This document shows, one piece after another, positions 1 through 64,000 of a stretch of DNA of 64,000 bases (positions within the stretch are counted from its first letter, which is position 1; each line of letters opens with the position of its first letter). The stretch is from Candidatus Thorarchaeota archaeon (GTDB taxonomy: Archaea; Asgardarchaeota; Thorarchaeia; Thorarchaeales; Thorarchaeaceae): contig JAGXOC010000001.1 of the NCBI GenBank assembly GCA_019894665.1, forward strand, positions 18,013 through 82,012, given 5' to 3'. A program made the translations under genes and the position numbers. Under the pieces are notes generated by a model. That model was given only the letters and a program-made list of their open reading frames with translations, made no database searches and was not told the origin of the DNA.

Positions 1-214
1 TTCTCAGAGTGAACGATGAGGCATATCCCGGAGAAGCTCCATTCATTTCTTTAATTCTCTTAATGACTTCGTTGAATGTGATATTCTTTCCACGAAGTTG
101 TAAGCAGAGGTCTCCATCCTCTGTGATATCTAGAAAATTTAGATCATTGCGATTTACACCATAGACTAATCTTGATTTGTCTACTGACCAGGTCTCTTCT
201 ACCACTGCGTTCAC
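1..214 (-). CDS. hypothetical protein, partial (runs off window start). Absent from the ORF track
   Basis: Minus-strand frame is open from the GTG at 212-214 to position 2, with no stop; checked triplet by triplet. It is the last gene of the minus-strand sensor operon. No family recognised. Confidence 0.25.
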   Translation of the reverse strand, partial: MNAVVEETWSVDKSRLVYGVNRNDLNFLDITEDGDLCLQLRGKNITFNEVIKRIKEMNGASPGYASSFTLR

Positions 215-243
215 CCTTGTACATCTTTCTTGATGAGGTGTGA

Positions 244-1713
244 CTATTTTTCGTCTTCGCGAATGGAGTCAAGCATTCCTTGGAACGCCCGAGCGAGCTC
301 GCCAATCTCATCATCTTGCGCGATGTATGTCGCATCGACTTGAAGGTCTCCAGCATCTAGAGGCTGGTCTCTAATTCTCGCTGCAACATTTCTCTCTGCA
401 AGGTCCATAAGATACTGTAATGGCCTTGTAATAGTATTCGAAATGGCAACAGCAACAATTCCTGCCACCACTATACCTCCCATGGTGACAAGGATGATGT
501 AGCTTGCTGCCTGAGCGTTTTGTTCAGCGATTCGTGCCTCCAGAAGTGGAATGCTCTCTAGAACCTCATCCAGAGGTACTGATATGACACAGATGTAGTC
601 ACCTTTCCCAACTTGAGTATATACTAGGATATTTTCCGCTCCGTTTCGAGTGTACCGAAATGTTCCAGAGGCTCCTGGGGTTATACTTGTAATCAGGGCA
701 ACGTGATACTCTGTTATGGCTTCAGTGAAATCCGAATTGATCTCTACATCAGTAAGATATGGCAATCCAGTTATGTAGTCATCCGCGCCTACTTCTGGAT
801 GTGCAACAACTCCACCAATAGAATCCACTAAGAATGCATACCCACTTTCTAATACTTCCACATTGATGACTTTCTCCTTGATGTCTTCTATGGTGATGTC
901 TCCAGAAATGACCGCAAACGGATAGCCGTTTCTGTACACGACCTTTCCGATTGATATCAGAAGCACTTCATCAAACTCATCATAATATGGCTCAACAAAC
1001 ACCATGTCGCCTTCGCCATCCCAGATCGTCTGATACCAATATTCCCCTCTTGGGTCATAGGGATTAGCTGCCCTTGCCGGATCTGTCAGCTCACCTAAAA
1101 TGCTACCCGGATAATTGATGAACAATCCATCGTCTGCAAAGGCGACATAGAGCCATCTGAAATCTAGCTGATTGTGAATCGCCTTGAATAAGTAGTCAAG
1201 ATTTGATACACGCCCCAGCTTGTCAGCATTGGTGGTTTCGTAGGCATCAAAGTCTGTTGAGTCAGTTCCCGCAACATACCAACTGCTATAGTCCCAGGAC
1301 ACATTGAGACCATAACTGAGGTCATAGTGATTATCCGCTGGGGCTGGAGCAGCCGCATCATCCTCGAATAAGAGGTCATAATACACCTCTCGATACTCAT
1401 AGGTTGATCCAGCATCAAAAAGAGATTCAAGTTCCTCTGCAGCTGCGGCAATCATCCCTTCTGCACTAGCCAGTTTTTGGTTAATGACAAGAGCTGTCTT
1501 CTGAGCTGTTTCAACCATGTTTGTCTGAATCTGATTCTCTAAAGCTATGGAGCTCTGATCTGTAGTTGAGTTACCTATCAGGTCCACGAAGGTCAATGAG
1601 ATCAATCCTGTAGCACTCAGTGATACAAGTGAGATTACTAGGAAGGTGAGGATCACGTTTGTCCGGAATTTTCCTTTCTTCTTGGTTTGAGTTGATGACT
1701 TTACCATTTTCAT
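244..1713 (-). CDS. membrane sensor protein: TM, extracytoplasmic Cache-like domain, TM, then a HAMP domain with no output domain
   Basis: N-terminal TM (ILTFLVISLVSLSATGLISL). Periplasmic Cache-like region homologous to the next gene (NGYPFAVISGDITIEDIKEKVINVEVLESGYAFLVDSIGGVVAHPEV). Second TM (IILVTMGGIVVAGIVAVAI). C-terminal HAMP-like helix pair (ITRPLQYLMDLAERN...DEIGELARAFQGMLDSIRE). Confidence 0.7.
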   Translation of the reverse strand: MKMVKSSTQTKKKGKFRTNVILTFLVISLVSLSATGLISLTFVDLIGNSTTDQSSIALENQIQTNMVETAQKTALVINQKLASAEGMIAAAAEELESLFDAGSTYEYREVYYDLLFEDDAAAPAPADNHYDLSYGLNVSWDYSSWYVAGTDSTDFDAYETTNADKLGRVSNLDYLFKAIHNQLDFRWLYVAFADDGLFINYPGSILGELTDPARAANPYDPRGEYWYQTIWDGEGDMVFVEPYYDEFDEVLLISIGKVVYRNGYPFAVISGDITIEDIKEKVINVEVLESGYAFLVDSIGGVVAHPEVGADDYITGLPYLTDVEINSDFTEAITEYHVALITSITPGASGTFRYTRNGAENILVYTQVGKGDYICVISVPLDEVLESIPLLEARIAEQNAQAASYIILVTMGGIVVAGIVAVAISNTITRPLQYLMDLAERNVAARIRDQPLDAGDLQVDATYIAQDDEIGELARAFQGMLDSIREDEK

Positions 1714-1723
1714 TGCACCTCCA

Positions 1724-4597
1724 TTAATAATCCGTAGTAGTCCCTCCGACTTCCAATTGTGCCATCAAGACTCCCACCCTTTCGAACGCTTTCTCGATAT
1801 CCAATCTTACGTTAGAGCTGTCTACAACTGAGAGGTATTGTCCCTGTGGAATTCTTTCACAAATTGATTCCAAGAGCTCTTCTGTTGTGATGTGTTGACC
1901 AGTTCTTGCTGATTTTATGCGTCTATCAGTATCAGCCTTCTGGCTTAGTTCCTGCCCCACGCCAATGATAAGTAGATTAACATCGAGATGGTGGTCTCGA
2001 ATGAAACCCTCGATTGTAAGGGGCCTCTTTCTCTTCATTCGGTCACTATCAGTAAGAATTCCCTTAAGAACATCTAAGGAGTAGTTCTCAGAGCTATTGT
2101 CTTGTCCATCTGTTAATGCGATTACCCATCTATGCTCACTGGACTCGATTTTTTCAAGCTCCTCCAGTGCTCTTCCAAGAGCATCATAGAATGCAGTTGC
2201 ATAATTTGGATACTTGAGAGACATCAATGTCGCCACTATTTTGTTCTCGTCATCTTCTCGTTCTCCCTTCAAAGTGAGAGGTAGAAGCTCTCGGTACGAG
2301 GAGTTGAAGACAATAACAGATACAGCGTCTTGTGGGTTGACCTGACTATGCAGGATTTCTAAGGCGCCTTTTACTGCCGCCCTGATTCTATTTTGTGCTT
2401 GCATGCTGCCTGAGTAGTCAATCACGAATGTAACGCTCTTCTTGAACATTATAGAACGTCTCAGCTTCTCGGCCTTCCTTCGTACATCATGACTGGGCTT
2501 GTTTCGCTCGTCAAGGACATCAGCTAGCCGCTGCATAGCAAACACGACCAACCAAAGCTCGTCAGTTTCTTGTCCGAAAGAGATCGCCTCATTATAGTTA
2601 TCTTCAGCTTTCTTCCATTTGCCCTGAACCTGATGCAATTCGCCTTCATGGTAATGTATGTAAGCTAGACTTCTCACATAGTCTATTGACCTTGCGATTT
2701 CTTGAGCTTCATCAAATTTGGATTGAGCTTGACCATAACGGCCATCGCGCATAAGTACTAGTCCCATGGCGTCGAAACGTTTCGCAAGACCGTATTGGTT
2801 TTGCATTGTTCGATCAATAGCCTCTGCGTCTTCCAAGAGTGCCATTGATTTGTCTGCATGGCCTCGATCCATCTCAACTAGTGCCATGTTGTGGTAGACC
2901 GAAGCGATTCTTACAAGCGCATCTTTCTCATCCACACCATCTTCTTTGGCCTTCTCTAGACGACCTTTTGCGATCGCCAATGACTGCTCATAGTATTGCA
3001 TGGCGCTTCCAGTATCACCACGCTGTCTGAACACATTACCAATGTTGAGAAGCATAATCTGTTCTCCAACATCGATCTGAAGTCTGCGGCTGATTTCCAA
3101 TAGGTTCTGATAGTTAGCTAAGGCTCTGTTTAGGTCCCCACGAATAAAAGCTTGATTCCCAAACCTTGCAGCTTCCTGGAAACTGAGGAGCGCATCAACC
3201 GTCGTTCCGACCTCCTCATACATTGCTCCCGCTGACGTGATTCCCCGTGTGAAATCTTGTCCAGCCATCTTATTCACAAGACGAGTCATCTCGGTTATTG
3301 GTTCGATTACTGATTGTGCTCTTCGATAAGAAACAGTAGTAATCACTCCCGCTACAATTGCTAAGACGGCTCCTAGAGCAATGGTGAGTATGAGGGTCTG
3401 AGTCCCCACTAGGCCAAGCATAGCCGTCGCGGGTCCAATAACATCAGAATTTGGAACTACGATTGCTAACACATATTCTGTATTAGTGACATTGACGAAC
3501 GCCATATGCCATGTTTGTCCTTCCTTTTGAAATTCTTCTAATCCCGACTCTTCCATCAAAACCGTGGTACTTAGCAGATTACTAAATGCAACAGCTTCAG
3601 TGCTAGATGTTGAAGCAAACTCAAGCAACTCTATTGCAAGAGGATCATCAAATGGGTCTAGATCGGGATGAGCAACAACAACTCCATTGCTGTTGAGCAA
3701 ATATGAATATCCATTTTCCAATACTTCAAGATTCAATACTTTCTCATTTATTGTTGACATTGATACATCTGCAGATACTACACCGATGAGTGTACCATTG
3801 TCAAACCTTACTGGTCTTCCAATAGATATGACAAGTCCAACTGATAGATCAATGTACGGTTCTGTAAAGACAACACTATCGTCACCTGGATCTTGTGCTA
3901 CAACGTTCGTATACCAAAGCTCTGCATTGGGATCGTAGTCTTCTGCAGGTGAAACTGGATTTCCCTCATCATCCTCTTGGAAATAGAAGAGGTCGTCGAA
4001 CGGATAGTTTCTGAAAAGATGCTGATCAGATATTCCCAAATCGAATCCCATATAGAGCCATCTAAAGTCTTCATTCATCTCATGAAGCGCTCTGAATATA
4101 TTCACCATGTTGGATGAAATATCGAGCACATTCTGTGTACCAGGAGAAAGGTCATGGGGATCATTATTATTCCATGCGAAACGTGGCATATAGTAGCAAT
4201 CCGTTCCAAATGTGATGTAATCCGAATAATAGGCATCGACAATATCTTGCTCTGTTTCAAAGGTCAGATCTCCCCAATTGGGTTCATCCGCTTGATTCCA
4301 ATAGTAACTGTAACGTGATGTCGCATTTATCCGGTCATTGAACAGGTCTTCACAATAAGCTTCCATCATATACACGCCATCAACGTAGTTCTTCCATCTC
4401 TCTTCTATGAAGAGACCTGTATCATTGGAGAGTCTCATCAGGTTAGCCAGTTCTTCGGCTTTCAGTTCCGCCGCGGCATCAGCTGCGTTTGCATTTGACA
4501 CGTCATTTATTGCAATTATCGATAAAGAAGAAATTACTAAAATCGGTATTAACGCAACAGTGACGAATGTGACTACTATTCGTTTCGAGATATTCAT
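1724..4597 (-). CDS. membrane sensor protein: Cache-like domain, HAMP, TPR repeats and a von Willebrand factor A (vWA) domain
   Basis: N-terminal TM. Cache region paralogous to the 244-1713 gene (NGTLIGVVSADVSMSTINEKVLNLEVLENGYSYLLNSNGVVVAHPDL). Second TM, then HAMP (YRRAQSVIEPITEMTRLVNKMAGQDFTRGITS). TPR-like repeats (YYEQSLAIAKGR...ALVRIASVYHNMALVEMDRG...). vWA with MIDAS motif (VTFVIDYSGSMQ ... VIALTDGQDNSS). Confidence 0.7.
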   Translation of the reverse strand: MNISKRIVVTFVTVALIPILVISSLSIIAINDVSNANAADAAAELKAEELANLMRLSNDTGLFIEERWKNYVDGVYMMEAYCEDLFNDRINATSRYSYYWNQADEPNWGDLTFETEQDIVDAYYSDYITFGTDCYYMPRFAWNNNDPHDLSPGTQNVLDISSNMVNIFRALHEMNEDFRWLYMGFDLGISDQHLFRNYPFDDLFYFQEDDEGNPVSPAEDYDPNAELWYTNVVAQDPGDDSVVFTEPYIDLSVGLVISIGRPVRFDNGTLIGVVSADVSMSTINEKVLNLEVLENGYSYLLNSNGVVVAHPDLDPFDDPLAIELLEFASTSSTEAVAFSNLLSTTVLMEESGLEEFQKEGQTWHMAFVNVTNTEYVLAIVVPNSDVIGPATAMLGLVGTQTLILTIALGAVLAIVAGVITTVSYRRAQSVIEPITEMTRLVNKMAGQDFTRGITSAGAMYEEVGTTVDALLSFQEAARFGNQAFIRGDLNRALANYQNLLEISRRLQIDVGEQIMLLNIGNVFRQRGDTGSAMQYYEQSLAIAKGRLEKAKEDGVDEKDALVRIASVYHNMALVEMDRGHADKSMALLEDAEAIDRTMQNQYGLAKRFDAMGLVLMRDGRYGQAQSKFDEAQEIARSIDYVRSLAYIHYHEGELHQVQGKWKKAEDNYNEAISFGQETDELWLVVFAMQRLADVLDERNKPSHDVRRKAEKLRRSIMFKKSVTFVIDYSGSMQAQNRIRAAVKGALEILHSQVNPQDAVSVIVFNSSYRELLPLTLKGEREDDENKIVATLMSLKYPNYATAFYDALGRALEELEKIESSEHRWVIALTDGQDNSSENYSLDVLKGILTDSDRMKRKRPLTIEGFIRDHHLDVNLLIIGVGQELSQKADTDRRIKSARTGQHITTEELLESICERIPQGQYLSVVDSSNVRLDIEKAFERVGVLMAQLEVGGTTTDY

Positions 4598-4645
4598 CTA
4601 TCTTCCACCACTTCTTTGAATCATGAAACTCATCGGCAACTCTCT

Positions 4646-6088
4646 CTAACCACTCCAGGTAGCTAATTCATCCATCAACTTTCTCTCAAAATCGTTGATG
4701 TCTTGTTTCTTTTCCAGGATGAATTCATCCCCTGATAATGCGCCTTGTACAGTTCCTTCACCAAGGAGAATGATAAGGGTCCGTCTTAGAATTCTGCGGT
4801 CGATTCCTGTTTCCTTTTCAAGACGTCCCACGTCTAACGTATCAGTTCCACCAAGGAGGTCTTGAAGAGTACCTTTCACCTTCTGGATATCCTTTCTTGA
4901 AGGTACTGGAATCTTCTTCTTCTTGGACTCCGTTCTTACGAACATATGGCCGTCAATGTGTCCCTCAATCACATCACTCTGAATCATTGCTTGGAGGCTA
5001 CGACGTAGATTGTATGCAGCAGGTCTGGGTAGTGTTCGTCGCAGAATCCGGTCCAGCTCCTTGAGTTTGATTTTGTTGTGTTTCGATGTAATCGAATCAA
5101 TGCTTTCCTGAATGTACTCTTCAATCACATATTCTTCAATCATCTCTAATTGTGCGCCACAGGATGAACAGACTGATGCTTCTGGCGATGTTGGAGCACC
5201 ACAGTTACCACACTTGATGGCTCTCCTGTATAGAACCGTCTTTGTCGATCCAATCTGCTGAAGAATCACTTTCTCAGTCCTTGTCACTTTTCCAGACTCT
5301 TGGACTTCCCAGAAGCTCAACTTTTGATCTTTTGTACTCACAACAAGAAAAGCGACATCCGATACGTCATCTGGAACTCCAGTAGCCATGGACCTTGGTG
5401 TATCGCCAACGTCAAGTCTCGCTACTTCATTTCCATCAATGTCCCACATTCTCAGAGTTGGTGATTGATCTCCAGTTATGAACAGAGTTCTATCACCGAA
5501 TGAGAGTACTGCAAAGACTGAAAGACGTGAACCTAGTTGTAGTTCTTTCAGCTGATATCCTGCCGCTGTGAGGACAGTAATCAGACCCTTCTTGTCTGCT
5601 ACAACGACTTCTAGTTCAGTATCCTTTGTGATATCCTCAAGCCAAACATCAGCGATGGGGTCTCTCATGGTCTTTGTGAAAATCGCATCTTTATCATCAT
5701 TATACAGGATTACGCGATTGTTTTGCAATGCAACAACAACTTCAGCGGCATCATCACCGTCTATATCTCTGGCATCACAAGCAACAACGTTACTCTCCAG
5801 TCGGATATTCCAAACAGGACTTCCTCTATGATCAACAACGAGGACCTTCTTTCCGACTCCTCCAACTAAAGCATCCTTTCCTTCACCCTCGACATCCCCT
5901 ACAGCAATACATCTGACCTTGCTGCTCCATTTTCTTGTGCTCCGAAGTGTGCCTCGCGCATCAAAGACTCTCAGACGGTCTCCATAGTCTAGAGAGAAAA
6001 TTTGAGTGCTAGCGTCCTGTCTCTGACGAACATAGACGGAATATACATTCGCAGACGTAGGTACCTCCGCAACCGAGCGAATTTTCAA
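4646..6088 (-). CDS. beta-propeller (FG-GAP/PQQ-like) protein with an internal zinc ribbon and a C-terminal winged-helix-like region
   Basis: Repeated strand-rich segments with a DxDGD-type motif (ARDIDGDDAAEVVVAL, LVGGVGKKVLVVDHRG). Zn ribbon CGNCGAPTSPEASVCSSCGAQL. Basic/helical C-terminus (IDRRILRRTLIILLGEGTVQGAL). Confidence 0.5.
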   Translation of the reverse strand: MKIRSVAEVPTSANVYSVYVRQRQDASTQIFSLDYGDRLRVFDARGTLRSTRKWSSKVRCIAVGDVEGEGKDALVGGVGKKVLVVDHRGSPVWNIRLESNVVACDARDIDGDDAAEVVVALQNNRVILYNDDKDAIFTKTMRDPIADVWLEDITKDTELEVVVADKKGLITVLTAAGYQLKELQLGSRLSVFAVLSFGDRTLFITGDQSPTLRMWDIDGNEVARLDVGDTPRSMATGVPDDVSDVAFLVVSTKDQKLSFWEVQESGKVTRTEKVILQQIGSTKTVLYRRAIKCGNCGAPTSPEASVCSSCGAQLEMIEEYVIEEYIQESIDSITSKHNKIKLKELDRILRRTLPRPAAYNLRRSLQAMIQSDVIEGHIDGHMFVRTESKKKKIPVPSRKDIQKVKGTLQDLLGGTDTLDVGRLEKETGIDRRILRRTLIILLGEGTVQGALSGDEFILEKKQDINDFERKLMDELATWSG

Positions 6089-6157
6089 CTTCTAACCTGC
6101 ACCTTGTGCACTCTAGTTGCATAGCCATATAAGTGTGCATAGATTCCGAGCAAAACG

Positions 6158-7234
6158 ATGAGGAATTCAGACACTTGTAGGGTTGGTTTTCTCTGGAATC
6201 CTAGTTTAGAGACCTTCGATTTTGGTACCAAGCATCCAATCAGGATTGGACGATTCCAGATGGTTCGTGATTTTCTTGAAGCTAATAATTTCCTTAGCCA
6301 ACCTAATGTTGAAATCCTTACCCCTGAACCAATTCCAGATGACTTACTGAAGATTATTCATGCTCAGAATTATTTGAATGAGGTCCGAAGAATCTCCGAA
6401 ACTGGTGAAGGTGAGATTGCCGTCGATACACCTGGATACCTAGGGATATTCGAGAATGCAAGTATAACCTCTGGTGCAACCGTTACGGGAGTTCGTGCTA
6501 TAGCGTCTGGGCGTATAGACCATTTCCTATCGCCAACCGGAGGATTCCATCACGCTAAATTTGATTGGGGCGGAGGATTCTGCATCTTCAACGATGTTGC
6601 TGCGGCAGTCTATGAGTTGAAGAAACTAGGCTATCATCGAATACTGGTTGCGGATTTTGATGTTCATCACGGAAACGGGACACAGACATATTTCTATGAG
6701 GATCCAGATGTCATGCAGATTTCATTCCATGAAGATCCTGAGTGGATGTTCCCTCATGATGGGTTCATTGAGGATATCGGAGAAGGGCCTGGTCGTGGAT
6801 ATAACATCAACATGCATTTCCCTATGGACTCCTGCGACGGAGTTTACAAGTATGCCTTTGATGAGATTGTGCCCCGACTAGTGGAGTTCTTCAAACCTGA
6901 ATTCATAATCTTCCTCCCCGGATTCGATGCCCATTATAGAGACCGTCTTGCCCACCTCAACCTAACAACTGACATGATTAGATACATCACTACATTCTTT
7001 CACAATGCTGCCCACAGATACAGCGAGTGTCGGTTTGGCGTCCTAGCAAGCGGTGGCTATTCCAAAGATTCCCTGAATTGGGGTATCGGAGTAGTCATGT
7101 CAGTGCTCTCTGGTTATGACTATGAGCCACCGAAACAAGAACCCCCCTACGGAGATGATGATGAGACTTGGGACACTGTTCGAGGGAATGTTGAGAAAGT
7201 CAAGAGCCTCGTTTTTCCTGAACTTGGAATCTAG
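6158..7234 (+). CDS. histone deacetylase / acetoin-utilisation AcuC family deacetylase
   Basis: Class I/II HDAC signature (ADFDVHHGNGTQ, Zn/charge-relay His-His). GGGFCIFND motif. Length typical of the family. Confidence 0.8.
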   Translation: MRNSDTCRVGFLWNPSLETFDFGTKHPIRIGRFQMVRDFLEANNFLSQPNVEILTPEPIPDDLLKIIHAQNYLNEVRRISETGEGEIAVDTPGYLGIFENASITSGATVTGVRAIASGRIDHFLSPTGGFHHAKFDWGGGFCIFNDVAAAVYELKKLGYHRILVADFDVHHGNGTQTYFYEDPDVMQISFHEDPEWMFPHDGFIEDIGEGPGRGYNINMHFPMDSCDGVYKYAFDEIVPRLVEFFKPEFIIFLPGFDAHYRDRLAHLNLTTDMIRYITTFFHNAAHRYSECRFGVLASGGYSKDSLNWGIGVVMSVLSGYDYEPPKQEPPYGDDDETWDTVRGNVEKVKSLVFPELGI

Positions 7235-7246
7235 GATGTTATCTCA

Positions 7247-8125
7247 TCAATCTGGTTTCCAGAAATGTAGTAGATATTCGAAAGTCGTTGTAAGTGTGAT
7301 ATAGTTTGAAGGCCAACCAAAAATCCCAACCTTGTTCACAATGTTCCGTCTATCCCAGATGATAGTATTTCGAAGTTCATATCCAACCTTTTGAAGTGCT
7401 TCAACGACGTCAATGTGAATTGGGACTCGCTTTCCCTCCCACCAATAATCTGTGATGTTGATTACACAATGACCTCTTGGTTTGAGAATTGGTAGTATTC
7501 CTTTAAAGATATCACCGAGAGTATCAGCATACTCATTCACTTCCATCGTGCCCAGGTCTCTAGGGTCTTTGGAATACTGCTGTACTTTCAGAAAGTGCTC
7601 ATCTTCCCTGAGGTCTCCTCTCTTACTCTTATTCTTACGTTTCCTATTCAGAAGGTTTGCGTATGGTGGGGATGTGACACATAGACTCACAGTTTCATCA
7701 TCAAAGTAATCGTGAATATTCTTGGCTTCATCATGAATCGCCAGCTGACTTGAACCATTCTCATTACTTAACACTCTTGAATTTGCATGATCAACATACT
7801 CTGCCTTCAGATCAAAACCAACTGCATTACGGCCTAGATCCTGTGCAGCAACTAATGTTGTACCGCTTCCTACAAACGGGTCAATAACGAGCTCACCTTG
7901 ATGGGTGAACAACTTGATGCATTTAGTTGGAAGTGAAATTGGAAAAACAGCAGGATGTACGTTCTTGTCTCGAATGTCCCTCTTCTCGTAATAAAACTCC
8001 CATATGGCGATCTGTGACTGCATCCACTCCTTTGCAGTCAAGCAGTTGATGTGTTTTGGTCGGCAATCACATGTACGTGTGTGTCCAATCTTCAGAGGTT
8101 TCGAAATCTCCTGCAAAAGCATCAA
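7247..8125 (-). CDS. DNA N4-cytosine/N6-adenine methyltransferase (PF01555-like). Motif I precedes motif IV
   Basis: AdoMet motif I (IDPFVGSGTT) preceded by HPAVFP. Catalytic motif IV is SPPY (VTSPPYANL). A C-terminal EYLLHFWKP motif resembles the E.ilvF.K motif of this family. Confidence 0.75.
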   Translation of the reverse strand: MMLLQEISKPLKIGHTRTCDCRPKHINCLTAKEWMQSQIAIWEFYYEKRDIRDKNVHPAVFPISLPTKCIKLFTHQGELVIDPFVGSGTTLVAAQDLGRNAVGFDLKAEYVDHANSRVLSNENGSSQLAIHDEAKNIHDYFDDETVSLCVTSPPYANLLNRKRKNKSKRGDLREDEHFLKVQQYSKDPRDLGTMEVNEYADTLGDIFKGILPILKPRGHCVINITDYWWEGKRVPIHIDVVEALQKVGYELRNTIIWDRRNIVNKVGIFGWPSNYITLTTTFEYLLHFWKPD

Positions 8126-8177
8126 GAGTCAATTACTCATCATCCATATGGCACTTGCTATTTTTCAAATCATCAAT

Positions 8178-9794
8178 CTATGAGAAATTGGTTGATTCAA
8201 TGAATATTGACTGGAAATCTTTGTGAGATGCCAACTCAATGTAATTGACTTTGGAGACGAAATCTTCAGCAACCTTTCTCGCCTCTGATGAAAGAAGAAG
8301 CGCTTTTGCACCTTCTCCTGCTGCGTTGCCCACCTGAATGATCTGTTCTCTCCTAATGGGCGGTAGCAACCCAATCCGAAGTGCACTCTCAGGTTGGATA
8401 TAACTTCCAAATGCACCTGCTAACATCACGGAATCAATATCATTGACAGCGACCCCAGCTTCCTGCATCAGTATTGTAATCCCTGCATGAATTGCAGCCT
8501 TCGCCAACTGAACCTGTCGAACATCTTTCTGAGTGAACGAAATCTTACGCGATACATCTGACTCTTCTACGAGCAAGTAACTTAGTCCAAAATCATCATC
8601 ACGGTATACTCTGGGAGAAACCGACTGTATCCCTCCAGTATCATTAATTATTCCAGTTCGTCGCATCTCTGCAACAGTATCAACAATTGCTGAACCACAG
8701 ATGCCTTGTGGTGCAACATTACCAATGACCGTAATTTCCGGAGGTTCTTCCAGGTTTTCGATTAATACGTGCTCTATGGCTCCTTCTTGGCCCCGCATTC
8801 CATATCGTATAGTTGCTCCTTCAAAAGCTGGTCCTGCCGCTGCTGAACAGCACGATAATTCTCCTCGGTTTGATAGGACAATTTCACCATTGGTTCCAAC
8901 ATCAATCCCTACAACAATCTGATCAGACAAGTCCAATCTCTGAGAGAGAATGAAACCAACGGTGTCTCCCCCAACAAATCCCGCGATGTTCGGTGGTAGA
9001 TACACCTCAATATTGGGAGCAGACAATAGACCCAATTCTGAACCTGAGGTGACTAATGCATCTCGAATAGACGGTTCATATGGTGTGACCCCCAATGATT
9101 TGACATCTGCGCGTAGTAATAGGTGGTGCATTGCTGTGTTTCCAACAATCGCCATTCTTGTCAGGTATTCCATCTCAATACCTGAACCCTCTATGAGAGA
9201 ACCAACCATCGAATCAAACTCTGTTGTGACTCTCTTTGAGAGCTCCACTTGCCCATTTTCCTCTCTGAGGGCATGCGTAATCCTTGATATGACATCCTCG
9301 CCAAAGACCACCTGTGGATTGAGTGATGCTAATTGACTCATCTGAACTCCTGAGCCCAATGCAAGGAGATATGCCACAATTGTGGTTGTTCCCAGATCGA
9401 TAGCAATTCCATAACGACCTTCGCCTCCGGTATCTGGAATCCAATCCTCCAGTCGAGAGACCCCCTCGGTAAGTATCTGTACCTCACCTCGTCGCTTAGT
9501 TATTACAACTCGTGTGTCTGCCATCACTCTGTGTTGACATGCCAAACGGACACCTTGCGCTAGATCACCCGAAGATATCCTTCTCTCATCTTCGAGTGTC
9601 GGCTCTGGGGCTGGCTGTAGAACAAGTGAGCATTTCCCACAGGTTCCTGCACCTCCACAATCTGAGGACAAATGAAGTCCGACCATCCTTATGGCTTCAA
9701 GAAAAGTGTTCTGTTCATCCATGGATATACGTAGACCAGATGGCTCGAAAACGACTATGTATTTCTTCAATCTACTCAATCCTTGTGGTGTCAT
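8178..9794 (-). CDS. RACo-like corrinoid reductive activase: [2Fe-2S] ferredoxin domain fused to an ASKHA-family ATPase
   Basis: N-terminal plant-type ferredoxin Cys pattern (SDCGGAGTCGKCSLV ... LACQH). ASKHA phosphate-1 motif (GIAIDLGTTTIVAYL). Later Gly-rich motifs (VGIDVGTNGE, IVGNTAMHHLLL). Divergent from a corrinoid/Fe-S enzyme gene. Confidence 0.6.
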   Translation of the reverse strand: MTPQGLSRLKKYIVVFEPSGLRISMDEQNTFLEAIRMVGLHLSSDCGGAGTCGKCSLVLQPAPEPTLEDERRISSGDLAQGVRLACQHRVMADTRVVITKRRGEVQILTEGVSRLEDWIPDTGGEGRYGIAIDLGTTTIVAYLLALGSGVQMSQLASLNPQVVFGEDVISRITHALREENGQVELSKRVTTEFDSMVGSLIEGSGIEMEYLTRMAIVGNTAMHHLLLRADVKSLGVTPYEPSIRDALVTSGSELGLLSAPNIEVYLPPNIAGFVGGDTVGFILSQRLDLSDQIVVGIDVGTNGEIVLSNRGELSCCSAAAGPAFEGATIRYGMRGQEGAIEHVLIENLEEPPEITVIGNVAPQGICGSAIVDTVAEMRRTGIINDTGGIQSVSPRVYRDDDFGLSYLLVEESDVSRKISFTQKDVRQVQLAKAAIHAGITILMQEAGVAVNDIDSVMLAGAFGSYIQPESALRIGLLPPIRREQIIQVGNAAGEGAKALLLSSEARKVAEDFVSKVNYIELASHKDFQSIFIESTNFS

Positions 9795-9886
9795 GGAAGG
9801 GGTTGTGTATTGTTTTTACTGTTCTCCTATGGAAGAATGTATTAGTTGCGTTGCTGTGTTTGCGCTATCAAATTGGAGACCCACTA

Positions 9887-11248
9887 ATGTTTGTGAGAAC
9901 TGGTGCATGTGATCCCTCATCATGCAACAATGAGTGTCTTGAAGCATGTCAAAGAGTGCATGGTGACGTATCACCATTGACTTTTCAAGAGGGTCAGGAC
10001 TATCCAGTAATCAACCTTGAAACATGTACCACCTGCCTTGCTTGCGTTCGCGCCTGTCCGTTTGATGCTATTACAGCAGAACGTACCGACGGGAGAAGTC
10101 CACCTAGGCCGGTTGAATTGAGTGTCCATGAGGGGTCAGATTATAGCCCCTATGAGGTGGCGGACGGTCTCAAACAAATATCAGAGGCTGACACAGTCTT
10201 TGCAAGAGTCCAATTCGATTCCGAGTTTCAATATTATCACCAGACTGAATTCTCTGGTGCACAGCTGATGATCTCGAAAGATATACCTGGATATGGTCGG
10301 TTTGAGCATGAGCTCAGCGTCGCAGCATGGAAGCTCTACGACTCACGCAACTCAATACAACGACCAGGAATAGGTCTTGACCCGGATGCCAGCGAGGCTG
10401 GGGAAAAGAATGTGACCAATCCTGAAGAATTGACTCAGATGGTGAAGAAAGCTGCACGATTCTTTGGTGCAGATCTTGTTGGGATTGCTCCACTTAATCG
10501 AGATTGGTTATACACTTTGAATCGGCGAGGAGAACCGAATATTGTTCCTGAATCATTGGAATTTGTTATCGTTATGGCAATAGAGATGGACTATGACGCT
10601 ATAGCAACATCACCCGCCTTCACGAGCTCAGCAGCGACAGGTCTTGGATATTCATCAATGGCTTTTGCTGAACTTGAACTTGCCGCCTTTATCCAAAGGC
10701 TTGGTTATAGCGCAATGACATCTGGTAACAATGTATCGCTAAGTGTTCCACAAGCAATTGATGCTGGTCTTGGCCAATATGGACGTCATGGGATACTGAT
10801 AACAAAGGAATTTGGTCCGCGGGTGCGGATTGCAAAAGTACTCACGGATATGCCACTTCTGAGGGACTATCCAAATGAGGGCTTTTGCAAATCAGTCGTG
10901 CGCTTTTGTGAGACCTGCAAGAAATGTGCAACCTCATGCCCCTCTCAATCGATACCATACGGTAAAGAACAGACCTGGGGAGGAACCAGCATCTCGAATA
11001 ATCCTGGCGTCAAGAAATGGTACGTCAATGTTGAGAGCTGCTATGGGTTCTGGGTTGAGAATGGTGCGGAATGTTCTAATTGTATCCGTTCATGCCCTTA
11101 CAACAAAAAGGATGGAAGCTTTCATCGGATGATTCTGTGGTTTGTACAACATACACCTTGGCTTAATCGATTGATCGTCAAAATGGATGACATTGCTGGA
11201 TATGGTAAACAAAAGAGTGGAAACAGGTTTTGGAAGAAATTTAGTTGA
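9887..11248 (+). CDS. reductive-dehalogenase-like (RdhA/QueG superfamily) corrinoid Fe-S protein with an N-terminal ferredoxin-like extension
   Basis: Start moved to the ATG at 9887, because the track start at 9512 overlaps the RACo gene. N-terminal CTTCLACVRACP. C-terminal twin cluster motifs CETCKKCATSCP and C-x10-CSNCIRSCP, the Cx(n)CxxCxxxCP pattern typical of RdhA. No Tat signal peptide. Confidence 0.5.
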   Translation: MFVRTGACDPSSCNNECLEACQRVHGDVSPLTFQEGQDYPVINLETCTTCLACVRACPFDAITAERTDGRSPPRPVELSVHEGSDYSPYEVADGLKQISEADTVFARVQFDSEFQYYHQTEFSGAQLMISKDIPGYGRFEHELSVAAWKLYDSRNSIQRPGIGLDPDASEAGEKNVTNPEELTQMVKKAARFFGADLVGIAPLNRDWLYTLNRRGEPNIVPESLEFVIVMAIEMDYDAIATSPAFTSSAATGLGYSSMAFAELELAAFIQRLGYSAMTSGNNVSLSVPQAIDAGLGQYGRHGILITKEFGPRVRIAKVLTDMPLLRDYPNEGFCKSVVRFCETCKKCATSCPSQSIPYGKEQTWGGTSISNNPGVKKWYVNVESCYGFWVENGAECSNCIRSCPYNKKDGSFHRMILWFVQHTPWLNRLIVKMDDIAGYGKQKSGNRFWKKFS

Positions 11249-11320
11249 TGTGTCCGCCGACGGAAGGCATAATTAGCGGGGCTCTATGATTCTAGTGTCC
11301 GATGCTACCAATAATACAAT

Positions 11321-12841
11321 GTGATTTGTGCCAACAATAACATGAATAAATCTGATTTCGGAGTATGGGTTGATATGCCACAAAATGCTGGAAAGCGGGC
11401 AAAAAAGGGGAAAACTAAGACTCCAAAGAAAGAGAAATTCAATCTCCCCGATTTTAATGATGAAATTCTAAACGATATTATCAACAACTCACTCGAAGGA
11501 ATCGGAATCATAGGTGAAGATTACAAAATTGAGTATGCCAACGAGAATTACTGCAAGATTCTTGGTGTTCCTAACCTCATAGGTCATGACTTCCGCAATT
11601 ACTTTGAACAAGATCTGTGGAAAACACTTTCTGACCGCTATGGAGCAAGGCGAAGAGGTGAGGCTCTATCCGGTGTGTATCAGATGAATATCATTCACAA
11701 GGATGGAGAAGTCCGCACAGTTGAAGGTCGGGCTTCCATGGCCATTGGTCCTGACGGAAAACCAAAGATTATTGCACATCTCTTGGATATCACAGAAGTC
11801 CTTGCTGACTCAGAGGCTCTTGAAGAATCAGAGACTCGCTATCAGATGTTAATTGAAACAATGGATGATGGCTTAGTCATTGACGACCCGGATGGAAATC
11901 TCGTTTATACAAATGATGCTTTCTGCAAAATGCTTGGTTACACTTCTGATGAGATAGTTGGAACTTCATGGATTGATTTGACTGAAGGTTTGAACTCTGA
12001 GGATATTGCAACGAAAATTGCAGAGCGAAGATCTGGGAAATCCGAGAGTTACGAGCTACGCTGGATTACTAAGTCCGGTGAGAGTGTGCCAACTATTGTC
12101 TCAGCAACACCTTACATCGACAGAGATGGGAAGTTTGTAGGGACATTTGCAGTGATAACTGAAATCTCGGAACAGAAAGAAGCTGAGGCCGCTGTCCAAT
12201 TCTATCTTGATCTATTAAGCCATGATATTGCAAACCAACTCCAGGTGATAATGACTAGTAGTGGTCTTCTAGAGGAAGAAGTTCCCGCATCATATATTGA
12301 TGACGCCCGAAAGGACATCTTGGACGCTGTAGAGCGATGCAATAGACTCATCACAAAAGTAAAACGTGCGGCTCAAATCCGATACATTCCCCTATCTCGA
12401 ATTGATGCGATGCCAATCTTAAAGGAAAAAATCAAGGTCCTAGAACGAGTTTATGGTGCAAAGGTGCACCTTCAAGGATTGAAGAAGATTCTTCCTGTTG
12501 AGGCTGATGTCCTACTAGGTGAGATGATTTGGAATCTTCTTGAGAACGCAGCACGTCATAATCCAAAGGACGAAAAGCAGGTGTGGGTTACTTGCGAAAC
12601 AAAAACCGATACATGCAGCATTGTTATTGGTGATGATGGTCCAGGTCTCAGTGATATGAGAAAAAAGACTCTATTCACTGAACGAAAACATGGTGGCGGA
12701 GTAGGACTTACTCTGGTATCTCAAATGATCCGAAAATATGGTGGGTCGATCGAGGTACAGGATCGGGTAATTGGCAAACCAGCTATGGGCACAAAGTTTA
12801 TTGTCACTCTGAGAACGGCAGACCCTCGCGAGAAACGATAG
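11321..12841 (+). CDS. sensor histidine kinase with tandem PAS domains
   Basis: PAS cores (IIGEDYKIEYANENYCKILG; VIDDPDGNLVYTNDAFCKMLGY). H-box LSHDIANQLQVI. N-box LLENAARHN. G1 DDGPGL. G2 GGGVGLTLVSQMIRKYGGSIEV. Confidence 0.8.
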   Translation: MICANNNMNKSDFGVWVDMPQNAGKRAKKGKTKTPKKEKFNLPDFNDEILNDIINNSLEGIGIIGEDYKIEYANENYCKILGVPNLIGHDFRNYFEQDLWKTLSDRYGARRRGEALSGVYQMNIIHKDGEVRTVEGRASMAIGPDGKPKIIAHLLDITEVLADSEALEESETRYQMLIETMDDGLVIDDPDGNLVYTNDAFCKMLGYTSDEIVGTSWIDLTEGLNSEDIATKIAERRSGKSESYELRWITKSGESVPTIVSATPYIDRDGKFVGTFAVITEISEQKEAEAAVQFYLDLLSHDIANQLQVIMTSSGLLEEEVPASYIDDARKDILDAVERCNRLITKVKRAAQIRYIPLSRIDAMPILKEKIKVLERVYGAKVHLQGLKKILPVEADVLLGEMIWNLLENAARHNPKDEKQVWVTCETKTDTCSIVIGDDGPGLSDMRKKTLFTERKHGGGVGLTLVSQMIRKYGGSIEVQDRVIGKPAMGTKFIVTLRTADPREKR

Positions 12842-12853
12842 AAGCTCCAGTTA

Positions 12854-13147
12854 CTAATGTGTTCGATTCTCCAAACGTTCGTATAACCCCTCGAAGAAGT
12901 CCTTCTTTTTGATTTTACCATGGTTGATAGTAAAGAAGTTTGTTTTGATACGATAAAGTCTGTTCTTTATCTCACTGTACTTCTTTAGTCTCTTCTTGCC
13001 CACGGCATTGTCAATGATGGACGTGACTGCTTCTGGGAAGTTGTCGATATATTGACACTGTTTGATCTGAATGTGAAACAGTGTACTTTGTAGAATGTCG
13101 GTTCTAGAGATACATTTAGGCTCCACGGTCATATGCACGGTCCCCAC
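12854..13147 (-). CDS. hypothetical small protein
   Basis: 97-codon ORF in the gap between the kinase and the radical-SAM gene. No recognisable motif. Composition is plausible, but Lys/Ile-rich. Confidence 0.25.
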   Translation of the reverse strand: MGTVHMTVEPKCISRTDILQSTLFHIQIKQCQYIDNFPEAVTSIIDNAVGKKRLKKYSEIKNRLYRIKTNFFTINHGKIKKKDFFEGLYERLENRTH

Positions 13148-13295
13148 ACATTCGAGGATGAATTATTCTTATGAAGATTCTAGAAAAAACCTACAAGAAG
13201 TCTAGTAATACTGCTCCAGTAATCGGTTTATTGAGTGACATATGGGTTGAAATTATAACCCGGGAGTCACGACAATTGTACGGACTTGTATAGCC

Positions 13296-13991
13296 ATGCG
13301 CGTTGCGTCAATCATTGACATAAGCCTCGTTGATGTACCTGGCATACCCGTCACTGTGCTTTTCACAGCAGGGTGTAACATGGATTGTCCATATTGTCAG
13401 AATGCTGAGATTATTCCCACCACTTCTGGTGATGAGATGACGATAGATGAGATTGTCCAACAGCTTCGTGGAAATCTTACTGATGGATACTGTATCACAG
13501 GTGGTGAGCCCACTATCCAAAAGGACCTTTCAGATTTACTCAAACAACTACGTTTAGAGGAATCCAAACACATCAATCTCAACACCCAAGGGACGGTTCC
13601 TGATGTTCTTCGGCAATCATTACCCTACTTAGACTCGGTATGGTTCGATATCAAAACAATTCCGTCATCTTATTGCAAGGTGACTCGTGTTGAGAAAGAT
13701 CCTTGGTCCCGTGTAGAACGAAGCATTAAGCATGTGTTAGATTCAGAAGCTTCTTTCTGGCCGAGAACGACATATGTCGGGGGTCTCACCCAATCTTCTG
13801 ACATTCTCAAAATCTCTGAAATCCTTTCAGACTTAGGATTTGAGGGAGAATACGTGGTGCAGAACTTCGTTAAATCTAAAGGAACTCGAGAGGCTGATGT
13901 AGAGTCTTTCACTGAACCCGATTTAGATGAACTCAAATCTGTCCTTGTTAATATTCCAGAAGGAATTAGCTTGCGCTTGGAATGGCGATAG
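13296..13991 (+). CDS. radical SAM protein, glycyl-radical-enzyme activase / NrdG / QueE-like
   Basis: CNMDCPYCQN (CxxxCxYCxN) near the N-terminus, then GYCITGGEPT (SAM-binding GGE motif). About 230 aa. Confidence 0.6.
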   Translation: MRVASIIDISLVDVPGIPVTVLFTAGCNMDCPYCQNAEIIPTTSGDEMTIDEIVQQLRGNLTDGYCITGGEPTIQKDLSDLLKQLRLEESKHINLNTQGTVPDVLRQSLPYLDSVWFDIKTIPSSYCKVTRVEKDPWSRVERSIKHVLDSEASFWPRTTYVGGLTQSSDILKISEILSDLGFEGEYVVQNFVKSKGTREADVESFTEPDLDELKSVLVNIPEGISLRLEWR

Positions 13992-14100
13992 AGCCAAACC
14001 ATGGGCGAACACACAGACAACCTTTTAAACGCCCTAGGAATGACGTTGATTTGACCACGCCAGATGCTAGGTCACATATTGCTGGAGTGTTATTCAAAAC

Positions 14101-14841
14101 ATGTTTCCCACACAGTCAATGGGTTATGACAGAGCTATTACAGTTTTCAGCCCTGAAGGCAGATTATACCAAGTAGAATACGCCACTGAAGCAGTCCGTC
14201 ATGGACCACTTGCAGTTGGAGTCAAGGCCAGTAATGGAGTTGTCCTGGTAGGAGAGAAACGTTCTCCTCATCCAATGGCAGATCTTGACTCTCTCAAGAA
14301 AATCCTACTTATCGATGACCATGTAGGTACAGCAATTGCTGGTCTGCATGCTGACGCACGAAAGTTGATTGATCAAGCTCGTGTCCAAGCTCAAATCAAC
14401 AGACTAAGTTATGATGAACCCATCTCGGTTTCATCTCTAGTTGTGAACATCTGTGACACCAAACAAATGCATACTCAGTACGGTGGAGTTCGACCATATG
14501 GAGTGTCACTCTTGGTAGCAGGTGTTGACGATCATGGTCCCCAACTATTCACAACCGATCCATCCGGTTCATTCTGGGGTTGGAAAGCAGCAGCTATTGG
14601 CAAAGAGGCGGACGTAGTTCGCGATTTCTTTGCTGAGAAGTACAAATCTTCAATTAATCTTGATGGTGCACTTGATTTAGCAATCGAAGGACTCTTGAAG
14701 TCTACCGACAAAGCTGAAGTTGAACCTGAAGAGAAGGCTAAGACTCTTGAGATTGGTAAGATTGACACTAAAGACAATATGTTCACAATCTTAAGTCAAG
14801 CTGAAGTCGAAGAGGTCTTGAAAGCAAGACTAGCCGCTTGA
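14101..14841 (+). CDS. psmA: 20S proteasome alpha subunit
   Basis: Classic alpha-subunit N-terminus: YDRAITVFSPEGRLYQVEYA. Length 246 aa. Confidence 0.9.
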   Translation: MFPTQSMGYDRAITVFSPEGRLYQVEYATEAVRHGPLAVGVKASNGVVLVGEKRSPHPMADLDSLKKILLIDDHVGTAIAGLHADARKLIDQARVQAQINRLSYDEPISVSSLVVNICDTKQMHTQYGGVRPYGVSLLVAGVDDHGPQLFTTDPSGSFWGWKAAAIGKEADVVRDFFAEKYKSSINLDGALDLAIEGLLKSTDKAEVEPEEKAKTLEIGKIDTKDNMFTILSQAEVEEVLKARLAA

Positions 14842-15735
14842 TTGCTCTACCAATCTATCAACAATCAACGATGCAATATCAATTCCTGTAACTCGAGATA
14901 AAGCACTCCATGATGGGGCGGCATTCGCTTCAATGACACATGGGCCCTCTGGAGACTCGATGATATCAACACCTGTATAGTCTAGTTTCAATATTTCTGC
15001 AGTCTTGATAGCACATTCCTCATATTCTGGAGTCAACTTGGTCAGTTCAGCTTTTCCTCCACCATGAACGTTTGTTCTCCACTCACCCTCAATTCCCTCT
15101 GGAATGTATCGATACATAGCCCCAATCAGTTTTCCACCAATTACAAAAGCGCGAATGTCCCTGTCCGGTTTCTCAACCAGTTCTTGAACATAGAGCACCT
15201 GTCCTAATTGATGAATGAACTTCATTGCACGATAGGTGAGTTCACGATGATCTGCTCTAATGGCACCCATGCCTCGGGCACCTATCAGAGGTTTGACCAC
15301 AACGTCTCCGACCTCATCAACAAAATTAATTGCTGCCTCAAGGTTTTCTCCAATATACGTTCGGGGGATTCTGATTCCTGCTTTATGCAGTGCTGTGAGG
15401 GATGCATACTTGTCCTTTGCTCTTCGGAAAGAATATGCTGGATTCATCACATAGATTCCTGCATCTTCAAAGTGCTCCAACAGACTGATTCTGAAAGTTA
15501 TCTGGTCTCCTGTACCAAATCCTATTGTCCTAACCATCACTCCATCCATGTCAGACACATCTTCCTCATCAAGATGTGTGAATTTGTTTGGGAGCTGAGC
15601 TGCGATGTCTGGCAGTCTGAATGGCATGGCACTGTGTCCCTTTGCTTCCATTGCTTCAATGAGACTTTTAGTCGCCCAATTATTCACATTCTCGTGATAG
15701 ATTACTCCAAACTTGCGATTAGACATGGACATCAC
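14830..15735 (-). CDS. RimK/LysX/MptN-family ATP-grasp alpha-L-glutamate ligase
   Basis: ATP-grasp fold. N-terminal preATP-grasp (KFGVIYHENVNNWATKSLIEAMEAKGH). VVKPLIGARGMG; Mg-binding region ESPEGPCVIEANAAPSW. Its 3' end overlaps the psmA 3' end by 12 nt (convergent). Confidence 0.7.
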   Translation of the reverse strand: MMSMSNRKFGVIYHENVNNWATKSLIEAMEAKGHSAMPFRLPDIAAQLPNKFTHLDEEDVSDMDGVMVRTIGFGTGDQITFRISLLEHFEDAGIYVMNPAYSFRRAKDKYASLTALHKAGIRIPRTYIGENLEAAINFVDEVGDVVVKPLIGARGMGAIRADHRELTYRAMKFIHQLGQVLYVQELVEKPDRDIRAFVIGGKLIGAMYRYIPEGIEGEWRTNVHGGGKAELTKLTPEYEECAIKTAEILKLDYTGVDIIESPEGPCVIEANAAPSWSALSRVTGIDIASLIVDRLVEQSSG

Positions 15736-15841
15736 CTGGAGTTACTACACATTGGGACCTGACGTTCCGTTAAAAGAGCTATCCACCAACCAGTTGTTCC
15801 ATTTAGACAAACCCAAATAGCCGGCAAGTTATGCCTACACC

Positions 15842-16618
15842 ATGGGACTTCCTGGATTAACTTCCTCTCAGATGATTGAAGTAGACAGAATAATGATGGA
15901 TGAACTAGAAGTTCCCGTGGACTTGATGATGGAGCACGCGGGTAGCAATCTAGCAAGATTGTGTGTCACTCTTTCCCCCACACGTGATGGTGTCTTTCGA
16001 GTTATTGCTGGTTCTGGGAATAATGGTGGGGGTGGGATAGTTGCCGCACGTAGGCTCATGAGTTGGGGTCATGACGTTATCATATACCTGCCGCGTGGAA
16101 AAGAGAGCCTTAGATCTGTGCCATTAGAGCAGTTGAGGCGTGCTGAAAGAGTCGGTGTCAAAATCGTCAATGGTCTCCCAGAAGCTTCCACCGAACAACA
16201 ATGTCTCGTCATAGATGCATATCTTGGCTACGGCTATCATAAACAGAACGATTCCATTTCTGAGGCTGTCTTTTCATATCTTCGGAGCGAATCAAAGATT
16301 GTATCACTTGACGTTCCATCTGGGCTTGACTCAACCACTGGTGCATCGCATAGTCTGTTCAATCCTATTGCAACTATGACCATTGCTTTTATGAAGAGTG
16401 GACTACTCATAGGACCGAAAAACTTGATAGGAACCTTATTCATTGCTGACATTGGAGTACCTATGGATATCTATGAATCAAGATTGAACCTTTCATGGAA
16501 ACCCCCCTATTCGCTGTTCAGTCTGAACTCCTTGTATCTAGCATTCTCTCAAGACCCGCTTCAACAAGTCAAGTTGTCAAAAACTGATAATGGACCAACC
16601 TGGTCTGTATCGTTCTAG
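15842..16618 (+). CDS. nnrE: NAD(P)H-hydrate epimerase (YjeF N-terminal domain)
   Basis: YjeF_N signature: VIAGSGNNGGGGIVAARRL. DAYLGYGY. Confidence 0.65.
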   Translation: MGLPGLTSSQMIEVDRIMMDELEVPVDLMMEHAGSNLARLCVTLSPTRDGVFRVIAGSGNNGGGGIVAARRLMSWGHDVIIYLPRGKESLRSVPLEQLRRAERVGVKIVNGLPEASTEQQCLVIDAYLGYGYHKQNDSISEAVFSYLRSESKIVSLDVPSGLDSTTGASHSLFNPIATMTIAFMKSGLLIGPKNLIGTLFIADIGVPMDIYESRLNLSWKPPYSLFSLNSLYLAFSQDPLQQVKLSKTDNGPTWSVSF

Positions 16619-17696
16619 GATAAGCATCAAGTATTCGCCTGTTTCGAAAAAATCTTCAGACATCAAGGGTATGAGTGAACTTGCAATGATCAACGAGCTG
16701 ATGGAAATATCTGAGAAACTTGCAAATGATCGCAAGCAGAATCCAGTACTGCTGGCACGTATGGAGTTTGCATGTAAGGGACAGTCACCTCGGTTTCTCA
16801 TTATTTCACCCGTCACTAGGAGTGGCCAGGATTTACAGCTGTTCAATATGAGCATGGGGGATGCATTTCATGCTACGCGGATCCCGGGACATGCTTTGCT
16901 TCCGCCTGACTTTGCTCCAACTCTATTCAAAGGACCTGCGTCATTTAATCGCGACTTCCCTCACCAGAAAGGTGTGATTGTAACCTTTGATATTGATGAG
17001 CCATTGGAAATCATTAGAGAAACCATTGAGAACATATCACTTCATCACGATTTGAATACACTTCCACTTATTGCCTTTCAGATAGATTATCAAAATGGTC
17101 GAGTAAAACTCATTGTGCATGGTAAAGGACGCACCTACGAATATGAGAACATATTGCTATCTCGAATTAGAGTGCCTGATGAATTGGATAATGACCTTCT
17201 TGTTCTTATTTGTTCAGACTCTAGAGTTCATCCACCACACTCAAACAACGGCATCCCAATGGCAATACGAACTCTCGGTGGATATGTTCCTGAATACAGT
17301 GGGAATCATGATGAGACAGAACAACTAAACGAATTTTTCCAGAAATGGCTGTCTTCTACTGGTAATTCAAAGATAATTCTCGTTGTAGCTCATGGTAACT
17401 TTGAAGGAGAAGGAGATTCCTGCGCGGCTGGAACTGCATCGCTGAATCCAGATACAATATCAAACCCCTCCCTAAAACCCACCATAGAAGAGTTAAAGCG
17501 AGCTGCCGAGGAATTTGAAAGTGGTCCACCCAGGAATCCAGAAGATCGCGTAAAGTCATTATCAAAAGCAACTCGAGCTAATCTTCTAACTTACCCAGCG
17601 ATTGCAGATGCAGAGAGTATGTTCCAACTCACAATAGATGAACTATTGATGGATACAGTCACTAATACGCTATCTCAATCTGACATTTTCGAATAA
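16590..17696 (+). CDS. hypothetical protein with a divergent beta-carbonic-anhydrase-like motif
   Basis: LVLICSDSRV matches the CxDxR zinc-ligand motif of beta-CA. A second His/Cys region (VVAHGNFEGEGDSCAAG) has non-canonical spacing. An alternative start at 16671 (MSELAM...) would remove the overlap with nnrE. Confidence 0.35.
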   Translation: MDQPGLYRSRISIKYSPVSKKSSDIKGMSELAMINELMEISEKLANDRKQNPVLLARMEFACKGQSPRFLIISPVTRSGQDLQLFNMSMGDAFHATRIPGHALLPPDFAPTLFKGPASFNRDFPHQKGVIVTFDIDEPLEIIRETIENISLHHDLNTLPLIAFQIDYQNGRVKLIVHGKGRTYEYENILLSRIRVPDELDNDLLVLICSDSRVHPPHSNNGIPMAIRTLGGYVPEYSGNHDETEQLNEFFQKWLSSTGNSKIILVVAHGNFEGEGDSCAAGTASLNPDTISNPSLKPTIEELKRAAEEFESGPPRNPEDRVKSLSKATRANLLTYPAIADAESMFQLTIDELLMDTVTNTLSQSDIFE

Positions 17697-18367
17697 TGAC
17701 CAGAATATGAAACTACTAGGTCCTCATATTGGTCCAGATCAAGTATGAATGAATTCAGTTTGAAAACTGGTACAACCGGTACGCCCTCATGAAGTTCTAC
17801 CTCTTCGACTAACCAAGTCACAAGTACCGGGAATAACCTGTATTCCTTCTCAACCAGCGTTCTCATCTTCTCTGAGAGCCTAACTAATTCTTTGGTCAAT
17901 TCCTGTGTTCGCTTCTTCTGTTTTTCAGCTGCTGTTTTGAGAGCTGATGACTTGCCACTTCTAATACTCCACATCTTCGCGTCAATTGCAATGATGATGT
18001 TACCCTTCACACCAATAACATCAATCTCCATCCCATGGATCAAAGAATTACCTCGTCTGCGGTAGCTCTCAACACATCTGTAGCCGTTCGCTGACAGGAT
18101 TGTTGCGACAAACCCTTCAAAATCTTTCCACGTCAATAAATCGACCATGTCAGCTATACTAGCGCCCTCCTTTACCCCCCTCATCGCTAAATCGATTCTC
18201 TCCGTTCTAGTAATGTGGATAAGGCTCCCGTTAGGCATGAACAGCCCAATTTGTTCCAACACTTTTTCCGTGAGTGAATCCGTAGATGAAATCTCTCCAC
18301 CCTCTTTTGTTTGCTTGAGAACTTCTGTAATAGTATGGATAATTTCAGACGGCATTGTCATATTCAA
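17675..18367 (-). CDS. restriction-endonuclease-fold (Mrr_cat-like) domain protein
   Basis: WKDFEGFVATILSANGYRCV ... GMEIDVIGVKGNIIIAIDAKMW matches the Mrr_cat pattern (FE..v..ll...Gy.v ... D.GiD.i ... QcK), which carries the D-(D/E)xK nuclease core. Confidence 0.5.
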   Translation of the reverse strand: MNMTMPSEIIHTITEVLKQTKEGGEISSTDSLTEKVLEQIGLFMPNGSLIHITRTERIDLAMRGVKEGASIADMVDLLTWKDFEGFVATILSANGYRCVESYRRRGNSLIHGMEIDVIGVKGNIIIAIDAKMWSIRSGKSSALKTAAEKQKKRTQELTKELVRLSEKMRTLVEKEYRLFPVLVTWLVEEVELHEGVPVVPVFKLNSFILDLDQYEDLVVSYSGHYSKMSD

Positions 18368-18419
18368 TAAACTGTGCTAGTTTATAACCTCAATAGATGA
18401 CAGTGATTTAGGTGGGCCG

Positions 18420-18908
18420 ATGTCTGAGCAGGAAGGATGGCACAGAGTACTCAAGGCATTTGAGGATTGGATACAATACGAAACTACTGAGTTTGGACCT
18501 TACACCGGTTATTTTTCACTTGAGAATCTGAGAGACCTCACGAGCAAGGAACGAGTAAGCTGGATGCAATCGATGTATGATGAGATTATTCCCGGTCGTG
18601 TGGAGCGATGTAAAAGTGCAGGTATTGCCTTTGAGGATTTTCTACCCTACATGCCCGATCCAACAGCACGTGAAGTCGTGCAATCCATGATAGATTTGAC
18701 GCAGGTTCTCTCAGATGATATACTAGCCATGAGCGATACAATACATGCGATGAAGGAAGAGCATGAGGCTAGTGGCTTAGATGAAATTGTACCATTTCTT
18801 TCAGATATTGCAGAGGCAGAAGAGGGGATTCGTCATCACATGAGCCTATTCAGCCAAGGTTTTGGCAAGCTCCGAAGTATGGGACTTGAGATGCCAACCA
18901 TGGAATAG
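18420..18908 (+). CDS. hypothetical acidic protein
   Basis: 162-codon ORF with clean intergenic spacing. No recognisable domain. Confidence 0.4.
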   Translation: MSEQEGWHRVLKAFEDWIQYETTEFGPYTGYFSLENLRDLTSKERVSWMQSMYDEIIPGRVERCKSAGIAFEDFLPYMPDPTAREVVQSMIDLTQVLSDDILAMSDTIHAMKEEHEASGLDEIVPFLSDIAEAEEGIRHHMSLFSQGFGKLRSMGLEMPTME

Positions 18909-19024
18909 ACTCGATTAAATCAGTGATTACATCACTGACAAAACTTAAGTACAAACATCGATTTGGCCAAACTGACCCAATTAGAATGAGGTGAAAAACG
19001 CAATGGGAACTAGAACAAGAACTA

Positions 19025-19438
19025 ATGCCCATCAACATCGGGTCTCGAACACAAAAGGTGACTGCCATCCAGATGGTGACTGCGAAATTAAGTCACGAGG
19101 TGAATGTGTTCTTCAGTGACCGTAAGGTCTCGACGACTGCTTTTCAAAGTCTTGCTGCATCGTTCTTCAGACTAGCTGATGCTAGGTTGAGTGATACACA
19201 GAAGCAGGTACTACGAATGAGTCATGAGCTGCTCAAACATCGCGAGCTGACTCTGACAGCTCTTGCAGACAAGGTTTCGCGTCGAAGTACTCTTCCTTAT
19301 AGTACATGTAAGTGGAATCTCCGTGCTCTGAAGAACATGGGACTTCTGAATGGTGGAAATCTGAACAGTAAAGGACAGTTCGCCTGTCTGACCGCTGAGG
19401 CCCAGATGTTGGTAGACTACCTAGAGGATGACCTCTAG
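19025..19438 (+). CDS. putative winged-helix transcriptional regulator
   Basis: wHTH-like segment QKQVLRMSHELLKHRELTLTALADKVSRRSTLPYSTCKWNLRALKNMGLL. Confidence 0.45.
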   Translation: MPINIGSRTQKVTAIQMVTAKLSHEVNVFFSDRKVSTTAFQSLAASFFRLADARLSDTQKQVLRMSHELLKHRELTLTALADKVSRRSTLPYSTCKWNLRALKNMGLLNGGNLNSKGQFACLTAEAQMLVDYLEDDL

Positions 19439-19443
19439 TATAT

Positions 19444-19473
19444 GGGGGCTTCTTAAGTCCCCTTCCTTTTTTT
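19444..19473 (+). terminator. hairpin plus oligo-T terminator-like element after the 19025-19438 gene
   Basis: GGGGGCTT-cTT-AAGTCCCC forms an 8-bp stem (one G·U pair) with a 3-nt loop, then TTCC and a T7 run (19467-19473), 6 nt past the stop codon. Confidence 0.45.
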
Positions 19474-19828
19474 AATCAAGCTCTCAACAGAAGACACCGG
19501 GTGCTACCCAGTTCTCACCAAGAACTGCTATGCTTTTCGTTCTTGGGTCATCGTATCTTCTTATCGAATAGATTCCATCCTTGGAGAATGAGAGCCTTGA
19601 CCTCTTCAAGACTGGTCGCCGATGCAATGATGATGGCAACGGATCTACTTTCTCCGGGATTCAAGTTTCCAAGATTCCACTGGAGTCCAGTCGCCACATC
19701 CATTGGCCCGAGTTCGAGATTGTTACGTAGATTCGGGGCGTCTTCACTGATTTGGATCTTCGTAGGCCACTCTGATATATACGTCATGAAATTTAGATTA
19801 CAAATACGCCGTTTCACACTTCATAAAG

Positions 19829-21106
19829 TTGATAAACCACCTACAAATCCCACACAGGACCGGGTGGATTTTTCCTATGACTAACCTCAATGTCGAACAA
19901 CTCGAGAAATGGTATCGAAAACAGCTCAGAGACAAATCGAAAGATTTCATCAAACAAGCTGAGAAGAGCTATAGGATTGTAGAAACTGCTCTAAAGGACA
20001 TTGAGGAAGTATCACAGCAGTTTAAGGAAGAAGAAGAAGAGGAACTTGAATCTGGAGGCATTGCAGCAAGATTCGCCTTAAAAGTTGGCGAGATAGTTTC
20101 TGACTTCTATGTTGACAAAGATATTACGTATGAGAACACTGAAGCTATGCAGAGTGAGATTCAGCACTTCATTCAGGAACTATGGGGTGCAGGAGCTCGC
20201 TGGATTCGTAGGATGGATAAGCGTTACAAGAATGTGATTAAGAGTCTAGACACATTCATGAAGGAACTCGCTCGAGAAATGAATAAGATAAGCAAACTGC
20301 TATTCGAGTACAGTTGGGTCAAAGAGCTAGAGAGAATCGGCGGTCGCATTGAAACCCTACACGATTTGACATTCAGCAAGGAGATATTCGAAGAACAGAT
20401 TCGGCAAGTTCGTCGCAAGATTGATAATGCTCAGAAAGAATATGATTCAGCTAAGAAGGCATACGATGATTTTACCAAAGCCTCCAATGTTTCAGAACTA
20501 CTTAATCTTGATGAACAGGCTGAACATATTAATAGCCTCCTACGAATGAAACTAAATCCTTTGAAGAAACAGGTAAAGAAATTCTTCCAACACGACACTG
20601 GCGTTCGAGTTGGACCTCCAGGCCAGAAAGCTCTGACTGAGTACTTTGAAGACCCATACACAGCGATAACAGAAGAATCTGAAGGATATCCCGGACTTCT
20701 TGAGGGACTAACAGGACTACAGGAAGCAATCGAAACCAAGAGGTTGCCCCTTAAAGATCGACTCGCACGACGGGCTATTGAAGAGGTAGAATCTATTCGG
20801 AAAGGAGGATTGCAGAAGCTCCAAGATCAAGCAAAGGAGATCGAAAACAAACGTGACACTTACGCAGGTTCTGATGTGTATACTCAAAACGAAGCATTCC
20901 AGAGCGCTCTGAATGAAGCTACGAAGAACCTGGAATATCACAGCAATGACCTACTTCGAATCAGGGATGATATCACGAGACAGATTGACAAGGTGAAAGA
21001 ATTCAAGGGTCGCGTCGAAACTGAGATTTTTGATGCTTTTAGTGAGAAAGTTACCGTACAGGTGGAAGTCAGTCTTGAACCATTACTAGACCTGTGTAAA
21101 CTCTGA
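19829..21106 (+). CDS. coiled-coil protein, unknown function
   Basis: Long charged, heptad-like helical sequence (EEEELESGG...; RKIDNAQKEYDSAKKAYDDFTKAS). No enzymatic motif. A more likely start is the ATG at 19878. Confidence 0.5.
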   Translation: MINHLQIPHRTGWIFPMTNLNVEQLEKWYRKQLRDKSKDFIKQAEKSYRIVETALKDIEEVSQQFKEEEEEELESGGIAARFALKVGEIVSDFYVDKDITYENTEAMQSEIQHFIQELWGAGARWIRRMDKRYKNVIKSLDTFMKELAREMNKISKLLFEYSWVKELERIGGRIETLHDLTFSKEIFEEQIRQVRRKIDNAQKEYDSAKKAYDDFTKASNVSELLNLDEQAEHINSLLRMKLNPLKKQVKKFFQHDTGVRVGPPGQKALTEYFEDPYTAITEESEGYPGLLEGLTGLQEAIETKRLPLKDRLARRAIEEVESIRKGGLQKLQDQAKEIENKRDTYAGSDVYTQNEAFQSALNEATKNLEYHSNDLLRIRDDITRQIDKVKEFKGRVETEIFDAFSEKVTVQVEVSLEPLLDLCKL

Positions 21107-21110
21107 AGTA

Positions 21111-21950
21111 TTGGGGATAGTGGTTTTGAGGATCCTAGTGACTTCTGAGCAAGATATTGCCAGCTTGACAATCAAAGACATACTTCTCAGTGATCATGGA
21201 TTTTCTCAAACCGACGAGTCATTTGAAGGGAATCCCATTTTTTCCAATGGCAGAAACGCCAAGGTCATAACGACCAATCGTGACATGATTCATTGTGACC
21301 ATCTCGAAACTCATTTTGATAGCGAAGTGTTCATCTTTTGTTCTAGACATCGTGCTGAATCTGGAAAACCCGCACTGCTAGTTCATAGCACGGGAAATCT
21401 TGGTAGTGAGGCACTCTTTGGTGGGACACCTCATCATCTTTCTGTTTCCGCTCCTTCTCTTGTTTCCGTCGCACTCAAGAAACTGTTTGAAGAACGAAAC
21501 AAAACTGGGTTAGATGAATTTGATGTGTCATTAGAAGTGACGCACCACGGTCCTACAATAATGAAGACCCCACTATTGTTTGTGGAGCTGGGAAGCTCTG
21601 AGGAGTACTGGACTCATCAGGGTGGTGCTAAGGCAGTGGCTGCTGCTGCAATGGATTGTGTTAACGAACCATTGTCTGGTGACGCTGTTATTGGTTTTGG
21701 CGGCACCCACTATGCTAGTAAGTTCAACAAGATAGTATTAGAGAAAGGCTACAAGATTGGGCACATGGCTCCAAAATATGCTATCAATGGTCTGACATCT
21801 GATGTCCTCAATCAAATGATTACCCATTCAACAAATCCAATCGTATCTGCTATTATAGATTGGAAAGGAATGAATGCTGAAAATAAAACACATATTCTTC
21901 CGATGTTAGAAGATGCCAATATTGAAGTGATTCGAGCAAAGAATGCGTAA
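21111..21950 (+). CDS. putative archaeal-type D-aminoacyl-tRNA deacylase (DtdA/DTD2-like)
   Basis: Size about 280 aa. Motif region FCSRHRAESGKPALLVHSTGNLG resembles the SRH...H.GN region of tRNA_deacylase proteins. Assigned from memory of the family. Confidence 0.4.
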   Translation: MGIVVLRILVTSEQDIASLTIKDILLSDHGFSQTDESFEGNPIFSNGRNAKVITTNRDMIHCDHLETHFDSEVFIFCSRHRAESGKPALLVHSTGNLGSEALFGGTPHHLSVSAPSLVSVALKKLFEERNKTGLDEFDVSLEVTHHGPTIMKTPLLFVELGSSEEYWTHQGGAKAVAAAAMDCVNEPLSGDAVIGFGGTHYASKFNKIVLEKGYKIGHMAPKYAINGLTSDVLNQMITHSTNPIVSAIIDWKGMNAENKTHILPMLEDANIEVIRAKNA

Positions 21951-22076
21951 TTTCGTAGTAAAGCTGAGTTTCTTTACATCAATTACCTCCTTCTTATTGG
22001 CTATATTACGTTCCCGAAAGGCTAATTACTCTCCCTGACACTGACGAACAATATCGCCATCTTAGTAGGGGATGCT

Positions 22077-23039
22077 ATGGTCACCGAGAAAAGCGATGCT
22101 GCTATTGAAGAAATCCAAGGAAAAGTAGACAAACTTTCTGTGGAACTTGCTAGTATACGTGAGGAGCTAACAGTGCTCACTTCCGTACCAGAAATAGACA
22201 AGAAAATTGACACTCTTAGTAAGAGTGTTGAGAAGGTTTGTGACGCTAAGGAAATTCAAGAAGTTGGAAAGAAGTTAGACGATCTGGCTAAATCGTTGAA
22301 GGGATTGGACCAAACAAAGAAACTGGACGATATCACAAAGTCAGTCATAGCGATTGACTCGACTGTGAAAGAAGTCAATGATTCCAAAGAGTCAGCTGTC
22401 ATCATAAAGAAGATTGATGATATTCTTGTGTCTCTGGCTGACAGTGAATCTGTACCAAAGAAATTGGATGACCTTCAGAATTACGTTGCAGGGCTTTCAG
22501 GTATAGAGGAGAAAGTTCAGGACCTCGCAGGCCAATTTGAAGAAACAAAAGAGATTGTGGGGATTATTGTTCGCCAACTGGATGATATTGAGCGGAAATA
22601 TAATCTGGCAATCGATAGGGTCACAGAGGCAGTTGACACACTCACCGACTTCATTAAATCCGGGGTTGCTACTTCATCTGAATCTAAGACACCTACGAAG
22701 AAACCCAATGAAACCATAGATGAAGAGAAACCCAAAATTAAACCTCCATCCACGGTTAATTTGCCATCAACCATTGACGCATTAATGGATAACCTGATGA
22801 CTCTGGTGATCCCGCAGACTGAAGCAAAAGAGATGGCTGAAGCTCTTGAGGAAGTGCGTGATGAGCTTACTACAATGATTAGGGGACACACACCGGTACT
22901 CTTCCAATTTGGTAAACGCGCTCGTGAACTGAAATCATATCCGCCAACTGCGACATTGAATGAAAATGATATTGCTAGTCTAAGTCGTGAAATCAAATCA
23001 TGGAAAAGCAAACTCAAAGAAGTGACTAGCAGTAGCTGA
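22077..23039 (+). CDS. coiled-coil protein with at least 5 tandem repeats of about 35 aa
   Basis: Repeats: KKIDTLSKSVEKV / KKLDDLAKSLKGL / KKLDDITKSVIAI / KKIDDILVSLADS / KKLDDLQNYVAGL. Confidence 0.55.
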   Translation: MVTEKSDAAIEEIQGKVDKLSVELASIREELTVLTSVPEIDKKIDTLSKSVEKVCDAKEIQEVGKKLDDLAKSLKGLDQTKKLDDITKSVIAIDSTVKEVNDSKESAVIIKKIDDILVSLADSESVPKKLDDLQNYVAGLSGIEEKVQDLAGQFEETKEIVGIIVRQLDDIERKYNLAIDRVTEAVDTLTDFIKSGVATSSESKTPTKKPNETIDEEKPKIKPPSTVNLPSTIDALMDNLMTLVIPQTEAKEMAEALEEVRDELTTMIRGHTPVLFQFGKRARELKSYPPTATLNENDIASLSREIKSWKSKLKEVTSSS

Positions 23040-23195
23040 ATTTTCCCGACTCGGACCTGAAAAATCGAGGTTCCTGTTACATAGGTTTATCTCAGTAAAA
23101 CCACAATGCGCAACGTGACTCACTTTCGGTGATTATACCGTAAACGAGAACAAATAGAGCTGGACCGGTCCAACTCTAGCAGATACAATATTTCA

Positions 23196-24017
23196 ATGGA
23201 TTTGACATTCATGAACCTCAAGAAACACAAACAAGAGCTAGCAGGCAGGATTGGTCTTCTAGATGTTGTAGCTGATAATCAGTTAGCCCTTGAGTTAATT
23301 GAGTTGCACGAGAAGAAGTGTATTATTTGCCAAGAGGATAGACTAAGTTGCACTGTTAGACCTTCATGTATGAACAGGAATTTCTTGAATGCCCTCATTG
23401 AGATAGGTGTCACACCACAGGACCTACCTAGCTTTTGTTATAGCCAGTACCTTGAGCAGATACGACGGTTTATCCTCGAGAAGAGAGGAAGAGAAATGAT
23501 AGATAGAAGAATTCCAATCAAGGATTTACTTTCGACTTTGAATGTGAGTTCTATCCGTCACTTCACAACCAAATTCAAGAAAGTCTGGAAGAACTTCTCC
23601 TCGGCACTTGAGGACAACGAAGTGCTAGTTATAGGAGATAGTTTGATCTTCAACTTTGATTTTGCGAGAGGGATTGTCACACTCAATCCGATACATGACC
23701 TAATCGACAATTTCAAGATTTTTAATCTCTACTCTCAGATTTTCTCGAACCACTTTGAACTAAAATCTAGTGTTACTGATTTAACTCTGAACTGGTGGCT
23801 TCTCTCCATTAGTGTAGAAGGCCACACACAAAGTAGTGCAAAGAGTCAACTGAAGGTTGGGTCACTAAAGGGCTTTGATGCTGTTTACACAACTGAGATT
23901 GAAGATTCGGTAAAAATTCAAGCTGAAGTCATTGCTAGGAACGAATCATCATCTCTCGAAGTAGGTCAATTGAGAGACCTGTTCCAACGAGTATCAAAGT
24001 TTGAGAAGCAAGACTAA
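23196..24017 (+). CDS. hypothetical protein with an N-terminal Cys cluster
   Basis: CIICQEDRLSCTVRPSC near the N-terminus. No known domain. Confidence 0.45.
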   Translation: MDLTFMNLKKHKQELAGRIGLLDVVADNQLALELIELHEKKCIICQEDRLSCTVRPSCMNRNFLNALIEIGVTPQDLPSFCYSQYLEQIRRFILEKRGREMIDRRIPIKDLLSTLNVSSIRHFTTKFKKVWKNFSSALEDNEVLVIGDSLIFNFDFARGIVTLNPIHDLIDNFKIFNLYSQIFSNHFELKSSVTDLTLNWWLLSISVEGHTQSSAKSQLKVGSLKGFDAVYTTEIEDSVKIQAEVIARNESSSLEVGQLRDLFQRVSKFEKQD

Positions 24018-24074
24018 GCTGACAAAATGCTGTACAAGGGTACAGTCCAATATTGTTAGTGGTGGGATGCACAA

Positions 24075-27000
24075 ATGAGTGATGAAGCAGTTACGGAAGT
24101 AGTATCCGTATTGAAAAAGAATCTAGGCATCACGGATGTCGAGTCCAAGGTAATACTACCTGTTTACCTTGGTGGGAACATGACCGCTGGTGGAGTGTCT
24201 CTCATGTCAGGTGAGAAACTACCCACGGTCAAGAAAACCCTGAAGCGACTTGTTCAGAAGGGAATGGTCAAAGAGATAGATGGCATAGTTACAATATATC
24301 GTTCTGTGCCCCCGAACTTAGCACTATCAGATAATCTGTCGTCCTTCTTGGGTGACGTTCAAAATCTGACCGAGTTATCAGAGAAGACCTTCAGCTCAAA
24401 AGACGAAGATATTGACATTAATGTTGAGAAGGTTATCACTTCTCAGGATGAATCACTAGAAACTGTCAGAACCTCTCTCGCCAAATATGAGGATGAAATG
24501 CTGGATCTAGTAGGCAGTCGCATTGATCAAGTCAAAACTACCGCTACTGCAGTGATGGGTGCTCTCTCTGAAGACATTGAGGACATTATGAACAAGCTAG
24601 ACTCATCGCTAGATAACAGACTGGGAGCCAAGCTCACTGAATTACAAGGTGAGATTGACAAGAGCCAGGTAGGATTAGAAAAAGATGCGAAACGAATTTC
24701 CCGTGAGTTCGATAAATGGTTGAAAGTTGAAAGAAAGACCACGTTAGTCACAATTTCGGAATTTGAAACCAAAGCTCAATCACTCATAGGTGTCGCGCGG
24801 GACGCAGTCACCAAAGCGCTTGAAGCATCCTCCGCTGCGCTACAGAATATCACTCAAGAAATGACAAAGGCACTGAGCTCGATGACTTCCAATGCATCCG
24901 ATAAAGGAGTCGAGATTCTCAATTCAGTGTCAGAAGACCTCACTACTCTTCTTGCTCATTTGGAAGCTGAACTAGCCCATACTTACTTAGCTAGTCAAGA
25001 ATCTCTACGAGAAGTAATGGCTCAAGCACGAACTATACCCACCGAGTTCGGAGATTTCACAAAGAACAAGATAAACGCAGCAGTTGATATTGTTGAAGGT
25101 GTGAGTAGAGATGTTGATGACTGGAAAGAAGAAGTATCTAATTTTATGGACGTGGCATCCCAATCCGTGACTTCACAACTTGAACAGGTAGCATCTACAG
25201 ATGCGAACTACATAGAGGTGCTTAAAAATACTCTCACATCACACACAGAGAAATTGAACGGAATGATTAGTGAAGAATATCATCAAGTACAAGGTCTTGC
25301 AACAACCCTTGGAACTGATTGTGAAACTACACTTGCGGATACTCGTGTTCTGGTGCTAGAACTCCTAGAGAAAGAAAATGCAACAGAGCAAGCAGGGTGT
25401 GATGAAGCAGCTAAGACACTCCACTCAGAACTTGGTAATTGGGTACAAGGCACTGTACAAAACATCGAGAAGAATATGAAAACAACATCTGATGATATTT
25501 CCACTATTCTTGATACAGAATCTAGCGAGTTAAACTCCCTTGCTGCAGCGATGAATAGTAGATTGAAATCCGCATTCAATTCGATCATCAAATCTACAAC
25601 CACAAAGAATGAAACATTGATCACCTCAGTCAAGAAAACAACGCATGACTTTGAGGCAAGTGTTGGAACACAACTGGTGAAACTGATTGGAAGTTTTGCT
25701 AATACCACAGAGAAACAAGTTCTTGATTCAAGGAAACTCTATGAACGTCTGAGAGGTCGGCTTGACAAACGAATGACTGAGAGAGTCACTACGATAAGTT
25801 CTCAGGCCGATAGAATTGAAACTGAAATTGAAGCAATAATCACGCAACAAGTAAATCGAATTGACCAACACACTTTGGGCATTCGTGATGAGTTTCATAC
25901 ACGCCTTGAAGACATAACCCGTCAATTCATTACCCTGACCCAAGGTATCGAAGCGACTTTCAATGGTCTCCTTTCTAGTCAGACTGTTGAGGCTCGTGAC
26001 TTAATTGCATCAACTCATACAGAGTTTAAGACCGCTATGAAATCTGAAATGGTTGGTCTAAAGGAAGACTCTGTGAAATTGCAGCAGGAGTACTCTACAG
26101 AGCTTGGACTCAAAATCGATGAAGTCACTTCATCAATTGCTGGCGTGAAACACGCACTTGAGGAGATATCTGTTCAAAAGCGATTTGAAATCTCAGAAAG
26201 TATGGCTAAGGCTCTTACCACTCTGGAAACTTCAATTCGGAGTACCGAAGATAATTTGCGTCAGATGGAAACTGGCATCATCAATCAATTCACAGAAAAC
26301 CTTGATCAGGTCAGTCAGGAATTCCATGTTACTGTTGATGGTACACGTGATACTATCGCAGAGCGTTTAGATAATGTTCGAGCGGTAACAACAGATGCCA
26401 TAGAGAAAAGTAGTACAGCTGCGCAAAGAGCGGCTGATGCATTTGTTTCAGAACAAAAGGACCACAAGCAGCGACACTTGGCTGATACTAGCAAGAAGAT
26501 AAACCGCCTTGCTACAAAACTAGTGAAAGCATCTAAAGTAAAAATCGAGGAATTCCGTGCTGAACTTTCCGAATGTGAAACTGGTGGAGTGAAAGGTAGG
26601 AATTCAACAAAAGAGGAGATTATTCGAGCCGTTGAGGAACGGAGAGCGGAAGTAACGCAAGCATTCGATGCTGCTTCAGTTTGGGTTGACTCAACAGTTT
26701 CCAACCTGGGAACATCACTAGAAACCTTTGGATCCAAACTTGGTAACGACCTTACATTGATGCAAAGAAATCTCCAGAAAGCAGCTGAGGAAGCTTCTGC
26801 AGCTGTAATTGAACGTGGAGATGCAGATATTGACAAACTAGCAGAGATTACAACGACGCTCTTCGAAGACGCGGAATCCACTGTCACTGCTCGAATTGAT
26901 GACTTTGGAGGCAGTTGCGCTAATGCTTTAGTCAAGGGTAACGATGCATTCACCTCAATGCCTAATACTATGACAGAAAAAATTGAAGAAGTTGACAATG

Positions 27001-27968
27001 TAATCATCAAAGAAACAAATCAAAACTACAGCAAGGTGGCTGACAAGCTATCATCTTCATTTACGGAATTCCAGCGATCTGCTGAATCAGCTTCTGAAGA
27101 GTTTCGAAATCTGCTTGAAAAATCTTCAATTCAGACAACTGAGAAACGGAACGAGGCAATCACAGCCATACAAGAGAGTGCAAATCTGACCAACCAACAT
27201 GCAGCACGAAAATTGGAAACAATAGGCTTGGAGTTAAAAACACAGCTCAGTACTCAATCCTCAACTTTGATTGAGAAAACTCAATCTGATCTGGCTGCCA
27301 AGAATCTAGTCCTAACTGAAGCTGTCACTGATGCAAGCAATCAATCGAGTGAAGGAGTAACTCTGCTCCGACAAACACGAAGCGATGCGCTCTCTGCGTT
27401 CAGTGATCAGGTGGATAAATCATTCCGACGATGGTCAAATACCCAGAAAATGGAGATAGCCTCCTTGAGTGAAAATGTACAGGAAACCATAGCTGGAGTC
27501 ACCGAATTGACTTCAAAAGCTGTTGGTAATCTCAATGCAATCCATGAAGCAAGTGAAAGAATGCTTGATGTTTCGACTAGCAGAACCTGGTATCTTAGTG
27601 GGACTCAGGAGGCCTGTGCTCATATCGGTGACATGGTCCGTCGAGCCGAAGAATCGGTCGTTGTGGCAGTTCATGATGTGTCATGTCTAGATTTGAAGAA
27701 CCTTGCGAGGATAAAGACTCCTAAAAGGAGAGTTCTCATCGTACCTGAAACAGAAGATCCAGAAACAGTTCTCGAAATTATGGCTGGCTGGCGTGTATGG
27801 CAGACAAAAACTCCAATGCTTCTTTCGGTTATTGATGATCGTGAGATTCTTATCGGAGGTGCAAGAGATTCGGACTCTCCAATAGCGGTAGTTTCCGATG
27901 ATGCTTCATATCTCAAGCTTTACCATGATGTTTTGGGTCCGCAGTTAATTCAAAACAAAGTATCTTGA
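24075..27968 (+). CDS. giant (1297 aa) coiled-coil protein: N-terminal wHTH-like domain and a C-terminal globular domain
   Basis: The N-terminal 75 aa resemble a TrmB/MarR-type wHTH (VILPVYLGGNMTAGGVSLMSGEKLPTVKKTLKRLVQKGMVKEIDG). More than 1000 aa follow with a Q/E/K/L/T-rich helical pattern. No Walker A, so not SMC/Rad50, and no MCP signalling core. Last ~150 aa non-repetitive. Confidence 0.6.
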   Translation: MSDEAVTEVVSVLKKNLGITDVESKVILPVYLGGNMTAGGVSLMSGEKLPTVKKTLKRLVQKGMVKEIDGIVTIYRSVPPNLALSDNLSSFLGDVQNLTELSEKTFSSKDEDIDINVEKVITSQDESLETVRTSLAKYEDEMLDLVGSRIDQVKTTATAVMGALSEDIEDIMNKLDSSLDNRLGAKLTELQGEIDKSQVGLEKDAKRISREFDKWLKVERKTTLVTISEFETKAQSLIGVARDAVTKALEASSAALQNITQEMTKALSSMTSNASDKGVEILNSVSEDLTTLLAHLEAELAHTYLASQESLREVMAQARTIPTEFGDFTKNKINAAVDIVEGVSRDVDDWKEEVSNFMDVASQSVTSQLEQVASTDANYIEVLKNTLTSHTEKLNGMISEEYHQVQGLATTLGTDCETTLADTRVLVLELLEKENATEQAGCDEAAKTLHSELGNWVQGTVQNIEKNMKTTSDDISTILDTESSELNSLAAAMNSRLKSAFNSIIKSTTTKNETLITSVKKTTHDFEASVGTQLVKLIGSFANTTEKQVLDSRKLYERLRGRLDKRMTERVTTISSQADRIETEIEAIITQQVNRIDQHTLGIRDEFHTRLEDITRQFITLTQGIEATFNGLLSSQTVEARDLIASTHTEFKTAMKSEMVGLKEDSVKLQQEYSTELGLKIDEVTSSIAGVKHALEEISVQKRFEISESMAKALTTLETSIRSTEDNLRQMETGIINQFTENLDQVSQEFHVTVDGTRDTIAERLDNVRAVTTDAIEKSSTAAQRAADAFVSEQKDHKQRHLADTSKKINRLATKLVKASKVKIEEFRAELSECETGGVKGRNSTKEEIIRAVEERRAEVTQAFDAASVWVDSTVSNLGTSLETFGSKLGNDLTLMQRNLQKAAEEASAAVIERGDADIDKLAEITTTLFEDAESTVTARIDDFGGSCANALVKGNDAFTSMPNTMTEKIEEVDNVIIKETNQNYSKVADKLSSSFTEFQRSAESASEEFRNLLEKSSIQTTEKRNEAITAIQESANLTNQHAARKLETIGLELKTQLSTQSSTLIEKTQSDLAAKNLVLTEAVTDASNQSSEGVTLLRQTRSDALSAFSDQVDKSFRRWSNTQKMEIASLSENVQETIAGVTELTSKAVGNLNAIHEASERMLDVSTSRTWYLSGTQEACAHIGDMVRRAEESVVVAVHDVSCLDLKNLARIKTPKRRVLIVPETEDPETVLEIMAGWRVWQTKTPMLLSVIDDREILIGGARDSDSPIAVVSDDASYLKLYHDVLGPQLIQNKVS

Positions 27969-28427
27969 TCAAAGACCCATAGTGTAAACAATTGCAGATT
28001 CATCGAAATAGTAGTCAAGAATCTTTCCAGAGGCGATAAACCCAATTGACTCGTAGAGTGCTCTAGCCGCAATATTGCTCTCTCGCACCTCAAGGCGACA
28101 AGTATCAATACTGTTAGTCTTAAGATGGCCAATCATATGAAACAACATCATCTTGCCTCTTCCCGTTCTTCGTTCATCCACTTGAATTGCAAGATTGAGA
28201 ATATGACCTTCTAAAGTACGAGTATCGATTTCCCAAACCGCGTAGCCAATCACTTTGTTAGCCTCCTCAACTACATCCATGAATAGTGAACCTGATTCTC
28301 CAGATGATACCCGTCCACCCTGAATGCAAATATTGAGGAAAACTGAGTACTCCCAAGCGACTGGGAAGCTCTGCCGCTCTATCTTCATAATTTCGTCGAG
28401 GTCTTCCAATCGGGCTCTTCTAATCAT
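27969..28427 (-). CDS. rimI: GNAT N-acetyltransferase, RimI-like
   Basis: RimI-like N-terminus (MIRRARLEDLDEIMKIERQSFPVAWE). Acetyl-CoA motif A: RRTGRGKMMLFHMI. Confidence 0.7.
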   Translation of the reverse strand: MIRRARLEDLDEIMKIERQSFPVAWEYSVFLNICIQGGRVSSGESGSLFMDVVEEANKVIGYAVWEIDTRTLEGHILNLAIQVDERRTGRGKMMLFHMIGHLKTNSIDTCRLEVRESNIAARALYESIGFIASGKILDYYFDESAIVYTMGL

Positions 28428-28448
28428 GAAATCAATTCACTCCCTAAT

Positions 28449-28808
28449 CTAAAATGATTCGTTTGCTCCAAAATCCCGCTCAACAGAGTTGCCACAGGAA
28501 GAACAAAACGCTGCATTCTCGGGAAGAGGATTTCTACAGAATTGGCATGACGCATCCACACGAAGATAGGCTGGTCCTGGTTCATCAGACTGGGCAAAAC
28601 GAGCATCATCTACCCCGTTCTTGTTTATCCACCAAAAAACCATCATCATAACGAAAAGAGTTGAGATCGTAATAACAGGAGCGAGGTTTCCCGTGAAGAA
28701 GAAGGGGAAAATGAAGAAAGTAACGCTCTCTCCAAGATTCAAAAGAGCAATACCCAGACCGAGAATGATGAATCCAATAGTAATTAGGTACATGTTTCTA
28801 TTCTTCAT
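28449..28808 (-). CDS. small membrane protein with a C-terminal zinc-ribbon
   Basis: Two hydrophobic helices (YLITIGFIILGLGIALL; ISTLFVMMMVFWWI). CQFCRNPLPENAAFCSSCGN. Confidence 0.4.
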   Translation of the reverse strand: MKNRNMYLITIGFIILGLGIALLNLGESVTFFIFPFFFTGNLAPVITISTLFVMMMVFWWINKNGVDDARFAQSDEPGPAYLRVDASCQFCRNPLPENAAFCSSCGNSVERDFGANESF

Positions 28809-29014
28809 GTAAAACTCACCATCAAGTCTTTGGATATTTCTGGGTGTGAATCTCCAATAGTCTTCTCGGGGTTCCGGTCAGTGAGAGCCTATTAAATTAT
28901 GGCTCCAATCTTCTAGATACCGCATAGAAAAGGCACGCAAGACATATCAACAACAGGTGAGATATTAACAAATGCTGAGCCACTACTGTAATTATCTATT
29001 TTGATGACTACAAT

Positions 29015-29584
29015 ATGGTGCGGGGGTTTGAAAGGATGATGCCAACTGACAAGAAGAAGACCAGTAAGAAGAGTGGAAAATCAAAGTATCTCTTCAAGAT
29101 CACGGTAGTAGGTCCTGACGATTCGCTCCTAGAGGATGTGCTTTCTACATTTGACCCAGTGGTAAAAGTAGATGGAATACGAATAGTATCCGCGGACCAT
29201 TCCACAGATGACTCAGATGTTCGAGCAGTCTTTATGTCTCCGAAACATGCAGTACTTGACATTCTCCTTTCTCTAACGTTCAAAAGTGCTAGTGCAGTGA
29301 TTATTGTTTTGAGAGGCTCTGACCCCGAGTTGGAAACTATATACAGAAATGAGATTCGTGAAAATCTGGGTACAAAAATCCCCACACGCGTAGTAACGGT
29401 CGAGTCTGCGCTTGATAAGTTCAAACGCACTGAGATACATCACATCTTTGATGAACTGATGGAAGAGATTCTTGCTCAGAGAGAGAAGGAACATAAAGCC
29501 AAAGAGAAGAAGAAGAAGGAAAAGGGCGAGAAGCAGAAAGAGAAGACCAAGAAGACAACGACTAAGAAAAAGAAGAAGAATTGA
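29015..29584 (+). CDS. hypothetical protein with a degenerate GTPase-like N-terminus and a poly-lysine C-terminal tail
   Basis: KYLFKITVVGPDDS resembles a G1 strand but lacks the GxxxxGK[ST] P-loop. C-terminal KEKKKKEKGEKQKEKTKKTTTKKKKKN. Confidence 0.45.
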   Translation: MVRGFERMMPTDKKKTSKKSGKSKYLFKITVVGPDDSLLEDVLSTFDPVVKVDGIRIVSADHSTDDSDVRAVFMSPKHAVLDILLSLTFKSASAVIIVLRGSDPELETIYRNEIRENLGTKIPTRVVTVESALDKFKRTEIHHIFDELMEEILAQREKEHKAKEKKKKEKGEKQKEKTKKTTTKKKKKN

Positions 29585-29628
29585 TACGTAACACGAACCT
29601 TTTTTTTCGATTGTAGATTCTTCAGAGC

Positions 29629-30642
29629 TTGGTGTCAGTAGTGGATTCAGATAAGAAAAGATCAGATGAATACTGGATGGGTGTCCGTGATGCACTACGG
29701 ATGGTCGATAGTTTTACCAAATGGGCAAGAAGAAATGAGAGTCGTGCTAAGAATCTTGATGATTTTATTCACGATGGATTAGTTGCAGCGGCGAAACGCT
29801 GTGAGTCTTGTCTGAAAGATGACTTGGGCCTCACCTTCGTGGAAGACGAAGAGTCAGTTGATGGATCCACAGGAGATGAACAGGTACCATCTGGTTATGA
29901 GATTGGTTCTTCTTCTAAAGATTATTCAGAGCCCGAAAAATCATCAGAACCCACTTTTGGAGGAACTCCCGAAGACATGGCTACTGAAACTTCGGAAGTG
30001 CCAATTGAATCTGAAAGTGATAGCATTAGCATTGACAATGTAAGTCGTCTTGAGGAGGAAGAGATGGATGACCTGTCAATAGATGGACCTCCACGCGAGT
30101 TCACATCAGATTTTGAGCTTGTTGAGCCTACCGATCTTTTTGTCGACATGTCTGAAGCTACAGCTGAGGATGAAGTTACACACGAACCAGAAGCAGAGGA
30201 AGTAGAACCTTCAGATGCCGAGAACAAACCTTCGTTCACTTGGGCTGATTACGAAAAAGCCGTGACTCCGGATACTGAGGGTCCCGAGATTGTTGAAGAA
30301 GATGAAGCTGACGAGATTCCACCTCCTATTGAACTGGAATCTGTAGACACACCAGTACCCTTTGATGAACCGGAGCCAATATCCGAAATGGTGGAGATGC
30401 CTGAGCCACCCCCAATTCCTGCCGACGAGTCAGAGCTAGCCTCAGAACCGATGAAAGTATCTGAGCCGCCCTCAATTCCGACAGATGAGTATGAGAGCGA
30501 ACCAATTGAAGAAGAAACCGTTGAAACGACAGAAGCGCCCGACCCTATAACAGAACCACCCCCACCACCCCCACCTCCAGATAGAGATGAGGATGAAGAT
30601 GAGCGACGACGTCGAGCTCGCAGACTCTTCTTCGGGGACTAA
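29629..30642 (+). CDS. acidic, proline-rich, probably disordered protein with a small N-terminal helical domain
   Basis: About 60-aa N-terminal domain, then an E/D/P/S-rich sequence with repeats (EPPPIPADESELASEP / EPPSIPTDEYESEP), a PPPPPPPP stretch and an Arg-rich C-terminus. Confidence 0.5.
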   Translation: MVSVVDSDKKRSDEYWMGVRDALRMVDSFTKWARRNESRAKNLDDFIHDGLVAAAKRCESCLKDDLGLTFVEDEESVDGSTGDEQVPSGYEIGSSSKDYSEPEKSSEPTFGGTPEDMATETSEVPIESESDSISIDNVSRLEEEEMDDLSIDGPPREFTSDFELVEPTDLFVDMSEATAEDEVTHEPEAEEVEPSDAENKPSFTWADYEKAVTPDTEGPEIVEEDEADEIPPPIELESVDTPVPFDEPEPISEMVEMPEPPPIPADESELASEPMKVSEPPSIPTDEYESEPIEEETVETTEAPDPITEPPPPPPPPDRDEDEDERRRRARRLFFGD

Positions 30643-31694
30643 TTCCCCTCTCCAATCATGTCTTTATAGAGCTTGGAAGCTTGGGTAGCAGTAGCTACAC
30701 CTTTCACAACAACATTTCCAGCAGGCATTATTGTCACACGAATCTCGTGGTCCACATTTACTACGAGGAATCGCTTCCTCCGCTTGACTGAGTAGTCAGA
30801 GTCTAGTTTGGTCGCCAATGTGTCAAGATCAATCTTTAGTAATTTTCCAGGTGATACATTGAAACTCTGAGAACACAACTGAGTCACTGTAAGCTCAGTC
30901 AGCTTACTGGCTGGCACTTTGTGTGGTGATGAACATACATCACAGTCTGCAGCTTTTCCAATGTCAAAGAAATCAAAACTCAATGAACTTGTATCGATGG
31001 TCATCAACCGGTTTGCTAAGTCAGACTCTCTCCCCAAAGCTAGTTTTAGTGCCTCGTTCACTTCAATCGATGCTGCAAGAGAGAGTAGCATTGGTGACAC
31101 TCCCACTCGTGCGCATGTATTTTCAGGATTATCTTGAGCATCTCCCATCACACATTGTAGACAACCGGTTTTTCCTGGGATGAATGTTGTAAGGTTTGCA
31201 TAATACTCAACAGCTCCCGCAAACACGTAAGGTATTTTGAGTGAGAGGCTTGCTTGGTTAACTGCTCTGCGGGCTTTGAATGAGTCTAATCCATCAACAA
31301 TGATGTCTACTCCCTTTAGTACATCAACTGCATTTTCATCATCAACAGAGACGCATATTGGATCAAACTGTACTTCCGGATTCATCAGCTCAAGATTATC
31401 TGCAGCTGCTTCTGCTTTAGGTTTGCCAATATCTTCAGTGTTGAATACTGTCTGTCTCTGAATGTTTGAGAGCTCAACAATATCTCGGTCGATGATTCTT
31501 ATTCTGCCAAAACCGATTGCAGCAAGAAGCCGGAGCGCAGGACTTCCTAATCCCCCAGCTCCCAACATGGCTACTGATGTATTCATGATAGTTTCCATAT
31601 CGTTTTCTGAAAAGTCACGAAGCGCAAGCATTCGTGAATACCTTTCTTGTTGTTCGTCTGTGAGCTTCATATCTGCCATTATGAACACAGGCAC
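30639..31694 (-). CDS. ThiF/MoeB/E1-like activating enzyme with a C-terminal extension of about 95 aa
   Basis: Nucleotide-binding LGAGGLGSPALRLLAAIGFGRIRIIDRD. RQ motif. Zn-binding CLQC ... CDVC. Unassigned extension after the second CxxC. Confidence 0.7.
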   Translation of the reverse strand: MPVFIMADMKLTDEQQERYSRMLALRDFSENDMETIMNTSVAMLGAGGLGSPALRLLAAIGFGRIRIIDRDIVELSNIQRQTVFNTEDIGKPKAEAAADNLELMNPEVQFDPICVSVDDENAVDVLKGVDIIVDGLDSFKARRAVNQASLSLKIPYVFAGAVEYYANLTTFIPGKTGCLQCVMGDAQDNPENTCARVGVSPMLLSLAASIEVNEALKLALGRESDLANRLMTIDTSSLSFDFFDIGKAADCDVCSSPHKVPASKLTELTVTQLCSQSFNVSPGKLLKIDLDTLATKLDSDYSVKRRKRFLVVNVDHEIRVTIMPAGNVVVKGVATATQASKLYKDMIGEGN

Positions 31695-31729
31695 TCACTT
31701 AAAACCTTGGACATCAGTTATGGTCGCTC

Positions 31730-32554
31730 ATGGAGTCCAAGTCTGAGGTTGCAATAGGACTTAGAAGGAGTCCGGGAGAAGCGCTGAGAACAGCTCTCTC
31801 AAAGTTGAATGAACCAATAATTCCTCCAGCGAATACCAAACGTGTTGTAATCAAACCATCAATCTATGATCCAAACTTGCCGGGAAACACTGATGCGAAT
31901 ATGGTTCGAGCAATCATTCAAATGTTCAGTTCTGTGGGTCCAATCAGTATAGTGGAAAGCGATAACCCCTTGAGAACAACTAGGGATGCATTCACACGAA
32001 GCGGCTATACTGTTCTTGAAAATGAGACAGTGGAGCTTGTGAACCTCTCAGATGCAGACATGACCTCAGTCGCATTCTCTGGCCATTACTTCCAAAACCG
32101 AAAAATGCCACGAATTCTGCACGATGATCCATTCCTGATCAACGTTGCCACGCTGAAGGCAGAACCCGATATCTGCACCGTAGGTGCCGGCATAAAGAAT
32201 CTTTTTGGACTTCTGCCTGAGCTGGATAAGAGTGTCTATCATGAGTCCATTAATAGTGTGTTAATGGACCTCCTAGAAGCATATAGACCAAATCTAACGG
32301 TGATTGATCTCACTGATGTCGTCATTGGAAACAGAGAAGAGGGACATACAAAACATGTTGGGGGCGTGGTGGTTGGAGTTGACCCCGTTGCCGTGGATTC
32401 TTTCTGCTCAAGTCTTCTTGGAATTGATCCTATGAAGATAGATCATCTGCGAACCGCCCACACTCTTGGCATGGGAGAAGCTTTACCCGACCGCATCACA
32501 GTGCGTGGCACGAAGCATCAGATAGAGGAGCTAGGTAGGCTTTTCCAACAATAG
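31730..32554 (+). CDS. DUF362-like protein
   Basis: RVVIKPSIYDPNLPGNTDANMVRAII resembles the DUF362 N-terminus. Assigned from memory. Confidence 0.4.
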   Translation: MESKSEVAIGLRRSPGEALRTALSKLNEPIIPPANTKRVVIKPSIYDPNLPGNTDANMVRAIIQMFSSVGPISIVESDNPLRTTRDAFTRSGYTVLENETVELVNLSDADMTSVAFSGHYFQNRKMPRILHDDPFLINVATLKAEPDICTVGAGIKNLFGLLPELDKSVYHESINSVLMDLLEAYRPNLTVIDLTDVVIGNREEGHTKHVGGVVVGVDPVAVDSFCSSLLGIDPMKIDHLRTAHTLGMGEALPDRITVRGTKHQIEELGRLFQQ

Positions 32555-32639
32555 GCCATAAGGAAAGAGTTTATCACGACATTAAGGCTTGCGAATAATC
32601 CTCTAAGGTGTCTAGGGTGACACCAGCAATGGCCCACAA

Positions 32640-33818
32640 GTGGTGTTTCACATGGACTGGACATCTCACACCATGGAGCGTATTCCCGCTTCCGGTACTC
32701 TCAAGATGTTTGAGCTAGCAACACGTCTTGAAGCTGAAGGTAAGCGTATCTACCATTTTGAGGTAGGTCAACCTGATTTTCCAACTCCTGAGCATATAGT
32801 TGAGGCTGGAATCGAAGCTCTGAAACACGGTTTTACACGGTATACATCTTCTAGAGGAATTCCTCCTCTTCTTGATGGTATCGAAAAACACTATGCTGAC
32901 CGTGGAATCCAGATAGATGGCTCCCAAAATGTCATTGTGACTCCCGGAGCAAAGATGGCTCTCTTTCAAGGATTTCTCAGCACACTCGATCCAACAGATG
33001 ATGTGCTAGTTCTATCACCAGCATGGCCAACTTACCGAAACCTGATTAGGACAGTCGGTGCCAAACCCGTAGATGTCAATACGCATCCTAGGTATGGGCT
33101 TGATGAAGAAGAGCTCAAAAGCCATTGTTCTAAAACCGTCACCGCTCTAATAATCAACACTCCGAATAATCCGACTGGCGGTGTCCTTGAGAAAGACCAA
33201 ATGAAGATGATCCATGACCTCGCTGTGGACAATGATTTCGTTGTCTTCTCTGACGAAATATATGAGATGATAGTCTATAATGGGTTTAAACAGACATCAA
33301 TGTTAGAGATTGACCCCACTATGGAGCATACCTTGGCCATCAACGGGTTCTCAAAAACCTATGCAATGACTGGATGGCGACTTGGCTTTGCTATTGGCAA
33401 TAAGGAAACTATCGACAATATGGTCCGAATACAGCAGAATACGACTTCATGTGCGACATCTTTCGTTCAATATGCTGGGACAAAGGCTTTGAATGGAGAT
33501 CAGAGTTCAGTCAAGATGATGGTGAAAGCGTACCAGAAGCGGCGTGATGAGATCACTAACATATTCAATAATATGGATGGTATTTTTTGCATCAATCCAG
33601 CGGGCGCATTCTATGTATTTCCAGACTTCTCAGCATACAATCTGAGTAGTAGTACCCTCGCGGAATTGATTCTGAAGAAAACCGGGGTCACCTCTACTCC
33701 TGGGATTTCTTTCGGTAAGGATTATGATAACCACCTCCGCTTCTCGTATGCTACTGATCTGTCTGTGATAGAAGAGGGTCTAAGAGTGCTCTCTGAATAT
33801 CTTCCAACACTGCTGTAG
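32640..33818 (+). CDS. class I/II pyridoxal-phosphate aminotransferase (aspartate-aminotransferase family)
   Basis: NNPTGGV; PLP-lysine region SFSKTYAMTGWRLGF. Start may be the ATG at 32673. Confidence 0.8.
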   Translation: MVFHMDWTSHTMERIPASGTLKMFELATRLEAEGKRIYHFEVGQPDFPTPEHIVEAGIEALKHGFTRYTSSRGIPPLLDGIEKHYADRGIQIDGSQNVIVTPGAKMALFQGFLSTLDPTDDVLVLSPAWPTYRNLIRTVGAKPVDVNTHPRYGLDEEELKSHCSKTVTALIINTPNNPTGGVLEKDQMKMIHDLAVDNDFVVFSDEIYEMIVYNGFKQTSMLEIDPTMEHTLAINGFSKTYAMTGWRLGFAIGNKETIDNMVRIQQNTTSCATSFVQYAGTKALNGDQSSVKMMVKAYQKRRDEITNIFNNMDGIFCINPAGAFYVFPDFSAYNLSSSTLAELILKKTGVTSTPGISFGKDYDNHLRFSYATDLSVIEEGLRVLSEYLPTLL

Positions 33819-33857
33819 TACCTTCAAGCTTAAGTACCTCGACTGGAGGATTTCCTT

Positions 33858-34436
33858 GTGAATCTTGAAGATGACCGAATCCAATTTGAATGCACGAAGT
33901 GTGGTGCATGCTGTCGAGAGGACGCTCTACTAGTAACAGTCACTGGGCGCGATATAACACGTATCTCAATGGGGTTGGGTCTTGATTCAAACGAAGTGAT
34001 TAGGGCATTTGATTTTTATCTTGTGTCAAATTCAGAATCGCCTGAAGGACTTCGCGATATTCCTGCAGTGAACACTGAGCATGGACCTGCTTATATCGCT
34101 CTAAAGAAACTGGAAACTGGCGATTGTATATTCTTGAAGGACAATCTCTGCATGATACATACATTTCGACCAGGGGTATGCAGGTCCTTTCCATTTGTGT
34201 TCAGGGATGGTGGCGATGAGAAGACTTGGGGCTTCAGTGCCATGAAAGAAATCTGCCCCGGTCTTGGAAGCGGACCTGAAGTTGAAATCTCAGATTTGAG
34301 AGAATTGGCTGATGCCGTATTGGAGGACATTGAGATATTCAAGGACTTTGTAGAAGAATGGAATCAGGATAAAGAGAAACCAACGGCCGACAGCTTAGTC
34401 GAAACTATTCTTTCTGAGCTAAGATTTACTGTTTAA
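33858..34436 (+). CDS. YkgJ/UPF0153-family CxxCxxCC cysteine-cluster protein
   Basis: CTKCGACCRED, then C..HTFRPGVCRSFPF. Confidence 0.5.
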   Translation: MNLEDDRIQFECTKCGACCREDALLVTVTGRDITRISMGLGLDSNEVIRAFDFYLVSNSESPEGLRDIPAVNTEHGPAYIALKKLETGDCIFLKDNLCMIHTFRPGVCRSFPFVFRDGGDEKTWGFSAMKEICPGLGSGPEVEISDLRELADAVLEDIEIFKDFVEEWNQDKEKPTADSLVETILSELRFTV

Positions 34437-34441
34437 TCGGT

Positions 34442-35452
34442 CTACAACTTGGTCAGGATCTGCAAGATGTTCCCAAAATTATGTTCAATAGTACGACTCT
34501 TCTCCGCATATCCCGCAAGGGTATCCAATCTGTCATCCCTTTCAGTGAGCTGGCAGAATTTGTCTGATCGGATCTCTGAATGGATCGCTTCATTTAGTTC
34601 AATTATCTCATCGGATGACTTCAGAATATATTGAAGCATCTTGATGAGCATGTTGAACTCAATGATGTCCCGAAGCTGGAGCGCCTGGCTATAAAATTGG
34701 AATTCCAATCTTGCTAATCTTTCCCTCATTGAAACTAGATTTTGAATCCATTCCTTGGCATCTTCCTCTCTTAATTCTTGACTAAGCCTGTTCCAGAAGT
34801 TTTGTTGATCAAGAAGCTGAACCAAATAGTTTCGAAGGAATTGGAAATGATCTACACCTTTTTCAATATCATCTTCAGTACCGATAGGCTCCATCATCTC
34901 ATCTGTCTGACTGTGCTTTACGGCAATCATGAGTGAGAACTTGTCCACGTATCTCTTCACTTCATCAGTTTTTTCTTTCTCTGTCAGTGCACCAGCAAAA
35001 GTATCGCCTAATGTTAAGATGAATTTGTAGAGACATTCAGAACATATCTCTGCACTACTTGAGATTTCCTTAGTTGACAGAAACTGCATAGCATCCTCTA
35101 GGTCCTTTCCTGGCACATCTTGTCTATGTATCCTCAAAACCCATCCTTGTGAGATACAATAGACTTTGTTGTCCAGGTAGTTGATGTAGATTGACGCATA
35201 GCAAACATTACCATCGGACGCCCTCTCTTCCTCCATACTGTCCTTGTCGTAGTGGAATGAGAAAATAGAAGGATCTATCTCAATGGCATCAATCTCTAGG
35301 ACGCTGTCATCGTTTACACACAGTTTTTCGTCTCCAAAAACTTTGTAGCAAGGACAACCTCTGACTAGCTTGATGCTTGATTCTTTCTCCTGCTTGCTAC
35401 TGCTTGTGCCAAACACGTTCCTTTTCTCCAACTCAAGATTGCGTTTCCTCAA
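34442..35452 (-). CDS. uncharacterised Cys-motif protein (CPCY family), paralog A
   Basis: LVRGCPCYKVFGDEKLCVNDD ... YCISQ ... CSECLYKF, then a helical C-terminal half. Paralog of the 35504-36511 gene. Confidence 0.55.
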   Translation of the reverse strand: MRKRNLELEKRNVFGTSSSKQEKESSIKLVRGCPCYKVFGDEKLCVNDDSVLEIDAIEIDPSIFSFHYDKDSMEEERASDGNVCYASIYINYLDNKVYCISQGWVLRIHRQDVPGKDLEDAMQFLSTKEISSSAEICSECLYKFILTLGDTFAGALTEKEKTDEVKRYVDKFSLMIAVKHSQTDEMMEPIGTEDDIEKGVDHFQFLRNYLVQLLDQQNFWNRLSQELREEDAKEWIQNLVSMRERLARLEFQFYSQALQLRDIIEFNMLIKMLQYILKSSDEIIELNEAIHSEIRSDKFCQLTERDDRLDTLAGYAEKSRTIEHNFGNILQILTKL

Positions 35453-35503
35453 AACGCTCTACAGGACAGGTTCAGATTACAACGAGTGGCCATTTAGAAG
35501 TTC

Positions 35504-36511
35504 TTATGCAGTATGTGTGTCTATATTGTGAAGTGCTGAAACAAGATTGCTGAACTTGTACTCTGTAGTCTTTCTCGCTTCGGAATGCTGAGAGAGCATC
35601 TCACGGATGTTGGAAGGCAAAGCATCACGTTCGACGAGACTGTTTGTTTTCTCACGAATCGAATTGTTGACAGTGATGACCTTCTCAGAGACCCCAACCA
35701 TGAACCGCAGAACACTGAGTGGATCTGTTTCATCAGACGGATCATCAAGAGATAATACTTGAAACAGGAATACTGACTCTAGACGTGCAAGGGTTCTATA
35801 GGCATCAATCAACTCAAGCAGGTCTTGCTCAACTCCAGCTTGCTTCAAGTTTAGCATCATCGATGCCCAGTGGGAGCGGCTTCTGTTGATTTCCCTAAGG
35901 TAGTTCCATAAGTGGGTATTGAAATCTGAGGGTTTTTCACTCGCTTCATACCCACTGAGTTGTATGGCCATATTGGTTGCCAACTCCCGGACATATTTTG
36001 CGATGACCTCTTGTCTCTCATCATCTGTCAGAAAGCCTTCCGAACTCTCTCCTAGGGTCCTCAGATATCTGTAAAGACAATCAGAGCAAAGGACACCATC
36101 TCTACTCTTTTCGGAGGACGTCACGAATTGCAGTGCGCTATCAATCTCAGACACTTTGACATCTTTTTCATTGATACTAATTCGTTGGTTCTGACTCACA
36201 CAATAGCAGAATCCTCCCTTTCTATCGAGAAACATCAGGAGGTAGCACATGCTCTTGTTATCGCTCATATATTCCTCTAGAAGGTGTTGCGAGTCGAGTT
36301 GATTGAAGAAACTTGGGTCAACTGAGATCGCATTGATTGGAAAGACACCATCATTATTCAAACAGACTTTCTCATCACCAAATTCCCGATAGCATGGGCA
36401 TCCTCTCACAAGATGACTAGGACCATCTGGAGAGTCTGATAATAAGCTTGAATCTATGTTCACTCGGGACGCCTCAGGTCGGATTTTGGTGACACTCCTA
36501 ATTGTGTTCAA
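35504..36511 (-). CDS. uncharacterised Cys-motif protein (CPCY family), paralog B
   Basis: LVRGCPCYREFGDEKVCLNND ... YCVSQ ... CSDCLYRY. Same length and architecture as paralog A. Confidence 0.55.
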   Translation of the reverse strand: MNTIRSVTKIRPEASRVNIDSSLLSDSPDGPSHLVRGCPCYREFGDEKVCLNNDGVFPINAISVDPSFFNQLDSQHLLEEYMSDNKSMCYLLMFLDRKGGFCYCVSQNQRISINEKDVKVSEIDSALQFVTSSEKSRDGVLCSDCLYRYLRTLGESSEGFLTDDERQEVIAKYVRELATNMAIQLSGYEASEKPSDFNTHLWNYLREINRSRSHWASMMLNLKQAGVEQDLLELIDAYRTLARLESVFLFQVLSLDDPSDETDPLSVLRFMVGVSEKVITVNNSIREKTNSLVERDALPSNIREMLSQHSEARKTTEYKFSNLVSALHNIDTHTA

Positions 36512-36591
36512 TGCTCCGACTCTGAGTTCACATTTGAATGAATCTCGGATGTTCGGAAAAAGAAAGGAGCTTGTGGGGCTCCATTATAGAA

Positions 36592-36732
36592 TCAACCCCA
36601 CAACTCTCTTTTGAGCAGATCACGAATGGCAATTCGGATAGCTTCTGATCTGTTTGGATAGAGATTACTCTCTACAAGTTTCTCTAGTCCATCAACATAA
36701 GTTTCCGGGATGTGTAAGGTTACGAGTTTCAT
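36592..36732 (-). CDS. ribbon-helix-helix (CopG/Arc-type) DNA-binding protein
   Basis: MKLVTLHIPETYVDGLEKLVESNLYPNRSEAIRIAIRDLLKRE. Start placed at the internal Met; the track ORF extends to 36804. Confidence 0.5.
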   Translation of the reverse strand: MKLVTLHIPETYVDGLEKLVESNLYPNRSEAIRIAIRDLLKRELWG

Positions 36733-37135
36733 CTCGATAATCACCTGAGTATGTTCAGCGTCATACGTGAATATGATTGTAAGTAATACTAGGTCAATAT
36801 TCAATTCAGGTAGACTTCAGAATGGCAGAGGGGGGAGCATTCCAGCTCCCGGTTCGTAAAATAGATGAACGCACATTCGCCGGGAGGAGCAATGTGCGCT
36901 CAAACAAATAGACTGAGGATGGGTCATAAGTCAGCTTGTATACTGCAGCCAATACTGGGTCAATACTTAGAGTATGATGGAGAAATGTTCACCGTATTGT
37001 TTGGGTCTGTATTGTGTATTATAACAAAATTCGACAACTATTGGATTTTCTTCGTTAATTCCCGACTTCTAGCAATACATTTATGCTGGCTCATAGTTAC
37101 CGGGGTCATTAAACAATGGATTGAGGTAGGTACTA

Positions 37136-37897
37136 ATGGCTACAAATGCTGAGAGTAAAGCGGCTGGTAAATCCGAAGATGGAGTGAAAACTTCACAAGA
37201 GCTTGAATCCCTAAAGTGGATTCGTGAAAGACGTTCCATCAGAGAATTCACTGGCGAAAAAATATCCGATGAGCACATCGAGTTGATTTTGGAAGCGGCG
37301 CGACATGCACCGAGTCCAGAGAACATGTTGATGATGCGTTTCGTTGTAATACGTGATGACCAGGATAGTAAGGTTTTCCTAGCAGATATCGCCCAGGAAA
37401 TGGCTCAAACTGCTTTCGGAGGAGCTCCATTTGAACTCACAAGTGGAAGAAACTGGTTTATCAGTGATCCTTACAGAGCGGCAGTCTATGCGAGACTGAG
37501 GGATGGAGAGTTATTCAGATATCCGGAAAAGAGCGACACTGTGATTATTGTTTGTGCAAGTGAAGCTTGGCATGATGCTGGATATCTCTACCCCAATTCA
37601 CTATTTGGATCGGTAGTCTGTGGAATGGCAATCCAAAATATGTGGCTGACCGCCACAGAACTTGGATATGGATGCGGGTATGAGGCACTAGTCTGTTCTG
37701 ATCCCCGTCATGCTCAACTTCTACGTGACCGATTCGGCATCCCACCAATTTGGGAGCCTATAACTGCCTTTTGTATTGGCCAGCGCGTTTCACCACGTGC
37801 TTTAGGTCCCAGCAGAGCCCCTCTTGAGGGTCTGATGTACGAAGAGCGATGGGGCAAACCATACAAGAGACTCGCGTTCAGGAAGGAGGACAAGTAA
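37136..37897 (+). CDS. nitroreductase-family flavoprotein, copy 1
   Basis: RERRSIREFTGEKISDEHIELILEAARHAPSPENMLMMRFVVIRDD matches the nitroreductase N-terminal region. Paralog of the 44358-45122 gene. Confidence 0.65.
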   Translation: MATNAESKAAGKSEDGVKTSQELESLKWIRERRSIREFTGEKISDEHIELILEAARHAPSPENMLMMRFVVIRDDQDSKVFLADIAQEMAQTAFGGAPFELTSGRNWFISDPYRAAVYARLRDGELFRYPEKSDTVIIVCASEAWHDAGYLYPNSLFGSVVCGMAIQNMWLTATELGYGCGYEALVCSDPRHAQLLRDRFGIPPIWEPITAFCIGQRVSPRALGPSRAPLEGLMYEERWGKPYKRLAFRKEDK

Positions 37898-37898
37898 T

Positions 37899-38426
37899 AT
37901 GGACGTCAATTTTGAAGGTAAAACTCTAGATAACATGAAGGAATTAGCTGAAGAGGCTGGTCTTACCCCTGAAGGCTTTATCGAGGTTGTCATGGAGCAA
38001 TTCGTTGACAACAAAGGTGGACGAGTCTACTCAGGCAGATGGTCCGGTGGAGTTGTTGACGGCGAAAAGGGCTTTCGCTATGTCCCGCAATGGCCTTTCC
38101 GACCCGGCTTCAAAGAAGCCGAGGGAGACAAGGTGAAGGGCTGGAAGTCTGGAGGCAAATCTTTCAGACCTCATCCTACTGGAGCTTGGCCTTTCTATCC
38201 GCGACTGAAAGAAGGCGACATCGAGCACGAATACTGGAACACTAAGAAGATGATTCATCAATCCTTCATCAACGACAGAAAGGGACGCGTTGTAGTACTA
38301 ATGGATGGCGACAGATATGATAACTTTCTCGACAAGGTGAAAGCGAGGAAAGGTAATTTCTGGGCGAACTCCGTTGACGATTCTATGCAAGAGGCTGTGG
38401 ATGACTGGATGGCTAAGGAGGAATGA
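37899..38426 (+). CDS. hypothetical Gly/Trp/Lys-rich protein
   Basis: 175-aa ORF translationally coupled between the nitroreductase and the SCP2 gene (GRWSGGVVDGEKGFRYVPQWPFRPGFKEAEGDKVKGWKSGGKSFRPHPTGAWPFYPRLKEG). No known domain. Confidence 0.5.
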   Translation: MDVNFEGKTLDNMKELAEEAGLTPEGFIEVVMEQFVDNKGGRVYSGRWSGGVVDGEKGFRYVPQWPFRPGFKEAEGDKVKGWKSGGKSFRPHPTGAWPFYPRLKEGDIEHEYWNTKKMIHQSFINDRKGRVVVLMDGDRYDNFLDKVKARKGNFWANSVDDSMQEAVDDWMAKEE

Positions 38427-38430
38427 AACA

Positions 38431-38790
38431 ATGTCACAACTACAAGAATTTTTCAAATTCCTGATGACCCAATGCAACACCAAGGATGACCTTAAGAAAC
38501 AGCTCGCCGCTTGGGTTGGTCCCTATCACGGTAAAATCCTTCAGGTTCATACTGAGGAAGGTGACCAATACATGGTGGTGACAAAGGACAAGATCGAGTT
38601 ATTCGAGGGAAGCTATCCTAGTCCTGATGTCACCTACAAATCGAGTGCTGCAATATTGCTTGGTATCTTCACTGGTGAAGTTCCATTCAAAGACACAATG
38701 AAGGACGGAAGTCTTCAGGTCATTGGCAACGCGAACGAAAGCGACCCTCTTGCTAATCTAATTCTTCAGGTAATGATGGGTGCGATGTAG
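38431..38790 (+). CDS. SCP2 sterol-carrier-like domain protein
   Basis: AAILLGIFTGEVPFKDTMKDGSLQVIGNANESDPLANLI matches the SCP2 C-terminal pattern. Start moved to the ATG at 38431 behind a GGAGG RBS. Confidence 0.5.
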   Translation: MSQLQEFFKFLMTQCNTKDDLKKQLAAWVGPYHGKILQVHTEEGDQYMVVTKDKIELFEGSYPSPDVTYKSSAAILLGIFTGEVPFKDTMKDGSLQVIGNANESDPLANLILQVMMGAM

Positions 38791-38801
38791 GAGGAATTGC
38801 T

Positions 38802-39923
38802 ATGGTTAACAAGATTGCCGTCATTGGCTCTGGACTTATGGGTTCAGGAATTGCATACGTGTCCGCGTGGAATGGTATCACTGTCACCATGGTTGATATC
38901 AAACAAGAGTTCATCGACAAGGGTATGGAACGACTCCGAACTGATGTTATGACTGGTATCGACAAAGGGAAGATTACCATGACTCAGGCTGAAGGTCTTA
39001 TGAGTAGGCTCAGCGCAACAATTGATATTGAAGAGGCTGTCAAAGACGCAGACCTTGTCATTGAAGCCATCTTCGAGAATATGGAGGTCAAGAAAGAAGT
39101 TTTTGCCAAGATAGATGCCGCGGCGCCTGCACACGCAATACTGGCTACAAACACATCGTCGCTAAGTATTGATGAGCTAGCAACAGCCACGAAGAGGCCG
39201 GACAAATTCATAGGTATGCACTACTTCTCACCGGTCCCAGCTATGAAGCTATTAGAGCTCGTAATTGGGGACAAGACCAGTGCAGAGACCATTGCTACTG
39301 CTGAAGCTGTGGGCAAGACCCAGGGAAAAACAACAGTCATAGCAAAGAACAGTCCTGGATTCATAGTAAATCGCCTTCTCATGCCAGTTATGCGCGAGGC
39401 AATACTAATGCTGGAGCGTGGAGAGGCAACGAAGGAGGAGATTGACAATGCTATGCTGCAAGTCGGAAAAGCTCCCGCCGGTCCCTTCACATTGGGTGAC
39501 TTTGTGGGTCTCGATATTGCTTACAATGCTATGTCAACCCTATACAGAGAGATTGGTGACTGTTTCAAACCACCTGATACTCTAAAGAACCTCGTTGAAT
39601 CTGGTGCTATCGGTATGAAATCCAAAAAGGGCTTCTACTCGTATGGTGCGGATATTGTAGAACCTGAGGCACCAAAGGGTGCAGATCCGAACTGGATTGT
39701 AGAGCGATTGAATATGCCAGCTGTTCGTGAAGCTATGATTTTGGTGGATGACGATATCGCCAACAAGGAAGACATTGATATGGCCATGAAGCTAGGAGCA
39801 AGCTGGCCCATGGGTCCTTTTGAGATGGCGGATAAATTTGGACTTGACAAGATCAAAGAGTTTCTGACGAAGCTCGAGAGCGAATCAGGTGCTTGTTACT
39901 CGGTTCCGAAATATCTGGAATAA
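38802..39923 (+). CDS. 3-hydroxyacyl-CoA dehydrogenase, copy 1
   Basis: Rossmann fold (IAVIGSGLMGSGIA). NTSSLSI. Duplicated C-terminal 3HCDH_C region. Confidence 0.8.
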   Translation: MVNKIAVIGSGLMGSGIAYVSAWNGITVTMVDIKQEFIDKGMERLRTDVMTGIDKGKITMTQAEGLMSRLSATIDIEEAVKDADLVIEAIFENMEVKKEVFAKIDAAAPAHAILATNTSSLSIDELATATKRPDKFIGMHYFSPVPAMKLLELVIGDKTSAETIATAEAVGKTQGKTTVIAKNSPGFIVNRLLMPVMREAILMLERGEATKEEIDNAMLQVGKAPAGPFTLGDFVGLDIAYNAMSTLYREIGDCFKPPDTLKNLVESGAIGMKSKKGFYSYGADIVEPEAPKGADPNWIVERLNMPAVREAMILVDDDIANKEDIDMAMKLGASWPMGPFEMADKFGLDKIKEFLTKLESESGACYSVPKYLE

Positions 39924-40059
39924 ATCAGATCAAGAAATGGGTGGGGAGTTTCCCTACCCTATCTCTTCTTTTTTTCGATAACAATGCTCATTCGCGAGAA
40001 TGAACGATGTTTATAAGTCAGTCACTCTCTCCGAGAAGATATAGACTCCAAATAGGTGG

Positions 40060-40878
40060 TTGAATATGCCAGAGTATGAAACAATACTTTATTCAAAAGA
40101 GGGCTCGTTCCTTTCCCCTGAAAAGAACGTGGCCGTAATTAAGATGAATCGCATTGATGCAATGAATGCTTTTAATGCTAAAATCCTCGAAGAGCTTGTG
40201 GCAGCATTACAAGAGGCTGAGAATGATCCAGAGGTTAGATCAATTGTAATCGCGTCAACACATGGCAAGGTGTTTGGTGTTGGTGCAGACCTAAAGGATG
40301 CGCAGGCTCTACTAGGCAAACCCGATGAGGTCAGACCTCTCTTGGAACAGGGGATAGAAGCAATCGATACTGTTGCAAAACTTAGCAAACCGGTAATAGC
40401 AGCCATAAATGGACTCTGTCTTGGCGGTGGAACCGAACTTGCTCTCGCCTGTGATATCCGAATCTGCGATACTGAAGCTAAAATTGGAACCCCTGAGGTG
40501 AGTTTAGGTTTAATTCCATCATGGGGTGGATGCGTTAGACTTCCTAGAATTGTAGGACTTGGGAAAGCAATGGAGATAATTCTAACTGGTGGTCAGGTCA
40601 CAGCTCAAGAGGCTCTTGATATGGGTCTTGTAAGTAAAGTTGTAACCAAGGATGAGTTGCTAAGCCAAGCTATGTGGTATGGTGCAAAACTGGGCGGCAA
40701 TGCACCTGTCGCTTTGAAGCTAGCAAAACAAGCCACGCATATGGCTTTCGAAGAAGACTACAAGGACAACTTTGAATTTCTAATTGATGCAGGTGTTGAA
40801 TGTTTCAAGACTAAGGATCTTGGTGAGGGAATCGCCTCAGTCTTTGAGAAGCGACGTGGCAAGTTCACTGGAGAATAG
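40060..40878 (+). CDS. enoyl-CoA hydratase/crotonase family protein, divergent copy
   Basis: Oxyanion-hole motifs (FGVGADLKD; INGLCLGGGTELALACDIRI). Confidence 0.8.
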   Translation: MNMPEYETILYSKEGSFLSPEKNVAVIKMNRIDAMNAFNAKILEELVAALQEAENDPEVRSIVIASTHGKVFGVGADLKDAQALLGKPDEVRPLLEQGIEAIDTVAKLSKPVIAAINGLCLGGGTELALACDIRICDTEAKIGTPEVSLGLIPSWGGCVRLPRIVGLGKAMEIILTGGQVTAQEALDMGLVSKVVTKDELLSQAMWYGAKLGGNAPVALKLAKQATHMAFEEDYKDNFEFLIDAGVECFKTKDLGEGIASVFEKRRGKFTGE

Positions 40879-41039
40879 TAACTTTATAGTCGACCCCGGG
40901 TCTCCGGGGTCATTCTTCTCTTTTTGATGGTTAATCGTCAACCTTAAGACCCCGTACTCGATGGACGATAACATACTGTGTGACATATGAGCCCTGCACT
41001 GATATGAAATGGGCAGGCTCTACCCACGGAGGAAATGAA

Positions 41040-42206
41040 ATGGCAAGAAGAGTTGCTGTTGTCGCTGGCGGCCACAGCAAGTTTGGTAAAAGATTCGATG
41101 CCACTGTGAGAGAACTATCTGCAGAAGCCTTCAAACCGATTGTCGATGAAGGTATCACACAAGACAAGATAGACGCGAGTATTCTTTCATATGCAGCATC
41201 GCAATTCTCAGGTCAGGGAGCGGGTTCCGCTTTAATCGCTGACTACATTGGACTTCAGAACAGACCCCATATGCGAGTCGAGTCTGCTTGTACCACAGGA
41301 ACTGCCAGCCTCAGGGCTGCGTGGGGAATGGTTGCAGCAGGACTCTATGATGTAATGTTGGTTCTTGGTGTCGAACAAATGAATCGTGTATCCTCGGCTA
41401 TGGCGACAGAATATATGTCGCAGGCTGGCGATATGCGTTGGGAGTATCCTTTTGGTATAAGCTTCCCTGCATTCTATGCTCTAATGGCTTCACGCTACAT
41501 GAGTGAGTATGGTATGACCCATGACACTCTTGCAAAAATAGCCGTGAAATCCCATCACTATGGTGCACAGAATCCCAAGGCACATCTACCCAAAGAAATT
41601 ACGTTCGAAGAGGCTAATAATGCGGTTGCGATTTGTAGCCCACTTAATCTCTACGACTGTAGCTTGATCACTGACGGTGCTGCTGCTGTTGTTATCGCTT
41701 CAGAGGATAGGGTCAAAGAATTCACTGACAGACCTATGTGGATCAAGGGTATTGGAGCTGGTGCCTCTGAGATGATGATTCAGGATAGAGCTAGTCTCAC
41801 CTCAATCCCAGGTGCTAAGTATGCTGCTAATGCTGCTTACAAGATGGCTGGAGTAGAACCCAAGGATATTAAGATGGCACAGGTGCATGATTGTTTCACT
41901 ATTGCTGAACTTATTGCATACGAGGATTTGGGCTTTGCAGAACCTGGTAAGGGTCCTGAGCTCGTCGAGAATAAAGAGAACTATCACGACGGTCGTATCC
42001 CGGTCAATTGTGATGGTGGTCTCAAGAGTAAAGGTCATCCTTTGGGCGCAACTGGCGTATCAATGACCTATGAAGTCATGAAACAGATGAGAGGCGAAGC
42101 TGAGAACAGTTCTCGTCAAATCGATGATGTAGACCTTGGTCTAGTTCATAACGTTGGACAGTCCGGACAATTCGTCAACGTGTTCATCTTTGAGAGGGGT
42201 TGGTAA
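41040..42206 (+). CDS. thiolase-like acetyl-CoA C-acyltransferase (archaeal SCP-x type)
   Basis: Start moved to MARRVAVVAGGHSKFGK. Catalytic Cys region (VESACTTGTASL). C-terminal motifs (NCDGGLKSKGHPLGATG; NVGQSG). Confidence 0.75.
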   Translation: MARRVAVVAGGHSKFGKRFDATVRELSAEAFKPIVDEGITQDKIDASILSYAASQFSGQGAGSALIADYIGLQNRPHMRVESACTTGTASLRAAWGMVAAGLYDVMLVLGVEQMNRVSSAMATEYMSQAGDMRWEYPFGISFPAFYALMASRYMSEYGMTHDTLAKIAVKSHHYGAQNPKAHLPKEITFEEANNAVAICSPLNLYDCSLITDGAAAVVIASEDRVKEFTDRPMWIKGIGAGASEMMIQDRASLTSIPGAKYAANAAYKMAGVEPKDIKMAQVHDCFTIAELIAYEDLGFAEPGKGPELVENKENYHDGRIPVNCDGGLKSKGHPLGATGVSMTYEVMKQMRGEAENSSRQIDDVDLGLVHNVGQSGQFVNVFIFERGW

Positions 42207-42209
42207 GAG

Positions 42210-42623
42210 ATGTCGGAGCACAAAGAGCTCTACCTCGGTTACTCGACTGACAAAGCAGTTACACCCTTCTTTCAAGATTTTCTTGAAGCGCTTGAGCAAG
42301 AGAAGCTCATGAAGAGCAAATGTACATCTTGTGGAGCCGAATACTTACCCCCTAGACAACATTGTCAGAAATGCCTGAGTGAATGCACTCTGACAGAGAT
42401 GACCGAGAAGGAAGCGAAGTTATACTCATACGTCGTTGTTGAATTCGCTCCTATGAGTCTATCATCAAAACAACCCTATGTGGTAGCTATTGGTGAATTT
42501 CCATCAGGTCTTCGACTAACTGCGCATATCACCAATCTGATGGCTATGCCAGAGGTTGGGATGCCCCTCAGGCTTGGTTTTGAAGCAAAAGAAAAAATGG
42601 TCACTTACAAGTGGCTTGTATAG
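42210..42623 (+). CDS. DUF35 zinc-ribbon / OB-fold protein (thiolase partner)
   Basis: CTSCGAEYLPPRQHCQKC rubredoxin-like ribbon followed by an OB-fold-like region. Translationally coupled to the thiolase gene. Confidence 0.65.
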   Translation: MSEHKELYLGYSTDKAVTPFFQDFLEALEQEKLMKSKCTSCGAEYLPPRQHCQKCLSECTLTEMTEKEAKLYSYVVVEFAPMSLSSKQPYVVAIGEFPSGLRLTAHITNLMAMPEVGMPLRLGFEAKEKMVTYKWLV

Positions 42624-42667
42624 TCAAAGGTTGAGCCTTCGGGCTCTCCTTTCTCTTTATTTTTCGA

Positions 42668-42868
42668 TTATTCTTTGCGGATAGTATCCAGGAAAGAAAT
42701 GCACCCATTAGGACATTCTTCGATACAATTCCCACAGTCCTTACAATATTGGATATGTGCCACTTGCGGTTTCTCATCTATCTTCTCATACACCCCATAA
42801 AGGCAGGTCTTAACACAGGTCCCGCATCCATCGCAGCAGTTCTCATTCAGTATTGTTGGGATAATCGT
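42668..42868 (-). CDS. small 2x[4Fe-4S] ferredoxin-like ORF with no canonical start codon. Absent from the ORF track
   Basis: Minus-strand frame (coordinates approximate) encodes ...CDGCGTCVKTC... and ...CKDCGNCIEECP..., two CxxCxxCxxxC(P) motifs. The ORF is open from an upstream TGA to a TAA but has no ATG/GTG/TTG before the first cluster. A GGTGA RBS-like motif precedes ATT/ATC codons. Confidence 0.3.
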   Translation of the reverse strand, partial: TIIPTILNENCCDGCGTCVKTCLYGVYEKIDEKPQVAHIQYCKDCGNCIEECPNGCISFLDTIRKE

Positions 42869-42939
42869 TCACCTGTTTGAATTGGAATTAACAAACGGTG
42901 TAGTAATATGAATGATAGTTTAGCGACATAGATTGACTG

Positions 42940-43335
42940 TCACGAACCGTATGTGTGATCGTATTCTGAAAGCGTTTCCAATACTGATGCCCAACGTGTT
43001 TGCATCATAACTGTCTTCAGGGTCTCTAGATAGATGAGCGATGCTTCCTTTGAATCACAACAATTAAGCTTCTCAAGGGCTGTATCAATCAAACTTTTGA
43101 TGTCATTCATTCTGCGTTTTCCAGCATTCCGTCTATAGCTCGAAAAAATAACGTAATCCTTCTTGACATCCTTGAGTCCTTGAATGAGTCGTGCTTCTTC
43201 GTGAACAACTGTCTTGAATTCATAGGTGCTCTCAAGAGATGCCTTCATTGCACTAAGACTCTCTCTCCATACATCTCTCTTTTCTAAGCTAACCATCACT
43301 GCAATCTCCGGGGGATACTTGTTATTTGGATACAA
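42940..43335 (-). CDS. hypothetical protein
   Basis: 131-codon ORF between the two beta-oxidation-like modules. No recognisable motif. Confidence 0.35.
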   Translation of the reverse strand: MYPNNKYPPEIAVMVSLEKRDVWRESLSAMKASLESTYEFKTVVHEEARLIQGLKDVKKDYVIFSSYRRNAGKRRMNDIKSLIDTALEKLNCCDSKEASLIYLETLKTVMMQTRWASVLETLSEYDHTYGS

Positions 43336-43431
43336 ACGAGTAATTAAACATTAAGTGATTCCAGGGTCATACGCGCGAAGGCTTATTACTCGCCTATGAA
43401 CTAGAGCGATTACTAACCAGGAGGAAGAGCT

Positions 43432-44217
43432 GTGTCTGAACAGGAAGTTCTCTACGAAGTGGCTGATGGAATTGCTACCATCACTATTAATCGACCTACA
43501 AAATACAATGCTTTGAACAACACGGTAAGATCAGCTCTAACTGATTTCTTCAAGAAGGCTGAGAAGGATGATGCTGTAAGGGTTGTTATCTTGACCGGTG
43601 CTGGGGAGAAAGCATTTGCTGCAGGAGCTGATATCACAGGGTTCCCAGGTATAGACTCGAAAAAGGTACGGCCAGCTGCTCTGCAAGGACAAGAACTCAG
43701 TGTGTATATAGAGTCGATGAGTAAACCAGTGATTGCCGCTGTAAACGGTTTTGCACTGGGAGGGGGCTGCGAGCTTGCCATGGCGTGTGACATCCGGTAT
43801 GCATCAGCAAATGCAAGATTTGGCCAACCTGAGATACTTCTGGGTATCATTCCAGGGTACGGTGGTACAGTTAGACTTCCACGACTTGTCGGTCTCGGAA
43901 TGGCTAAAGAGCTTGTATACACAGGAGATCAGATCAAAGCGGATGAAGCATTACGGATTGGTCTAGTAAACAAAGTGTTTGATTCTATTGAAGCCCTCCA
44001 TGAAGGTACGAAAGAACTAGCAACCAAGTTGGTTGGAAAACCTGGTGTGGCACTCAAACTAGCAAAACAATCACTGAATAATGCTTGGCAACAAACTCTT
44101 ACTGATAATCTTGCATTTGAGCTTGACTCGTTTTGTCAGACATTCGATACTGAGGATAAAGAAGAAGGTGTCGCAGCTTTCCTTGAAAAGCGCAAAGCAG
44201 AATTCAAACACAAATAA
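43432..44217 (+). CDS. enoyl-CoA hydratase/crotonase, copy 2
   Basis: INGFALGGGCELAMACDIRYAS. The C-terminus (AFCQTFDTEDKEEGVAAFLEKRKAEFKHK) is nearly identical to that of the 46275-47060 gene. Confidence 0.8.
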   Translation: MSEQEVLYEVADGIATITINRPTKYNALNNTVRSALTDFFKKAEKDDAVRVVILTGAGEKAFAAGADITGFPGIDSKKVRPAALQGQELSVYIESMSKPVIAAVNGFALGGGCELAMACDIRYASANARFGQPEILLGIIPGYGGTVRLPRLVGLGMAKELVYTGDQIKADEALRIGLVNKVFDSIEALHEGTKELATKLVGKPGVALKLAKQSLNNAWQQTLTDNLAFELDSFCQTFDTEDKEEGVAAFLEKRKAEFKHK

Positions 44218-44357
44218 CAGATCAAGACATTTCCAAATGAATGCGTTTGTATAAATAGTGCCTTTACATGGTGGAATAAAGATTGCAGGTGGATAGGTAT
44301 ACGTTACATGATAGAGGAAATACCCTCCTTTTCCCGTAACTTGCCCGAGGTGAGGTA

Positions 44358-45122
44358 ATGACAACGAAAGCAAAAGGAAAATCGGATAGTAGTAGTGAGA
44401 AGCTAGAAGACACAAAGATTGCTTCAGGGCTCGAAGCAATGAAGCATGTTAGGTCTCGACGCTCAATCCGAGAGTTCACTGGCGGGAAGATTCCTGATGA
44501 TCACATCGAGCTGATATTAGAAGCAGCACGACATGCTCCAAGTCCTGAGAACATGTTAATGATCAGGCTAATTGTGATACGAGATGACCAGGCAACAAAG
44601 GAATTCTTAGCAGACATAGCACATGAAAATGCACGGACAGTATTTGGTAACTCTCCTTTTGAGCTCACAAGCGGAAGAAATTGGTATATCGGAGATGAAT
44701 TTCGAGCCGCTGTGTTCTCTCGACTTCGGGAGGGGACGCTTTTCAGGTATCCCGAGAAGAGCGATACCGTCATAGTTGTGTGTGCAAGTCATGCGTGGCA
44801 CGATGCAACCAAATTGTACCCCAATGAACTCTTCGGATCTGTTGTTGCAGGTATGGCTATACAAAACATGTGGATGGTCGCAACTGCAATGGGGTATGGT
44901 TGCGGCTACGAGGCTTTGGTTTGCTCAGACTCACGACACACTCAGTTAATTCGTGATAGAATTGGAATCCCACCGATTTGGGCACCTTTGACAGCATTTT
45001 GTATTGGTGTTCCTGTTTCTACAAGACATCTGGGACCCAGTCGACCACCACTAGAAGGACTACTGTATGATGAACGATGGGGTAAACCATACAGAAGGAT
45101 TGCATTCAGAAAAAAGGAGTGA
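44358..45122 (+). CDS. nitroreductase-family flavoprotein, copy 2
   Basis: SRRSIREFTGGKIPDDHIELILEAARHAPSPENMLMIRLIVIRDD. About 65% identical to copy 1 over the full length. Confidence 0.65.
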   Translation: MTTKAKGKSDSSSEKLEDTKIASGLEAMKHVRSRRSIREFTGGKIPDDHIELILEAARHAPSPENMLMIRLIVIRDDQATKEFLADIAHENARTVFGNSPFELTSGRNWYIGDEFRAAVFSRLREGTLFRYPEKSDTVIVVCASHAWHDATKLYPNELFGSVVAGMAIQNMWMVATAMGYGCGYEALVCSDSRHTQLIRDRIGIPPIWAPLTAFCIGVPVSTRHLGPSRPPLEGLLYDERWGKPYRRIAFRKKE

Positions 45123-46255
45123 AGGAAATGAAGGTCAAAAAGATAGCAGTTATTGGTGCCGGTCTCATGGGAGCAGGAATCACATATGTGTCTAGAGCAT
45201 CTGGATATGAAGTGATAATGACTGATTTGGATGACGACGCGCTACAACGTGGTCTGTCAAGGTTCAATGGTTATGTGGAATCAGGAGTCAAACGAGGGAA
45301 GTTATCACCCAAAGATGGCGAGAAGTTAATCAGTCAGCTAACTACTACAACAGATCTGAGCGAAGCAGTCAGTGATGTGGATCTGGTCATAGAGGCTGTA
45401 TTCGAAAACATGGACGTCAAGAAGAAACTATTCAAAGAAATGGACAGTGCTGCCAAACCTCACACAATCCTCGCTTCCAACACATCCTCCCTTAGCATAA
45501 CCGAGCTTGGAAAGGTGACAAACCGACCTGACAAGGTAGTTGGGATGCACTACTTTTCTCCTGTTCCTGCAATGAAGCTTCTTGAGGTCATCATAGGAAG
45601 AGAGACGAATGATGATACTGTTCAGACTGCCTTAGAAGTTGGTGAGAAACAGAGGAAAATTACTGTGAAGGCAATAGATAGTCCAGGATTCATTGTCAAC
45701 AGACTCCGTAGCCAGATTTCGAGAGCAGTATTACAGATCTATGAACAAGGCTTGGCAAGTGCTGAAGAGATTGACACAGCCATGAAAGAGAAGTTCGGTA
45801 CACCAATGGGATCATTGGAACTGACTGACTTTGTTGGCCTGGATGTATCATTTGGTACCGGGAGTACTCTCGAGAGAGAATTGGGAGATTGTTACAAAGT
45901 TCCTGAAATACTCAAGAAGTATGTAGAGGAAGGAAGAATTGGAAGGAAGGCTGGCAAGGGTTTCTATGCTTATGAAGATGGCCAGAAACGGTCGCTTGAA
46001 GAACCAAAGGGTGCAGATCCAGATGTGCTGGTCAACAGAATCATCATGCCATATCTGAGAGAGGCTATGATTGAACTCGAGACCGGGATTGCATCAAAGG
46101 AGGATATTGACAAGGCTATGAAACTGGGTTCTAACTATAAGGAAGGACCCTTTGAAACCATTGAACGGCTTGGTCTTGATACGGTTCGAGAGGAGTTGAA
46201 GAAACTTCAGGAAGAATTTGGAGATTGCTATAACCTTCCCAAAATGCTTCAGTGA
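45119..46255 (+). CDS. 3-hydroxyacyl-CoA dehydrogenase, copy 2
   Basis: IAVIGAGLMGAGIT; NTSSLSI. Same two C-terminal-domain architecture as copy 1. Overlaps the upstream stop codon by 4 nt. Confidence 0.8.
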   Translation: MKEMKVKKIAVIGAGLMGAGITYVSRASGYEVIMTDLDDDALQRGLSRFNGYVESGVKRGKLSPKDGEKLISQLTTTTDLSEAVSDVDLVIEAVFENMDVKKKLFKEMDSAAKPHTILASNTSSLSITELGKVTNRPDKVVGMHYFSPVPAMKLLEVIIGRETNDDTVQTALEVGEKQRKITVKAIDSPGFIVNRLRSQISRAVLQIYEQGLASAEEIDTAMKEKFGTPMGSLELTDFVGLDVSFGTGSTLERELGDCYKVPEILKKYVEEGRIGRKAGKGFYAYEDGQKRSLEEPKGADPDVLVNRIIMPYLREAMIELETGIASKEDIDKAMKLGSNYKEGPFETIERLGLDTVREELKKLQEEFGDCYNLPKMLQ

Positions 46256-46274
46256 CAGTGGGTGTGAGAAAACT

Positions 46275-47060
46275 ATGACTGAAGATCTGGTTCTCTATGA
46301 TGTAGAAGACGAGATAGCCATAATCACAATTAACCGACTAGAGAGATACAACGCTCTCAATATTGGTGTGAAGAATAAACTACTAGAGCTGTTGAAACAT
46401 GCTGATGAAGATCCATCTGTCAGAGTAGTTATTCTCACCGGATTAGGAGAGAAAGCATTTATTTCTGGAGCAGATGTAACTGATTTTGTTGGTCGGAACT
46501 CTAAGACCATCCGGGAAGTTGTGGACCCTAGTAGAGAGATAGCTCAGTATATGACCTCAATGAAGAAGCCAATTATTTGTGCTGTAAATGGATATGCGCT
46601 TGGTGGAGGCTGTGAGCTAGCACTTGCATGCGATATCCGCTATGCATCCATTAATGCAAAATTAGGTCTTCCAGAAATCAATCTTGGAACCATACCAGGT
46701 AATGGTGGAACTGTCAGAATGTCTAGGCTTGTTGGCCTTGGAATTGCGAAAGAACTAATTTTCACTGGTGATTTGATAACTGCTGAGGAAGCTTTGAGAA
46801 TTGGTCTTGTGAACAAAGTCTTCAACTCTGTAGATGAACTCAGAGCAGGTGTAGTAGAACTCGCAAAGAAATTAGCACAAAGACCAGGAGTAGCTCTTAA
46901 TCTAGCAAAACAGTCTATACAGAATGCTTGGCAATTCCCTCTCGACGAACATCTCGCCTTCGAGCTTGATGCGTTTTGTCAGACCTTTGACACTGAGGAT
47001 AAGGAGGAAGGTGTAGCAGCTTTCCTTGAGAAGCGTAAACCTGAATTCAAACACAAGTAG
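46275..47060 (+). CDS. enoyl-CoA hydratase/crotonase, copy 3
   Basis: Start moved to the ATG at 46275 (MTEDLVLYDV). VNGYALGGGCELALACDIRYAS. Close paralog of the 43432-44217 gene. Confidence 0.8.
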   Translation: MTEDLVLYDVEDEIAIITINRLERYNALNIGVKNKLLELLKHADEDPSVRVVILTGLGEKAFISGADVTDFVGRNSKTIREVVDPSREIAQYMTSMKKPIICAVNGYALGGGCELALACDIRYASINAKLGLPEINLGTIPGNGGTVRMSRLVGLGIAKELIFTGDLITAEEALRIGLVNKVFNSVDELRAGVVELAKKLAQRPGVALNLAKQSIQNAWQFPLDEHLAFELDAFCQTFDTEDKEEGVAAFLEKRKPEFKHK

Positions 47061-47082
47061 TGTTGACATTGTAGTAATTAGA

Positions 47083-48018
47083 CTAAGCTCTTTGAAGCTG
47101 AATGTGTCCATCCTCGAGGAGAACAAGGTCATTCTTGGACAGAAATTCAATGTGCTTGTCGAGCATGATTTCTTCGAAAAGAAGGTAGACTGAATAGGGA
47201 ATTCGAGGATATATTATTGGAACTTGAGCAAGTTGCTTCACAGTATCTACTCCTTCACCGATATGATGGAGAATTTCTTCATCGCGTTTGTCGAAGAACG
47301 CTAAGTAGCTCCTAAGCTGCTCATCAAGTCCCTCAGTTACTGGATCTAAAAGATGACTGCTGATTCCCATGGGAGGTTGCAAATCGATTATTCTTTCAAT
47401 AGACTTCCTGAAATCCTCAAGGTCACTAACGATATTTCCATACCACGGTCCGAAATCTGTGAGGTCTATATCAACAAGAAGTATCTTCTCAAGTCCATTG
47501 ATACCAAAACAAGTATGGTCATGAGTGTGACCCGGCGAATGGATAGGGGTGAGTTGTACTTCACCGCAATCTATTGGTCTATCATCCCGGAATGTGCCAT
47601 CTACTATGTAGTCATCTTGCACGTGTGGTAGTCTTGATCTTAGTAAGCTCAGCCATTGCTCTTTTGTTTCTGGACTAACGATCCCTATGGTTTTCATCAT
47701 GGTTTCAAAGCTTTCGACTGCATCCCTAGCCAATGGGTGACATAACACTTCACAGTTGGAGATACGTCGAAAATGTGAGGTGTAACCCTTGTGATCCGCA
47801 TGAAAATGAGTTAACACGATACGGTCGAGGTCTTCTGGTTTATGACCTAGGTCTCTAAGAGTTGAGAATACTTGTTCTGGATGTGAACCTGCGTCTACAA
47901 GAGTGAGTATCTCGTCATCGATTATCAAAGTGTTTGCTTCTGGGAAACGAGCTTCATTTTTCCCTCTAACAAGATGAACATGTGGTTCAATCTCAATGTG
48001 AGCAGGATATTCTGACAT
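47083..48018 (-). CDS. metallo-beta-lactamase-fold hydrolase
   Basis: HxHxDH motif (LTHFHADHKG). Further His (HSPGHTHDH). Confidence 0.65.
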   Translation of the reverse strand: MSEYPAHIEIEPHVHLVRGKNEARFPEANTLIIDDEILTLVDAGSHPEQVFSTLRDLGHKPEDLDRIVLTHFHADHKGYTSHFRRISNCEVLCHPLARDAVESFETMMKTIGIVSPETKEQWLSLLRSRLPHVQDDYIVDGTFRDDRPIDCGEVQLTPIHSPGHTHDHTCFGINGLEKILLVDIDLTDFGPWYGNIVSDLEDFRKSIERIIDLQPPMGISSHLLDPVTEGLDEQLRSYLAFFDKRDEEILHHIGEGVDTVKQLAQVPIIYPRIPYSVYLLFEEIMLDKHIEFLSKNDLVLLEDGHIQLQRA

Positions 48019-48092
48019 TACATTTTGGATGTTCTAGTGACAAATAACTCTCATGGTCGGACAATCTATATGCAGCCCTGTCTCCACACTGA

Positions 48093-49565
48093 TTGCTGGT
48101 GATTTCGATGAGTGACCGTCTCTTTGCGATATTTGACATTGGAACAACAGGAACCCGTTCCGTCATTGTAGATGAAGAAGGGCGTGAGGTTAGTAAGGCG
48201 TATGAAGAGTACCCTTCAAACCCCAAAGACATTGGAGTGCATGAACAGGTTGCAGATACTTACTGGCGTGCATCAGCCAATACAATGCAGAGAGCACTAG
48301 CAGGTTGTAAACATGGACCAGATGCTATCGTTGGTGTGGTTGTAACTACAGCTCGTGACTCGATTACACCGATAGACAAAGATGGTAGAGCTTTGGCCCC
48401 TACTGTGACTTGGATAGATGCCCGAAAAACTGCAAAGAGCAAGGAGATGGCCGAAGAAATTGGTCAACGAAATGCAGTCAGAAAGATGATGTGGTTCAGT
48501 GAGAATCGGCCCAAATTATACGAGAAGTCATACAAATGGCCACACATTGATGCGTTCATCAACAATCGTCTTTGTGGTGCAGTTGTTAGTTCTCCTGGAG
48601 AAGCTAGATACGGTCCATTTGATTTTGAAACTCTCCAGTGGTCTGAAGAGTTGTGTGAAGCGACTGGAATTCCTATTGACAAACTAGCTGAAATCAAGGA
48701 TTCTGGAACAACTATTGGTGAGATCAGTTCAGAGGCTGCCAAGGCCACATCACTACGAAAGGGGACACCTGTAATTCTAGGTAGTGGGGACCAGCAGTGT
48801 GCTGCTTTGGGTATGGGAGTAATTGAAACTGGCAAAGTCAAAGCTACTACTGGTACTGGAACCTTTGTGATTACTCATCTTGATGAATTTATGGAAGAAA
48901 CATTTGTGATGTACTGCCATCCTTCTGCAATGCCCGGGAAGTGGATTCTAGAAGGCGTGACTCCGGGAACTGGACTTACTTACAAGTGGTATAGAGACAA
49001 TTATTGCGAGCCTGAGATGGCTCTAGCAGCTCAGACCAAGAAAGACGTCTATCAAATCATCGAAGCCTCAGCAGCTTCTGTACCCCCCGGCAGTGATGGA
49101 CTTGTTATGTTCCCGTTCATGGCATACAATCTAGGAATACTATACAATCTTGGTTTTAGTCACACCAAAGCACATGTTGCTCGAGCAATCTTGGAGGCGA
49201 ACGGATACACCATCTCATTCTATCTTCAAATGATGGAAGGGATGACTGACATTGAGTTCAAGGAACTTCTCATTGCGGGAGGTGGAGCAAACTCTCCATT
49301 GTGGCGTCAGATCATGGCTGATTGTGTGAATAAAACCGTTGTACTTCCCAAAGTACGAGACTCAACAGTGATTGGTGCTGCAGTTCTTGGTACAGTTGGA
49401 ACTGGAATCTACGGTGGATTTAAGGAAGCTGTAGAAAATATGGTTCACATTGAAGAACGACGAGAGCCAATTCCTGAAAATGTGGAAGTGTACGAGAAGC
49501 AGTATAAAATCTACAACAAACTATTGAATGCTGAAACGGGAAAAATACTGGATGCAATATCCTAA
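48093..49565 (+). CDS. FGGY-family carbohydrate kinase, possibly glycerol kinase by context
   Basis: N-terminal ASKHA motif (AIFDIGTTGTRSV). FGGY C-terminal motifs (IAGGGANSPLWRQIMADC). It sits next to GlpA/B/C, but the N-terminus is not the canonical GlpK signature. Confidence 0.65.
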   Translation: MLVISMSDRLFAIFDIGTTGTRSVIVDEEGREVSKAYEEYPSNPKDIGVHEQVADTYWRASANTMQRALAGCKHGPDAIVGVVVTTARDSITPIDKDGRALAPTVTWIDARKTAKSKEMAEEIGQRNAVRKMMWFSENRPKLYEKSYKWPHIDAFINNRLCGAVVSSPGEARYGPFDFETLQWSEELCEATGIPIDKLAEIKDSGTTIGEISSEAAKATSLRKGTPVILGSGDQQCAALGMGVIETGKVKATTGTGTFVITHLDEFMEETFVMYCHPSAMPGKWILEGVTPGTGLTYKWYRDNYCEPEMALAAQTKKDVYQIIEASAASVPPGSDGLVMFPFMAYNLGILYNLGFSHTKAHVARAILEANGYTISFYLQMMEGMTDIEFKELLIAGGGANSPLWRQIMADCVNKTVVLPKVRDSTVIGAAVLGTVGTGIYGGFKEAVENMVHIEERREPIPENVEVYEKQYKIYNKLLNAETGKILDAIS

Positions 49566-49566
49566 A

Positions 49567-49818
49567 CTATTCGTCGTCTTCCTTTTGGTTGTCTTCCCAG
49601 ATTCGACCAAAGAATACGAATGCCAGAACTAGTTCGGATCCGCTAGCATTCTGTGCAATATGCTCAATTGACTCACTGATTGTGTCCTCATGTTCCCATG
49701 CCTGTCGAGCAAGGTTTACAATGTCTTCAAAGCGGTGGTCAGGTATATCGAGAGCCTGTGTGAGTTTTTTCACGTCATGGCTGCCAACAACAAGTGTGCC
49801 GAGGTCATAGGTAGGCAT
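49567..49818 (-). CDS. hypothetical small protein
   Basis: 83-codon ORF convergent with the FGGY kinase gene and divergent from glpA. No motif. Confidence 0.3.
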   Translation of the reverse strand: MPTYDLGTLVVGSHDVKKLTQALDIPDHRFEDIVNLARQAWEHEDTISESIEHIAQNASGSELVLAFVFFGRIWEDNQKEDDE

Positions 49819-49963
49819 TGGTCATTCACTAAATCAACCCGCGAATATCTCCTTTTAATGTAATCTTGACTATCATTTACTTTCTTATCCAATCCGAAAC
49901 CTTAGTATTGCACGCACGTTCACTACACATATCCAAACCCCCGAAGCAGTATCTCAGGAAAAG

Positions 49964-51616
49964 ATGTGCATGAGTGACTCTGAGTTTGATGTTGTCGTAA
50001 TAGGTGGAGGAAGCACAGGCACTGCTGTGGCTCGGGACTGTGCAATGAGGGGTTTCAGAACTCTTCTATTAGAGCGTGATGACATTGCATCCGCTACTGT
50101 TGGAACCTGTGCAGGAATGATTTCCTCAGGTCTCAAGTACAGAAGTGAACCTGATATAATGAAAATGTGCTCAACAGAGGTTGTACATCTAAATCGAATC
50201 GCACGTCATATAATCATGAAGAATCCAATACTCACTCCATTCCGGGACCTGAGTGATGTTGGAAGTGACATGGAGTACGTTGAGTCGTATTCTGAGCATG
50301 CAGAGGAACGAGATGTTCCTGAAATGATGTTTCTCACGCCAGAAGCAACAATAGCGATAGAACCCCTTCTACATCCTGATGTCGTCTTTAGTGTCTATTA
50401 TGAGGAATTCTTCATTGACCCCTTTCGTCTATGTCTACTTCAGGCTCTTGATGCAAAAAGACATGGGGCTGAAATCAAGACATATTGTGAAGTAATTGGT
50501 TTTGAAACTGTCAATGACGTTATACAGGGAGTCGTGTTCTATAATCGCATCACGGGCACAACAGAGAAAATCGGTGCGAAGATTGTTGTGAATGCAGCTG
50601 GACCATGGGCTCCCAAAATTGCTGGGTTTAGTGGTGCAGAACTTGAGCTTCGACTCAATAAGGGTGCCCATATAATCTTAGATCGACGGGTTGTGAATGT
50701 AGGAATCTCCGTAAAGGCACTCGATGGACGTTACATCTATCTGTTTCCTCATGAAAATACAACACTCCTGGGTACAACTGCATTGGATACATGGGAAGAT
50801 CCTGATTCACTAGTTGCTTCATTTGATGAGATTGAATACCTAATGAGAAGCATTGAGACATATATACCGTCGATACGTGATGCTCGGATCATCAGGACGA
50901 TGGCTGGAGTACGTCCTCTTGTGGCTGATTGGAAGGTCCCTGAAGGCAAGGTGACTCGTGGATATCAGGTAATAGATCACGAAAATGGTCTGATTAGCTT
51001 CACTGGTGGAAAACTAGTGATGTGCAGACATATGGCTGAAGCAGTCACTGATATTGTTTCTAAGAAACTAGGAAATGATTCTGCATGCACAACGCATGAG
51101 AAACCTCTACCTGGCAATGAGGCTGACGTGGATGTCGAAGCACTGTCTGCAGAATATGGAGTTAGTATGCACGCTCTAGAGCGGATGCGTGCTCGTCGTG
51201 GCACAGAGATGACCAAAATCCTTGAACTGACAAAAGACCATCCAGAATGGAAGACAACAATCTGCACATGCGAACCTATTATTGAAGCTGAGATTCGATA
51301 TGCGATAAGAGAGGAGTTCCCACAAACACTGAATGACCTGCGCCGAAGACTCCGACTTGGTACTGGCCCGTGTCAGGGAACCTTCTGCACTTACAAAGCT
51401 GCTTCAATCCTCTCTGAGGAGCTCGACCTACAAGGTGATGACTTTCTAGTTGACATTCTTGATTTCAGGGCCGAGAGATGGAAAGGCATCCGTCCCTCGA
51501 TGAGAGGTGAACAACTAGCCCAAGAGGAATTAGCTCAGGGTATGTATTCCTGTGTGGGGAACCTTGATCAGTCAGATGTCGATTATGATCTAAAGCCATG
51601 GGAGGAGGGTGTCTAG
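49964..51616 (+). CDS. glpA: anaerobic glycerol-3-phosphate dehydrogenase subunit A
   Basis: FAD dinucleotide fold (FDVVVIGGGSTGTAVARDCAMRG). C-terminal BFD-like [2Fe-2S] region (CTCEPIIEAEIRYAI ... GTGPCQGTFC). Confidence 0.8.
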   Translation: MCMSDSEFDVVVIGGGSTGTAVARDCAMRGFRTLLLERDDIASATVGTCAGMISSGLKYRSEPDIMKMCSTEVVHLNRIARHIIMKNPILTPFRDLSDVGSDMEYVESYSEHAEERDVPEMMFLTPEATIAIEPLLHPDVVFSVYYEEFFIDPFRLCLLQALDAKRHGAEIKTYCEVIGFETVNDVIQGVVFYNRITGTTEKIGAKIVVNAAGPWAPKIAGFSGAELELRLNKGAHIILDRRVVNVGISVKALDGRYIYLFPHENTTLLGTTALDTWEDPDSLVASFDEIEYLMRSIETYIPSIRDARIIRTMAGVRPLVADWKVPEGKVTRGYQVIDHENGLISFTGGKLVMCRHMAEAVTDIVSKKLGNDSACTTHEKPLPGNEADVDVEALSAEYGVSMHALERMRARRGTEMTKILELTKDHPEWKTTICTCEPIIEAEIRYAIREEFPQTLNDLRRRLRLGTGPCQGTFCTYKAASILSEELDLQGDDFLVDILDFRAERWKGIRPSMRGEQLAQEELAQGMYSCVGNLDQSDVDYDLKPWEEGV

Positions 51617-52990
51617 ATGGACATGGAATGCGACCTCTTAGTGATAGGTGGTGGAATGGCTGGGCTTGTTGCAGGGACACTAGCGGCAGAAGCTGGTCTT
51701 TCAACGATTCTCCTTCGAAAGGGACAGAGTGCAACCGCATACTCCTCTGGAGCCATTGATATCATTGGATATCTTCCAGATGCTTCTGAACCCTTTTCAA
51801 CACCTGAAGAAGGACTGGCAGCTATTGCGGGTCTTTACCCACTTCATCCCTACAGCATTATCGGATATGTTGATGGGATTAAACCTGAAGATGTTGTTGA
51901 TGAGATAGTCGGGAGGACTCGAGACACTATTACTTGGCTCAAAGAAAAACTCAAGGATACCATTGCTCCACTGAGTGGTGATTTCAAGTCTAACATCTTC
52001 CCCATTACTATTCTTGGAACCACAAAACCGACATGTCTTGTTCAGAAGACAATGTATTCTGAAGACCTTCAGACACGAGAGGATAGTGTTCTTCTCTTCA
52101 CAGGATTCTCTGGAAACGCTGACTTCAATCCTTCAGTAGCGGCAAAGACCTATCTGGAAGATAGAATAGCCATTGGAGAGCCACCACGCAAAGTGGGGCA
52201 TTGCACACTTCGGGTGTCGCCATTTGGTAAGCCATACAATGTGTCCTCCGTTGAGATCGCCCGGCATCTAGACCATGAGAGATCAATTGAAGATTTAGCA
52301 ACGCAACTGAAACCGCAGGTGGAGCAATTAGGAGCCACTCATGTGGCAGTTCCCCCAGTATTAGGCATAAAGACAGCGATGGATAATAAAAAGAAACTAG
52401 AAGATCAAATTGGTGCAGAAGTTTTCGAGATGCTAGGTTTCCCTCCATCTGTTCCTGGATTAAGACTGCAACTTGCTCTTGAAGAGATGTATAGAACGAA
52501 CGGCGGCAAGATGTTAGTTGGTCATGAAGCAACTTCGTACATTAAGACAGAGGGCCGTATAACTAAAGTGAGTGCTAAAGCCCCACGTCGAGAGATGAAT
52601 ATTGAGGCGAAAGCGTTTATTCTCTCTACGGGCAAATACATTGGCGGAGGACTCAGTGGAGATGAAAATGGAATACGTGAAACTGTGTTCGGACTGATGA
52701 CTGTAACAGACGCATATCATTCCGCTGGAGAAATTATTCCATCTAGATATACAAACCGTATTGCAATCAGTCCTGAGGGTCACCCCATCAACTCATGTGG
52801 GCTCACACTGGATCCCCACTTTAGACCCATTAATGAAGACGGTGTTGAATGGGCTTCGAATTTGTATTCAGCTGGAGCTGTTCTTGCAGGATACGACTAT
52901 TCCATCGAGAAGAGTGGGTTAGGCGTTGCTGCAGTGAGTGGTTTTTCTGCAGCGAAGCATGCAATTGACTTCATTAAGGAGGTGGCCTGA
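51617..52990 (+). CDS. glpB: anaerobic glycerol-3-phosphate dehydrogenase subunit B
   Basis: FAD-binding N-terminus (CDLLVIGGGMAGLVAGTLAAEAG). Translationally coupled to glpA (start abuts its stop) and followed by an Fe-S subunit gene. Confidence 0.6.
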   Translation: MDMECDLLVIGGGMAGLVAGTLAAEAGLSTILLRKGQSATAYSSGAIDIIGYLPDASEPFSTPEEGLAAIAGLYPLHPYSIIGYVDGIKPEDVVDEIVGRTRDTITWLKEKLKDTIAPLSGDFKSNIFPITILGTTKPTCLVQKTMYSEDLQTREDSVLLFTGFSGNADFNPSVAAKTYLEDRIAIGEPPRKVGHCTLRVSPFGKPYNVSSVEIARHLDHERSIEDLATQLKPQVEQLGATHVAVPPVLGIKTAMDNKKKLEDQIGAEVFEMLGFPPSVPGLRLQLALEEMYRTNGGKMLVGHEATSYIKTEGRITKVSAKAPRREMNIEAKAFILSTGKYIGGGLSGDENGIRETVFGLMTVTDAYHSAGEIIPSRYTNRIAISPEGHPINSCGLTLDPHFRPINEDGVEWASNLYSAGAVLAGYDYSIEKSGLGVAAVSGFSAAKHAIDFIKEVA

Positions 52991-52991
52991 A

Positions 52992-54230
52992 GTGAATGAA
53001 GACGAGGCTTTTGAGTACGTCAAGAACACACTCAGGAAAGAGAAGATAACTCCTTATCACTCTCATGAACTCGAAGTTGTGAAGTCTGTTGAACGTTGCA
53101 TCAATTGTGGCCTCTGTATCAGTCATTGTCCTGTTGTTGCTGCTGTGGGTGTTGACCGGTTCAGTGGTCCTCGAAGTATAGCTGTGGAATTGAGTCGTTC
53201 CCCCCCTGAGTTCTGGTCGACTGCAGATGTTGTGTATCTGTGCACTGGATGTGGAACTTGTCGTGAAGTTTGCCCAAAGAATGTCGATATCCCTGAGGTG
53301 GTCAATCTCATCCGTGCAAGAATTTTCGAACATCGTCCCGACTTGGTTCCCAAGAGCCTTCATGTGTTGCGAGAAGTTCTTACAGAGTACTATTTGGCAT
53401 TTGAGCCCTGGGAGGACAAAGAGGAGAAAAATGAAAGTAGAGATATGCGACTTGAACGACTAGGACTTCCATTTGTACAAGACAAGATCCTTGACAAAGC
53501 TGAGGTTCTCCTCTATCCGGGTTGCCAAGCTGAAGAACGAGCTCAAGAGGTCCGCGAAGCCGCGAAAGTGATTCTGGACCATTTTGATGTGGACTACACA
53601 TTGCTTGACGATATGTCCTGCTGTGGGCTACCTTCTCGACTAATGGGTGACCATGAAACTGAACGGGTTTTAGCCAAGCAGCTCAAAGAGAAAGTCAAAA
53701 AGCTTGGAATTAAGACCGTAGTCACAACCTGTGCAGGATGCACATCGAGCCTTTCCGACATCTCATATCGTAATGAATGGGGAGTCCCAGCTGTCCATAT
53801 TCTTGAGTTTCTGGCAGAGGAAATAGGTCTGGAGAAAATAGACTCAGCCACAAAAGGCTCTACGGAATTCTCGGATGTCCATGTCACAGTTCACGATCCT
53901 TGCCATCTGATCAGACACACATCTCGTCAGATAACGGATTTTGCACTTGACATCTTACGTCAACTGCCTGGTGTGAAAGTTACTGAATCCGAAGCCAATG
54001 ACTCCTGCTGTGGTGGAGGAGGTCTAGTATCATACCACTCCGATGATGTTGCTAAAGCGGTGGTCAAGGAGAATATGGAGGCTATTCAGAAAACTAGCGC
54101 GGATAGACTTGTAACTCCCTGTCCCCTGTGCACAGCACAAATTGAGAGCAATCTCTTCAAGACTGGAAGTTCTGTTGAGGTAGATGACCTGACAGTATTC
54201 ATTGCTCAAAGACTTCCTAAGAAGAGGTGA
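52992..54230 (+). CDS. glpC: anaerobic glycerol-3-phosphate dehydrogenase subunit C (Fe-S, CCG domains)
   Basis: Two ferredoxin motifs (CINCGLCISHCP; CTGCGTCREVCP) and two CCG cysteine-rich domains (DMSCCGLPS; DSCCGGGG). Start placed at the in-frame GTG at 52992 after a GGAGGTGG RBS. Confidence 0.65.
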   Translation: MNEDEAFEYVKNTLRKEKITPYHSHELEVVKSVERCINCGLCISHCPVVAAVGVDRFSGPRSIAVELSRSPPEFWSTADVVYLCTGCGTCREVCPKNVDIPEVVNLIRARIFEHRPDLVPKSLHVLREVLTEYYLAFEPWEDKEEKNESRDMRLERLGLPFVQDKILDKAEVLLYPGCQAEERAQEVREAAKVILDHFDVDYTLLDDMSCCGLPSRLMGDHETERVLAKQLKEKVKKLGIKTVVTTCAGCTSSLSDISYRNEWGVPAVHILEFLAEEIGLEKIDSATKGSTEFSDVHVTVHDPCHLIRHTSRQITDFALDILRQLPGVKVTESEANDSCCGGGGLVSYHSDDVAKAVVKENMEAIQKTSADRLVTPCPLCTAQIESNLFKTGSSVEVDDLTVFIAQRLPKKR

Positions 54231-54237
54231 ATGCCAA

Positions 54238-55665
54238 GTGCTTGATGAAAAGACAAAGAAGAAAGCCTTTGAGCGAATAGCAGCAATCGTTGGGGCCGAT
54301 CATATTACTAGACATAAGACTGACCAAATTCTAAACGCTCATGACGCTTGGCCTCTGAGTGAGGCAAAACTTCGAGCTGGGGAGATGCTACCTCTTGCAG
54401 ACCTGATAGTCTTCCCTGGAACTGCTGATGAGGTCTCCCACGTTCTCATTGTTGCAAATGAATTGAAAATTCCCGTAACCCCTGTTGGTGGCGGTGCTGG
54501 GACTTGCGGTGGGACACTACCAATCTATGGTGGAATTCAGCTAGATCTGAAACGTCTGGACAAAATTACAGAAATTGATCATACATCTATGGTAGTAAGA
54601 GTCCAAGCAGGAGTTGTTGGAATTGATCTTGAGGAAGAGGTCAATCGTTATGGATACACCACTGGTCATACTCCAACTTCACTTCGCGCCTCTAACATTG
54701 GAGGATTTATTGCGACAAGATCAGGGGGCTCAATGTCTTCTCTCTACGGTAAGATTGAGGACCTAACATTAGGTCTCCAAGTCGTACTTCCAACTGGGTC
54801 TATCATTGAATCAAAGGCAGTTCCACGACATTCTGTTGGTCCAGACCTTCGTCAGCTTTTCATTGGTTCAGAAGGAACCCTTGGAATCATTACAGAAGCA
54901 ACATTGAGATTATTTCCAATCCCCGAAGAACGCAGGTTTAGAAGCATCAGTTTTCCTGATGTGCACAGTGGACTTGAGGCGATTAGAAAGATCTTCCGAG
55001 TTGGTATTCTTCCATCTGTTGTTCGTCTTTACGATCCTGAAGATGCAGCTCTGAGTTTCTCTATGCACTTTGAGTTTGAAGAAGGCCACTGCATGCTTCT
55101 TCTGGCCTTCGATGGAGACCTGAAGAAAGTCGATATTGATGAGAAAAAGTCAGTTCAAATCTGTCTAGAGGAGGGAGGTTCTGACCATGGAGAAGGGCCA
55201 TCCAAACGTTGGTGGGAACATCGGTATGACATGTACTATCCCTCTCGTCTAACCACTGGTGGGTATGCTATAGGCGACACTATTGACATTGTCGCCACGT
55301 ATGACAAGCTGGAGAACGTGTACCATGCGATGAAAGAAGTCATGGAAGAAGAAGATGCCATAGTTATGTCTCATTTCTCCCACATGTATCCAAATGGTGG
55401 TAGCATATACATGATTTTCTTCACATCACAACCAGATGCAGAAACTGCTTGGGCAACTTACAAGAGAATCTGGGATGCTGGAGTCGCTGCATGTCATCGC
55501 GAGGGTGGTACGATGAGCCACCAGCATGGTGTTGGGCTTTCTCGTAGCACTTACATAGAAGATGAGCTCGGGTCGAGCTTTAATGTTCTGAAGACGATCA
55601 AAGATGCCTTAGATCCCAATGGAATAATGAATCCTGGTAAGCTTGGATTGGGGGTGCGTGAGTGA
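54238..55665 (+). CDS. FAD-linked oxidase, GlcD / D-lactate dehydrogenase family
   Basis: PCMH-type FAD-binding domain (VFPGTADEVSHVLIVANELKIPVTPVGGGAGTCGG). C-terminal FAD-oxidase region (HGVGLSRS). Start placed at the GTG at 54238. Confidence 0.7.
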   Translation: MLDEKTKKKAFERIAAIVGADHITRHKTDQILNAHDAWPLSEAKLRAGEMLPLADLIVFPGTADEVSHVLIVANELKIPVTPVGGGAGTCGGTLPIYGGIQLDLKRLDKITEIDHTSMVVRVQAGVVGIDLEEEVNRYGYTTGHTPTSLRASNIGGFIATRSGGSMSSLYGKIEDLTLGLQVVLPTGSIIESKAVPRHSVGPDLRQLFIGSEGTLGIITEATLRLFPIPEERRFRSISFPDVHSGLEAIRKIFRVGILPSVVRLYDPEDAALSFSMHFEFEEGHCMLLLAFDGDLKKVDIDEKKSVQICLEEGGSDHGEGPSKRWWEHRYDMYYPSRLTTGGYAIGDTIDIVATYDKLENVYHAMKEVMEEEDAIVMSHFSHMYPNGGSIYMIFFTSQPDAETAWATYKRIWDAGVAACHREGGTMSHQHGVGLSRSTYIEDELGSSFNVLKTIKDALDPNGIMNPGKLGLGVRE

Positions 55666-56786
55666 TGGAACCGGATACGATTGCTGAACAAGTGCGGATG
55701 TGTGGAGCTTGTCCAAAGATGTGCCGGCATGTGTGTCCAACATTTTTTGCGTGGAGGTCAGAAGCACCTACACCTCATGGACGTGCACTCTTAATGCACC
55801 AGGAGATAACTGGTACTCGTGAGATCGATGAACGCGGTGTGGAAGTACTATACCAGTGTCTTGAATGCAGTCATTGCCTCACTTGGTGTAAACCAGAGAT
55901 AGACATTGCCACACTTGTAGAGATCAAACGACGTGATTTAGTGAAGTCTGGTCAACAGCCAGAGGCCATATCGCGGCTCACAGGTCTTGTTAAAAAAAAC
56001 CACAATCCATTTGGAGAAGAACACTCCAAACGGAGTGATTGGATTAAGACTAGCAACTCAAAGGGTTCAAGAGTTCTGTATTTCACAGGCTGTACAGCGG
56101 CATATCGAGAGACTGGTAGTGCTCAGGATACAGTGTCCCTTCTTGAACACCTGGGCTATTCAGTTGAAATTGCACCTGATGAGTGGTGCTGTGGCAGTCC
56201 CTTAATCAGAACAGGAGATGTTGATTCTGGGTTCGAGCTGGCAAAACACAACGCAGAAGTTTTGAACCGAACTGATGTTGAAGCAATCTTGGTCACATGC
56301 CCTGGTTGTTATCGTACCCTCACATCCGATTATTCTGAATATGGACATGAACTCAATAAACCAGTACAGCATATCAGTGAGTTCTTGAGAATATCGTTAG
56401 ACAAGCTCCCAAAGGGCAAATTCGATGGGCCGATTACATTTCATGACCCTTGCCATCTCGGGAGGCATTCCGGTATCTATGATGCACCACGTGAAGTAAT
56501 TGCAGCTGTTTCTGGTTCTAGTGTGGTGGAGATGGAGCGGAATAAAGAGAATGCAATGTGCTGTGGAAACGGTGCGGGACTTAGAACGATGTTTCCAGAT
56601 CATGCAAAGAAGATAGGCGATGAACGAATTCGTCATGCCAAGAATGTTGACGCACAGTATTTGGTGACTTCATGCCCATTCTGTAAAAACATGCTGGCCT
56701 CCCAATCGGAGAATGAAATCACTGTGTTAGACCTTCCTGAATTTGTTATGATGGCTGAAAAGGTTCATTATGACAAGACAGATTAA
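55662..56786 (+). CDS. Fe-S oxidoreductase with CCG domains, GlcF / LldF-like partner subunit
   Basis: CGACPKMCRHVCP and CLECSHCLTWCKP cluster motifs. CCG domains (EWCCGSP; AMCCGNGAG). Confidence 0.55.
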   Translation: MMEPDTIAEQVRMCGACPKMCRHVCPTFFAWRSEAPTPHGRALLMHQEITGTREIDERGVEVLYQCLECSHCLTWCKPEIDIATLVEIKRRDLVKSGQQPEAISRLTGLVKKNHNPFGEEHSKRSDWIKTSNSKGSRVLYFTGCTAAYRETGSAQDTVSLLEHLGYSVEIAPDEWCCGSPLIRTGDVDSGFELAKHNAEVLNRTDVEAILVTCPGCYRTLTSDYSEYGHELNKPVQHISEFLRISLDKLPKGKFDGPITFHDPCHLGRHSGIYDAPREVIAAVSGSSVVEMERNKENAMCCGNGAGLRTMFPDHAKKIGDERIRHAKNVDAQYLVTSCPFCKNMLASQSENEITVLDLPEFVMMAEKVHYDKTD

Positions 56787-56815
56787 GAGTCAGTTGAAGC
56801 AAGCGAAGACTTAGA

Positions 56816-57931
56816 ATGGATGCTGAAGAAATACTCCGTCTCAAAGTACGGCTCCTCACTGAGGGTGCCAACCTGCCCGAGAACCAGTTTCAAGGAAGAA
56901 AAGGAGGTGCAGGACCTGTTGGAGGAATGTACTTCTATCTGCCAAATGGGCGTACATGCGGAATTCCGATTAGAAATGGGGATTTAGCTAAGAGGTATAA
57001 CTCTGCACCACTTGAACAGACAGATAACCCAGACATTTGGATCTATGATGGTTCTGTTAATCTGAAGATCATTCCGAAACCCAAGTTCTATGACCTTACG
57101 ACTAGTGATGGTATTCCTTATTCTAAGATTGCTGTTCTGCATGGTTCACGTACTCTGGCCACCACAGTTTACCAGGGATGTAAGTATTGGACAAAAGGCA
57201 CACACTGCAAATTCTGCACAATTCCAAATTCGTACACATCTGGTAATACTGTGCTTGAGAAAACTCCTGAACAGATTGTTGAAGTCGTATTGGCTGCTGA
57301 GCGTGAAGGTGCAATCGATGACGTTCTAATGACCACCGGCACAACGGAATCACCTGATATGGGATGTGCCATTCTGATTCGAATTATAGAGGCTATACGT
57401 GAATCCAGCAGTATACCAATTGGGGTCCAGTTTGAACCCCCAGTTGACATCAGCTTTATTCGTGATGTGGCGAATGCAGGAGCCAATGCTGTTGGGATGC
57501 ACATCGAGAGCGCCGACGAATCTGTTCGAGAAGCGATGAGTCCCGGAAAACATCAGTATGGTTCAATTGATTTCTATCAGGAACGCTTGAAACATGCTCT
57601 TGATTATTTCGAGCGGGGTAACGTAAGCACATACGTCCTGCATGGATTAGGAGAAGATAGTGAACGAACGCTGACACTGGTAGAGGAGCTAGCATCCATT
57701 GGAGTGTTACCGATTGTATCTCCAGTTAGGCCTTCAGCAGGTAGTCAGCTGGCGGACTATGTTCCAACCTATGTTGATAATCTGGACTCTTCCGTTGAGT
57801 TTTACAAAAGAGTCGGGTCAATTCTATACGAAAATAAGATCAACCCCGAGAAGACCGTGGCTGGCTGCCACAAATGTGGAGGCTGTTCTCCAGAACAAGA
57901 AGCCTACGATTGGGCAGCGACCGTTCACTAA
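56816..57931 (+). CDS. Cys-rich putative Fe-S enzyme, possibly radical-SAM-like with a non-canonical Cx8CxxC motif
   Basis: GCKYWTKGTHCKFC, then about 40 aa later LMTTGTTE (a possible GGE-like SAM motif). C-terminal CHKCGGCSPEQ. No family recognised. Confidence 0.3.
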   Translation: MDAEEILRLKVRLLTEGANLPENQFQGRKGGAGPVGGMYFYLPNGRTCGIPIRNGDLAKRYNSAPLEQTDNPDIWIYDGSVNLKIIPKPKFYDLTTSDGIPYSKIAVLHGSRTLATTVYQGCKYWTKGTHCKFCTIPNSYTSGNTVLEKTPEQIVEVVLAAEREGAIDDVLMTTGTTESPDMGCAILIRIIEAIRESSSIPIGVQFEPPVDISFIRDVANAGANAVGMHIESADESVREAMSPGKHQYGSIDFYQERLKHALDYFERGNVSTYVLHGLGEDSERTLTLVEELASIGVLPIVSPVRPSAGSQLADYVPTYVDNLDSSVEFYKRVGSILYENKINPEKTVAGCHKCGGCSPEQEAYDWAATVH

Positions 57932-57978
57932 ATAAGTTAAAACCTTGAGGTAGTTGCATAGATACAGCTATGAGCTGA

Positions 57979-58473
57979 GTGAGTCATATGGAAGACATTC
58001 CTGCAGAAGATATTTCCATTATCGAATTTGGCGAAGAAGACGCAAATGAGATTTCTGAGCTCTTTAAACTAGCATGGCCACTAGCTAAAGAGTATCCTAC
58101 CCATTGGCGACAGAAGAGGATGTATACACCTGAGCAAGTTGTGGCAGACATGAGGAATGGCTTCCACTACTTTGGGAGTCGTTTCCAAGGTGAAATAGTA
58201 GGGCTGTATAAGGCTAAGATAACCGAAAACGGGTTGTTTGGAGAACATCAGACTGTACGTCCAGAATGTAGAGCCACAGGTCTCGCGTCTGCTATGTACC
58301 TTCAATTCGCAGAATATGGAAGAGCGCATGGGTGTAAGCGGAACTATTGCAATATCCTTGTCGGACAAGAAATTGGTGAGAGACTCATGAAGAAGTATGG
58401 TTTTCGTCCCTGGGAGGAACCTTACTATCAAGCTGAAGATTTGCTAGTTCAGATGTATGAGCGTCTCTTATGA
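57979..58473 (+). CDS. GNAT-fold acetyltransferase-like protein
   Basis: VRPECRATGLASAMYLQFAEYGRAHGC resembles GNAT motif A. Size 164 aa. Confidence 0.45.
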   Translation: MSHMEDIPAEDISIIEFGEEDANEISELFKLAWPLAKEYPTHWRQKRMYTPEQVVADMRNGFHYFGSRFQGEIVGLYKAKITENGLFGEHQTVRPECRATGLASAMYLQFAEYGRAHGCKRNYCNILVGQEIGERLMKKYGFRPWEEPYYQAEDLLVQMYERLL

Positions 58474-58550
58474 ATTTCGAATTTGTTAGATTCTTCTCCT
58501 ATGCCGGAAGATGCATATATTTCAGATAAGTAAGGACTTCATAGAAGTAT

Positions 58551-58757
58551 TTGCCTCCAAAAAGTCCACTAGTCTTTAATCCTCCCAGGTGCTTCAAAGC
58601 TCCTGTCTATCCAGGAGTTAAGATTCGAGCCGTTATTGAGGTAACGGAAAATGCGCCAGATAGCAACCTCTGCCGACTCACATTCGATGTCTACAATGAA
58701 GATGGTGTTGCAGTTATGGATGGTTACGCTACTGTCATGCCGCCAATAAAGGAGTAA
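58551..58757 (+). pseudogene. possible remnant of a hot-dog / MaoC-like dehydratase
   Basis: The 68-aa ORF ends CRLTFDVYNEDGVAVMDGYATVMPP, resembling a hot-dog-fold C-terminal strand-turn-strand. Too short for a full domain. Confidence 0.25.
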
Positions 58758-58766
58758 ACAACAAGA

Positions 58767-60113
58767 TTGAACAGCCACATAGCATGTGGCTTATCTGTCA
58801 TGAATCAGGGACAATCCGCCAGGTCAGATGCACTCGAAGCATTAATTCAATATGATCAGTCTACTACTTCGATGAAGACACTCTTGCGTGAAATGCAAAC
58901 AGCCTCACCAGACTCTCCTGATTCTCAGTTTCACACACAATCTCTATCCCTCTCAGTTGTCAGGTTCCGGAATACAATTGATTTCATTCTCTCTAGGTCC
59001 CTAGGAAAAAGAAAGCTACACGATTTACGCCCACGAGATCTCAATATCCTCCGCCTCGCCGTCTATGAAGTTCATTGGCTTAATGCTGATTTAGTTGAAA
59101 CATCATCTTTCTATCCTAAAATCGAATCACATTATTCAACTGAGTTCAAGGAGGCTGAATCTGTAAATCTCGATGCTGTTATTGAAGGAATGCCCATTGT
59201 CAATCGCTTAAGCTTGAAACATTCACATCCTACCTTTCTAGTGAAGACTCTACTTGACAATCTTACTCTAGATGAAACTGGTCAATTATTAACCGCGAAC
59301 AATCAGAAACGTACATACTACATCCGCCCCAATATGCTTTATGATGATTATAATTCAGTCTTGGAATCATTGGTTGAAGTCAAGATGAAAAGAGATCCTG
59401 ACATACCCGAGGTTTTCAAAATAGTAGAGGGCGTAGATTCAGTTGTTAGGTCTCAGTTATTCAAAGATGGACGTGTATTGATTCAAGACAAGGCTAGTAT
59501 CATCACAGTCAATGCTCTGAACCCCGAACCCGGCCAGAAGATCTGGGATGCGTGTGCGGCTCCAGGTATGAAGACTCAGTTGATTGCTGAGAGGATGAAG
59601 GATCAAGGACAGATCATTGCTTCTGATGTTTATGAAGAACGAGTTAAAACAGGACGCGAACGGTCTCAACATCTCAATGCCTCACAGATTGAGTGGTTGC
59701 ATGCCGATGCTACGAAGCCTGTAGTTCATGATGCTGATAAAATCCTGATTGATGCTCCATGTACTTCTACGGGTATCCTACAAGCCTACCCCTCCTTCAA
59801 ATGGCGATTGAATAAGGAAACACTCTTTGCATTGATGACTGTGCAAAACAAGATTCTAGATGCAATTCTCACAGATTACGCTGATAAACCTGGAACTGAG
59901 ATTGTCTTCTCGACTTGCTCAATTCTACCTCATGAGGGCGAGTCTCAGATAGATTCAGCAATGCAACGACATAATTTTGAGTTACTAAAACCCCTAGATT
60001 ATGGGAGTTCAGGATATCCTGGTTTCGATTGTTCAAAAAAGGTTCAGAGACTATTCCCCCACAAACATGACACAAGTGGGTTCTTTATTGCTCGATTGAA
60101 AATTAGGCACTGA
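58767..60113 (+). CDS. NOL1/NOP2/Sun (RsmB/NSUN) family RNA m5C methyltransferase
   Basis: AdoMet motif DACAAPGMKTQ. Catalytic region LIDAPCTSTGI ... FSTCSILPHEG. N-terminal NusB-like extension. Confidence 0.75.
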   Translation: MNSHIACGLSVMNQGQSARSDALEALIQYDQSTTSMKTLLREMQTASPDSPDSQFHTQSLSLSVVRFRNTIDFILSRSLGKRKLHDLRPRDLNILRLAVYEVHWLNADLVETSSFYPKIESHYSTEFKEAESVNLDAVIEGMPIVNRLSLKHSHPTFLVKTLLDNLTLDETGQLLTANNQKRTYYIRPNMLYDDYNSVLESLVEVKMKRDPDIPEVFKIVEGVDSVVRSQLFKDGRVLIQDKASIITVNALNPEPGQKIWDACAAPGMKTQLIAERMKDQGQIIASDVYEERVKTGRERSQHLNASQIEWLHADATKPVVHDADKILIDAPCTSTGILQAYPSFKWRLNKETLFALMTVQNKILDAILTDYADKPGTEIVFSTCSILPHEGESQIDSAMQRHNFELLKPLDYGSSGYPGFDCSKKVQRLFPHKHDTSGFFIARLKIRH

Positions 60114-61044
60114 TTCGTCTTTCAACTGATTCTAAAACTCTACGTGCAAACTCCCTATCATCCTTGAAGGACCAAGGTATTTCTAGGAAAAGCTTATTCG
60201 CTGTTATCATGAGGTTTTGGTCTCGATTGATTAGGACCTTAAACACCACTTTGGTCCACTCAAAACAAGGATGCTCTTGGAATGTCTGACTCTCTCCCGA
60301 TTTTGTTGTTATCTCTGCAAGATATGCCATACCTTCTTTGGGTTTGCCCAACATTAGGTCTGCAAGTGCACCCATACACGCAAGAGTGACAGCATTCTTG
60401 ATCATTCCTGATTTGATGTATGACGCAGCTCCGTCTTTGTACTCTTCAGCCTTTTTTGTGTACAAGGATCGACCATGGCTAATTATCAAATCCTTAGTAT
60501 CTTCCTTCGGATTTGCTTTCTTGAGTGTGACACCTCCAAGGACGGCTGCCTTGAGTTCCGATTGCAATTCTGTAGTTGGTTTGCGTTCACTCAACTGCTC
60601 AATCTTATCAATCAGGGCTTCTCCTGCTTTCATCAATTCCTGTTTTGTTGCGAGCCCGTTCAACGCAGGGTCTTTGTCTGCAATTCCTTCCTCGTAAACC
60701 GTCCGTGCAGAACGGAAAAGGTCGTAGGCTTTCTCAACTAAGTCAGTCTTGTTTGCGAAGTTTATCGCCTTTACATAGGCATGAATGGCGTTGTCAGCTT
60801 CACCAAGATTTTCAAACTGAGACGCAGATTCAATCAACCAAGGAAAGGCGTCTGTACTGTTTGAATCAAGCGCATCCTGACCTCTTGCAAGAGAGCTATA
60901 TGCATCTACACATATTGTAGCAAGATCTGGTTTCAGGCACTTGGCATTAACTTCTGCTTTGTGCAGTTTCTGGCCCCTTAGCCTACAATATGGGTCACCA
61001 GACTCTGTTTCCCCCAGCCAATTGCACTTGTTTTCTGTTGCCAA
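60103..61044 (-). CDS. hypothetical protein with an N-terminal Cys motif and a helical repeat body
   Basis: CNWLGETESGDPYCRLRGQ...AKCLKPDLATIC; the remainder is alpha-helical, TPR-like. Confidence 0.45.
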   Translation of the reverse strand: MATENKCNWLGETESGDPYCRLRGQKLHKAEVNAKCLKPDLATICVDAYSSLARGQDALDSNSTDAFPWLIESASQFENLGEADNAIHAYVKAINFANKTDLVEKAYDLFRSARTVYEEGIADKDPALNGLATKQELMKAGEALIDKIEQLSERKPTTELQSELKAAVLGGVTLKKANPKEDTKDLIISHGRSLYTKKAEEYKDGAASYIKSGMIKNAVTLACMGALADLMLGKPKEGMAYLAEITTKSGESQTFQEHPCFEWTKVVFKVLINRDQNLMITANKLFLEIPWSFKDDREFARRVLESVERRISA

Positions 61045-61190
61045 GAAGTGTTCACGCCCAAGATGTCTATGTCATGATGCAACTTGAATGTTAAAAAACC
61101 AACCCTCGCTGTATCGTTATCTTTAACTGCAACCAGAAAGGGCTGAATCATGAGGTATTCACACTGAGCGACGACGACACTGAGCTTGCC

Positions 61191-61571
61191 ATGATTAGAC
61201 GAAAGAAAATGGCGAAGTTTGTGGCTCGTGAAAAGAAGATCCAAGAACAGAAAGAGCAGAAGGAAAAGTCAGATGTCGGGCGGGCCAATCTTCTTCAAAA
61301 ATACCTGGCCCCGGAAGCTCAGACTTACCTCTCCGCGCTCACGAAGAATGAACCTCACATAGGCAAGAGAGTGGAAGATATCCTCCTCAATCTTATTGTT
61401 TATCGGGGACTGCGCCAAACTATCACTCAACTGGATATTCGTTATGTAGAACGCCAAGTCAAGGGGGAAGGTCCGAAAATCCGTGTACAACGCGATGGAG
61501 AGACCTCTGACTTTGGTTCGTACGTTAAGGACGCCATCAAAGAGAGTTCTAACGACACCACCAAAGATTAG
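61191..61571 (+). CDS. PDCD5/TFAR19-like DNA-binding protein
   Basis: Basic N-terminus, then the LSALTKNEPHIGKRVEDILLNLIVYRGLRQTI ... KIRVQR pattern typical of archaeal PDCD5-like proteins (~120 aa). Confidence 0.4.
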   Translation: MIRRKKMAKFVAREKKIQEQKEQKEKSDVGRANLLQKYLAPEAQTYLSALTKNEPHIGKRVEDILLNLIVYRGLRQTITQLDIRYVERQVKGEGPKIRVQRDGETSDFGSYVKDAIKESSNDTTKD

Positions 61572-62500
61572 CCCATCGATTTTGCCCGTGCTCTCCAATC
61601 CTTGATTGTATACTGCAATTCCTCAATATTGCCCATTTGCTTTCTCCAAGAGTCAGCAGTTCGTCTCATCTGAAACACTAAGGCTCCGCCACGAGCAAGC
61701 TTCTGTTCAAGTATTTCTACTGCAGTTTCAAGTGCAATACCTATACTTCCTTGGTCGTCTGTTTTTCCGAGGAATTCTTCAAGACCTGCAAAGATTGCAT
61801 CAGGTTCCATTGTCATCCATTCATCACGAGGGACCCGTAGTTCTCTATACTTCTTTGCTGGAATGACAGTTGTGCCGTCTTTGATTTCTATCTCCCCTGC
61901 AACTTGGAGCGCATCAACAATCTCCAGTGCTGCTGAAACATCTATTATGAGTGTTGTAGCTATTTCGTCGATTTTGATTGATTTACGATTTAGCACCATA
62001 TTTAAGATACGGTATTTGGGGTCTCCCACCTCAAGAAGAACCTCTCGCAGTTTCTCCAGAGACTCCTCTTCCTGATTCAAGACCAATGTTGCGACCTGTG
62101 AGAATCGTTTCAAGTCCTCCCGTAGTCTCCCAATTCTTTGTTCAGATAGTGTAAGTTCCTCTTTCAAAGAATATCCGTCAGAACCTGGTGCCTTCTTCAA
62201 AAGTTGCTGTGTTTGCTCAGCTTTCATTCCTTGTACTTCTTTTCCGACTACATCAAGGACTCCTTTGGTCTTTGAGAGTTCTGAGGTGAGTATTTGAATC
62301 TCTGAGTCTTTCTGCGCAACCGTGGTCTCAAGTTGTGCTACATTATCCCCTAGTTGGTTTGCGCGCCTCTGTGAACCTCCAAGCTGTGCTTGCATGACTT
62401 CAAGTTTCTGATTGAGCGAAGCAATCTGTATTGTCTTGTCTCGGAGTCGTTCATTGATATCATCCGACATAGTGGTCCCTATTTTGAAGTCCATATGCAT
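61568..62500 (-). CDS. coiled-coil protein with a C-terminal alpha/beta region
   Basis: The N-terminal 150 aa are heptad-like (LNQKLEVMQAQLGGSQRRANQLGDNVAQLETTVAQKDSEIQILTSEL). No catalytic motifs. Confidence 0.45.
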   Translation of the reverse strand: MHMDFKIGTTMSDDINERLRDKTIQIASLNQKLEVMQAQLGGSQRRANQLGDNVAQLETTVAQKDSEIQILTSELSKTKGVLDVVGKEVQGMKAEQTQQLLKKAPGSDGYSLKEELTLSEQRIGRLREDLKRFSQVATLVLNQEEESLEKLREVLLEVGDPKYRILNMVLNRKSIKIDEIATTLIIDVSAALEIVDALQVAGEIEIKDGTTVIPAKKYRELRVPRDEWMTMEPDAIFAGLEEFLGKTDDQGSIGIALETAVEILEQKLARGGALVFQMRRTADSWRKQMGNIEELQYTIKDWRARAKSMG

Positions 62501-62548
62501 CGATAATTAAAGGCGTCTCGTCTGGATAGCAATAAGGAGAGCTCTGCT

Positions 62549-63301
62549 TTGGAACTATTTGATTCGCACACTCATGTGGATATGCGACATTTCAAGAATG
62601 ACCGAGCGCGAGTTATTCAGAGGGCAAAAGATGCTGGTCTAATTGGAATGGTCACTAGTTCGATAGGTTCCGCGTCATTTCGTAGAACACTTGGAATTGT
62701 GGAAAAACACCAAGGTTTTGTTCATCATTCTGCAGGCTGTGGAGTGTCACAGCTCACATTAGAAGAAGCAGAAAAGATTGTGGCTCTCACTCGCAAATAT
62801 TCTACAGACATCGTGGCCGTGGGAGAGGTAGGGCTAGACTATCACTGGGTGAAAGATACACAAGGTCGGAAAAATCAGGAACCTTTGTTTCAGATGTTTA
62901 TCGAACTGGCAAAAGAGTTGGACCTTCCAATTGTAATTCACTCCAGAAAAGCTGAGGCTGAAGCAACAGAGATCCTTGAGAAGAATTTCTCTGGAGATGT
63001 ACTCATGCATTGTTTTGATGGACCTCCTTCAGTTGCGAAACAGGTTGCAGATAATGGCTGGTACATCACGCTCCCTGCTAATTTTGGAAAGTACAGGAAT
63101 CGAAAAGATGCTGCAGAGATTTTGCCTTTGGATCAAATTCTATTGGAAACTGACGGTCCCTATCTTTCACCAACACCAGAACGAAACGAGCCTGCCAATA
63201 TCCTCTATGGAATTGAGAGTCTAAGTAAATTGCTGGATTTATCAGATGAAGATGTGGCTCAAGCAACAACACAGAATGCTCTCAAATTCTATCGTTTATA
63301 G
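62549..63301 (+). CDS. tatD: TatD-family metal-dependent hydrolase/DNase
   Basis: FDSHTHVDM metal-binding motif. VGEVGLDYHW. HSR and HCF motifs. Confidence 0.8.
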   Translation: MELFDSHTHVDMRHFKNDRARVIQRAKDAGLIGMVTSSIGSASFRRTLGIVEKHQGFVHHSAGCGVSQLTLEEAEKIVALTRKYSTDIVAVGEVGLDYHWVKDTQGRKNQEPLFQMFIELAKELDLPIVIHSRKAEAEATEILEKNFSGDVLMHCFDGPPSVAKQVADNGWYITLPANFGKYRNRKDAAEILPLDQILLETDGPYLSPTPERNEPANILYGIESLSKLLDLSDEDVAQATTQNALKFYRL

Positions 63302-63324
63302 AAATCTAAGACCAAAAACACCAA

Positions 63325-64000
63325 ATGGTTTCATTGTCTTTACAAAATATGTATACCCGCCGTTTCATGGATGTAGATGCATCTTCTCTGAAATCTCCAA
63401 TTGGCATCGTTGGTCTACCTGGAATTGCCAATGTTGGAAGGATTGCGATTCAAACCCTCACTAGTATTCTTGATGCCCACCATGTATCAGATTTCTTCAG
63501 TAAGGACTTGCCTCCTCGAGTTATGGTCATTAAGGGGATCTCTCACTGTCCAAAGTCATCAATACATCTCTATCGCGCCGCACCAGATGAACCTCATGAC
63601 CTTCTTTGTCTTACTGCTGACTTTCAACCAGCTTCGGGTAACGGTGTTTTCGAGTATGCAGACTATGTAGCTAGTGAATTCTCGAATCTTGGAGTAAAAG
63701 AGATGTATTCTCTGGCTGCGTATGAACAGGGATACCAAGAATACTTTGGTTCGTTTCCGTCACCACCAAGAGTCTTTGTATCAGCAAGCTCTCAAAATCT
63801 CTTGGACAAAATATCACAGGTTGATGGAATGGTCGCAACAGAAGAGGGCGTAGTTGTCGGAGCAAATGGCATCATTCCTAGTTGGGCTGCTTCAGTTTAT
63901 GATATGGAGGGCGCATGTCTTCTGGGTGAAACTATGGGTGTAATCAAGGCTGACTATAGAGCCGCGCAGATACTTCTTGAGAAACTGACCAGTCTTGTTG
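63325..64000 (+). CDS. proteasome assembly chaperone PAC2/PbaA-family protein, partial (runs off window end). Absent from the ORF track
   Basis: The frame is open from 63310 to the window end. In-frame ATGs at 63325, 63349 and 63367. PIGIVGLPGIANVGRIAIQTL matches the (I/V)xG(F/L)PG(I/V)GxVG N-terminal motif of PAC2-family proteins. Confidence 0.5.
   Translation, partial: MVSLSLQNMYTRRFMDVDASSLKSPIGIVGLPGIANVGRIAIQTLTSILDAHHVSDFFSKDLPPRVMVIKGISHCPKSSIHLYRAAPDEPHDLLCLTADFQPASGNGVFEYADYVASEFSNLGVKEMYSLAAYEQGYQEYFGSFPSPPRVFVSASSQNLLDKISQVDGMVATEEGVVVGANGIIPSWAASVYDMEGACLLGETMGVIKADYRAAQILLEKLTSLV

Follow-up and report, generated by a model that had tools for sequence, protein, structure and literature searches.

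A conserved Thorarchaeota locus encoding a probable Rab-derived pseudoGTPase and a disordered acidic protein beside a TBP-tailed E1-like enzyme

The DNA analysed here, a stretch of 64,000 nucleotides referred to as the window, comes from a Thorarchaeota metagenome-assembled genome. Three real open reading frames, all of them conserved and named here genes A, B and C, lie next to one another in the interval considered, and their features, in window positions, are the following.

29036..29584, + strand: gene A, probable Rab-derived pseudoGTPase, 182 aa from Met8 (longest ORF from 29015, 189 aa)
29099..29134, + strand: degenerate P-loop (G1) position of A, VVGPDDSLLEDV, from an ungapped HMM alignment to Ypt32 in which GKS is replaced by LLE
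29489..29581, + strand: Lys-rich tail at the C-terminus of A (Lys at 17 of 31 residues)
29590..29607, + strand: purine-rich element and T-run, AACACGAACC TTTTTTTT, conserved in the A-B spacer
29629..30642, + strand: gene B, acidic, Pro-rich and largely disordered, 337 aa
29665..29838, + strand: conserved N-terminal domain of B, YWMGVRDALRMVDSF...AAAKRCESCL...LGL, an invariant or near-invariant alignment block
30085..30129, + strand: short motif conserved within the disordered part of B, GPPREFTSDFELVEP, which reads ARDFEEDFEVAEP, ARDFQSEFEIEEP and PRDFSEEFELVEP in divergent orthologues
30232..30270, + strand: short motif conserved within the disordered part of B, SFTWADYEKAVTP, with the pattern (S/G)FTWx(D/E)YE shared by divergent orthologues
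30556..30579, + strand: polyproline tract P8 of B (aa 310-317)
30601..30639, + strand: near-invariant C-terminal motif of B, ERRRRARRLFFGD
30639-31694, - strand: gene C, ThiF/MoeB/E1-like, 351 aa, likely start MKLTDEQ near 31670
30642..30902, - strand: single TBP-like (helix-grip) domain of C, aa 265-351
30939..31640, - strand: ThiF/MoeB adenylation domain of C (PF00899), aa 19-252

No RNA genes were detected when the window was scanned with Rfam and for tRNAs, and a scan for bacterial promoters and terminators, a method not applicable to archaea, gave background-level signals only.

Met8 (29036) is the start of A in the NCBI annotation and in most orthologues. The protein contains the segment KITVVGPDDS and no GxxxxGK[ST] pattern, in agreement with the preliminary description of this DNA, which had recognised a Ras-like G1 strand without a P-loop and had pointed to small GTPases as a fold worth comparing. 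Such a relationship emerged from an hmmsearch of PDB sequences with the family profile of A, in which the best 60 matches were all Rabs, headed by Ypt32 (E 5.3e-8) and including Rab23 (E 3.6e-7). The profile segment YLFKItvvGPdDkLleevLs aligns to Rab sequence without gaps, and the block ykGAsGaiiV aligns with YRGAVGALIV. Searches of Pfam, NCBIfam and PADLOC with A, whole or as domains, gave no significant match even at E values up to 10; the Pfam Ras and Arf models did not match it, and no match was returned when hhalign compared the family profile with a single H-Ras sequence (probability 1.2%). The AF2 model, of moderate confidence (pLDDT 76, with the five models ranging from 54 to 76), has the topology b1-a1-b2-b3-a2-b4-a3-b5-a4, so that of a complete G-domain fold (six strands, five helices and the G5 SAK loop) only b1-b5 and a1-a4 are represented, with b6, G5 and a5 missing. 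The G-domain core of this model and the detectable sequence relationship together place A with the Ras superfamily, and A is best read as a derivative of a Rab/Ras-type small GTPase that has kept the G-domain core from b1 to a4.

The motifs by which a functional GTPase is recognised are gone. At G1, VVGPDDSLLE has Leu for the Lys and Glu for the Ser in all family members; FMSPKH stands in place of WDTAGQE, with no G3 DxxG, and PTRVVTVESALD occupies the place of the GNKSDL region, with no G4 [NT]KxD. This loss extends across the whole family and reaches its distant Asgard members, a Helarchaeota sequence among them, and G-P-x-D-x-L is invariant or nearly so family-wide, distant members included. 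PseudoGTPases are characterised by a GTPase fold whose G motifs have degenerated, and A shows both features. Since the P-loop Lys and Ser, DxxG, NKxD and b6/G5/a5 have been lost, A is predicted to bind no nucleotide, and it would act as a permanently 'locked' interaction module rather than as a switch. Core identity across Thorarchaeota is 60-90%, which argues for selection on a non-enzymatic surface, and the most conserved parts are the former P-loop, switch and G3 regions (GPxDxL, VDGI, FMSPxH and YRNEIRENLG). The Lys-rich tail noticed earlier, in which 17 of the last 31 residues are Lys, is confined to the window's own subclade, where Lys and Arg make up 9-22 of the last 30 residues as against 2-8 elsewhere; polybasic ends akin to it also occur in the distant homologues P0373 and P0375.

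The product of gene B is, as had been described, extremely acidic (pI 4.05, Asp+Glu 30%) and Pro-rich (12%), with a PPPPPPPP stretch and an Arg-rich terminus. Its description as repeat-containing holds only weakly, Tandem Repeats Finder returning nothing beyond the proline-codon run of B and the Lys-codon run of A. The true start of B is possibly a GTG at 29632 or 29641. B had no significant match, whole or as domains, in Pfam, NCBIfam or PADLOC, again with E values up to 10 allowed, nor in PDB sequences. It has 262 homologues, labelled almost exclusively as Thorarchaeota, and the earlier concern that the acidic reading frame might not be conserved can be set aside. The N-terminal domain, which is probably helical, persists without its CxxC in the short, 141-aa B of a divergent lineage (loci L006 and L061); a profile of this domain gave a best E value of only 1.1 against PDB sequences. 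The linker of B is variable (141 to 653 aa), while the N-domain, the short motifs, the polyproline tract and the C-terminal peptide are conserved. A run of five to nine prolines is found at the same position, directly before the acidic/Arg-rich end, in nearly all long B orthologues. The C-terminus is near-invariant, EERRRRARRLFFG, and conforms to EER[RK][RKQ]RARRLFFG[DATG] in nearly all B-bearing species-level loci, with L056, L057, L059 and L060 as exceptions; the short B of the divergent lineage ends in RRRRLFFSA. No other ORF of the 64 loci was found to carry this C-terminal motif. The Arg-rich/hydrophobic end peptide of B reads RRRRARRLFFGD.

More than 200 homologues of A were found, again labelled almost all as Thorarchaeota. 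Gene A was detected in 55 species-level genomes by a locus scan that used a narrow A alignment and a peptide pattern restricting it to Thorarchaeota-type sequences. In 43 of the 46 species-level loci with room for it, B follows A in the same orientation, at a spacing of 15-148 nt apart from a single case of a 4-nt overlap, and in the divergent lineage the two genes are still adjacent, with A inverted relative to B. In each of the 44 spacers inspected the element is kept as ACGAAGCTTTTTTT or ACAAAGCCTTTATT, ~25 nt before the region where B starts. Read against the archaeal promoter consensus, it looks like a BRE/TATA promoter for B and could double as an oligo-T terminator for A; B would then have its own promoter, so that co-transcription of A and B is not required.

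We lean towards the view that the interval holds a two-gene module specific to Thorarchaeota, formed by the pseudoGTPase A and a disordered adaptor B, together with a separate enzyme, C. Here the locked A, with its former P-loop and switches as the most conserved surface, would serve as a constant interaction module, and B would be the adaptor, comprising the N-domain, an acidic linker with three or four conserved aromatic-acidic motifs, the polyproline tract and the Arg-rich/hydrophobic end. A would bind B, most likely through the B N-domain, and the linear motifs of B may recruit other factors. It is conceivable that the polyproline tract recruits a PPII reader, for example a Thorarchaeota profilin, and that the C-terminal peptide binds a membrane or an AAA+/Cdc48-type partner.

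Alternatively, A and B may be functionally unrelated, their adjacency being synteny inherited within one archaeal class, with A acting alone or with unlinked partners and B independently. We consider this less likely, though several observations favour it: a block of ~12 kb, from a TrmB-type 1297-aa gene to a CxxCxxCC gene, is collinear across all Thorarchaeota loci, and because the whole block is syntenic, A-B adjacency alone is weak evidence of a functional link. The BRE/TATA-like element of B itself points in the same direction, and so does the absence of any B-like gene next to the distant homologues of A from other Asgard lineages. However, the A-B pairing has outlasted local rearrangements, namely the loss of ThiF, of FeS_assembly_P (in the window) or of DUF362 (in L006), as well as the inversion in L006/L061, and both families are almost wholly confined to Thorarchaeota.

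The two-gene module can be taken further, to an Asgard-specific, nucleotide-independent 'Rab-effector-like' adaptor in which A would hold the B N-domain, the end of B would anchor the complex to a membrane or to Cdc48, and the polyproline tract would be the native profilin ligand. We regard this fuller version as improbable; were it true, it would connect a Rab-like scaffold with the regulation of actin in an archaeon closely related to eukaryotes.

Gene C had been described as a ThiF/MoeB/E1-like enzyme with CxxC...CxxC zinc motifs, an assignment that is borne out. The match to PF00899 scores 226.6 bits (gathering cut-off 28.1) and spans model positions 1-237 of 238; the CxxC pairs at 178-181 and 251-254 align to the zinc cysteines of ThiF, and the alignment with E. 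coli ThiF (1zfn, E 1.8e-38) covers GAGGLG, the two CxxC pairs and the loop Cys, the last within ENTCARVGV opposite ERNCRTAGV. Its best NCBIfam matches, all below the equivalog cut-offs, are MoeB (195 vs 449 bits), ThiF (187 vs 275) and UbaA (173 vs 450). Judged by its sequence, C is an intact MoeB/ThiF/UbaA-type adenylyltransferase, and the protein that it activates is most likely a small sulfur carrier or a ubiquitin-like protein encoded elsewhere. The C-terminal extension of about 95 residues reported earlier is present (~94 residues beyond the ThiF domain). It need not be called unassigned, as it was then, for it is a single TBP-like domain of a kind already reported on MoeB homologues. This is supported by the AF2 model of the extension (pLDDT 86), for which a fold search confirms the TBP fold, by a sub-threshold match of Pfam TBP (E 0.009) and by the C-terminus of PRK12475 (positions 263-338), which matches the extension alone at E 3e-4. 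Beta-grasp and rhodanese folds were rejected for the extension. Some Thorarchaeota lineages have C orthologues of 252-255 aa that lack the TBP-like domain.

The suggestion that A, B and C share one protein-modification context finds no comparable backing. As previously described, B and C are convergent and overlap by 4 nt, their stop codons sharing 30639-30642, and this arrangement, with a 4-nt or 18-nt overlap of stop codons, is retained in most of the 31 of 41 loci that have ThiF beside B, and also in L006/L061. In the remaining 10 of 41 species C is absent between B and DUF362, with A-B and the rest of the synteny intact and the C-terminal motif of B unchanged in nine of the ten loci and altered in one (L059). 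C shares a 35-nt divergent spacer with DUF362, aminotransferase and CxxCxxCC genes. Neither in the window nor in the related loci is C part of a molybdopterin or thiamine operon, the neighbours being DUF362, the aminotransferase and the CxxCxxCC protein, and in this respect the earlier hint at a context other than cofactor biosynthesis is supported. None of the ORFs of the window is a real GG-ended one, and a Pfam scan of its 56 main ORFs, each 119 aa or longer, found no E2/UBC, JAMM (JAB/MPN), ThiS, MoaD, ubiquitin or profilin domain, a search for profilin, ubiquitin-like, E2 and JAMM genes having been proposed before. A conjugation system, with a GG-ended ubiquitin-like protein and E2 and/or JAMM genes beside the E1, was not found among them. 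An anti-phage E1-E2 system (CBASS Cap2 or Bil-type) was likewise rejected: the E1-domain similarity in PADLOC is generic (at most 65 bits) and covers the adenylation domain only, and A, B and the neighbours gave nothing. With C missing beside B in 10 of 41 species, and with Ubl, E2 and JAMM genes not found among the window ORFs examined, a shared modification system is not supported. C, which is convergent to B while B has a promoter-like element of its own, is probably a syntenic neighbour of A-B rather than a partner, although the convergent arrangement kept in 31 of 41 species may yet reflect a link.

One form of that idea would be a single modification or quality-control system in which B is the target of C, for example through adenylation of its ...LFFG-x end, or in which C works together with B and A, with B as a Cdc48/p97-type cofactor through a VBM-like helix. 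The retained overlap of B and C, the near-invariant B C-terminus with its penultimate Gly, the resemblance of EERRRRARRLFF to the p97 VBM consensus EhRRRRLxhh (PMC5389986) and the intact catalytic apparatus of C are consistent with this proposal. We give it very little weight, however, since deletion of C leaves A-B and nine of ten B C-termini as they were, convergent genes are not co-transcribed, the end of B is not GG, the VBM match is one at motif level and requires a 3-residue insertion, and C is paired divergently with other genes. Least likely of all is an A that still binds nucleotide through a non-canonical pocket, as an atypical GTPase or ATPase: conservation of the former P-loop, switch and G3 regions would be expected for a ligand pocket too, but the P-loop Lys and Ser/Thr, the Asp and Gly of DxxG, and NKxD are replaced in every member, and b6-G5-a5, which closes the guanine pocket, is absent.

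Asgard archaea are studied for their many eukaryote-like small GTPases and cytoskeletal proteins. If the pseudoGTPase reading of A is right, a class-wide Rab-derived protein with 60-90% conservation would mean that pseudoGTPases, a theme so far of eukaryotes, arose in archaea too. B, as a conserved disordered protein of short linear motifs, represents another eukaryote-like design, and its polyproline tract offers a concrete, conserved candidate ligand for Thorarchaeota profilins in their own cells. The E1-like enzyme is ordinary by comparison, its TBP-tailed architecture having been published.

Among known systems, those that resemble B do so at the level of motifs only. The run from acidic to Arg-rich to L-F-F at its end recalls the p97 VBM, with the 3-residue insertion mentioned above, and also a MinD-type amphipathic membrane anchor, for which a hydrophobic-moment comparison was uninformative. 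The conserved P5-9 tract recalls the polyproline ligands of profilin; for a Thorarchaeota profilin, binding to VASP polyproline has been reported, at a Kd of 250-500 uM (PMC8410842).

For C, MoeB/ThiF homologues with a C-terminal TBP domain have been described as the 'ThiF-MoeZ-MoeB group' (Brindefalk et al. 2013, PMC3597702). C has the same two domains as these TBP-tailed proteins (NF009123/PRK12475), a single TBP-like domain following the adenylation domain, and its residues 16-348 align to model positions 2-338; as it scores 183 bits against the PRK12475 cut-off of 510, it belongs to a divergent archaeal branch. With UbaA, the SAMP-activating E1 of Haloferax (NF047750), and with E. coli MoeB and ThiF it shares the adenylation domain, the Gly-rich ATP loop, the four zinc Cys and the loop Cys, whereas it falls below their equivalog cut-offs, has no SAMP, MoaD or ThiS gene nearby and carries the extra TBP-like domain.

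With Rab/Ras-superfamily small GTPases (eukaryotic Rab11/Ypt32, Rab23, Rab1 and Rab8, and those of Asgard archaea) A shares the YLFK start of b1 and the YxGAxGxxxV block equivalent to RabF4. It differs from them in that G1, G3 and G4 are destroyed, G5, b6 and a5 are absent and neither CAAX nor any other lipidation motif is present. Polybasic C-terminal tails, as found in some A members, occur in several eukaryotic small GTPases. PseudoGTPases of eukaryotes include CENP-M and the pG1/pG2 domains of p190RhoGAP; in the library searched, no paper was found that links Asgard archaea with them. A would be of independent origin and is an archaeal, stand-alone protein of 150-180 aa, but it has in common with its eukaryotic counterparts the degenerate G motifs within a GTPase fold and a predicted role as a constitutive protein-interaction module.

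The window, part of a Candidatus Thorarchaeota (Asgard) metagenome-assembled genome, holds three adjoining open reading frames, confirming what the preliminary description had observed at this site.

Features of the A-B-C region
29015-29584, + strand: gene A, Rab-related small protein, ORF; the start in orthologues corresponds to Met8 (29036), giving 182 aa
29629-30642, + strand: gene B, acidic polyproline neighbour, ORF of 337 aa
30639-31694, - strand: gene C, ThiF/MoeB/E1-like enzyme, ORF of 351 aa; orthologues mostly have 343 aa and start MKLTD
31694-31730: divergent spacer of 35 nt between ThiF (-) and DUF362 (+)

The gene A product matches NCBI protein KGD60_00240 at 100% identity; genes B and C share 4 nt at their stop codons. 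The compositions also match that description: A has a pI of 9.6 and Lys at 17 of its last 31 residues, and B has a pI of 4.05, 30% Asp plus Glu, 12% Pro, a P8 run and the C-terminal end ERRRRARRLFFGD. Calling B repeat-containing was an overstatement, as a repeat search found codon-level low complexity only.

Gene A has no match in Pfam, NCBIfam or PADLOC; its more than 200 homologues (60-90% identity) are nearly all labelled Thorarchaeota, and remote homologues amount to only 19 matches among 1.84 billion representatives, one of the 19 being from Helarchaeota. When a profile including these distant members was searched against all PDB sequences, the top 60 matches were exclusively Rab GTPases, led by Ypt32/Rab11 (E 5.3e-8) and Rab23 (3.6e-7), then Rab1, Rab8 and Rab35. 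In the profile alignment YLFKItvvGPdDkLleevLs aligns ungapped to its Rab counterpart, with the P-loop GKS replaced by LLE, and ykGAsGaiiV is aligned to the Rab block YRGAVGALIV; FMSPKH stands in place of WDTAGQE, the NKxD position reads V/I-x-x-x, and the structure model is without b6, the G5 loop and a5. These motif losses are identical in every family member, remote ones included. A negative hhalign comparison of the A profile with a single H-Ras sequence counts against Rab/Ras homology; we nevertheless conclude that gene A is homologous to these GTPases, and it is predicted to bind no nucleotide. The suggestion that A is a pseudoGTPase is supported and strengthened. The Lys-rich tail is limited to the subclade of the window, with polybasic ends recurring in two remote homologues. 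L007, a related locus from another Asgard lineage, carries two tandem A-like pseudoGTPase paralogues (5291-5734 and 6001-6441) adjoining rpl15e and RNase P subunit genes, and a B-like gene was not found nearby.

Gene B encodes a disordered, conserved protein resembling an adaptor. Its conservation is borne out by 262 homologues, nearly all of them annotated as Thorarchaeota; Pfam, NCBIfam and a profile search of PDB sequences revealed no known domain. Alignments reveal a conserved N-terminal block of ∼55 residues (YW-GVRDALRMVDSF...AAAKRCESCL...LG), an acidic linker of conserved composition and very variable length, the short motifs (R)(D/E)FxxDFxLVEP, (S/G)FTWx(D/E)YE and WSPYDEP, a P5-9 tract and a near-invariant end, EER[RK][RKQ]RARRLFFG[DATG]. 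In a divergent lineage a short B of 141 aa retains only the N-domain and a ...RRRRLFFSA end, so that, judged from these sequences, both termini would be its minimal functional parts.

The linkage of A and B was scanned with one genome per species, giving 55 loci, all Thorarchaeota-type. In 43 of the 46 loci with enough sequence, B follows A on the same strand, usually after a gap of 31-91 nt, and in the lineage of loci L006 and L061 A is inverted yet still adjoins B. All 44 A-B spacers contain, ∼25 nt before the B start region, a conserved purine-rich box and T-rich box with the sequence ACGAAGCTTTTTTT or ACAAAGCCTTTATT. From its sequence, this element is read as a putative BRE/TATA promoter from which B would be transcribed as a leaderless or short-leader mRNA; it may in addition serve A as an oligo-T terminator. 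On the promoter reading, co-transcription of A and B is not assured. Adjacency is weakened as evidence of function because a whole block of ∼12 kb is collinear across Thorarchaeota, in the order TrmB-type 1297-aa protein, GNAT, zinc-ribbon gene, FeS_assembly_P, A, B, ThiF (present or absent), DUF362, aminotransferase and CxxCxxCC gene. At the related loci L001 (5495-5842), L003 (5463-5822) and L004 (5459-5806), FeS_assembly_P (PF01883) separates A from the zinc-ribbon membrane gene; it is absent from the window, where only ∼200 nt (28808-29015) lie between those two genes. At L027 (6184-8740), from one Thorarchaeota MAG, a 728-aa reverse-strand ORF and a small HTH-like ORF stand in place of B, and A as called is a truncated ORF; an insertion, a rearrangement or an assembly chimera could account for this.

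Gene C encodes an E1-like enzyme of conventional type that carries a known additional domain: the extension once considered unassigned is an already described TBP-like domain. The enzyme matches PF00899 end to end (226 bits) and is closest to the MoeB, ThiF and UbaA models while falling below every equivalog cut-off; its alignment to E. coli ThiF (E 1.8e-38) preserves the Gly-rich loop, the two CxxC pairs and the loop Cys. The convergent B/C arrangement, kept in 31 of 41 species, favours a link with A-B. However, ThiF is absent between B and DUF362 in 10 species, in nine of which the B C-terminus is unchanged, and B and C are convergent; the ThiF/DUF362 spacer implies a bidirectional promoter region common to C and the DUF362, aminotransferase and CxxCxxCC genes. 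None of the window's ORFs ends in GG, Pfam detected no Ubl, ThiS, MoaD, E2, JAMM, profilin or Cdc48 gene among its 56 main ORFs (≥119 aa), and PADLOC returned generic E1 similarity only. For these reasons C is treated as a neighbour of A-B, and the proposed joint protein-modification context is not upheld.

Elsewhere in the window, the TrmB-type protein (24075-27968, +; 1297-1303 aa long at all Thorarchaeota loci examined) has an N-terminal winged helix followed by ∼1100 residues of apolipoprotein-like helical repeats, with only ZorA-tail-like coiled-coil similarity in PADLOC. A 320-aa coiled-coil protein (22077-23039, +) has weak Pfam matches to ATG17-like (below gathering score) and NPV_P10 (above). 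Two tandem paralogues of ∼335 aa without Pfam match (34442-35452 and 35504-36511, both -), which all Thorarchaeota loci retain downstream of the block, share N-terminal (I/V)(R/K)L/VVRGCPCxKxFGDEKLCVNDD and C-terminal HNFGNILQIL motifs. Similar sets of nitroreductase, 3-hydroxyacyl-CoA dehydrogenase and enoyl-CoA hydratase genes (37136-40878 and 44358-47060), with a thiolase/ChsH2-type pair between them, suggest a duplicated beta-oxidation-like cluster. A 313-aa protein (60103-61044, -) has a sub-threshold Vps35 (retromer) Pfam match (E 3.6e-5; 22.9 bits, cut-off 35) and is possibly a trafficking fragment of eukaryote-like type.

The initial interpretation is thus upheld in part: the pseudoGTPase and the conserved acidic polyproline protein stand, the modification context lacks support and the extension is no longer unassigned. 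The novelty lies in the A-B pair, in which an archaeal pseudoGTPase family derived from Rab is accompanied by a dedicated neighbour rich in short linear motifs; the literature searched yielded nothing linking Asgard archaea and pseudoGTPases. A would act as a locked Rab-like module bound to the disordered adaptor B. The C-terminal peptide of B resembles MinD-type membrane anchors, a likeness at the motif level. One Thorarchaeota profilin binds VASP polyproline weakly (PMC8410842), from which we infer that B offers a concrete candidate for a native ligand. A second motif-level likeness of the C-terminal peptide of B is to the p97 VBM consensus EhRRRRLxhh (PMC5389986).

Follow-up and report, generated by a model that had tools for sequence, protein, structure and literature searches.

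A Thorarchaeota locus linking a CdrS/aCcr1-like regulator gene to two paralogous six-cysteine proteins

Genes and conserved elements of the locus

The window considered here is a stretch of 64,000 nucleotides from a Candidatus Thorarchaeota genome (GenBank assembly GCA_019894665.1, contig JAGXOC010000001.1, positions 18,013 to 82,012). It contains a very small ribbon-helix-helix (RHH) gene followed by two paralogous genes, B and A. These genes, the domains of their products and the conserved non-coding elements between and upstream of them are listed in Table 1.

Table 1. Genes, protein domains and non-coding elements of the RHH-B-A locus; positions are those of the window
Feature	Coordinates	Strand	Description	Remark
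Gene A	34442..35416	-	324 aa, GTG start	maximal ORF to 35452
A, C-terminal helical half	34442..34996	-	five to six long helices	
A, N-terminal six-cysteine domain	34997..35383	-	residues 24-152 of the 336-aa ORF	
Gene B	35504..36463	-	319 aa, GTG start	maximal ORF to 36511
B, N-terminal six-cysteine domain	36041..36427	-	residues 29-157 of the 335-aa ORF	by alignment with the A domain
Second conserved intergenic element	36531..36551	-	CATCCGAGATTCATTCAAATG	
Terminator-like hairpin	36555..36582	-	GGAGC-N7-GCTCC, then T-run	directly after the RHH stop codon
RHH gene	36592..36732	-	46 aa, ATG start at 36732	
Promoter/operator element, non-coding	36736..36795	-	GACCTAGTATTACTTACAATCATATTCACGTATGAC-N12-AGGTGATTATC	predicted from conservation

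The maximal TTG-start ORFs of the two paralogs encode 336 aa (A, 34442..35452) and 335 aa (B, 35504..36511), both on the minus strand. Homologs of A are 322-324 aa long and those of B are 319-320 aa long; these lengths, together with the sequence itself, are the reason to place the starts at the GTG codons given in the table. The products of A and B share 31% identity over 309 residues (BLASTP, E 1e-51). Thus an earlier note on this DNA was right in describing two neighboring paralogs on the minus strand, whereas the equal lengths of 336 and 335 aa that it gave them belong to over-extended TTG starts, 324 and 319 aa being likelier. The RHH ORF (36592..36804, 70 aa) is over-extended as well: annotations of 54 contigs have a 46-aa protein identical to the RHH product, and the 24 surplus codons overlie the conserved non-coding promoter element.

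Comparison with a relative (L006) yields dN/dS values of about 0.04 for A, about 0.09 for B and 0 for RHH, and therefore the three are genuine genes on which purifying selection acts, strongly so in the case of A and B. Across the Thorarchaeota loci the identity is 82-100% for RHH, 50-85% (mostly 60% or more) for A and 26-88% for B; A is the better-conserved paralog and B the fast-evolving one. Both proteins are acidic (pI 4.4-5.0) and have no hydrophobic segment, and thus they are neither nucleic-acid binders nor membrane proteins.

The RHH-B-A order is observed in 59 of the 69 Thorarchaeota species genomes, and it is retained in the divergent lineage L076. In metagenomes, B and A follow in all 19 loci where RHH is at least 87% identical and enough downstream sequence is available. 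The linkage of the RHH gene with the paralogs thus holds outside the genome in which it was first seen. The three genes are co-directional throughout. Rearrangements are found on both flanks, but almost never within the trio: the distance between RHH and a nitroreductase gene upstream of it varies from 0.4 to 3.7 kb, and many loci have an additional segment of about 1 kb between A and the gene encoding a CxxCxxCC protein (PF03692). A block of 8-10 kb comprising the latter gene, an aminotransferase gene, a DUF362 gene and ThiF is also syntenic across the class, and thus the adjacency of RHH, B and A may in part reflect inherited synteny.

The RHH gene and its promoter box

The RHH protein matches PF01402 (4e-8), and like CdrS it has the RHH fold in a very small protein. 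Its top NCBIfam match is CdrS (NF058555) with 51.5 bits, under the curated cutoff of 100; however, this model describes a haloarchaeal equivalog, and the ftsZ-linked RHH proteins of Asgard archaea also stay below the cutoff (46.0 and 40.6 bits). The score against aCcr1 (NF053762) is 21 bits (E 2e-4), with a curated cutoff of 60.

The closest non-identical relatives of the RHH gene sit directly upstream of ftsZ. There are 18 such loci, where an RHH protein 62-76% identical to the 46-aa one is encoded 20-150 nt upstream of FtsZ, where FtsZ was confirmed by the Pfam domains Tubulin and FtsZ_C in three cases and by TIGR00065 in two (420 and 393 bits), and recognized in the others from the tubulin signature motif. 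Several of the ftsZ-linked RHH proteins are annotated as Thorarchaeota proteins, with lengths of 60-61 aa; the 46-aa protein does not have their C-terminal tail of 10-15 residues. The gene adjoining the 46-aa RHH downstream is B and not ftsZ, whereas cdrS lies immediately upstream of ftsZ2. Since this RHH gene precedes B-A while its relatives precede ftsZ, it is to be regarded as a paralog of the ftsZ-linked gene. Judging by similarity and gene context, it is a paralog, specific to Thorarchaeota, of CdrS/aCcr1, the archaeal regulator of cell division, and the in silico evidence indicates that the regulator was duplicated in Thorarchaeota, one copy standing before ftsZ and the other before B-A. 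It follows that B and A stand behind this CdrS copy where ftsZ stands behind the other, and on this ground they are candidates for a function in cell division or one linked to GTPases. The RHH gene had been noticed earlier as a CopG-type regulator upstream of the paralogs in the same orientation. The gene is indeed there, but it is not a generic CopG.

Replacement of FtsZ2 by B and A was considered and rejected, since a published table (PMC8970359 supplement) shows Thorarchaeota with two FtsZ genes and since they have a second CdrS copy, linked to ftsZ. Neither B nor A is a divergent FtsZ or tubulin: they have no Pfam Tubulin match and their predicted fold is different. Neither FtsZ nor the tubulin signature GGGTGxG occurs anywhere in the window.

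CdrS, for "cell division regulator short", is encoded in the cdrS-ftsZ2 locus of Halobacteria and other archaea (PMC7439475, PMC8406309). Both loci have a very small, highly conserved RHH gene directly upstream of its partner gene or genes and co-directional with them. However, in Thorarchaeota the RHH gene is followed by B-A instead of ftsZ and encodes 46 aa without the C-terminal tail, and a hairpin and a separate promoter of B lie between RHH and B, whereas cdrS and ftsZ2 are co-transcribed in Halobacterium. The other known system is that of aCcr1, an RHH cell-cycle regulator of Sulfolobales and their viruses, which represses cdvA; its aCcr1-box is a 9-bp palindromic element with the experimentally defined site AGTATTA (PMC9976878, PMC9976892). 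Both regulators are small RHH proteins extremely conserved within their clades. However, the similarity of the Thorarchaeota protein to aCcr1 is weak, no cdvA is present at the RHH-B-A locus, and scans of viral contigs with RHH and with the A/B family revealed no homologs.

The palindromic box AGTATTACT is part of the promoter element upstream of RHH, together with another heptad, GTATGAC, and an invariant CATATT. Of 72 sources, 64 have the element, once at each locus and on the operon strand; it is unique in the window, where 0 chance matches are expected. The box AGTATTAC or AGTAATAC is kept upstream of RHH in 59 of 61 loci. The candidate box AGTATTAC(T) is identical to the experimentally determined aCcr1 site (PMC9976892, PMC9976878), and, like an aCcr1-type box, AGTATTA (AGTAWTACN), it is situated in the region of the TATA-like element and the start codon, between them or around them. 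The layout GTAWTAY-N7-CATATC is seen upstream of the ftsZ-linked RHH paralogs too. Folding of the GTATGAC...CATAC segment into a hairpin is not conserved across loci, and thus the element is read as a DNA operator/promoter. The conserved non-coding elements of the locus matched no known RNA family. Between RHH and B, as between B and A, the aCcr1-type box is missing (0-1 of 61 loci).

The sequence of the terminator-like hairpin after the RHH gene is conserved in close relatives, and B has a BRE/TATA promoter of its own in at least 26 of the 61 loci. With a box only before RHH, a hairpin after it and a promoter before B, what is established is the adjacency of the genes, whereas co-transcription and direct regulation of B-A are conjectural. 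Thus of the "regulated unit" proposed in the earlier note, the conserved adjacency with RHH stands, whereas the reading as a single regulated operon is oversimplified. The pattern of the second intergenic element, CATCCGAGATTCATTCAAATG, occurs in 38 of 72 sources, about 35 times at the intergenic position, the remaining matches being weaker and located elsewhere. Its sequence is similar to the 3' end of the RHH coding region.

A protein family with six invariant cysteines

In each of the two proteins, about 125 residues on the N-terminal side form an acidic domain, and about 180 residues on the C-terminal side form a helical bundle. The cysteines of the A domain follow the pattern C-P-[C]-x9-C-x-N ... 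C ... C ... C-x-x-C-[LI]-Y, and the B domain has the same invariant ones. C33, C45, C84, C99, C137 and C140 are invariant family-wide, including the distant stand-alone and Arf-fused members described below; C35 is conserved in about 90% of the family. The helical half of A ends in the invariant motif E-x-x-F-x-N-[IL]-[LV]-x-x-L. These observations bear out much of the earlier description of the proteins: the motifs VRGCPCY..FGDEK.C.N.D, YC[IV]SQ and CS[ED]CLY[KR] are found in both paralogs and conserved, the cysteine positions persist among homologs, distant members included, and the helical C-terminal half is backed by the AlphaFold model.

The family had also been described as unrecognizable, and this was confirmed. 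Scans of A, B and 54 further family members against Pfam, NCBIfam, PADLOC and PHROGs gave nothing significant, and searches of PDB sequences, both with single sequences and with profiles, gave no match. The predicted structure of the cysteine domain is confident, but no PDB entry with a matching fold was found. In particular, it has no fold or profile likeness to solved members of the zinc ribbon, treble clef, RING/B-box and ArfGAP groups, and the canonical Fe-S spacings (CX2CX2CX3C or CX3CX2C) are absent. The helical half resembles generic bundles of three to five helices, for instance those of MIT, Bro1, CNOT3-N and ScdA, on the level of topology only, with 5-17% identity and no family-specific residues; the conserved His and Glu of the di-iron protein ScdA are missing.

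The homolog searches yielded 223 and 164 proteins, and every named one is from Thorarchaeota, with the exception of one mislabelled Thermoplasmata MAG. The family is rare, with 62 matches among 1.84 billion representative proteins. These searches show an undescribed family which, as sampled in the databases, is confined to Asgard archaea.

Members of the family that are encoded away from the core locus of Thorarchaeota have no RHH gene beside them. In one cluster of about three sequences, named as Heimdallarchaeota Arf-family protein, the cysteine domain is fused to an Arf GTPase domain (Pfam Arf, 1e-43). One stand-alone copy of the cysteine domain is encoded 1-2 kb from a pair of Arf-like and Roadblock genes. 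The other stand-alone contexts contain no GTPase genes and no consistent partner, and a metagenome scan with the stand-alone proteins found nothing. Small GTPase genes are absent from the window, and no GTPase gene belongs to the conserved Thorarchaeota locus of A and B.

The ArfGAP zinc finger (PF01412) is a cysteine-rich domain that works with Arf-family GTPases and has the pattern C-x2-C-x16-C-x2-C. The A/B domain may be likened to it by way of analogy, as both are cysteine-rich, comprise about 120-130 residues and are associated with Arf, in the A/B case by fusion in some Asgard MAGs. However, the A/B pattern is C-x-C-x9-C...C...C...C-x2-C, and the domain has no conserved arginine, no Pfam match and no PDB fold match.

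Possible function of A and B

The reading that we prefer, with a probability of about 0.35, is that A and B form a metal-stabilized adaptor pair tied to cell division or GTPase signaling. The six cysteines would hold a structural metal, most likely zinc, stabilizing a compact partner-binding module, and the two proteins would associate by way of the helical halves, giving a hetero-oligomeric adaptor or scaffold. Such a pair may serve the cell-division or cell-cycle program under CdrS paralogs. It may also engage small Arf-type GTPases, since the cysteine domain is fused to one in other Asgard archaea. The RHH protein probably represses its own promoter via the box, which would be an operator shared with the cdrS-ftsZ locus, and the main promoter of B-A is probably their own.

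One possibility, tentative but to be taken seriously, is that the genes are neighbors simply by inheritance: A and B would be cytosolic metal- or Fe-S-binding proteins with a role outside division, for instance in the handling of redox equivalents or cofactors, and RHH would merely be adjacent. Conservation of the whole 8-10 kb block together with the trio is consistent with this, as are the hairpin after RHH, the separate promoter of B, the restriction of the box to RHH, and the family members that occur elsewhere with no RHH neighbor. However, insertions and rearrangements occur on the flanks and almost never affect the inside of RHH-B-A, the three genes always keep one direction, and the paralogous RHH is tightly coupled to the ftsZ downstream of it. 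An unlikely alternative follows from the Arf fusion in Heimdall-labelled MAGs and from the stand-alone copy near the Arf-like and Roadblock pair: A and B may be effectors or regulators of Arf-like GTPases in Asgard membrane and cytoskeleton dynamics, independent of the cell cycle, with the cysteine domain as the GTPase-binding module. Here the rarity of the fusion, the lack of a GTPase gene in the window, at the conserved locus and in the other stand-alone contexts, and the lack of a conserved arginine finger or an ArfGAP match all argue in the opposite direction.

Slightly more doubtful is that A and B are sensors or co-regulators of RHH itself, a redox- or metal-sensing cysteine domain modulating the DNA binding of the tail-less CdrS paralog by analogy with the metal-binding domain of NikR. 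The missing tail, the invariance of the six cysteines, the stable adjacency of the genes and the acidity of A and B, which could mimic DNA or bind a basic surface of RHH, would fit such a role, but two paralogs as large as about 320 aa, each with a bundle of long helices, exceed the needs of a sensor, and the domain is also found, standing alone or fused to Arf, where there is no RHH. Two further readings are very improbable. Homolog P0110 is labelled TFIIB/Brf1 by JGI, and the length of the proteins and their layout of a Cys-rich N-terminal and a helical C-terminal part superficially resemble those of a transcription factor akin to TFIIB/Brf or to cyclins, in which a zinc ribbon at the N-terminus is followed by cyclin folds; however, A and B do not have the TFIIB zinc ribbon with two cyclin folds, and this reading is effectively refuted. 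The labelling of RHH as ParD in several databases, with source annotations such as "antitoxin ParD1/3/4", and the order of an RHH gene and then downstream genes, would suit a toxin-antitoxin or defense module with an RHH antitoxin and one or more toxins. Such a module is hardly compatible with a single-copy locus at a fixed position across the class (59 species genomes), with the 82-100% conservation of RHH, with the absence of PADLOC and PHROGs matches and of copies on viral contigs, or with downstream genes that are large and acidic and separated by gaps of 80-200 nt.

In its most far-reaching and frankly speculative form, the preferred reading of A and B as an adaptor pair becomes an Asgard-specific module of division or membrane remodeling. 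A and B would then be a hetero-oligomeric scaffold whose zinc-stabilized domain recruits Arf-type GTPases or division proteins, wired to the CdrS/aCcr1 circuit of ftsZ via the duplicated regulator, and thus a third player beside FtsZ and ESCRT-III. If A and B act in division or GTPase signaling, they would be a lineage-specific addition to the machinery that is regarded as the source of eukaryotic cell biology; if they have no such role, the family nevertheless lends itself well to structural genomics. A domain with six invariant cysteines and a predicted structure that has no counterpart among solved folds or described families is new. There is also in silico evidence that the CdrS/aCcr1 regulator and its box AGTATTAC, known from Halobacteria and Sulfolobales, extend to Asgard archaea. 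Finally, the fusion ties the new cysteine domain to Arf-family GTPases.

Gene models and conservation of the RHH-B-A locus

The tandem genes A and B, whose products combine a six-cysteine N-terminal domain (the cysteine domain) with a helical C-terminal half, lie downstream of a short ribbon-helix-helix gene, here RHH. As the earlier note supposed, A and B are paralogs (31% identity across 309 residues, E 1e-51). The RHH product, MKLVTLHIPETYVDGLEKLVESNLYPNRSEAIRIAIRDLLKRELWG, matches Pfam RHH_1 and is annotated in exactly this form on 54 contigs. All three are genuine genes under strong constraint, because in the comparison with the related locus L006 (protein identity 84-85%) the dN/dS values are 0.086/2.05 for A, 0.092/0.98 for B and 0/0.66 for RHH.

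Features of the RHH-B-A region and of other parts of the window
Feature	Position	Strand	Remarks
Gene A	34442..35452	minus	maximal ORF 336 aa; likely GTG start 35416 (324 aa), from homolog lengths and sequence
C-terminus of A, with the closing motif	34442-34500	minus	
Gene B	35504..36511	minus	maximal ORF 335 aa; likely GTG start 36463 (319 aa), from homolog lengths and sequence
C-terminus of B, with the closing motif	35504-35560	minus	
RHH-B spacer	36464-36591	minus	128 nt
Second intergenic element	36531-36551	minus	CATCCGAGATTCATTCAAATG; just past the RHH terminator
Hairpin and T-run	36555-36582		after the RHH stop codon
RHH gene	36732..36592	minus	ATG start, 46 aa; the listed small ORF 36592..36804 is over-extended
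Conserved non-coding element	36736-36795		upstream of RHH; about 60 nt, once per locus in 64/72 sources
Nitroreductase and 175-aa protein genes	37136-38426	plus	
Coiled-coil protein genes	19829-27968	plus	
Acidic ORF	29629-30642	plus	337 aa
Second AGTAATACT box	13204-13212		
Radical-SAM gene	13296-13991		
Proteasome alpha subunit gene	14101-14841		

The linkage of RHH with the paralogs extends to other genomes. When one genome of each species was scanned, 69 loci were recovered; their labels are Thorarchaeota, Promethearchaeota (the phylum name), just "archaeon" or "uncultured archaeon", and in one case Hermodarchaeota. Of these, 59 keep the order RHH-B-A on one strand and five are truncated at contig ends. 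The other five are genuine variants, namely RHH-A alone, RHH-A-A' (two loci), RHH-B alone and a lone divergent copy that lacks RHH. The identity across loci is 50-85% for A (mostly at least 60%), 26-88% for B and 82-100% for RHH. Around the intact trio the flanks are variable: between 0.4 and 3.7 kb separate RHH from the nitroreductase gene, and an additional 1 kb or so is frequent between A and the CxxCxxCC gene. A very divergent B (P0262) retains the arrangement.

In about ten Thorarchaeota species B-A are preceded by two tandem 46-aa RHH copies, 76-100% identical to the window copy (loci L028, L030-L032, L035, L036, L039, L047, L049, L063, L069). Throughout Thorarchaeota the nitroreductase gene is paired with a gene for a 175-aa protein of unknown family; this conserved pair lies upstream of RHH, on the opposite strand.

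The cysteine-domain family

Neither single sequences nor profiles of the A/B family have a significant match in Pfam, NCBIfam, PADLOC, PHROGs or PDB sequences, in agreement with the earlier note, which recognised no family. On present evidence this is a new protein family, with no described relative by sequence or solved structure for the whole proteins or for the N-terminal domain. The homologs of A (n=223) and B (n=164) come, where the source is named, from Thorarchaeota MAGs, except one Thermoplasmata-labelled MAG (P0079), and locus tags place A and B side by side in many sources. Viral contigs yielded no family member. Among 1.84 billion representative proteins, a profile of both paralogs matched only 62, including full-length proteins, proteins of about 135 aa consisting of the N-terminal domain alone, and two with an Arf-family GTPase domain (Pfam Arf, 1e-43) N-terminal to the cysteine domain. 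According to exact-sequence look-ups, the stand-alone copies belong to Thorarchaeota and the Arf fusion comes from a Heimdallarchaeota MAG; a divergent single-copy form is from an "Asgard group archaeon".

The cysteine positions first noted in A and B are conserved among the homologs. C33, C45, C84, C99, C137 and C140 (numbering of the 336-aa ORF of A) are invariant across A, B, stand-alone proteins and Arf fusions; C35 is conserved in about 90% of the family, and P34, N47 and Y142 are invariant or almost so. The pattern is C-P-[C]-x9-C-x-N ... C ... C ... C-x-x-C-[LI]-Y, and its conservation suggests metal binding. The full-length AlphaFold model (pLDDT 74.6) consists of a beta-rich N-terminal domain and five or six long helices, as expected from the helical C-terminal half described earlier; the N-terminal domain modelled alone with a more diverse alignment reached pLDDT 89.4 and pTM 0.84. 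Both proteins are acidic (pI 4.7 and 4.85; N-terminal domains 4.4 and 4.8), and no hydrophobic segment was found in their sequences, which argues against nucleic-acid binding and membrane insertion.

Both A and B are closed by an invariant amphipathic motif, E-x-x-F-x-N-[IL]-[LV]-x-x-L, loosely resembling a MIM1-type peptide. In the "Asgard group archaeon" assembly GCA_011366245.1 (locus L002, 7705-8726) the Arf fusion gene appears as two overlapping ORFs (100 and 241 aa), probably because of a frameshift or sequencing error; intact 337-aa fusions occur elsewhere (P0297, P0322). Stand-alone cysteine-domain genes on two Thorarchaeota contigs (L072, L073) share, on their upstream side, genes for an MFS transporter and for a TrmB-MEDS regulator. 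Contig L073 also has, 1-2 kb downstream and on the opposite strand, an Arf-like GTPase gene and a Roadblock gene.

Identity of RHH and signals around it

RHH is a new paralog within a known family of regulators. Of the curated models, that of the archaeal cell-division regulator CdrS matches it best (51.5 bits, under the haloarchaeal cutoff of 100), followed by NikR N-termini and aCcr1, the Sulfolobales cell-cycle regulator (21 bits). A metagenome scan with the RHH alignment returned 80 loci. Wherever RHH identity is at least 87% and the downstream sequence is sufficient, B-A follow. In 18 loci with identity of 62-76%, FtsZ is encoded 20-150 nt downstream (confirmed by Pfam Tubulin and FtsZ_C on three and by TIGR00065, at 420 and 393 bits, on two; elsewhere flagged by the tubulin signature motif). 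Annotated copies of these RHHs, which have 55-61 residues, occur in MAGs of Baldr-, Odin-, Hermod-, Frey- and Thorarchaeota, and their promoters have the same GTAWTAY-N7-CATATC layout as that of RHH before B-A. In four metagenome loci (L138, L119, L155, L144) a second CdrS-type RHH of Thorarchaeota, 60-61 aa, is directly upstream of ftsZ; this arrangement is an Asgard counterpart of cdrS-ftsZ2 and has an aCcr1-like box. Since ftsZ-linked RHHs are annotated in Thorarchaeota as well, this group has two CdrS-type genes, a canonical 60-aa one upstream of ftsZ and a tail-less 46-aa one upstream of B-A. Compared with the cdrS-ftsZ locus, B-A hold the equivalent position downstream of the duplicated regulator. 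They do not replace FtsZ, as Thorarchaeota retain two FtsZ genes (published table, PMC8970359 supplement).

The conserved element upstream of RHH, GAcc.aGTAtTACTcacaatcATATT.a.GTATgAC-N12-AGgtGAtta.c, is unique in the window and starts with the nine-base palindrome AGTA(T/A)TACT. The GTA[AT]TAC box is present upstream of RHH in 59/61 loci, and in the RHH-B or B-A spacers of only 0-1 of 61. In at least 26 of 61 loci, B is preceded at a distance of about 100 nt by a canonical BRE/TATA (AAGAAAnnTTGATAT). Thus, of the regulated unit suggested in the earlier note, the adjacency stands; the hairpin after RHH, the separate BRE/TATA of B in many loci and the near-confinement of the box to the RHH promoter make a single unit questionable. 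The best-supported picture is a putatively autoregulated RHH gene adjoining a separately promoted B-A pair. Read-through from RHH into B-A is possible, and direct control of B-A by RHH is unproven.

The RHH-B spacer of the window is shorter than that of close relatives (L003-L009; about 220 nt). The missing 90 nt or so contain, in the relatives, the BRE/TATA-like promoter of B and the palindrome CATATTCATGAATATG; either a true deletion or a difference in assembly may be responsible. The pattern of the second intergenic element occurs in 38 of 72 sources, in about 35 at the same intergenic position. Its translation, IRDSFKCEL, resembles the RHH C-terminus IRDLLKRELWG; the element could be what is left of a partial RHH duplication, or else a functional site.

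A radical-SAM gene, followed by the proteasome alpha subunit gene, lies 85 nt downstream of the second exact AGTAATACT box. This box may be meaningless, since about 0.5 exact matches are expected by chance. In Haloferax, CdrS targets include proteasome genes.

Possible roles of A and B

We tentatively prefer, with a probability of about 0.35, a reading in which the cysteine domain would be a metal-stabilised module for partner binding, A and B would form a hetero-oligomeric adaptor via their helical halves, and the pair would take part in the cell-division or cell-cycle programme of the CdrS paralogs, possibly via Arf-type GTPases. Its strongest rival, doubtful but to be taken seriously, is that the adjacency to RHH is inherited synteny and A and B do something unrelated, such as redox or cofactor handling. 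It is rather improbable that A and B are effectors of a GTPase independently of the cell cycle, and slightly more so that they serve as a sensor or co-regulator for the tail-less RHH. A toxin-antitoxin system is effectively excluded by the retention of the trio and by the PADLOC and PHROGs searches, as is the TFIIB/cyclin reading by the family searches.

Elsewhere in the window, the extremely acidic, Pro/Glu-rich 337-aa ORF, ending in RRRRARRLFFGD, has no family match and lies between the ThiF gene and a series of genes for large predicted coiled-coil proteins. Among the latter, a 1297-aa protein combines an N-terminal TrmB HTH with apolipoprotein-like helical repeats, and another, of 320 aa, gives weak ATG17-like and P10 matches.

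Follow-up and report, generated by a model that had tools for sequence, protein, structure and literature searches.

Thiolase/DUF35 complexes have been characterized in Sulfolobus, and multiple thiolase/DUF35 pairs per genome were found in 67% of 62 Asgardarchaeota genomes screened (bioRxiv 10.1101/2024.07.05.601840). Sulfolobus acidocaldarius and the Thorarchaeota locus analyzed here have in common an (S)-type 3-hydroxyacyl-CoA dehydrogenase (HBD), a crotonase, and a DUF35-partnered archaeal thiolase. In Sulfolobus, oxidation proceeds by acyl-CoA dehydrogenase (ACAD) plus ETF and synthesis by an NADPH enoyl-CoA reductase of the MDR family, and neither nitroreductase-fold (NTR) nor RHH-like nor SCP2 components are described in that work (bioRxiv 10.1101/2024.07.05.601840). 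The Thorarchaeota operon, in contrast, keeps HBD and crotonase as separate genes and has an NTR cassette in the lead.

The window, a 64,000-nt stretch of a Thorarchaeota contig, contains the cluster at 37136–48018. The original prediction assigned eleven plus-strand genes to two modules, A and B; all eleven are present, and their coordinates and family assignments were upheld. Module A begins with NTR-A, an FMN flavoprotein of the NTR fold (37136–37897; PF00881, 83.6 bits), whose ATG has GAGGT 8 nt upstream. It continues with a 175-aa ORF (37899–38426; no Pfam or NCBIfam matches), an SCP2-like lipid-binding protein (38431–38790; PF02036, 23.6 bits versus a cut-off of 21.3), and HBD-A (38802–39923; 3HCDH_N, E 5e-64), which has two 3HCDH stretches, the additional repeat lying at the C-terminus. 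Crotonase A, an enoyl-CoA hydratase (40060–40878; ECH_1, E 1.4e-63), has a short-chain enoyl-CoA hydratase family as its best NCBIfam match and starts at either TTG 40060 or ATG 40066. The archaeal-type thiolase (40980–42206; NF004720, 458.7 bits versus a cut-off of 420; Thiolase_N and Thiolase_C_1) likely has its true start at ATG 41040, and its stop codon lies 3 nt from the start of its partner, a DUF35 protein with a zinc ribbon and an OB fold (42210–42623; zf-ChsH2, OB_ChsH2_C). We interpret the region as a conserved archaeal acyl-CoA operon in its Thorarchaeota form, made up of the cassette, HBD, crotonase, and thiolase plus DUF35.

The conserved unit is a previously undescribed four-part cassette: NTR, two ribbon-helix-helix (RHH)-like proteins of ~85–90 aa (sm1 and sm2), and the SCP2-like protein. 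The 175-aa ORF represents both small proteins fused into one. In sm1, an RHH-like N-terminus precedes a conserved β-hairpin, while in sm2 a conserved N-terminal segment precedes an RHH-like C-terminus. That sm1 and sm2 are fused in some genomes and separate in others argues for an interaction between them. The SCP2 assignment is supported by the match of the corresponding profile (A7) to solved SCP2 folds, namely 3cnu (E 3.5e-7), 3bn8 and the SCP2 domain of SCPx (4uei). Gaps of 1, 4 and 11 nt separate NTR-A, the fusion, the SCP2 gene and HBD-A in turn, and the cassette parts are translationally coupled. All 66 Bathyarchaeia-like loci have an intact cassette, with SCP2 after sm2 in each, as do 60 of 72 Thorarchaeota loci; the other 12 are attributed to NTR-B copies (see below). 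The 175-aa and SCP2 genes, previously treated as bystanders, are thus invariant partners of NTR. Proteins of the SCP2 fold accompany the handling of hydrophobic CoA esters or lipids in the eukaryotic peroxisomal β-oxidation enzymes SCPx (a thiolase) and MFE-2 and as accessory proteins such as UbiJ/UbiT. The cassette likewise places a small SCP2-fold protein beside such enzymes but, unlike SCPx and MFE-2, encodes it as a free-standing gene tied to NTR, with no thiolase or dehydrogenase fusion.

An AF2 model of NTR-A (pLDDT 77) matched NTR folds with a Foldseek probability of 1.0, the top match being the C-terminal domain of FbiB (4xoo, E 6e-12), a dehydro-F420-0 reductase that also has an FMN-binding NTR fold and is the closest structural relative with a characterized function. 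This domain reduces a carboxyl-conjugated C=C bond, which makes enoyl reduction chemically plausible on an NTR fold. However, identity is just 21–23%, NTR-A scores 44.7 against TIGR03553 (cut-off 249.6), and it has neither the F420 ligase domain nor an F420 biosynthesis context. The closest solved sequences are two structural-genomics entries from Geobacter, 4dn2 and 4g8s (E 3e-15). These share with NTR-A a C-terminal GPSR-P-L-E...W motif but are ~40 residues shorter and without the central insertion; the NTR clade has its own insertion (residues ~95–135) and a C-terminal extension. Residues R32, R33, S34 and R36, which we take to be the FMN-phosphate motif of the superfamily, are invariant across 56 members of the clade, and R105, R114, R191, R221, R227, R238 and R245 are further invariant arginines. 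There is also a weak sequence match to albonoursin synthase (8uc3, E 1.6e-4). AlbA/AlbB and SagB-type dehydrogenases are NTR-fold flavoenzymes that catalyze Cα/Cβ dehydrogenation, and AlbA/AlbB needs a small partner subunit. As their substrates are peptides and their partner proteins are unrelated to those of the cassette, they serve as an analogy only.

The cassette adjoins β-oxidation genes in >100 loci from two archaeal phyla, a recurrence that places the pairing far beyond chance. Linkage of the NTR clade to these genes, proposed earlier from a single window, is seen in Thorarchaeota, Hodarchaeales and Bathyarchaeia; the association whose absence was to count against the original prediction is therefore present. 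HBD lies ≤2.6 kb after the cassette in 61 of 62 Thorarchaeota loci. Among 41 Bathyarchaeia-like loci, 32 have HBD within that distance and 35 have HBD or crotonase after the cassette; at least one β-oxidation gene is found ≤6 kb away in 23/24 Bathyarchaeia-like loci. Gene order is the same in Hodarchaeales (L003) and Bathyarchaeia (L001). Minimal operons consist of the cassette with HBD only (L106) or crotonase only (L160), and in two loci (L041, L082) the cassette is on its own.

ACAD was found in 0/82 Thorarchaeota and 1/82 Bathyarchaeia-like NTR loci, leaving enoyl-/acyl-CoA redox as the sole step of the cycle not visibly encoded in the operons. In agreement with the original prediction, a Pfam scan of the 64 kb (non-nested ORFs ≥150 aa plus SCP2, DUF35 and orf131) detected no ACAD or ETF domain, and a tblastn search of the window with two archaeal ACADs as queries gave no matches at E ≤ 1e-3. 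We tentatively favor the reading that the cassette may be a lipid-directed redox complex that depends on FMN and acts on the enoyl-/acyl-CoA step. All four parts, we infer, would assemble as one complex, in which the RHH halves of sm1 and sm2 would pair, their conserved extensions would clasp the NTR dimer, and SCP2 would hold the hydrophobic acyl chain. The complex would then use its flavin for a two-electron step on the CoA-thioester pool that it shares with the operon enzymes. The likeliest such step would be reduction of 2-enoyl-CoA with NAD(P)H or, in reverse, oxidation of acyl-CoA. We count in favor of this the integrity of the cassette, the fusion, the tight gaps, the HBD linkage, the conserved order, the minimal and ACAD-free operons, the invariant arginines, the structural kinship with FbiB and the SCP2 profile match. 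A search for NTR-family enzymes acting on CoA thioesters found none, which weighs against it.

Several observations count against an enoyl-/acyl-CoA role: ACADs in the same genomes, the reported ETF, proximity of cassette and ACAD (within ~1 kb in L004/L005, abutting the operon in L115), an NTR gene after ACAD, the solitary cassettes, and the RHH-like fold of sm1/sm2, which is normally DNA-binding. At least 15 protein clusters are named Thorarchaeota ACAD, and one such ACAD shares a 1.55-Mb contig with a cassette homolog. Assembly TM1S.149 encodes both a canonical ACAD and an NTR-A 93% identical to that of the window, and one Thorarchaeota MAG is reported to carry EtfAB (PMC8072921). The cassette is hence no stand-in for an absent ACAD, and the favored complex would supplement, without replacing, the canonical enzyme that such genomes encode elsewhere. 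The claim that NTR occurs instead of ACAD thus holds for the operon and fails for the genome. Similarly, the idea that NTR supplies the missing step retains the linkage and the ACAD-free operons in its support, but with ACADs in the same genomes and ETF reported in Thorarchaeota nothing is missing.

In four Thorarchaeota assemblies, ACAD is directly followed by NTR2, a distant paralog (30% identity to NTR-A) translationally coupled to a gene for a 182-aa protein without an assigned family, and no ETF gene was found ≤7–10 kb from these loci. This arrangement suggests that NTR proteins may cooperate with ACADs, and agrees more with partnership than with replacement. The NTR module could be an electron-transfer partner, passing electrons between pyridine nucleotides and the ACAD flavin in ETF-like fashion, or from HBD-derived NADH to a lipophilic acceptor held on SCP2. 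The cassettes close to ACAD are in keeping with this, as is the NAD-dependent HBD being the tightest and commonest neighbor (in module B, the HBD start overlaps the NTR stop by 4 nt). We nevertheless consider it unlikely, given the cassette operons without ACAD, the ETF reported in Thorarchaeota, and the finding that the 182-aa partner of NTR2 is, on comparison, unrelated to sm1/sm2 or SCP2. NTR-fold proteins are, moreover, classically enzymes of two-electron hydride transfer with small-molecule substrates and do not shuttle electrons from one protein to another.

Coexistence with canonical ACADs would also suit an auxiliary enzyme, either a reductase or an isomerase, that handles non-standard chains, for instance by reducing 2,4-dienoyl-CoAs or by acting on unsaturated or branched (isoprenoid-derived) acyl-CoAs, with SCP2 solubilizing the long chain and ACAD serving the core cycle. 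Eukaryotic SCP2 domains accompany the branched-chain β-oxidation enzymes SCPx and MFE-2, in line with the SCPx match. Linkage is variable (9/41 Bathyarchaeia-like loci have no nearby HBD, and two cassettes are solitary), and the genes upstream include acyl-CoA synthetases in L004, in L084 and in 8/31 Bathyarchaeia-like loci. But no sequence feature indicates a particular substrate, and for an accessory activity it would be unusual to head the operon and to occur in nearly all Thorarchaeota; we rate this account as unlikely too.

The RHH-like fold also raises the improbable option of a regulatory module, in which sm1/sm2 would bind DNA as an RHH pseudo-dimer modulated by NTR (redox or NADH) and SCP2 (acyl-CoA or lipid), by analogy with the flavoenzyme-repressor PutA and antitoxin-type RHH proteins with partner-clasping extensions. 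A separate 46-aa CopG-type RHH_1 gene (36592–36732, minus strand; PF01402, 34.9 bits versus a cut-off of 20.5) runs divergently from the operon and may encode a transcriptional regulator; Thorarchaeota locus L087 has a 46-aa RHH_1 gene in the equivalent place. It is very improbable that NTR-A is a generic detoxification enzyme, reducing nitro compounds, quinones or flavins, and that its proximity to β-oxidation genes means nothing: broad PF00881 is the sole family assignment above a curated threshold and databases call the protein plain nitroreductase or FMN reductase, but NTR-A scores far under the cut-offs of all named NTR subfamilies (NCBIfam), gene order is maintained over >100 Asgard and Bathyarchaeia loci, and the partners are obligatory, coupled and, for one pair, fused.

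Module B (plus strand) comprises crotonase B1 (43432–44217; ECH_1, E 1e-73), NTR-B (44358–45122), HBD-B (45119–46255) and crotonase B2 (46218–47060; ECH_1, E 2.8e-65; likely start ATG 46275). NTR-A and NTR-B are 72% identical (estimated earlier at ~65%), and the dehydrogenases, as predicted, are paralogs (53%). Close paralogy of the crotonases applies to B1 and B2 (66%) and not to crotonase A (41–43% to either). NTR-B is Thorarchaeota-specific and is not accompanied by its own small-protein or SCP2 genes; of 73 Thorarchaeota loci retrieved, about 19 contain it. In the tree, the NTR-B clade and the NTR-A clade of Thorarchaeota are sisters. Module B is a later, Thorarchaeota-only partial duplication (NTR-HBD-crotonase). 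What had been called a twice-conserved pairing is, by tree and census, one ancestral pairing duplicated within Thorarchaeota, and module B is therefore not independent evidence.

Between the modules lies orf131 (42940–43335, minus strand), conserved and Thorarchaeota-specific, with no family match in the Pfam scan; most Thorarchaeota loci have it in this place, at times in duplicate. A metallo-β-lactamase-fold gene (47083–48018, minus strand; PF00753) closes the cluster; in the majority of Thorarchaeota loci its neighbor is crotonase B1 or B2. Crotonase B1 is present in nearly all Thorarchaeota loci, with or without module B, and where NTR-B is absent it is followed directly by the metallo-β-lactamase gene.

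The original prediction placed eleven genes of beta-oxidation-related families on the + strand, in a module A (37136-42623, from the nitroreductase-fold protein NTR-A to DUF35) and a module B (43432-47060, crotonase B1, NTR-B, the 3-hydroxyacyl-CoA dehydrogenase HBD-B and crotonase B2), and all eleven are present there with the families proposed. The crotonases, HBDs and thiolase match ECH_1, 3HCDH_N plus 3HCDH, and Thiolase_N plus Thiolase_C_1, respectively, all far above the cut-offs. In the thiolase–DUF35 pair (gap, 3 nt; NF004720, 458.7 versus a cut-off of 420), DUF35 matches zf-ChsH2 and OB_ChsH2_C. In both HBDs (38802-39923 and 45119-46255; 373-378 aa), the 3HCDH repeat occurs a second time at the C-terminus; the counterpart has 282 aa in Bathyarchaeia and 372 aa in Hodarchaeales. 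NTR-A and NTR-B are close paralogs, as proposed, at 72% rather than ~65% identity, and the two HBDs are paralogs at 53%. The paralogy claimed for the crotonases holds for B1 and B2 (66% identical), whereas the crotonase of module A is only 41-43% identical to either. Archaeal genes in the window encode a proteasome alpha subunit, an archaeal-type (PF04414) D-aminoacyl-tRNA deacylase and a TrmB-family protein, and almost all close homologs of the cluster genes are labeled Candidatus Thorarchaeota. The nearest genomic loci are those of Thorarchaeota AB_25 and SMTZ1-45, where NTR-A is 92-93% identical to that of the window.

No acyl-CoA dehydrogenase (ACAD) or ETF domain was found by a Pfam scan of the 64 kb that took in the non-nested ORFs of 150 aa or more, and tblastn with two archaeal ACADs gave no match in the window, in line with the original prediction. 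The three-domain ACAD architecture (PF02771/PF02770/PF00441) had no Pfam match in any scanned ORF. NTR falls outside the ACAD family, and the likeness proposed between the two is one of function only.

In more distant homologs, NTR is without exception the first of four genes, and behind it come two small ones (~85 and ~90 aa) and one of ~120 aa. This four-part order is present in Bathyarchaeia (L001/L002), Hodarchaeales (L003), a contig labeled Promethearchaeota (L079), and also in loci L004/5, L081, L082 and L084. In the window, a single gene (37899-38426) encodes 175 aa; the N-terminal half aligns with small protein 1 (sm1; common motif GGRVYxGxW...GxRYVxQWPF) and the C-terminal half with small protein 2 (sm2; common motif YRKxPxGEWPxYPxL...RKGRxVxLM). 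The 175-aa protein is a fusion of the two small cassette proteins, and the split form is kept in some Thorarchaeota genomes (clusters P0153/P0154; locus L087). The spacing of the four parts in the window is 1, 4 and 11 nt. The product of the ~120-aa gene (38431-38790) scores 23.6 bits with PF02036 (cut-off 21.3), and its profile, A7, matches solved SCP2 folds (3cnu, E 3.5e-7; 3bn8, E 4.8e-6; the SCP2 domain of SCPx); it is SCP2-like and predicted to bind lipid.

A word-indexed homolog search with the 175-aa protein returned close Thorarchaeota relatives only, and it took an exhaustive HMMER run against 1.84 billion representative proteins to bring up the split halves. Genuine matches amounted to only about 28 clusters, comprising the separate halves and one more fusion, and no Pfam or NCBIfam model matches the sm1/sm2 family, which is thus small and lacks a model in either collection. 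Two further hits, P0156 (2666 aa) and P0178 (1140 aa), were false positives, being low-complexity repeat proteins on inspection. For the fusion, an AF2 model (pLDDT 78, pTM 0.48) had ribbon-helix-helix (RHH) proteins as its sole fold matches, with low Z (≤4.2), and the profile matched CopG (E 0.004, residues 2-37) and ParG (E 0.31, residues 125-175). Our reading of the model is that two RHH-like halves, each with a better-conserved extension, would pair with each other, which would account for the fusion of sm1 to sm2. Such a pseudo-dimer may bind DNA or, alternatively, clasp a partner protein. The operon is one of a known kind, with an undescribed, strictly conserved accessory cassette.

Is this cassette linked to beta-oxidation genes in other genomes? 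Two sets of loci were scored by tblastn, 73 of Thorarchaeota, taken from GTDB species genomes, and 80 metagenomic ones of a Bathyarchaeia-type clade. Where the contig has room, the full cassette is found in 60/72 Thorarchaeota and 66/66 Bathyarchaeia-like loci; we attribute the 12 Thorarchaeota exceptions to NTR-B copies. An HBD gene lies within 2.6 kb downstream of the cassette at 61 of 62 Thorarchaeota and 32 of 41 Bathyarchaeia-like loci (61/62 and 35/41 for HBD or crotonase). HBD, crotonase and thiolase all occur within about 6 kb downstream in 38/46 and 11/24 loci, respectively, and at least one beta-oxidation gene within 6 kb in 45/46 and 23/24. An ACAD gene is absent from the cluster in the window and, among 164 related NTR loci, from all but one (ACAD in 0/82 Thorarchaeota and 1/82 Bathyarchaeia-like loci, the latter L115). 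Minimal operons consist of the cassette with HBD only (L106) or with crotonase only (L160), and the cassette is rarely alone (L041, on a complete Thorarchaeota chromosome, and L082). These counts indicate that the linkage, predicted from the window, is real, ancient and beyond chance, yet not obligatory, and that HBD is the most constant neighbor.

Of the Thorarchaeota loci whose sequence extends at least 2.6 kb downstream, L041:10001-11769 (CP070658.1) is the sole one in which no HBD gene follows the cassette; crotonase and thiolase genes are likewise absent, and a DRTGG/AAA_26 (phosphotransacetylase-N-terminal-like) gene lies upstream. In non-Thorarchaeota lineages, AMP-binding (acyl-CoA synthetase-like) genes are found within 4 kb upstream of the cassette (8/31 Bathyarchaeia-like loci; L004:3428-5119; L084:1136-5559), and OsmC-family genes are immediately upstream in L004 and L084.

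In most Thorarchaeota loci, DUF35 is followed by orf131, then crotonase B1, and then directly by a metallo-beta-lactamase gene. NTR-B, HBD-B and crotonase B2 lie between these last two genes in only a subset of Thorarchaeota loci, and in two assemblies (L077, L078) the trio is elsewhere in the genome. A neighbor-joining tree places the NTR-B clade as sister of the Thorarchaeota NTR-A clade, within the Thorarchaeota branch. Module B is thus a partial duplication confined to Thorarchaeota, without small-protein and SCP2 genes of its own, and what had been taken for a twice-conserved pairing is a single pairing that was copied. The copy has been kept as an NTR-HBD-crotonase unit in which the NTR-B and HBD-B genes overlap by 4 nt, and this argues that NTR works with these enzymes. 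The intervening orf131 (42940-43335, − strand) is Thorarchaeota-specific and kept between DUF35 and crotonase B1, with tandem copies in L022, L024, L048 and L049.

NTR-A and NTR-B score 83.6 and 76.7 bits, respectively, with PF00881 (cut-off 23.5). With an AF2 model of NTR-A (pLDDT 77), Foldseek returned 195 PDB matches at E ≤ 1e-3, the best 50 of which are all NTR-fold with probability 1.0; by sequence and predicted structure, NTR-A truly has the NTR fold. The structures that it matches best are those of the FbiB C-terminal domain, several uncharacterized "hub" nitroreductases, Geobacter 4dn2 and BluB. For each of the named NTR subfamilies, the score stays far below the NCBIfam equivalog cut-off (BluB, 55/150; FbiB C-terminal domain, 44.7/249.6; NfsA, 43.3/223; RutE, 23.5/152). 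Residues R32, R33, S34 and R36 do not vary among 56 clade members, and by analogy we take R32-R36 to be the N-terminal R-x-S-x-R type FMN-phosphate motif. Seven further arginines are also invariant within the clade and would suit a phosphorylated ligand, for example CoA. The NTR domain of FbiB reduces an enol-pyruvyl C=C bond, and the NTR-fold enzymes AlbA and SagB catalyze alpha,beta-dehydrogenations, making the proposed chemistry plausible on this fold.

We infer that the four cassette parts would assemble into an FMN redox complex, directed to lipid, that works on the CoA-ester pool of the operon. Such a complex would catalyze an enoyl-CoA/acyl-CoA redox step, possibly in the reductive direction and driven by NAD(P)H in these anaerobes. 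As this is the one step for which the operon has no gene, it is the most economical assignment, although we hold it tentatively. We are a little more doubtful of the broader proposal, in which an NTR-fold FMN protein, a heterodimeric RHH-like clamp and an SCP2 carrier would constitute a new type of enoyl-CoA reductase/ACAD, with which Thorarchaeota, Hodarchaeales and Bathyarchaeia would run a thiolase-based fatty-acyl cycle without ACAD/ETF.

It had been suggested that NTR may act instead of an ACAD. With the ACAD that neighbors the cassette in L004 as query, we retrieved at least 15 Candidatus Thorarchaeota clusters bearing the name acyl-CoA dehydrogenase, and three of these share a genome with the cassette. 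P0283 (~1.28 Mb) and the cassette homolog P0039 (~0.58 Mb) lie on one 1.55-Mb contig of GCA_021498125.1; P0272 is in the same assembly as cassette locus L048; and P0223 is in TM1S.149, where NTR-A is 93% identical to that of the window. EtfAB clusters are reported for a Thorarchaeota MAG (PMC8072921). Hence, "instead of ACAD" is true of the operon and not of the organism, and the simpler idea that these organisms lack ACAD is corrected.

All four Thorarchaeota ACAD loci compared (L085:8181-13982, L088, L089 and L090) have one common arrangement. A thiolase/DUF35 pair is divergent from a short-chain-type ACAD gene (best NCBIfam match, the acryloyl-CoA reductase AcrC, below cut-off), which is followed by a gene for NTR2. 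This NTR-family protein (247 aa) has 30% identity to NTR-A and the C-terminal motif LGPxRxPxE...WGxP in common with it. Tightly coupled to NTR2 is the gene of a 182-aa protein of no family, and an isopropylmalate/citramalate-synthase-like gene comes last. There is no ETF gene within 7-10 kb of these four loci. Acyl-CoA redox genes thus have NTR-family neighbors at two separate Thorarchaeota loci, with an ACAD at one of them. This weakens the idea that NTR replaces ACAD and leaves the idea that NTR cooperates with acyl-CoA redox enzymes. Such cooperation could make NTR an electron partner of ACAD, for which the NTR2 neighborhood speaks and against which the ACAD-free cassette operons do, or of HBD; overall we consider this role unlikely. 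Less likely again is that NTR is an auxiliary reductase for unusual chains. Neither sm1/sm2 nor SCP2 is a relative of the 182-aa protein (BLAST E 13; hhalign probability 0.1%), for which the PDB gave no match.

The RHH-like fold of the fusion might suggest that the cassette is a redox/lipid-sensing regulator. Upstream of the NTR operon and divergent from it is a 46-aa CopG-type RHH_1 gene (36592-36732, − strand), which is also found in this place in L087 and likely encodes a regulator of the operon; PadR genes are found at that upstream position in Bathyarchaeia and Hodarchaeales. The operon thus already has candidate regulators, and the acidic N-terminal strand of the fusion speaks, weakly, against sequence-specific DNA binding. 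We view a regulatory cassette as improbable. That NTR is an unrelated detoxifying reductase, a role compatible with the fold and at odds with the operon linkage, is highly improbable.

In the characterized Sulfolobus systems, oxidation relies on ACAD with ETF, and synthesis on an NADPH enoyl-CoA reductase of the MDR family (bioRxiv 10.1101/2024.07.05.601840); unlike the cassette operon, neither system has an NTR, RHH-like or SCP2 component. Our literature search found no nitroreductase-family enoyl-CoA reductase and no association of NTR, SCP2 and HBD. The benzoyl-CoA, bbs and steroid side-chain pathways were dropped as candidates, a judgment from the Pfam and NCBIfam tables, as the HBD belongs to the usual 3HCDH type and the neighborhood has no genes specific to these pathways.

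Asgard fatty-acid metabolism is central to the "lipid divide", the question of how fatty-acid lipids came into use in an archaeal host. In current metabolic reconstructions of Thorarchaeota and Bathyarchaeia, the NTR gene is simply called "nitroreductase". It is part of a four-part cassette that is strictly conserved, includes two parts of no family and is wired into an HBD/crotonase/thiolase operon in two phyla. The cassette is a concrete, cloneable candidate for an unrecognized redox step in archaeal acyl-CoA metabolism. Were the NTR complex an enoyl-CoA reductase/ACAD, a textbook reaction would gain a new enzyme family, and this in the lineage closest to eukaryotes; it would bear on how Asgard and Bathyarchaeia archaea make or consume fatty acids.

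Several other genes around the cluster deserve mention. Directly 3′ of it (48093-56786, + strand) are genes for a glycerol-kinase-like kinase of the FGGY family, for a GlpA-like FAD dehydrogenase and its FAD_binding_2 and CCG/4Fe-4S partners (a GlpABC-like set), and for a FAD oxidase resembling GlcD, together with a CCG protein. FGGY and GlpA-like genes likewise follow the cluster in L087, and these genes and the acyl-CoA genes could together form an island for lipid (glycerol plus fatty acid) utilization. Two tandem paralogs of ~335 aa (34442-35452 and 35504-36511, both − strand), of no Pfam family and with a Cys-rich N-terminal motif (VRGCPCY...), are found upstream of the cassette in most longer Thorarchaeota loci. 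A 313-aa ORF (60103-61044, − strand) has a below-threshold match to Vps35 (PF03635, E 3.6e-5, 22.9 bits versus a cut-off of 35) and may be an Asgard eukaryotic-signature-like protein. Finally, a 1297-aa protein (24075-27968, + strand) combines an N-terminal TrmB winged-helix with long apolipoprotein-like helical repeats, and a 1299-aa homolog is encoded upstream of the cassette in L087.
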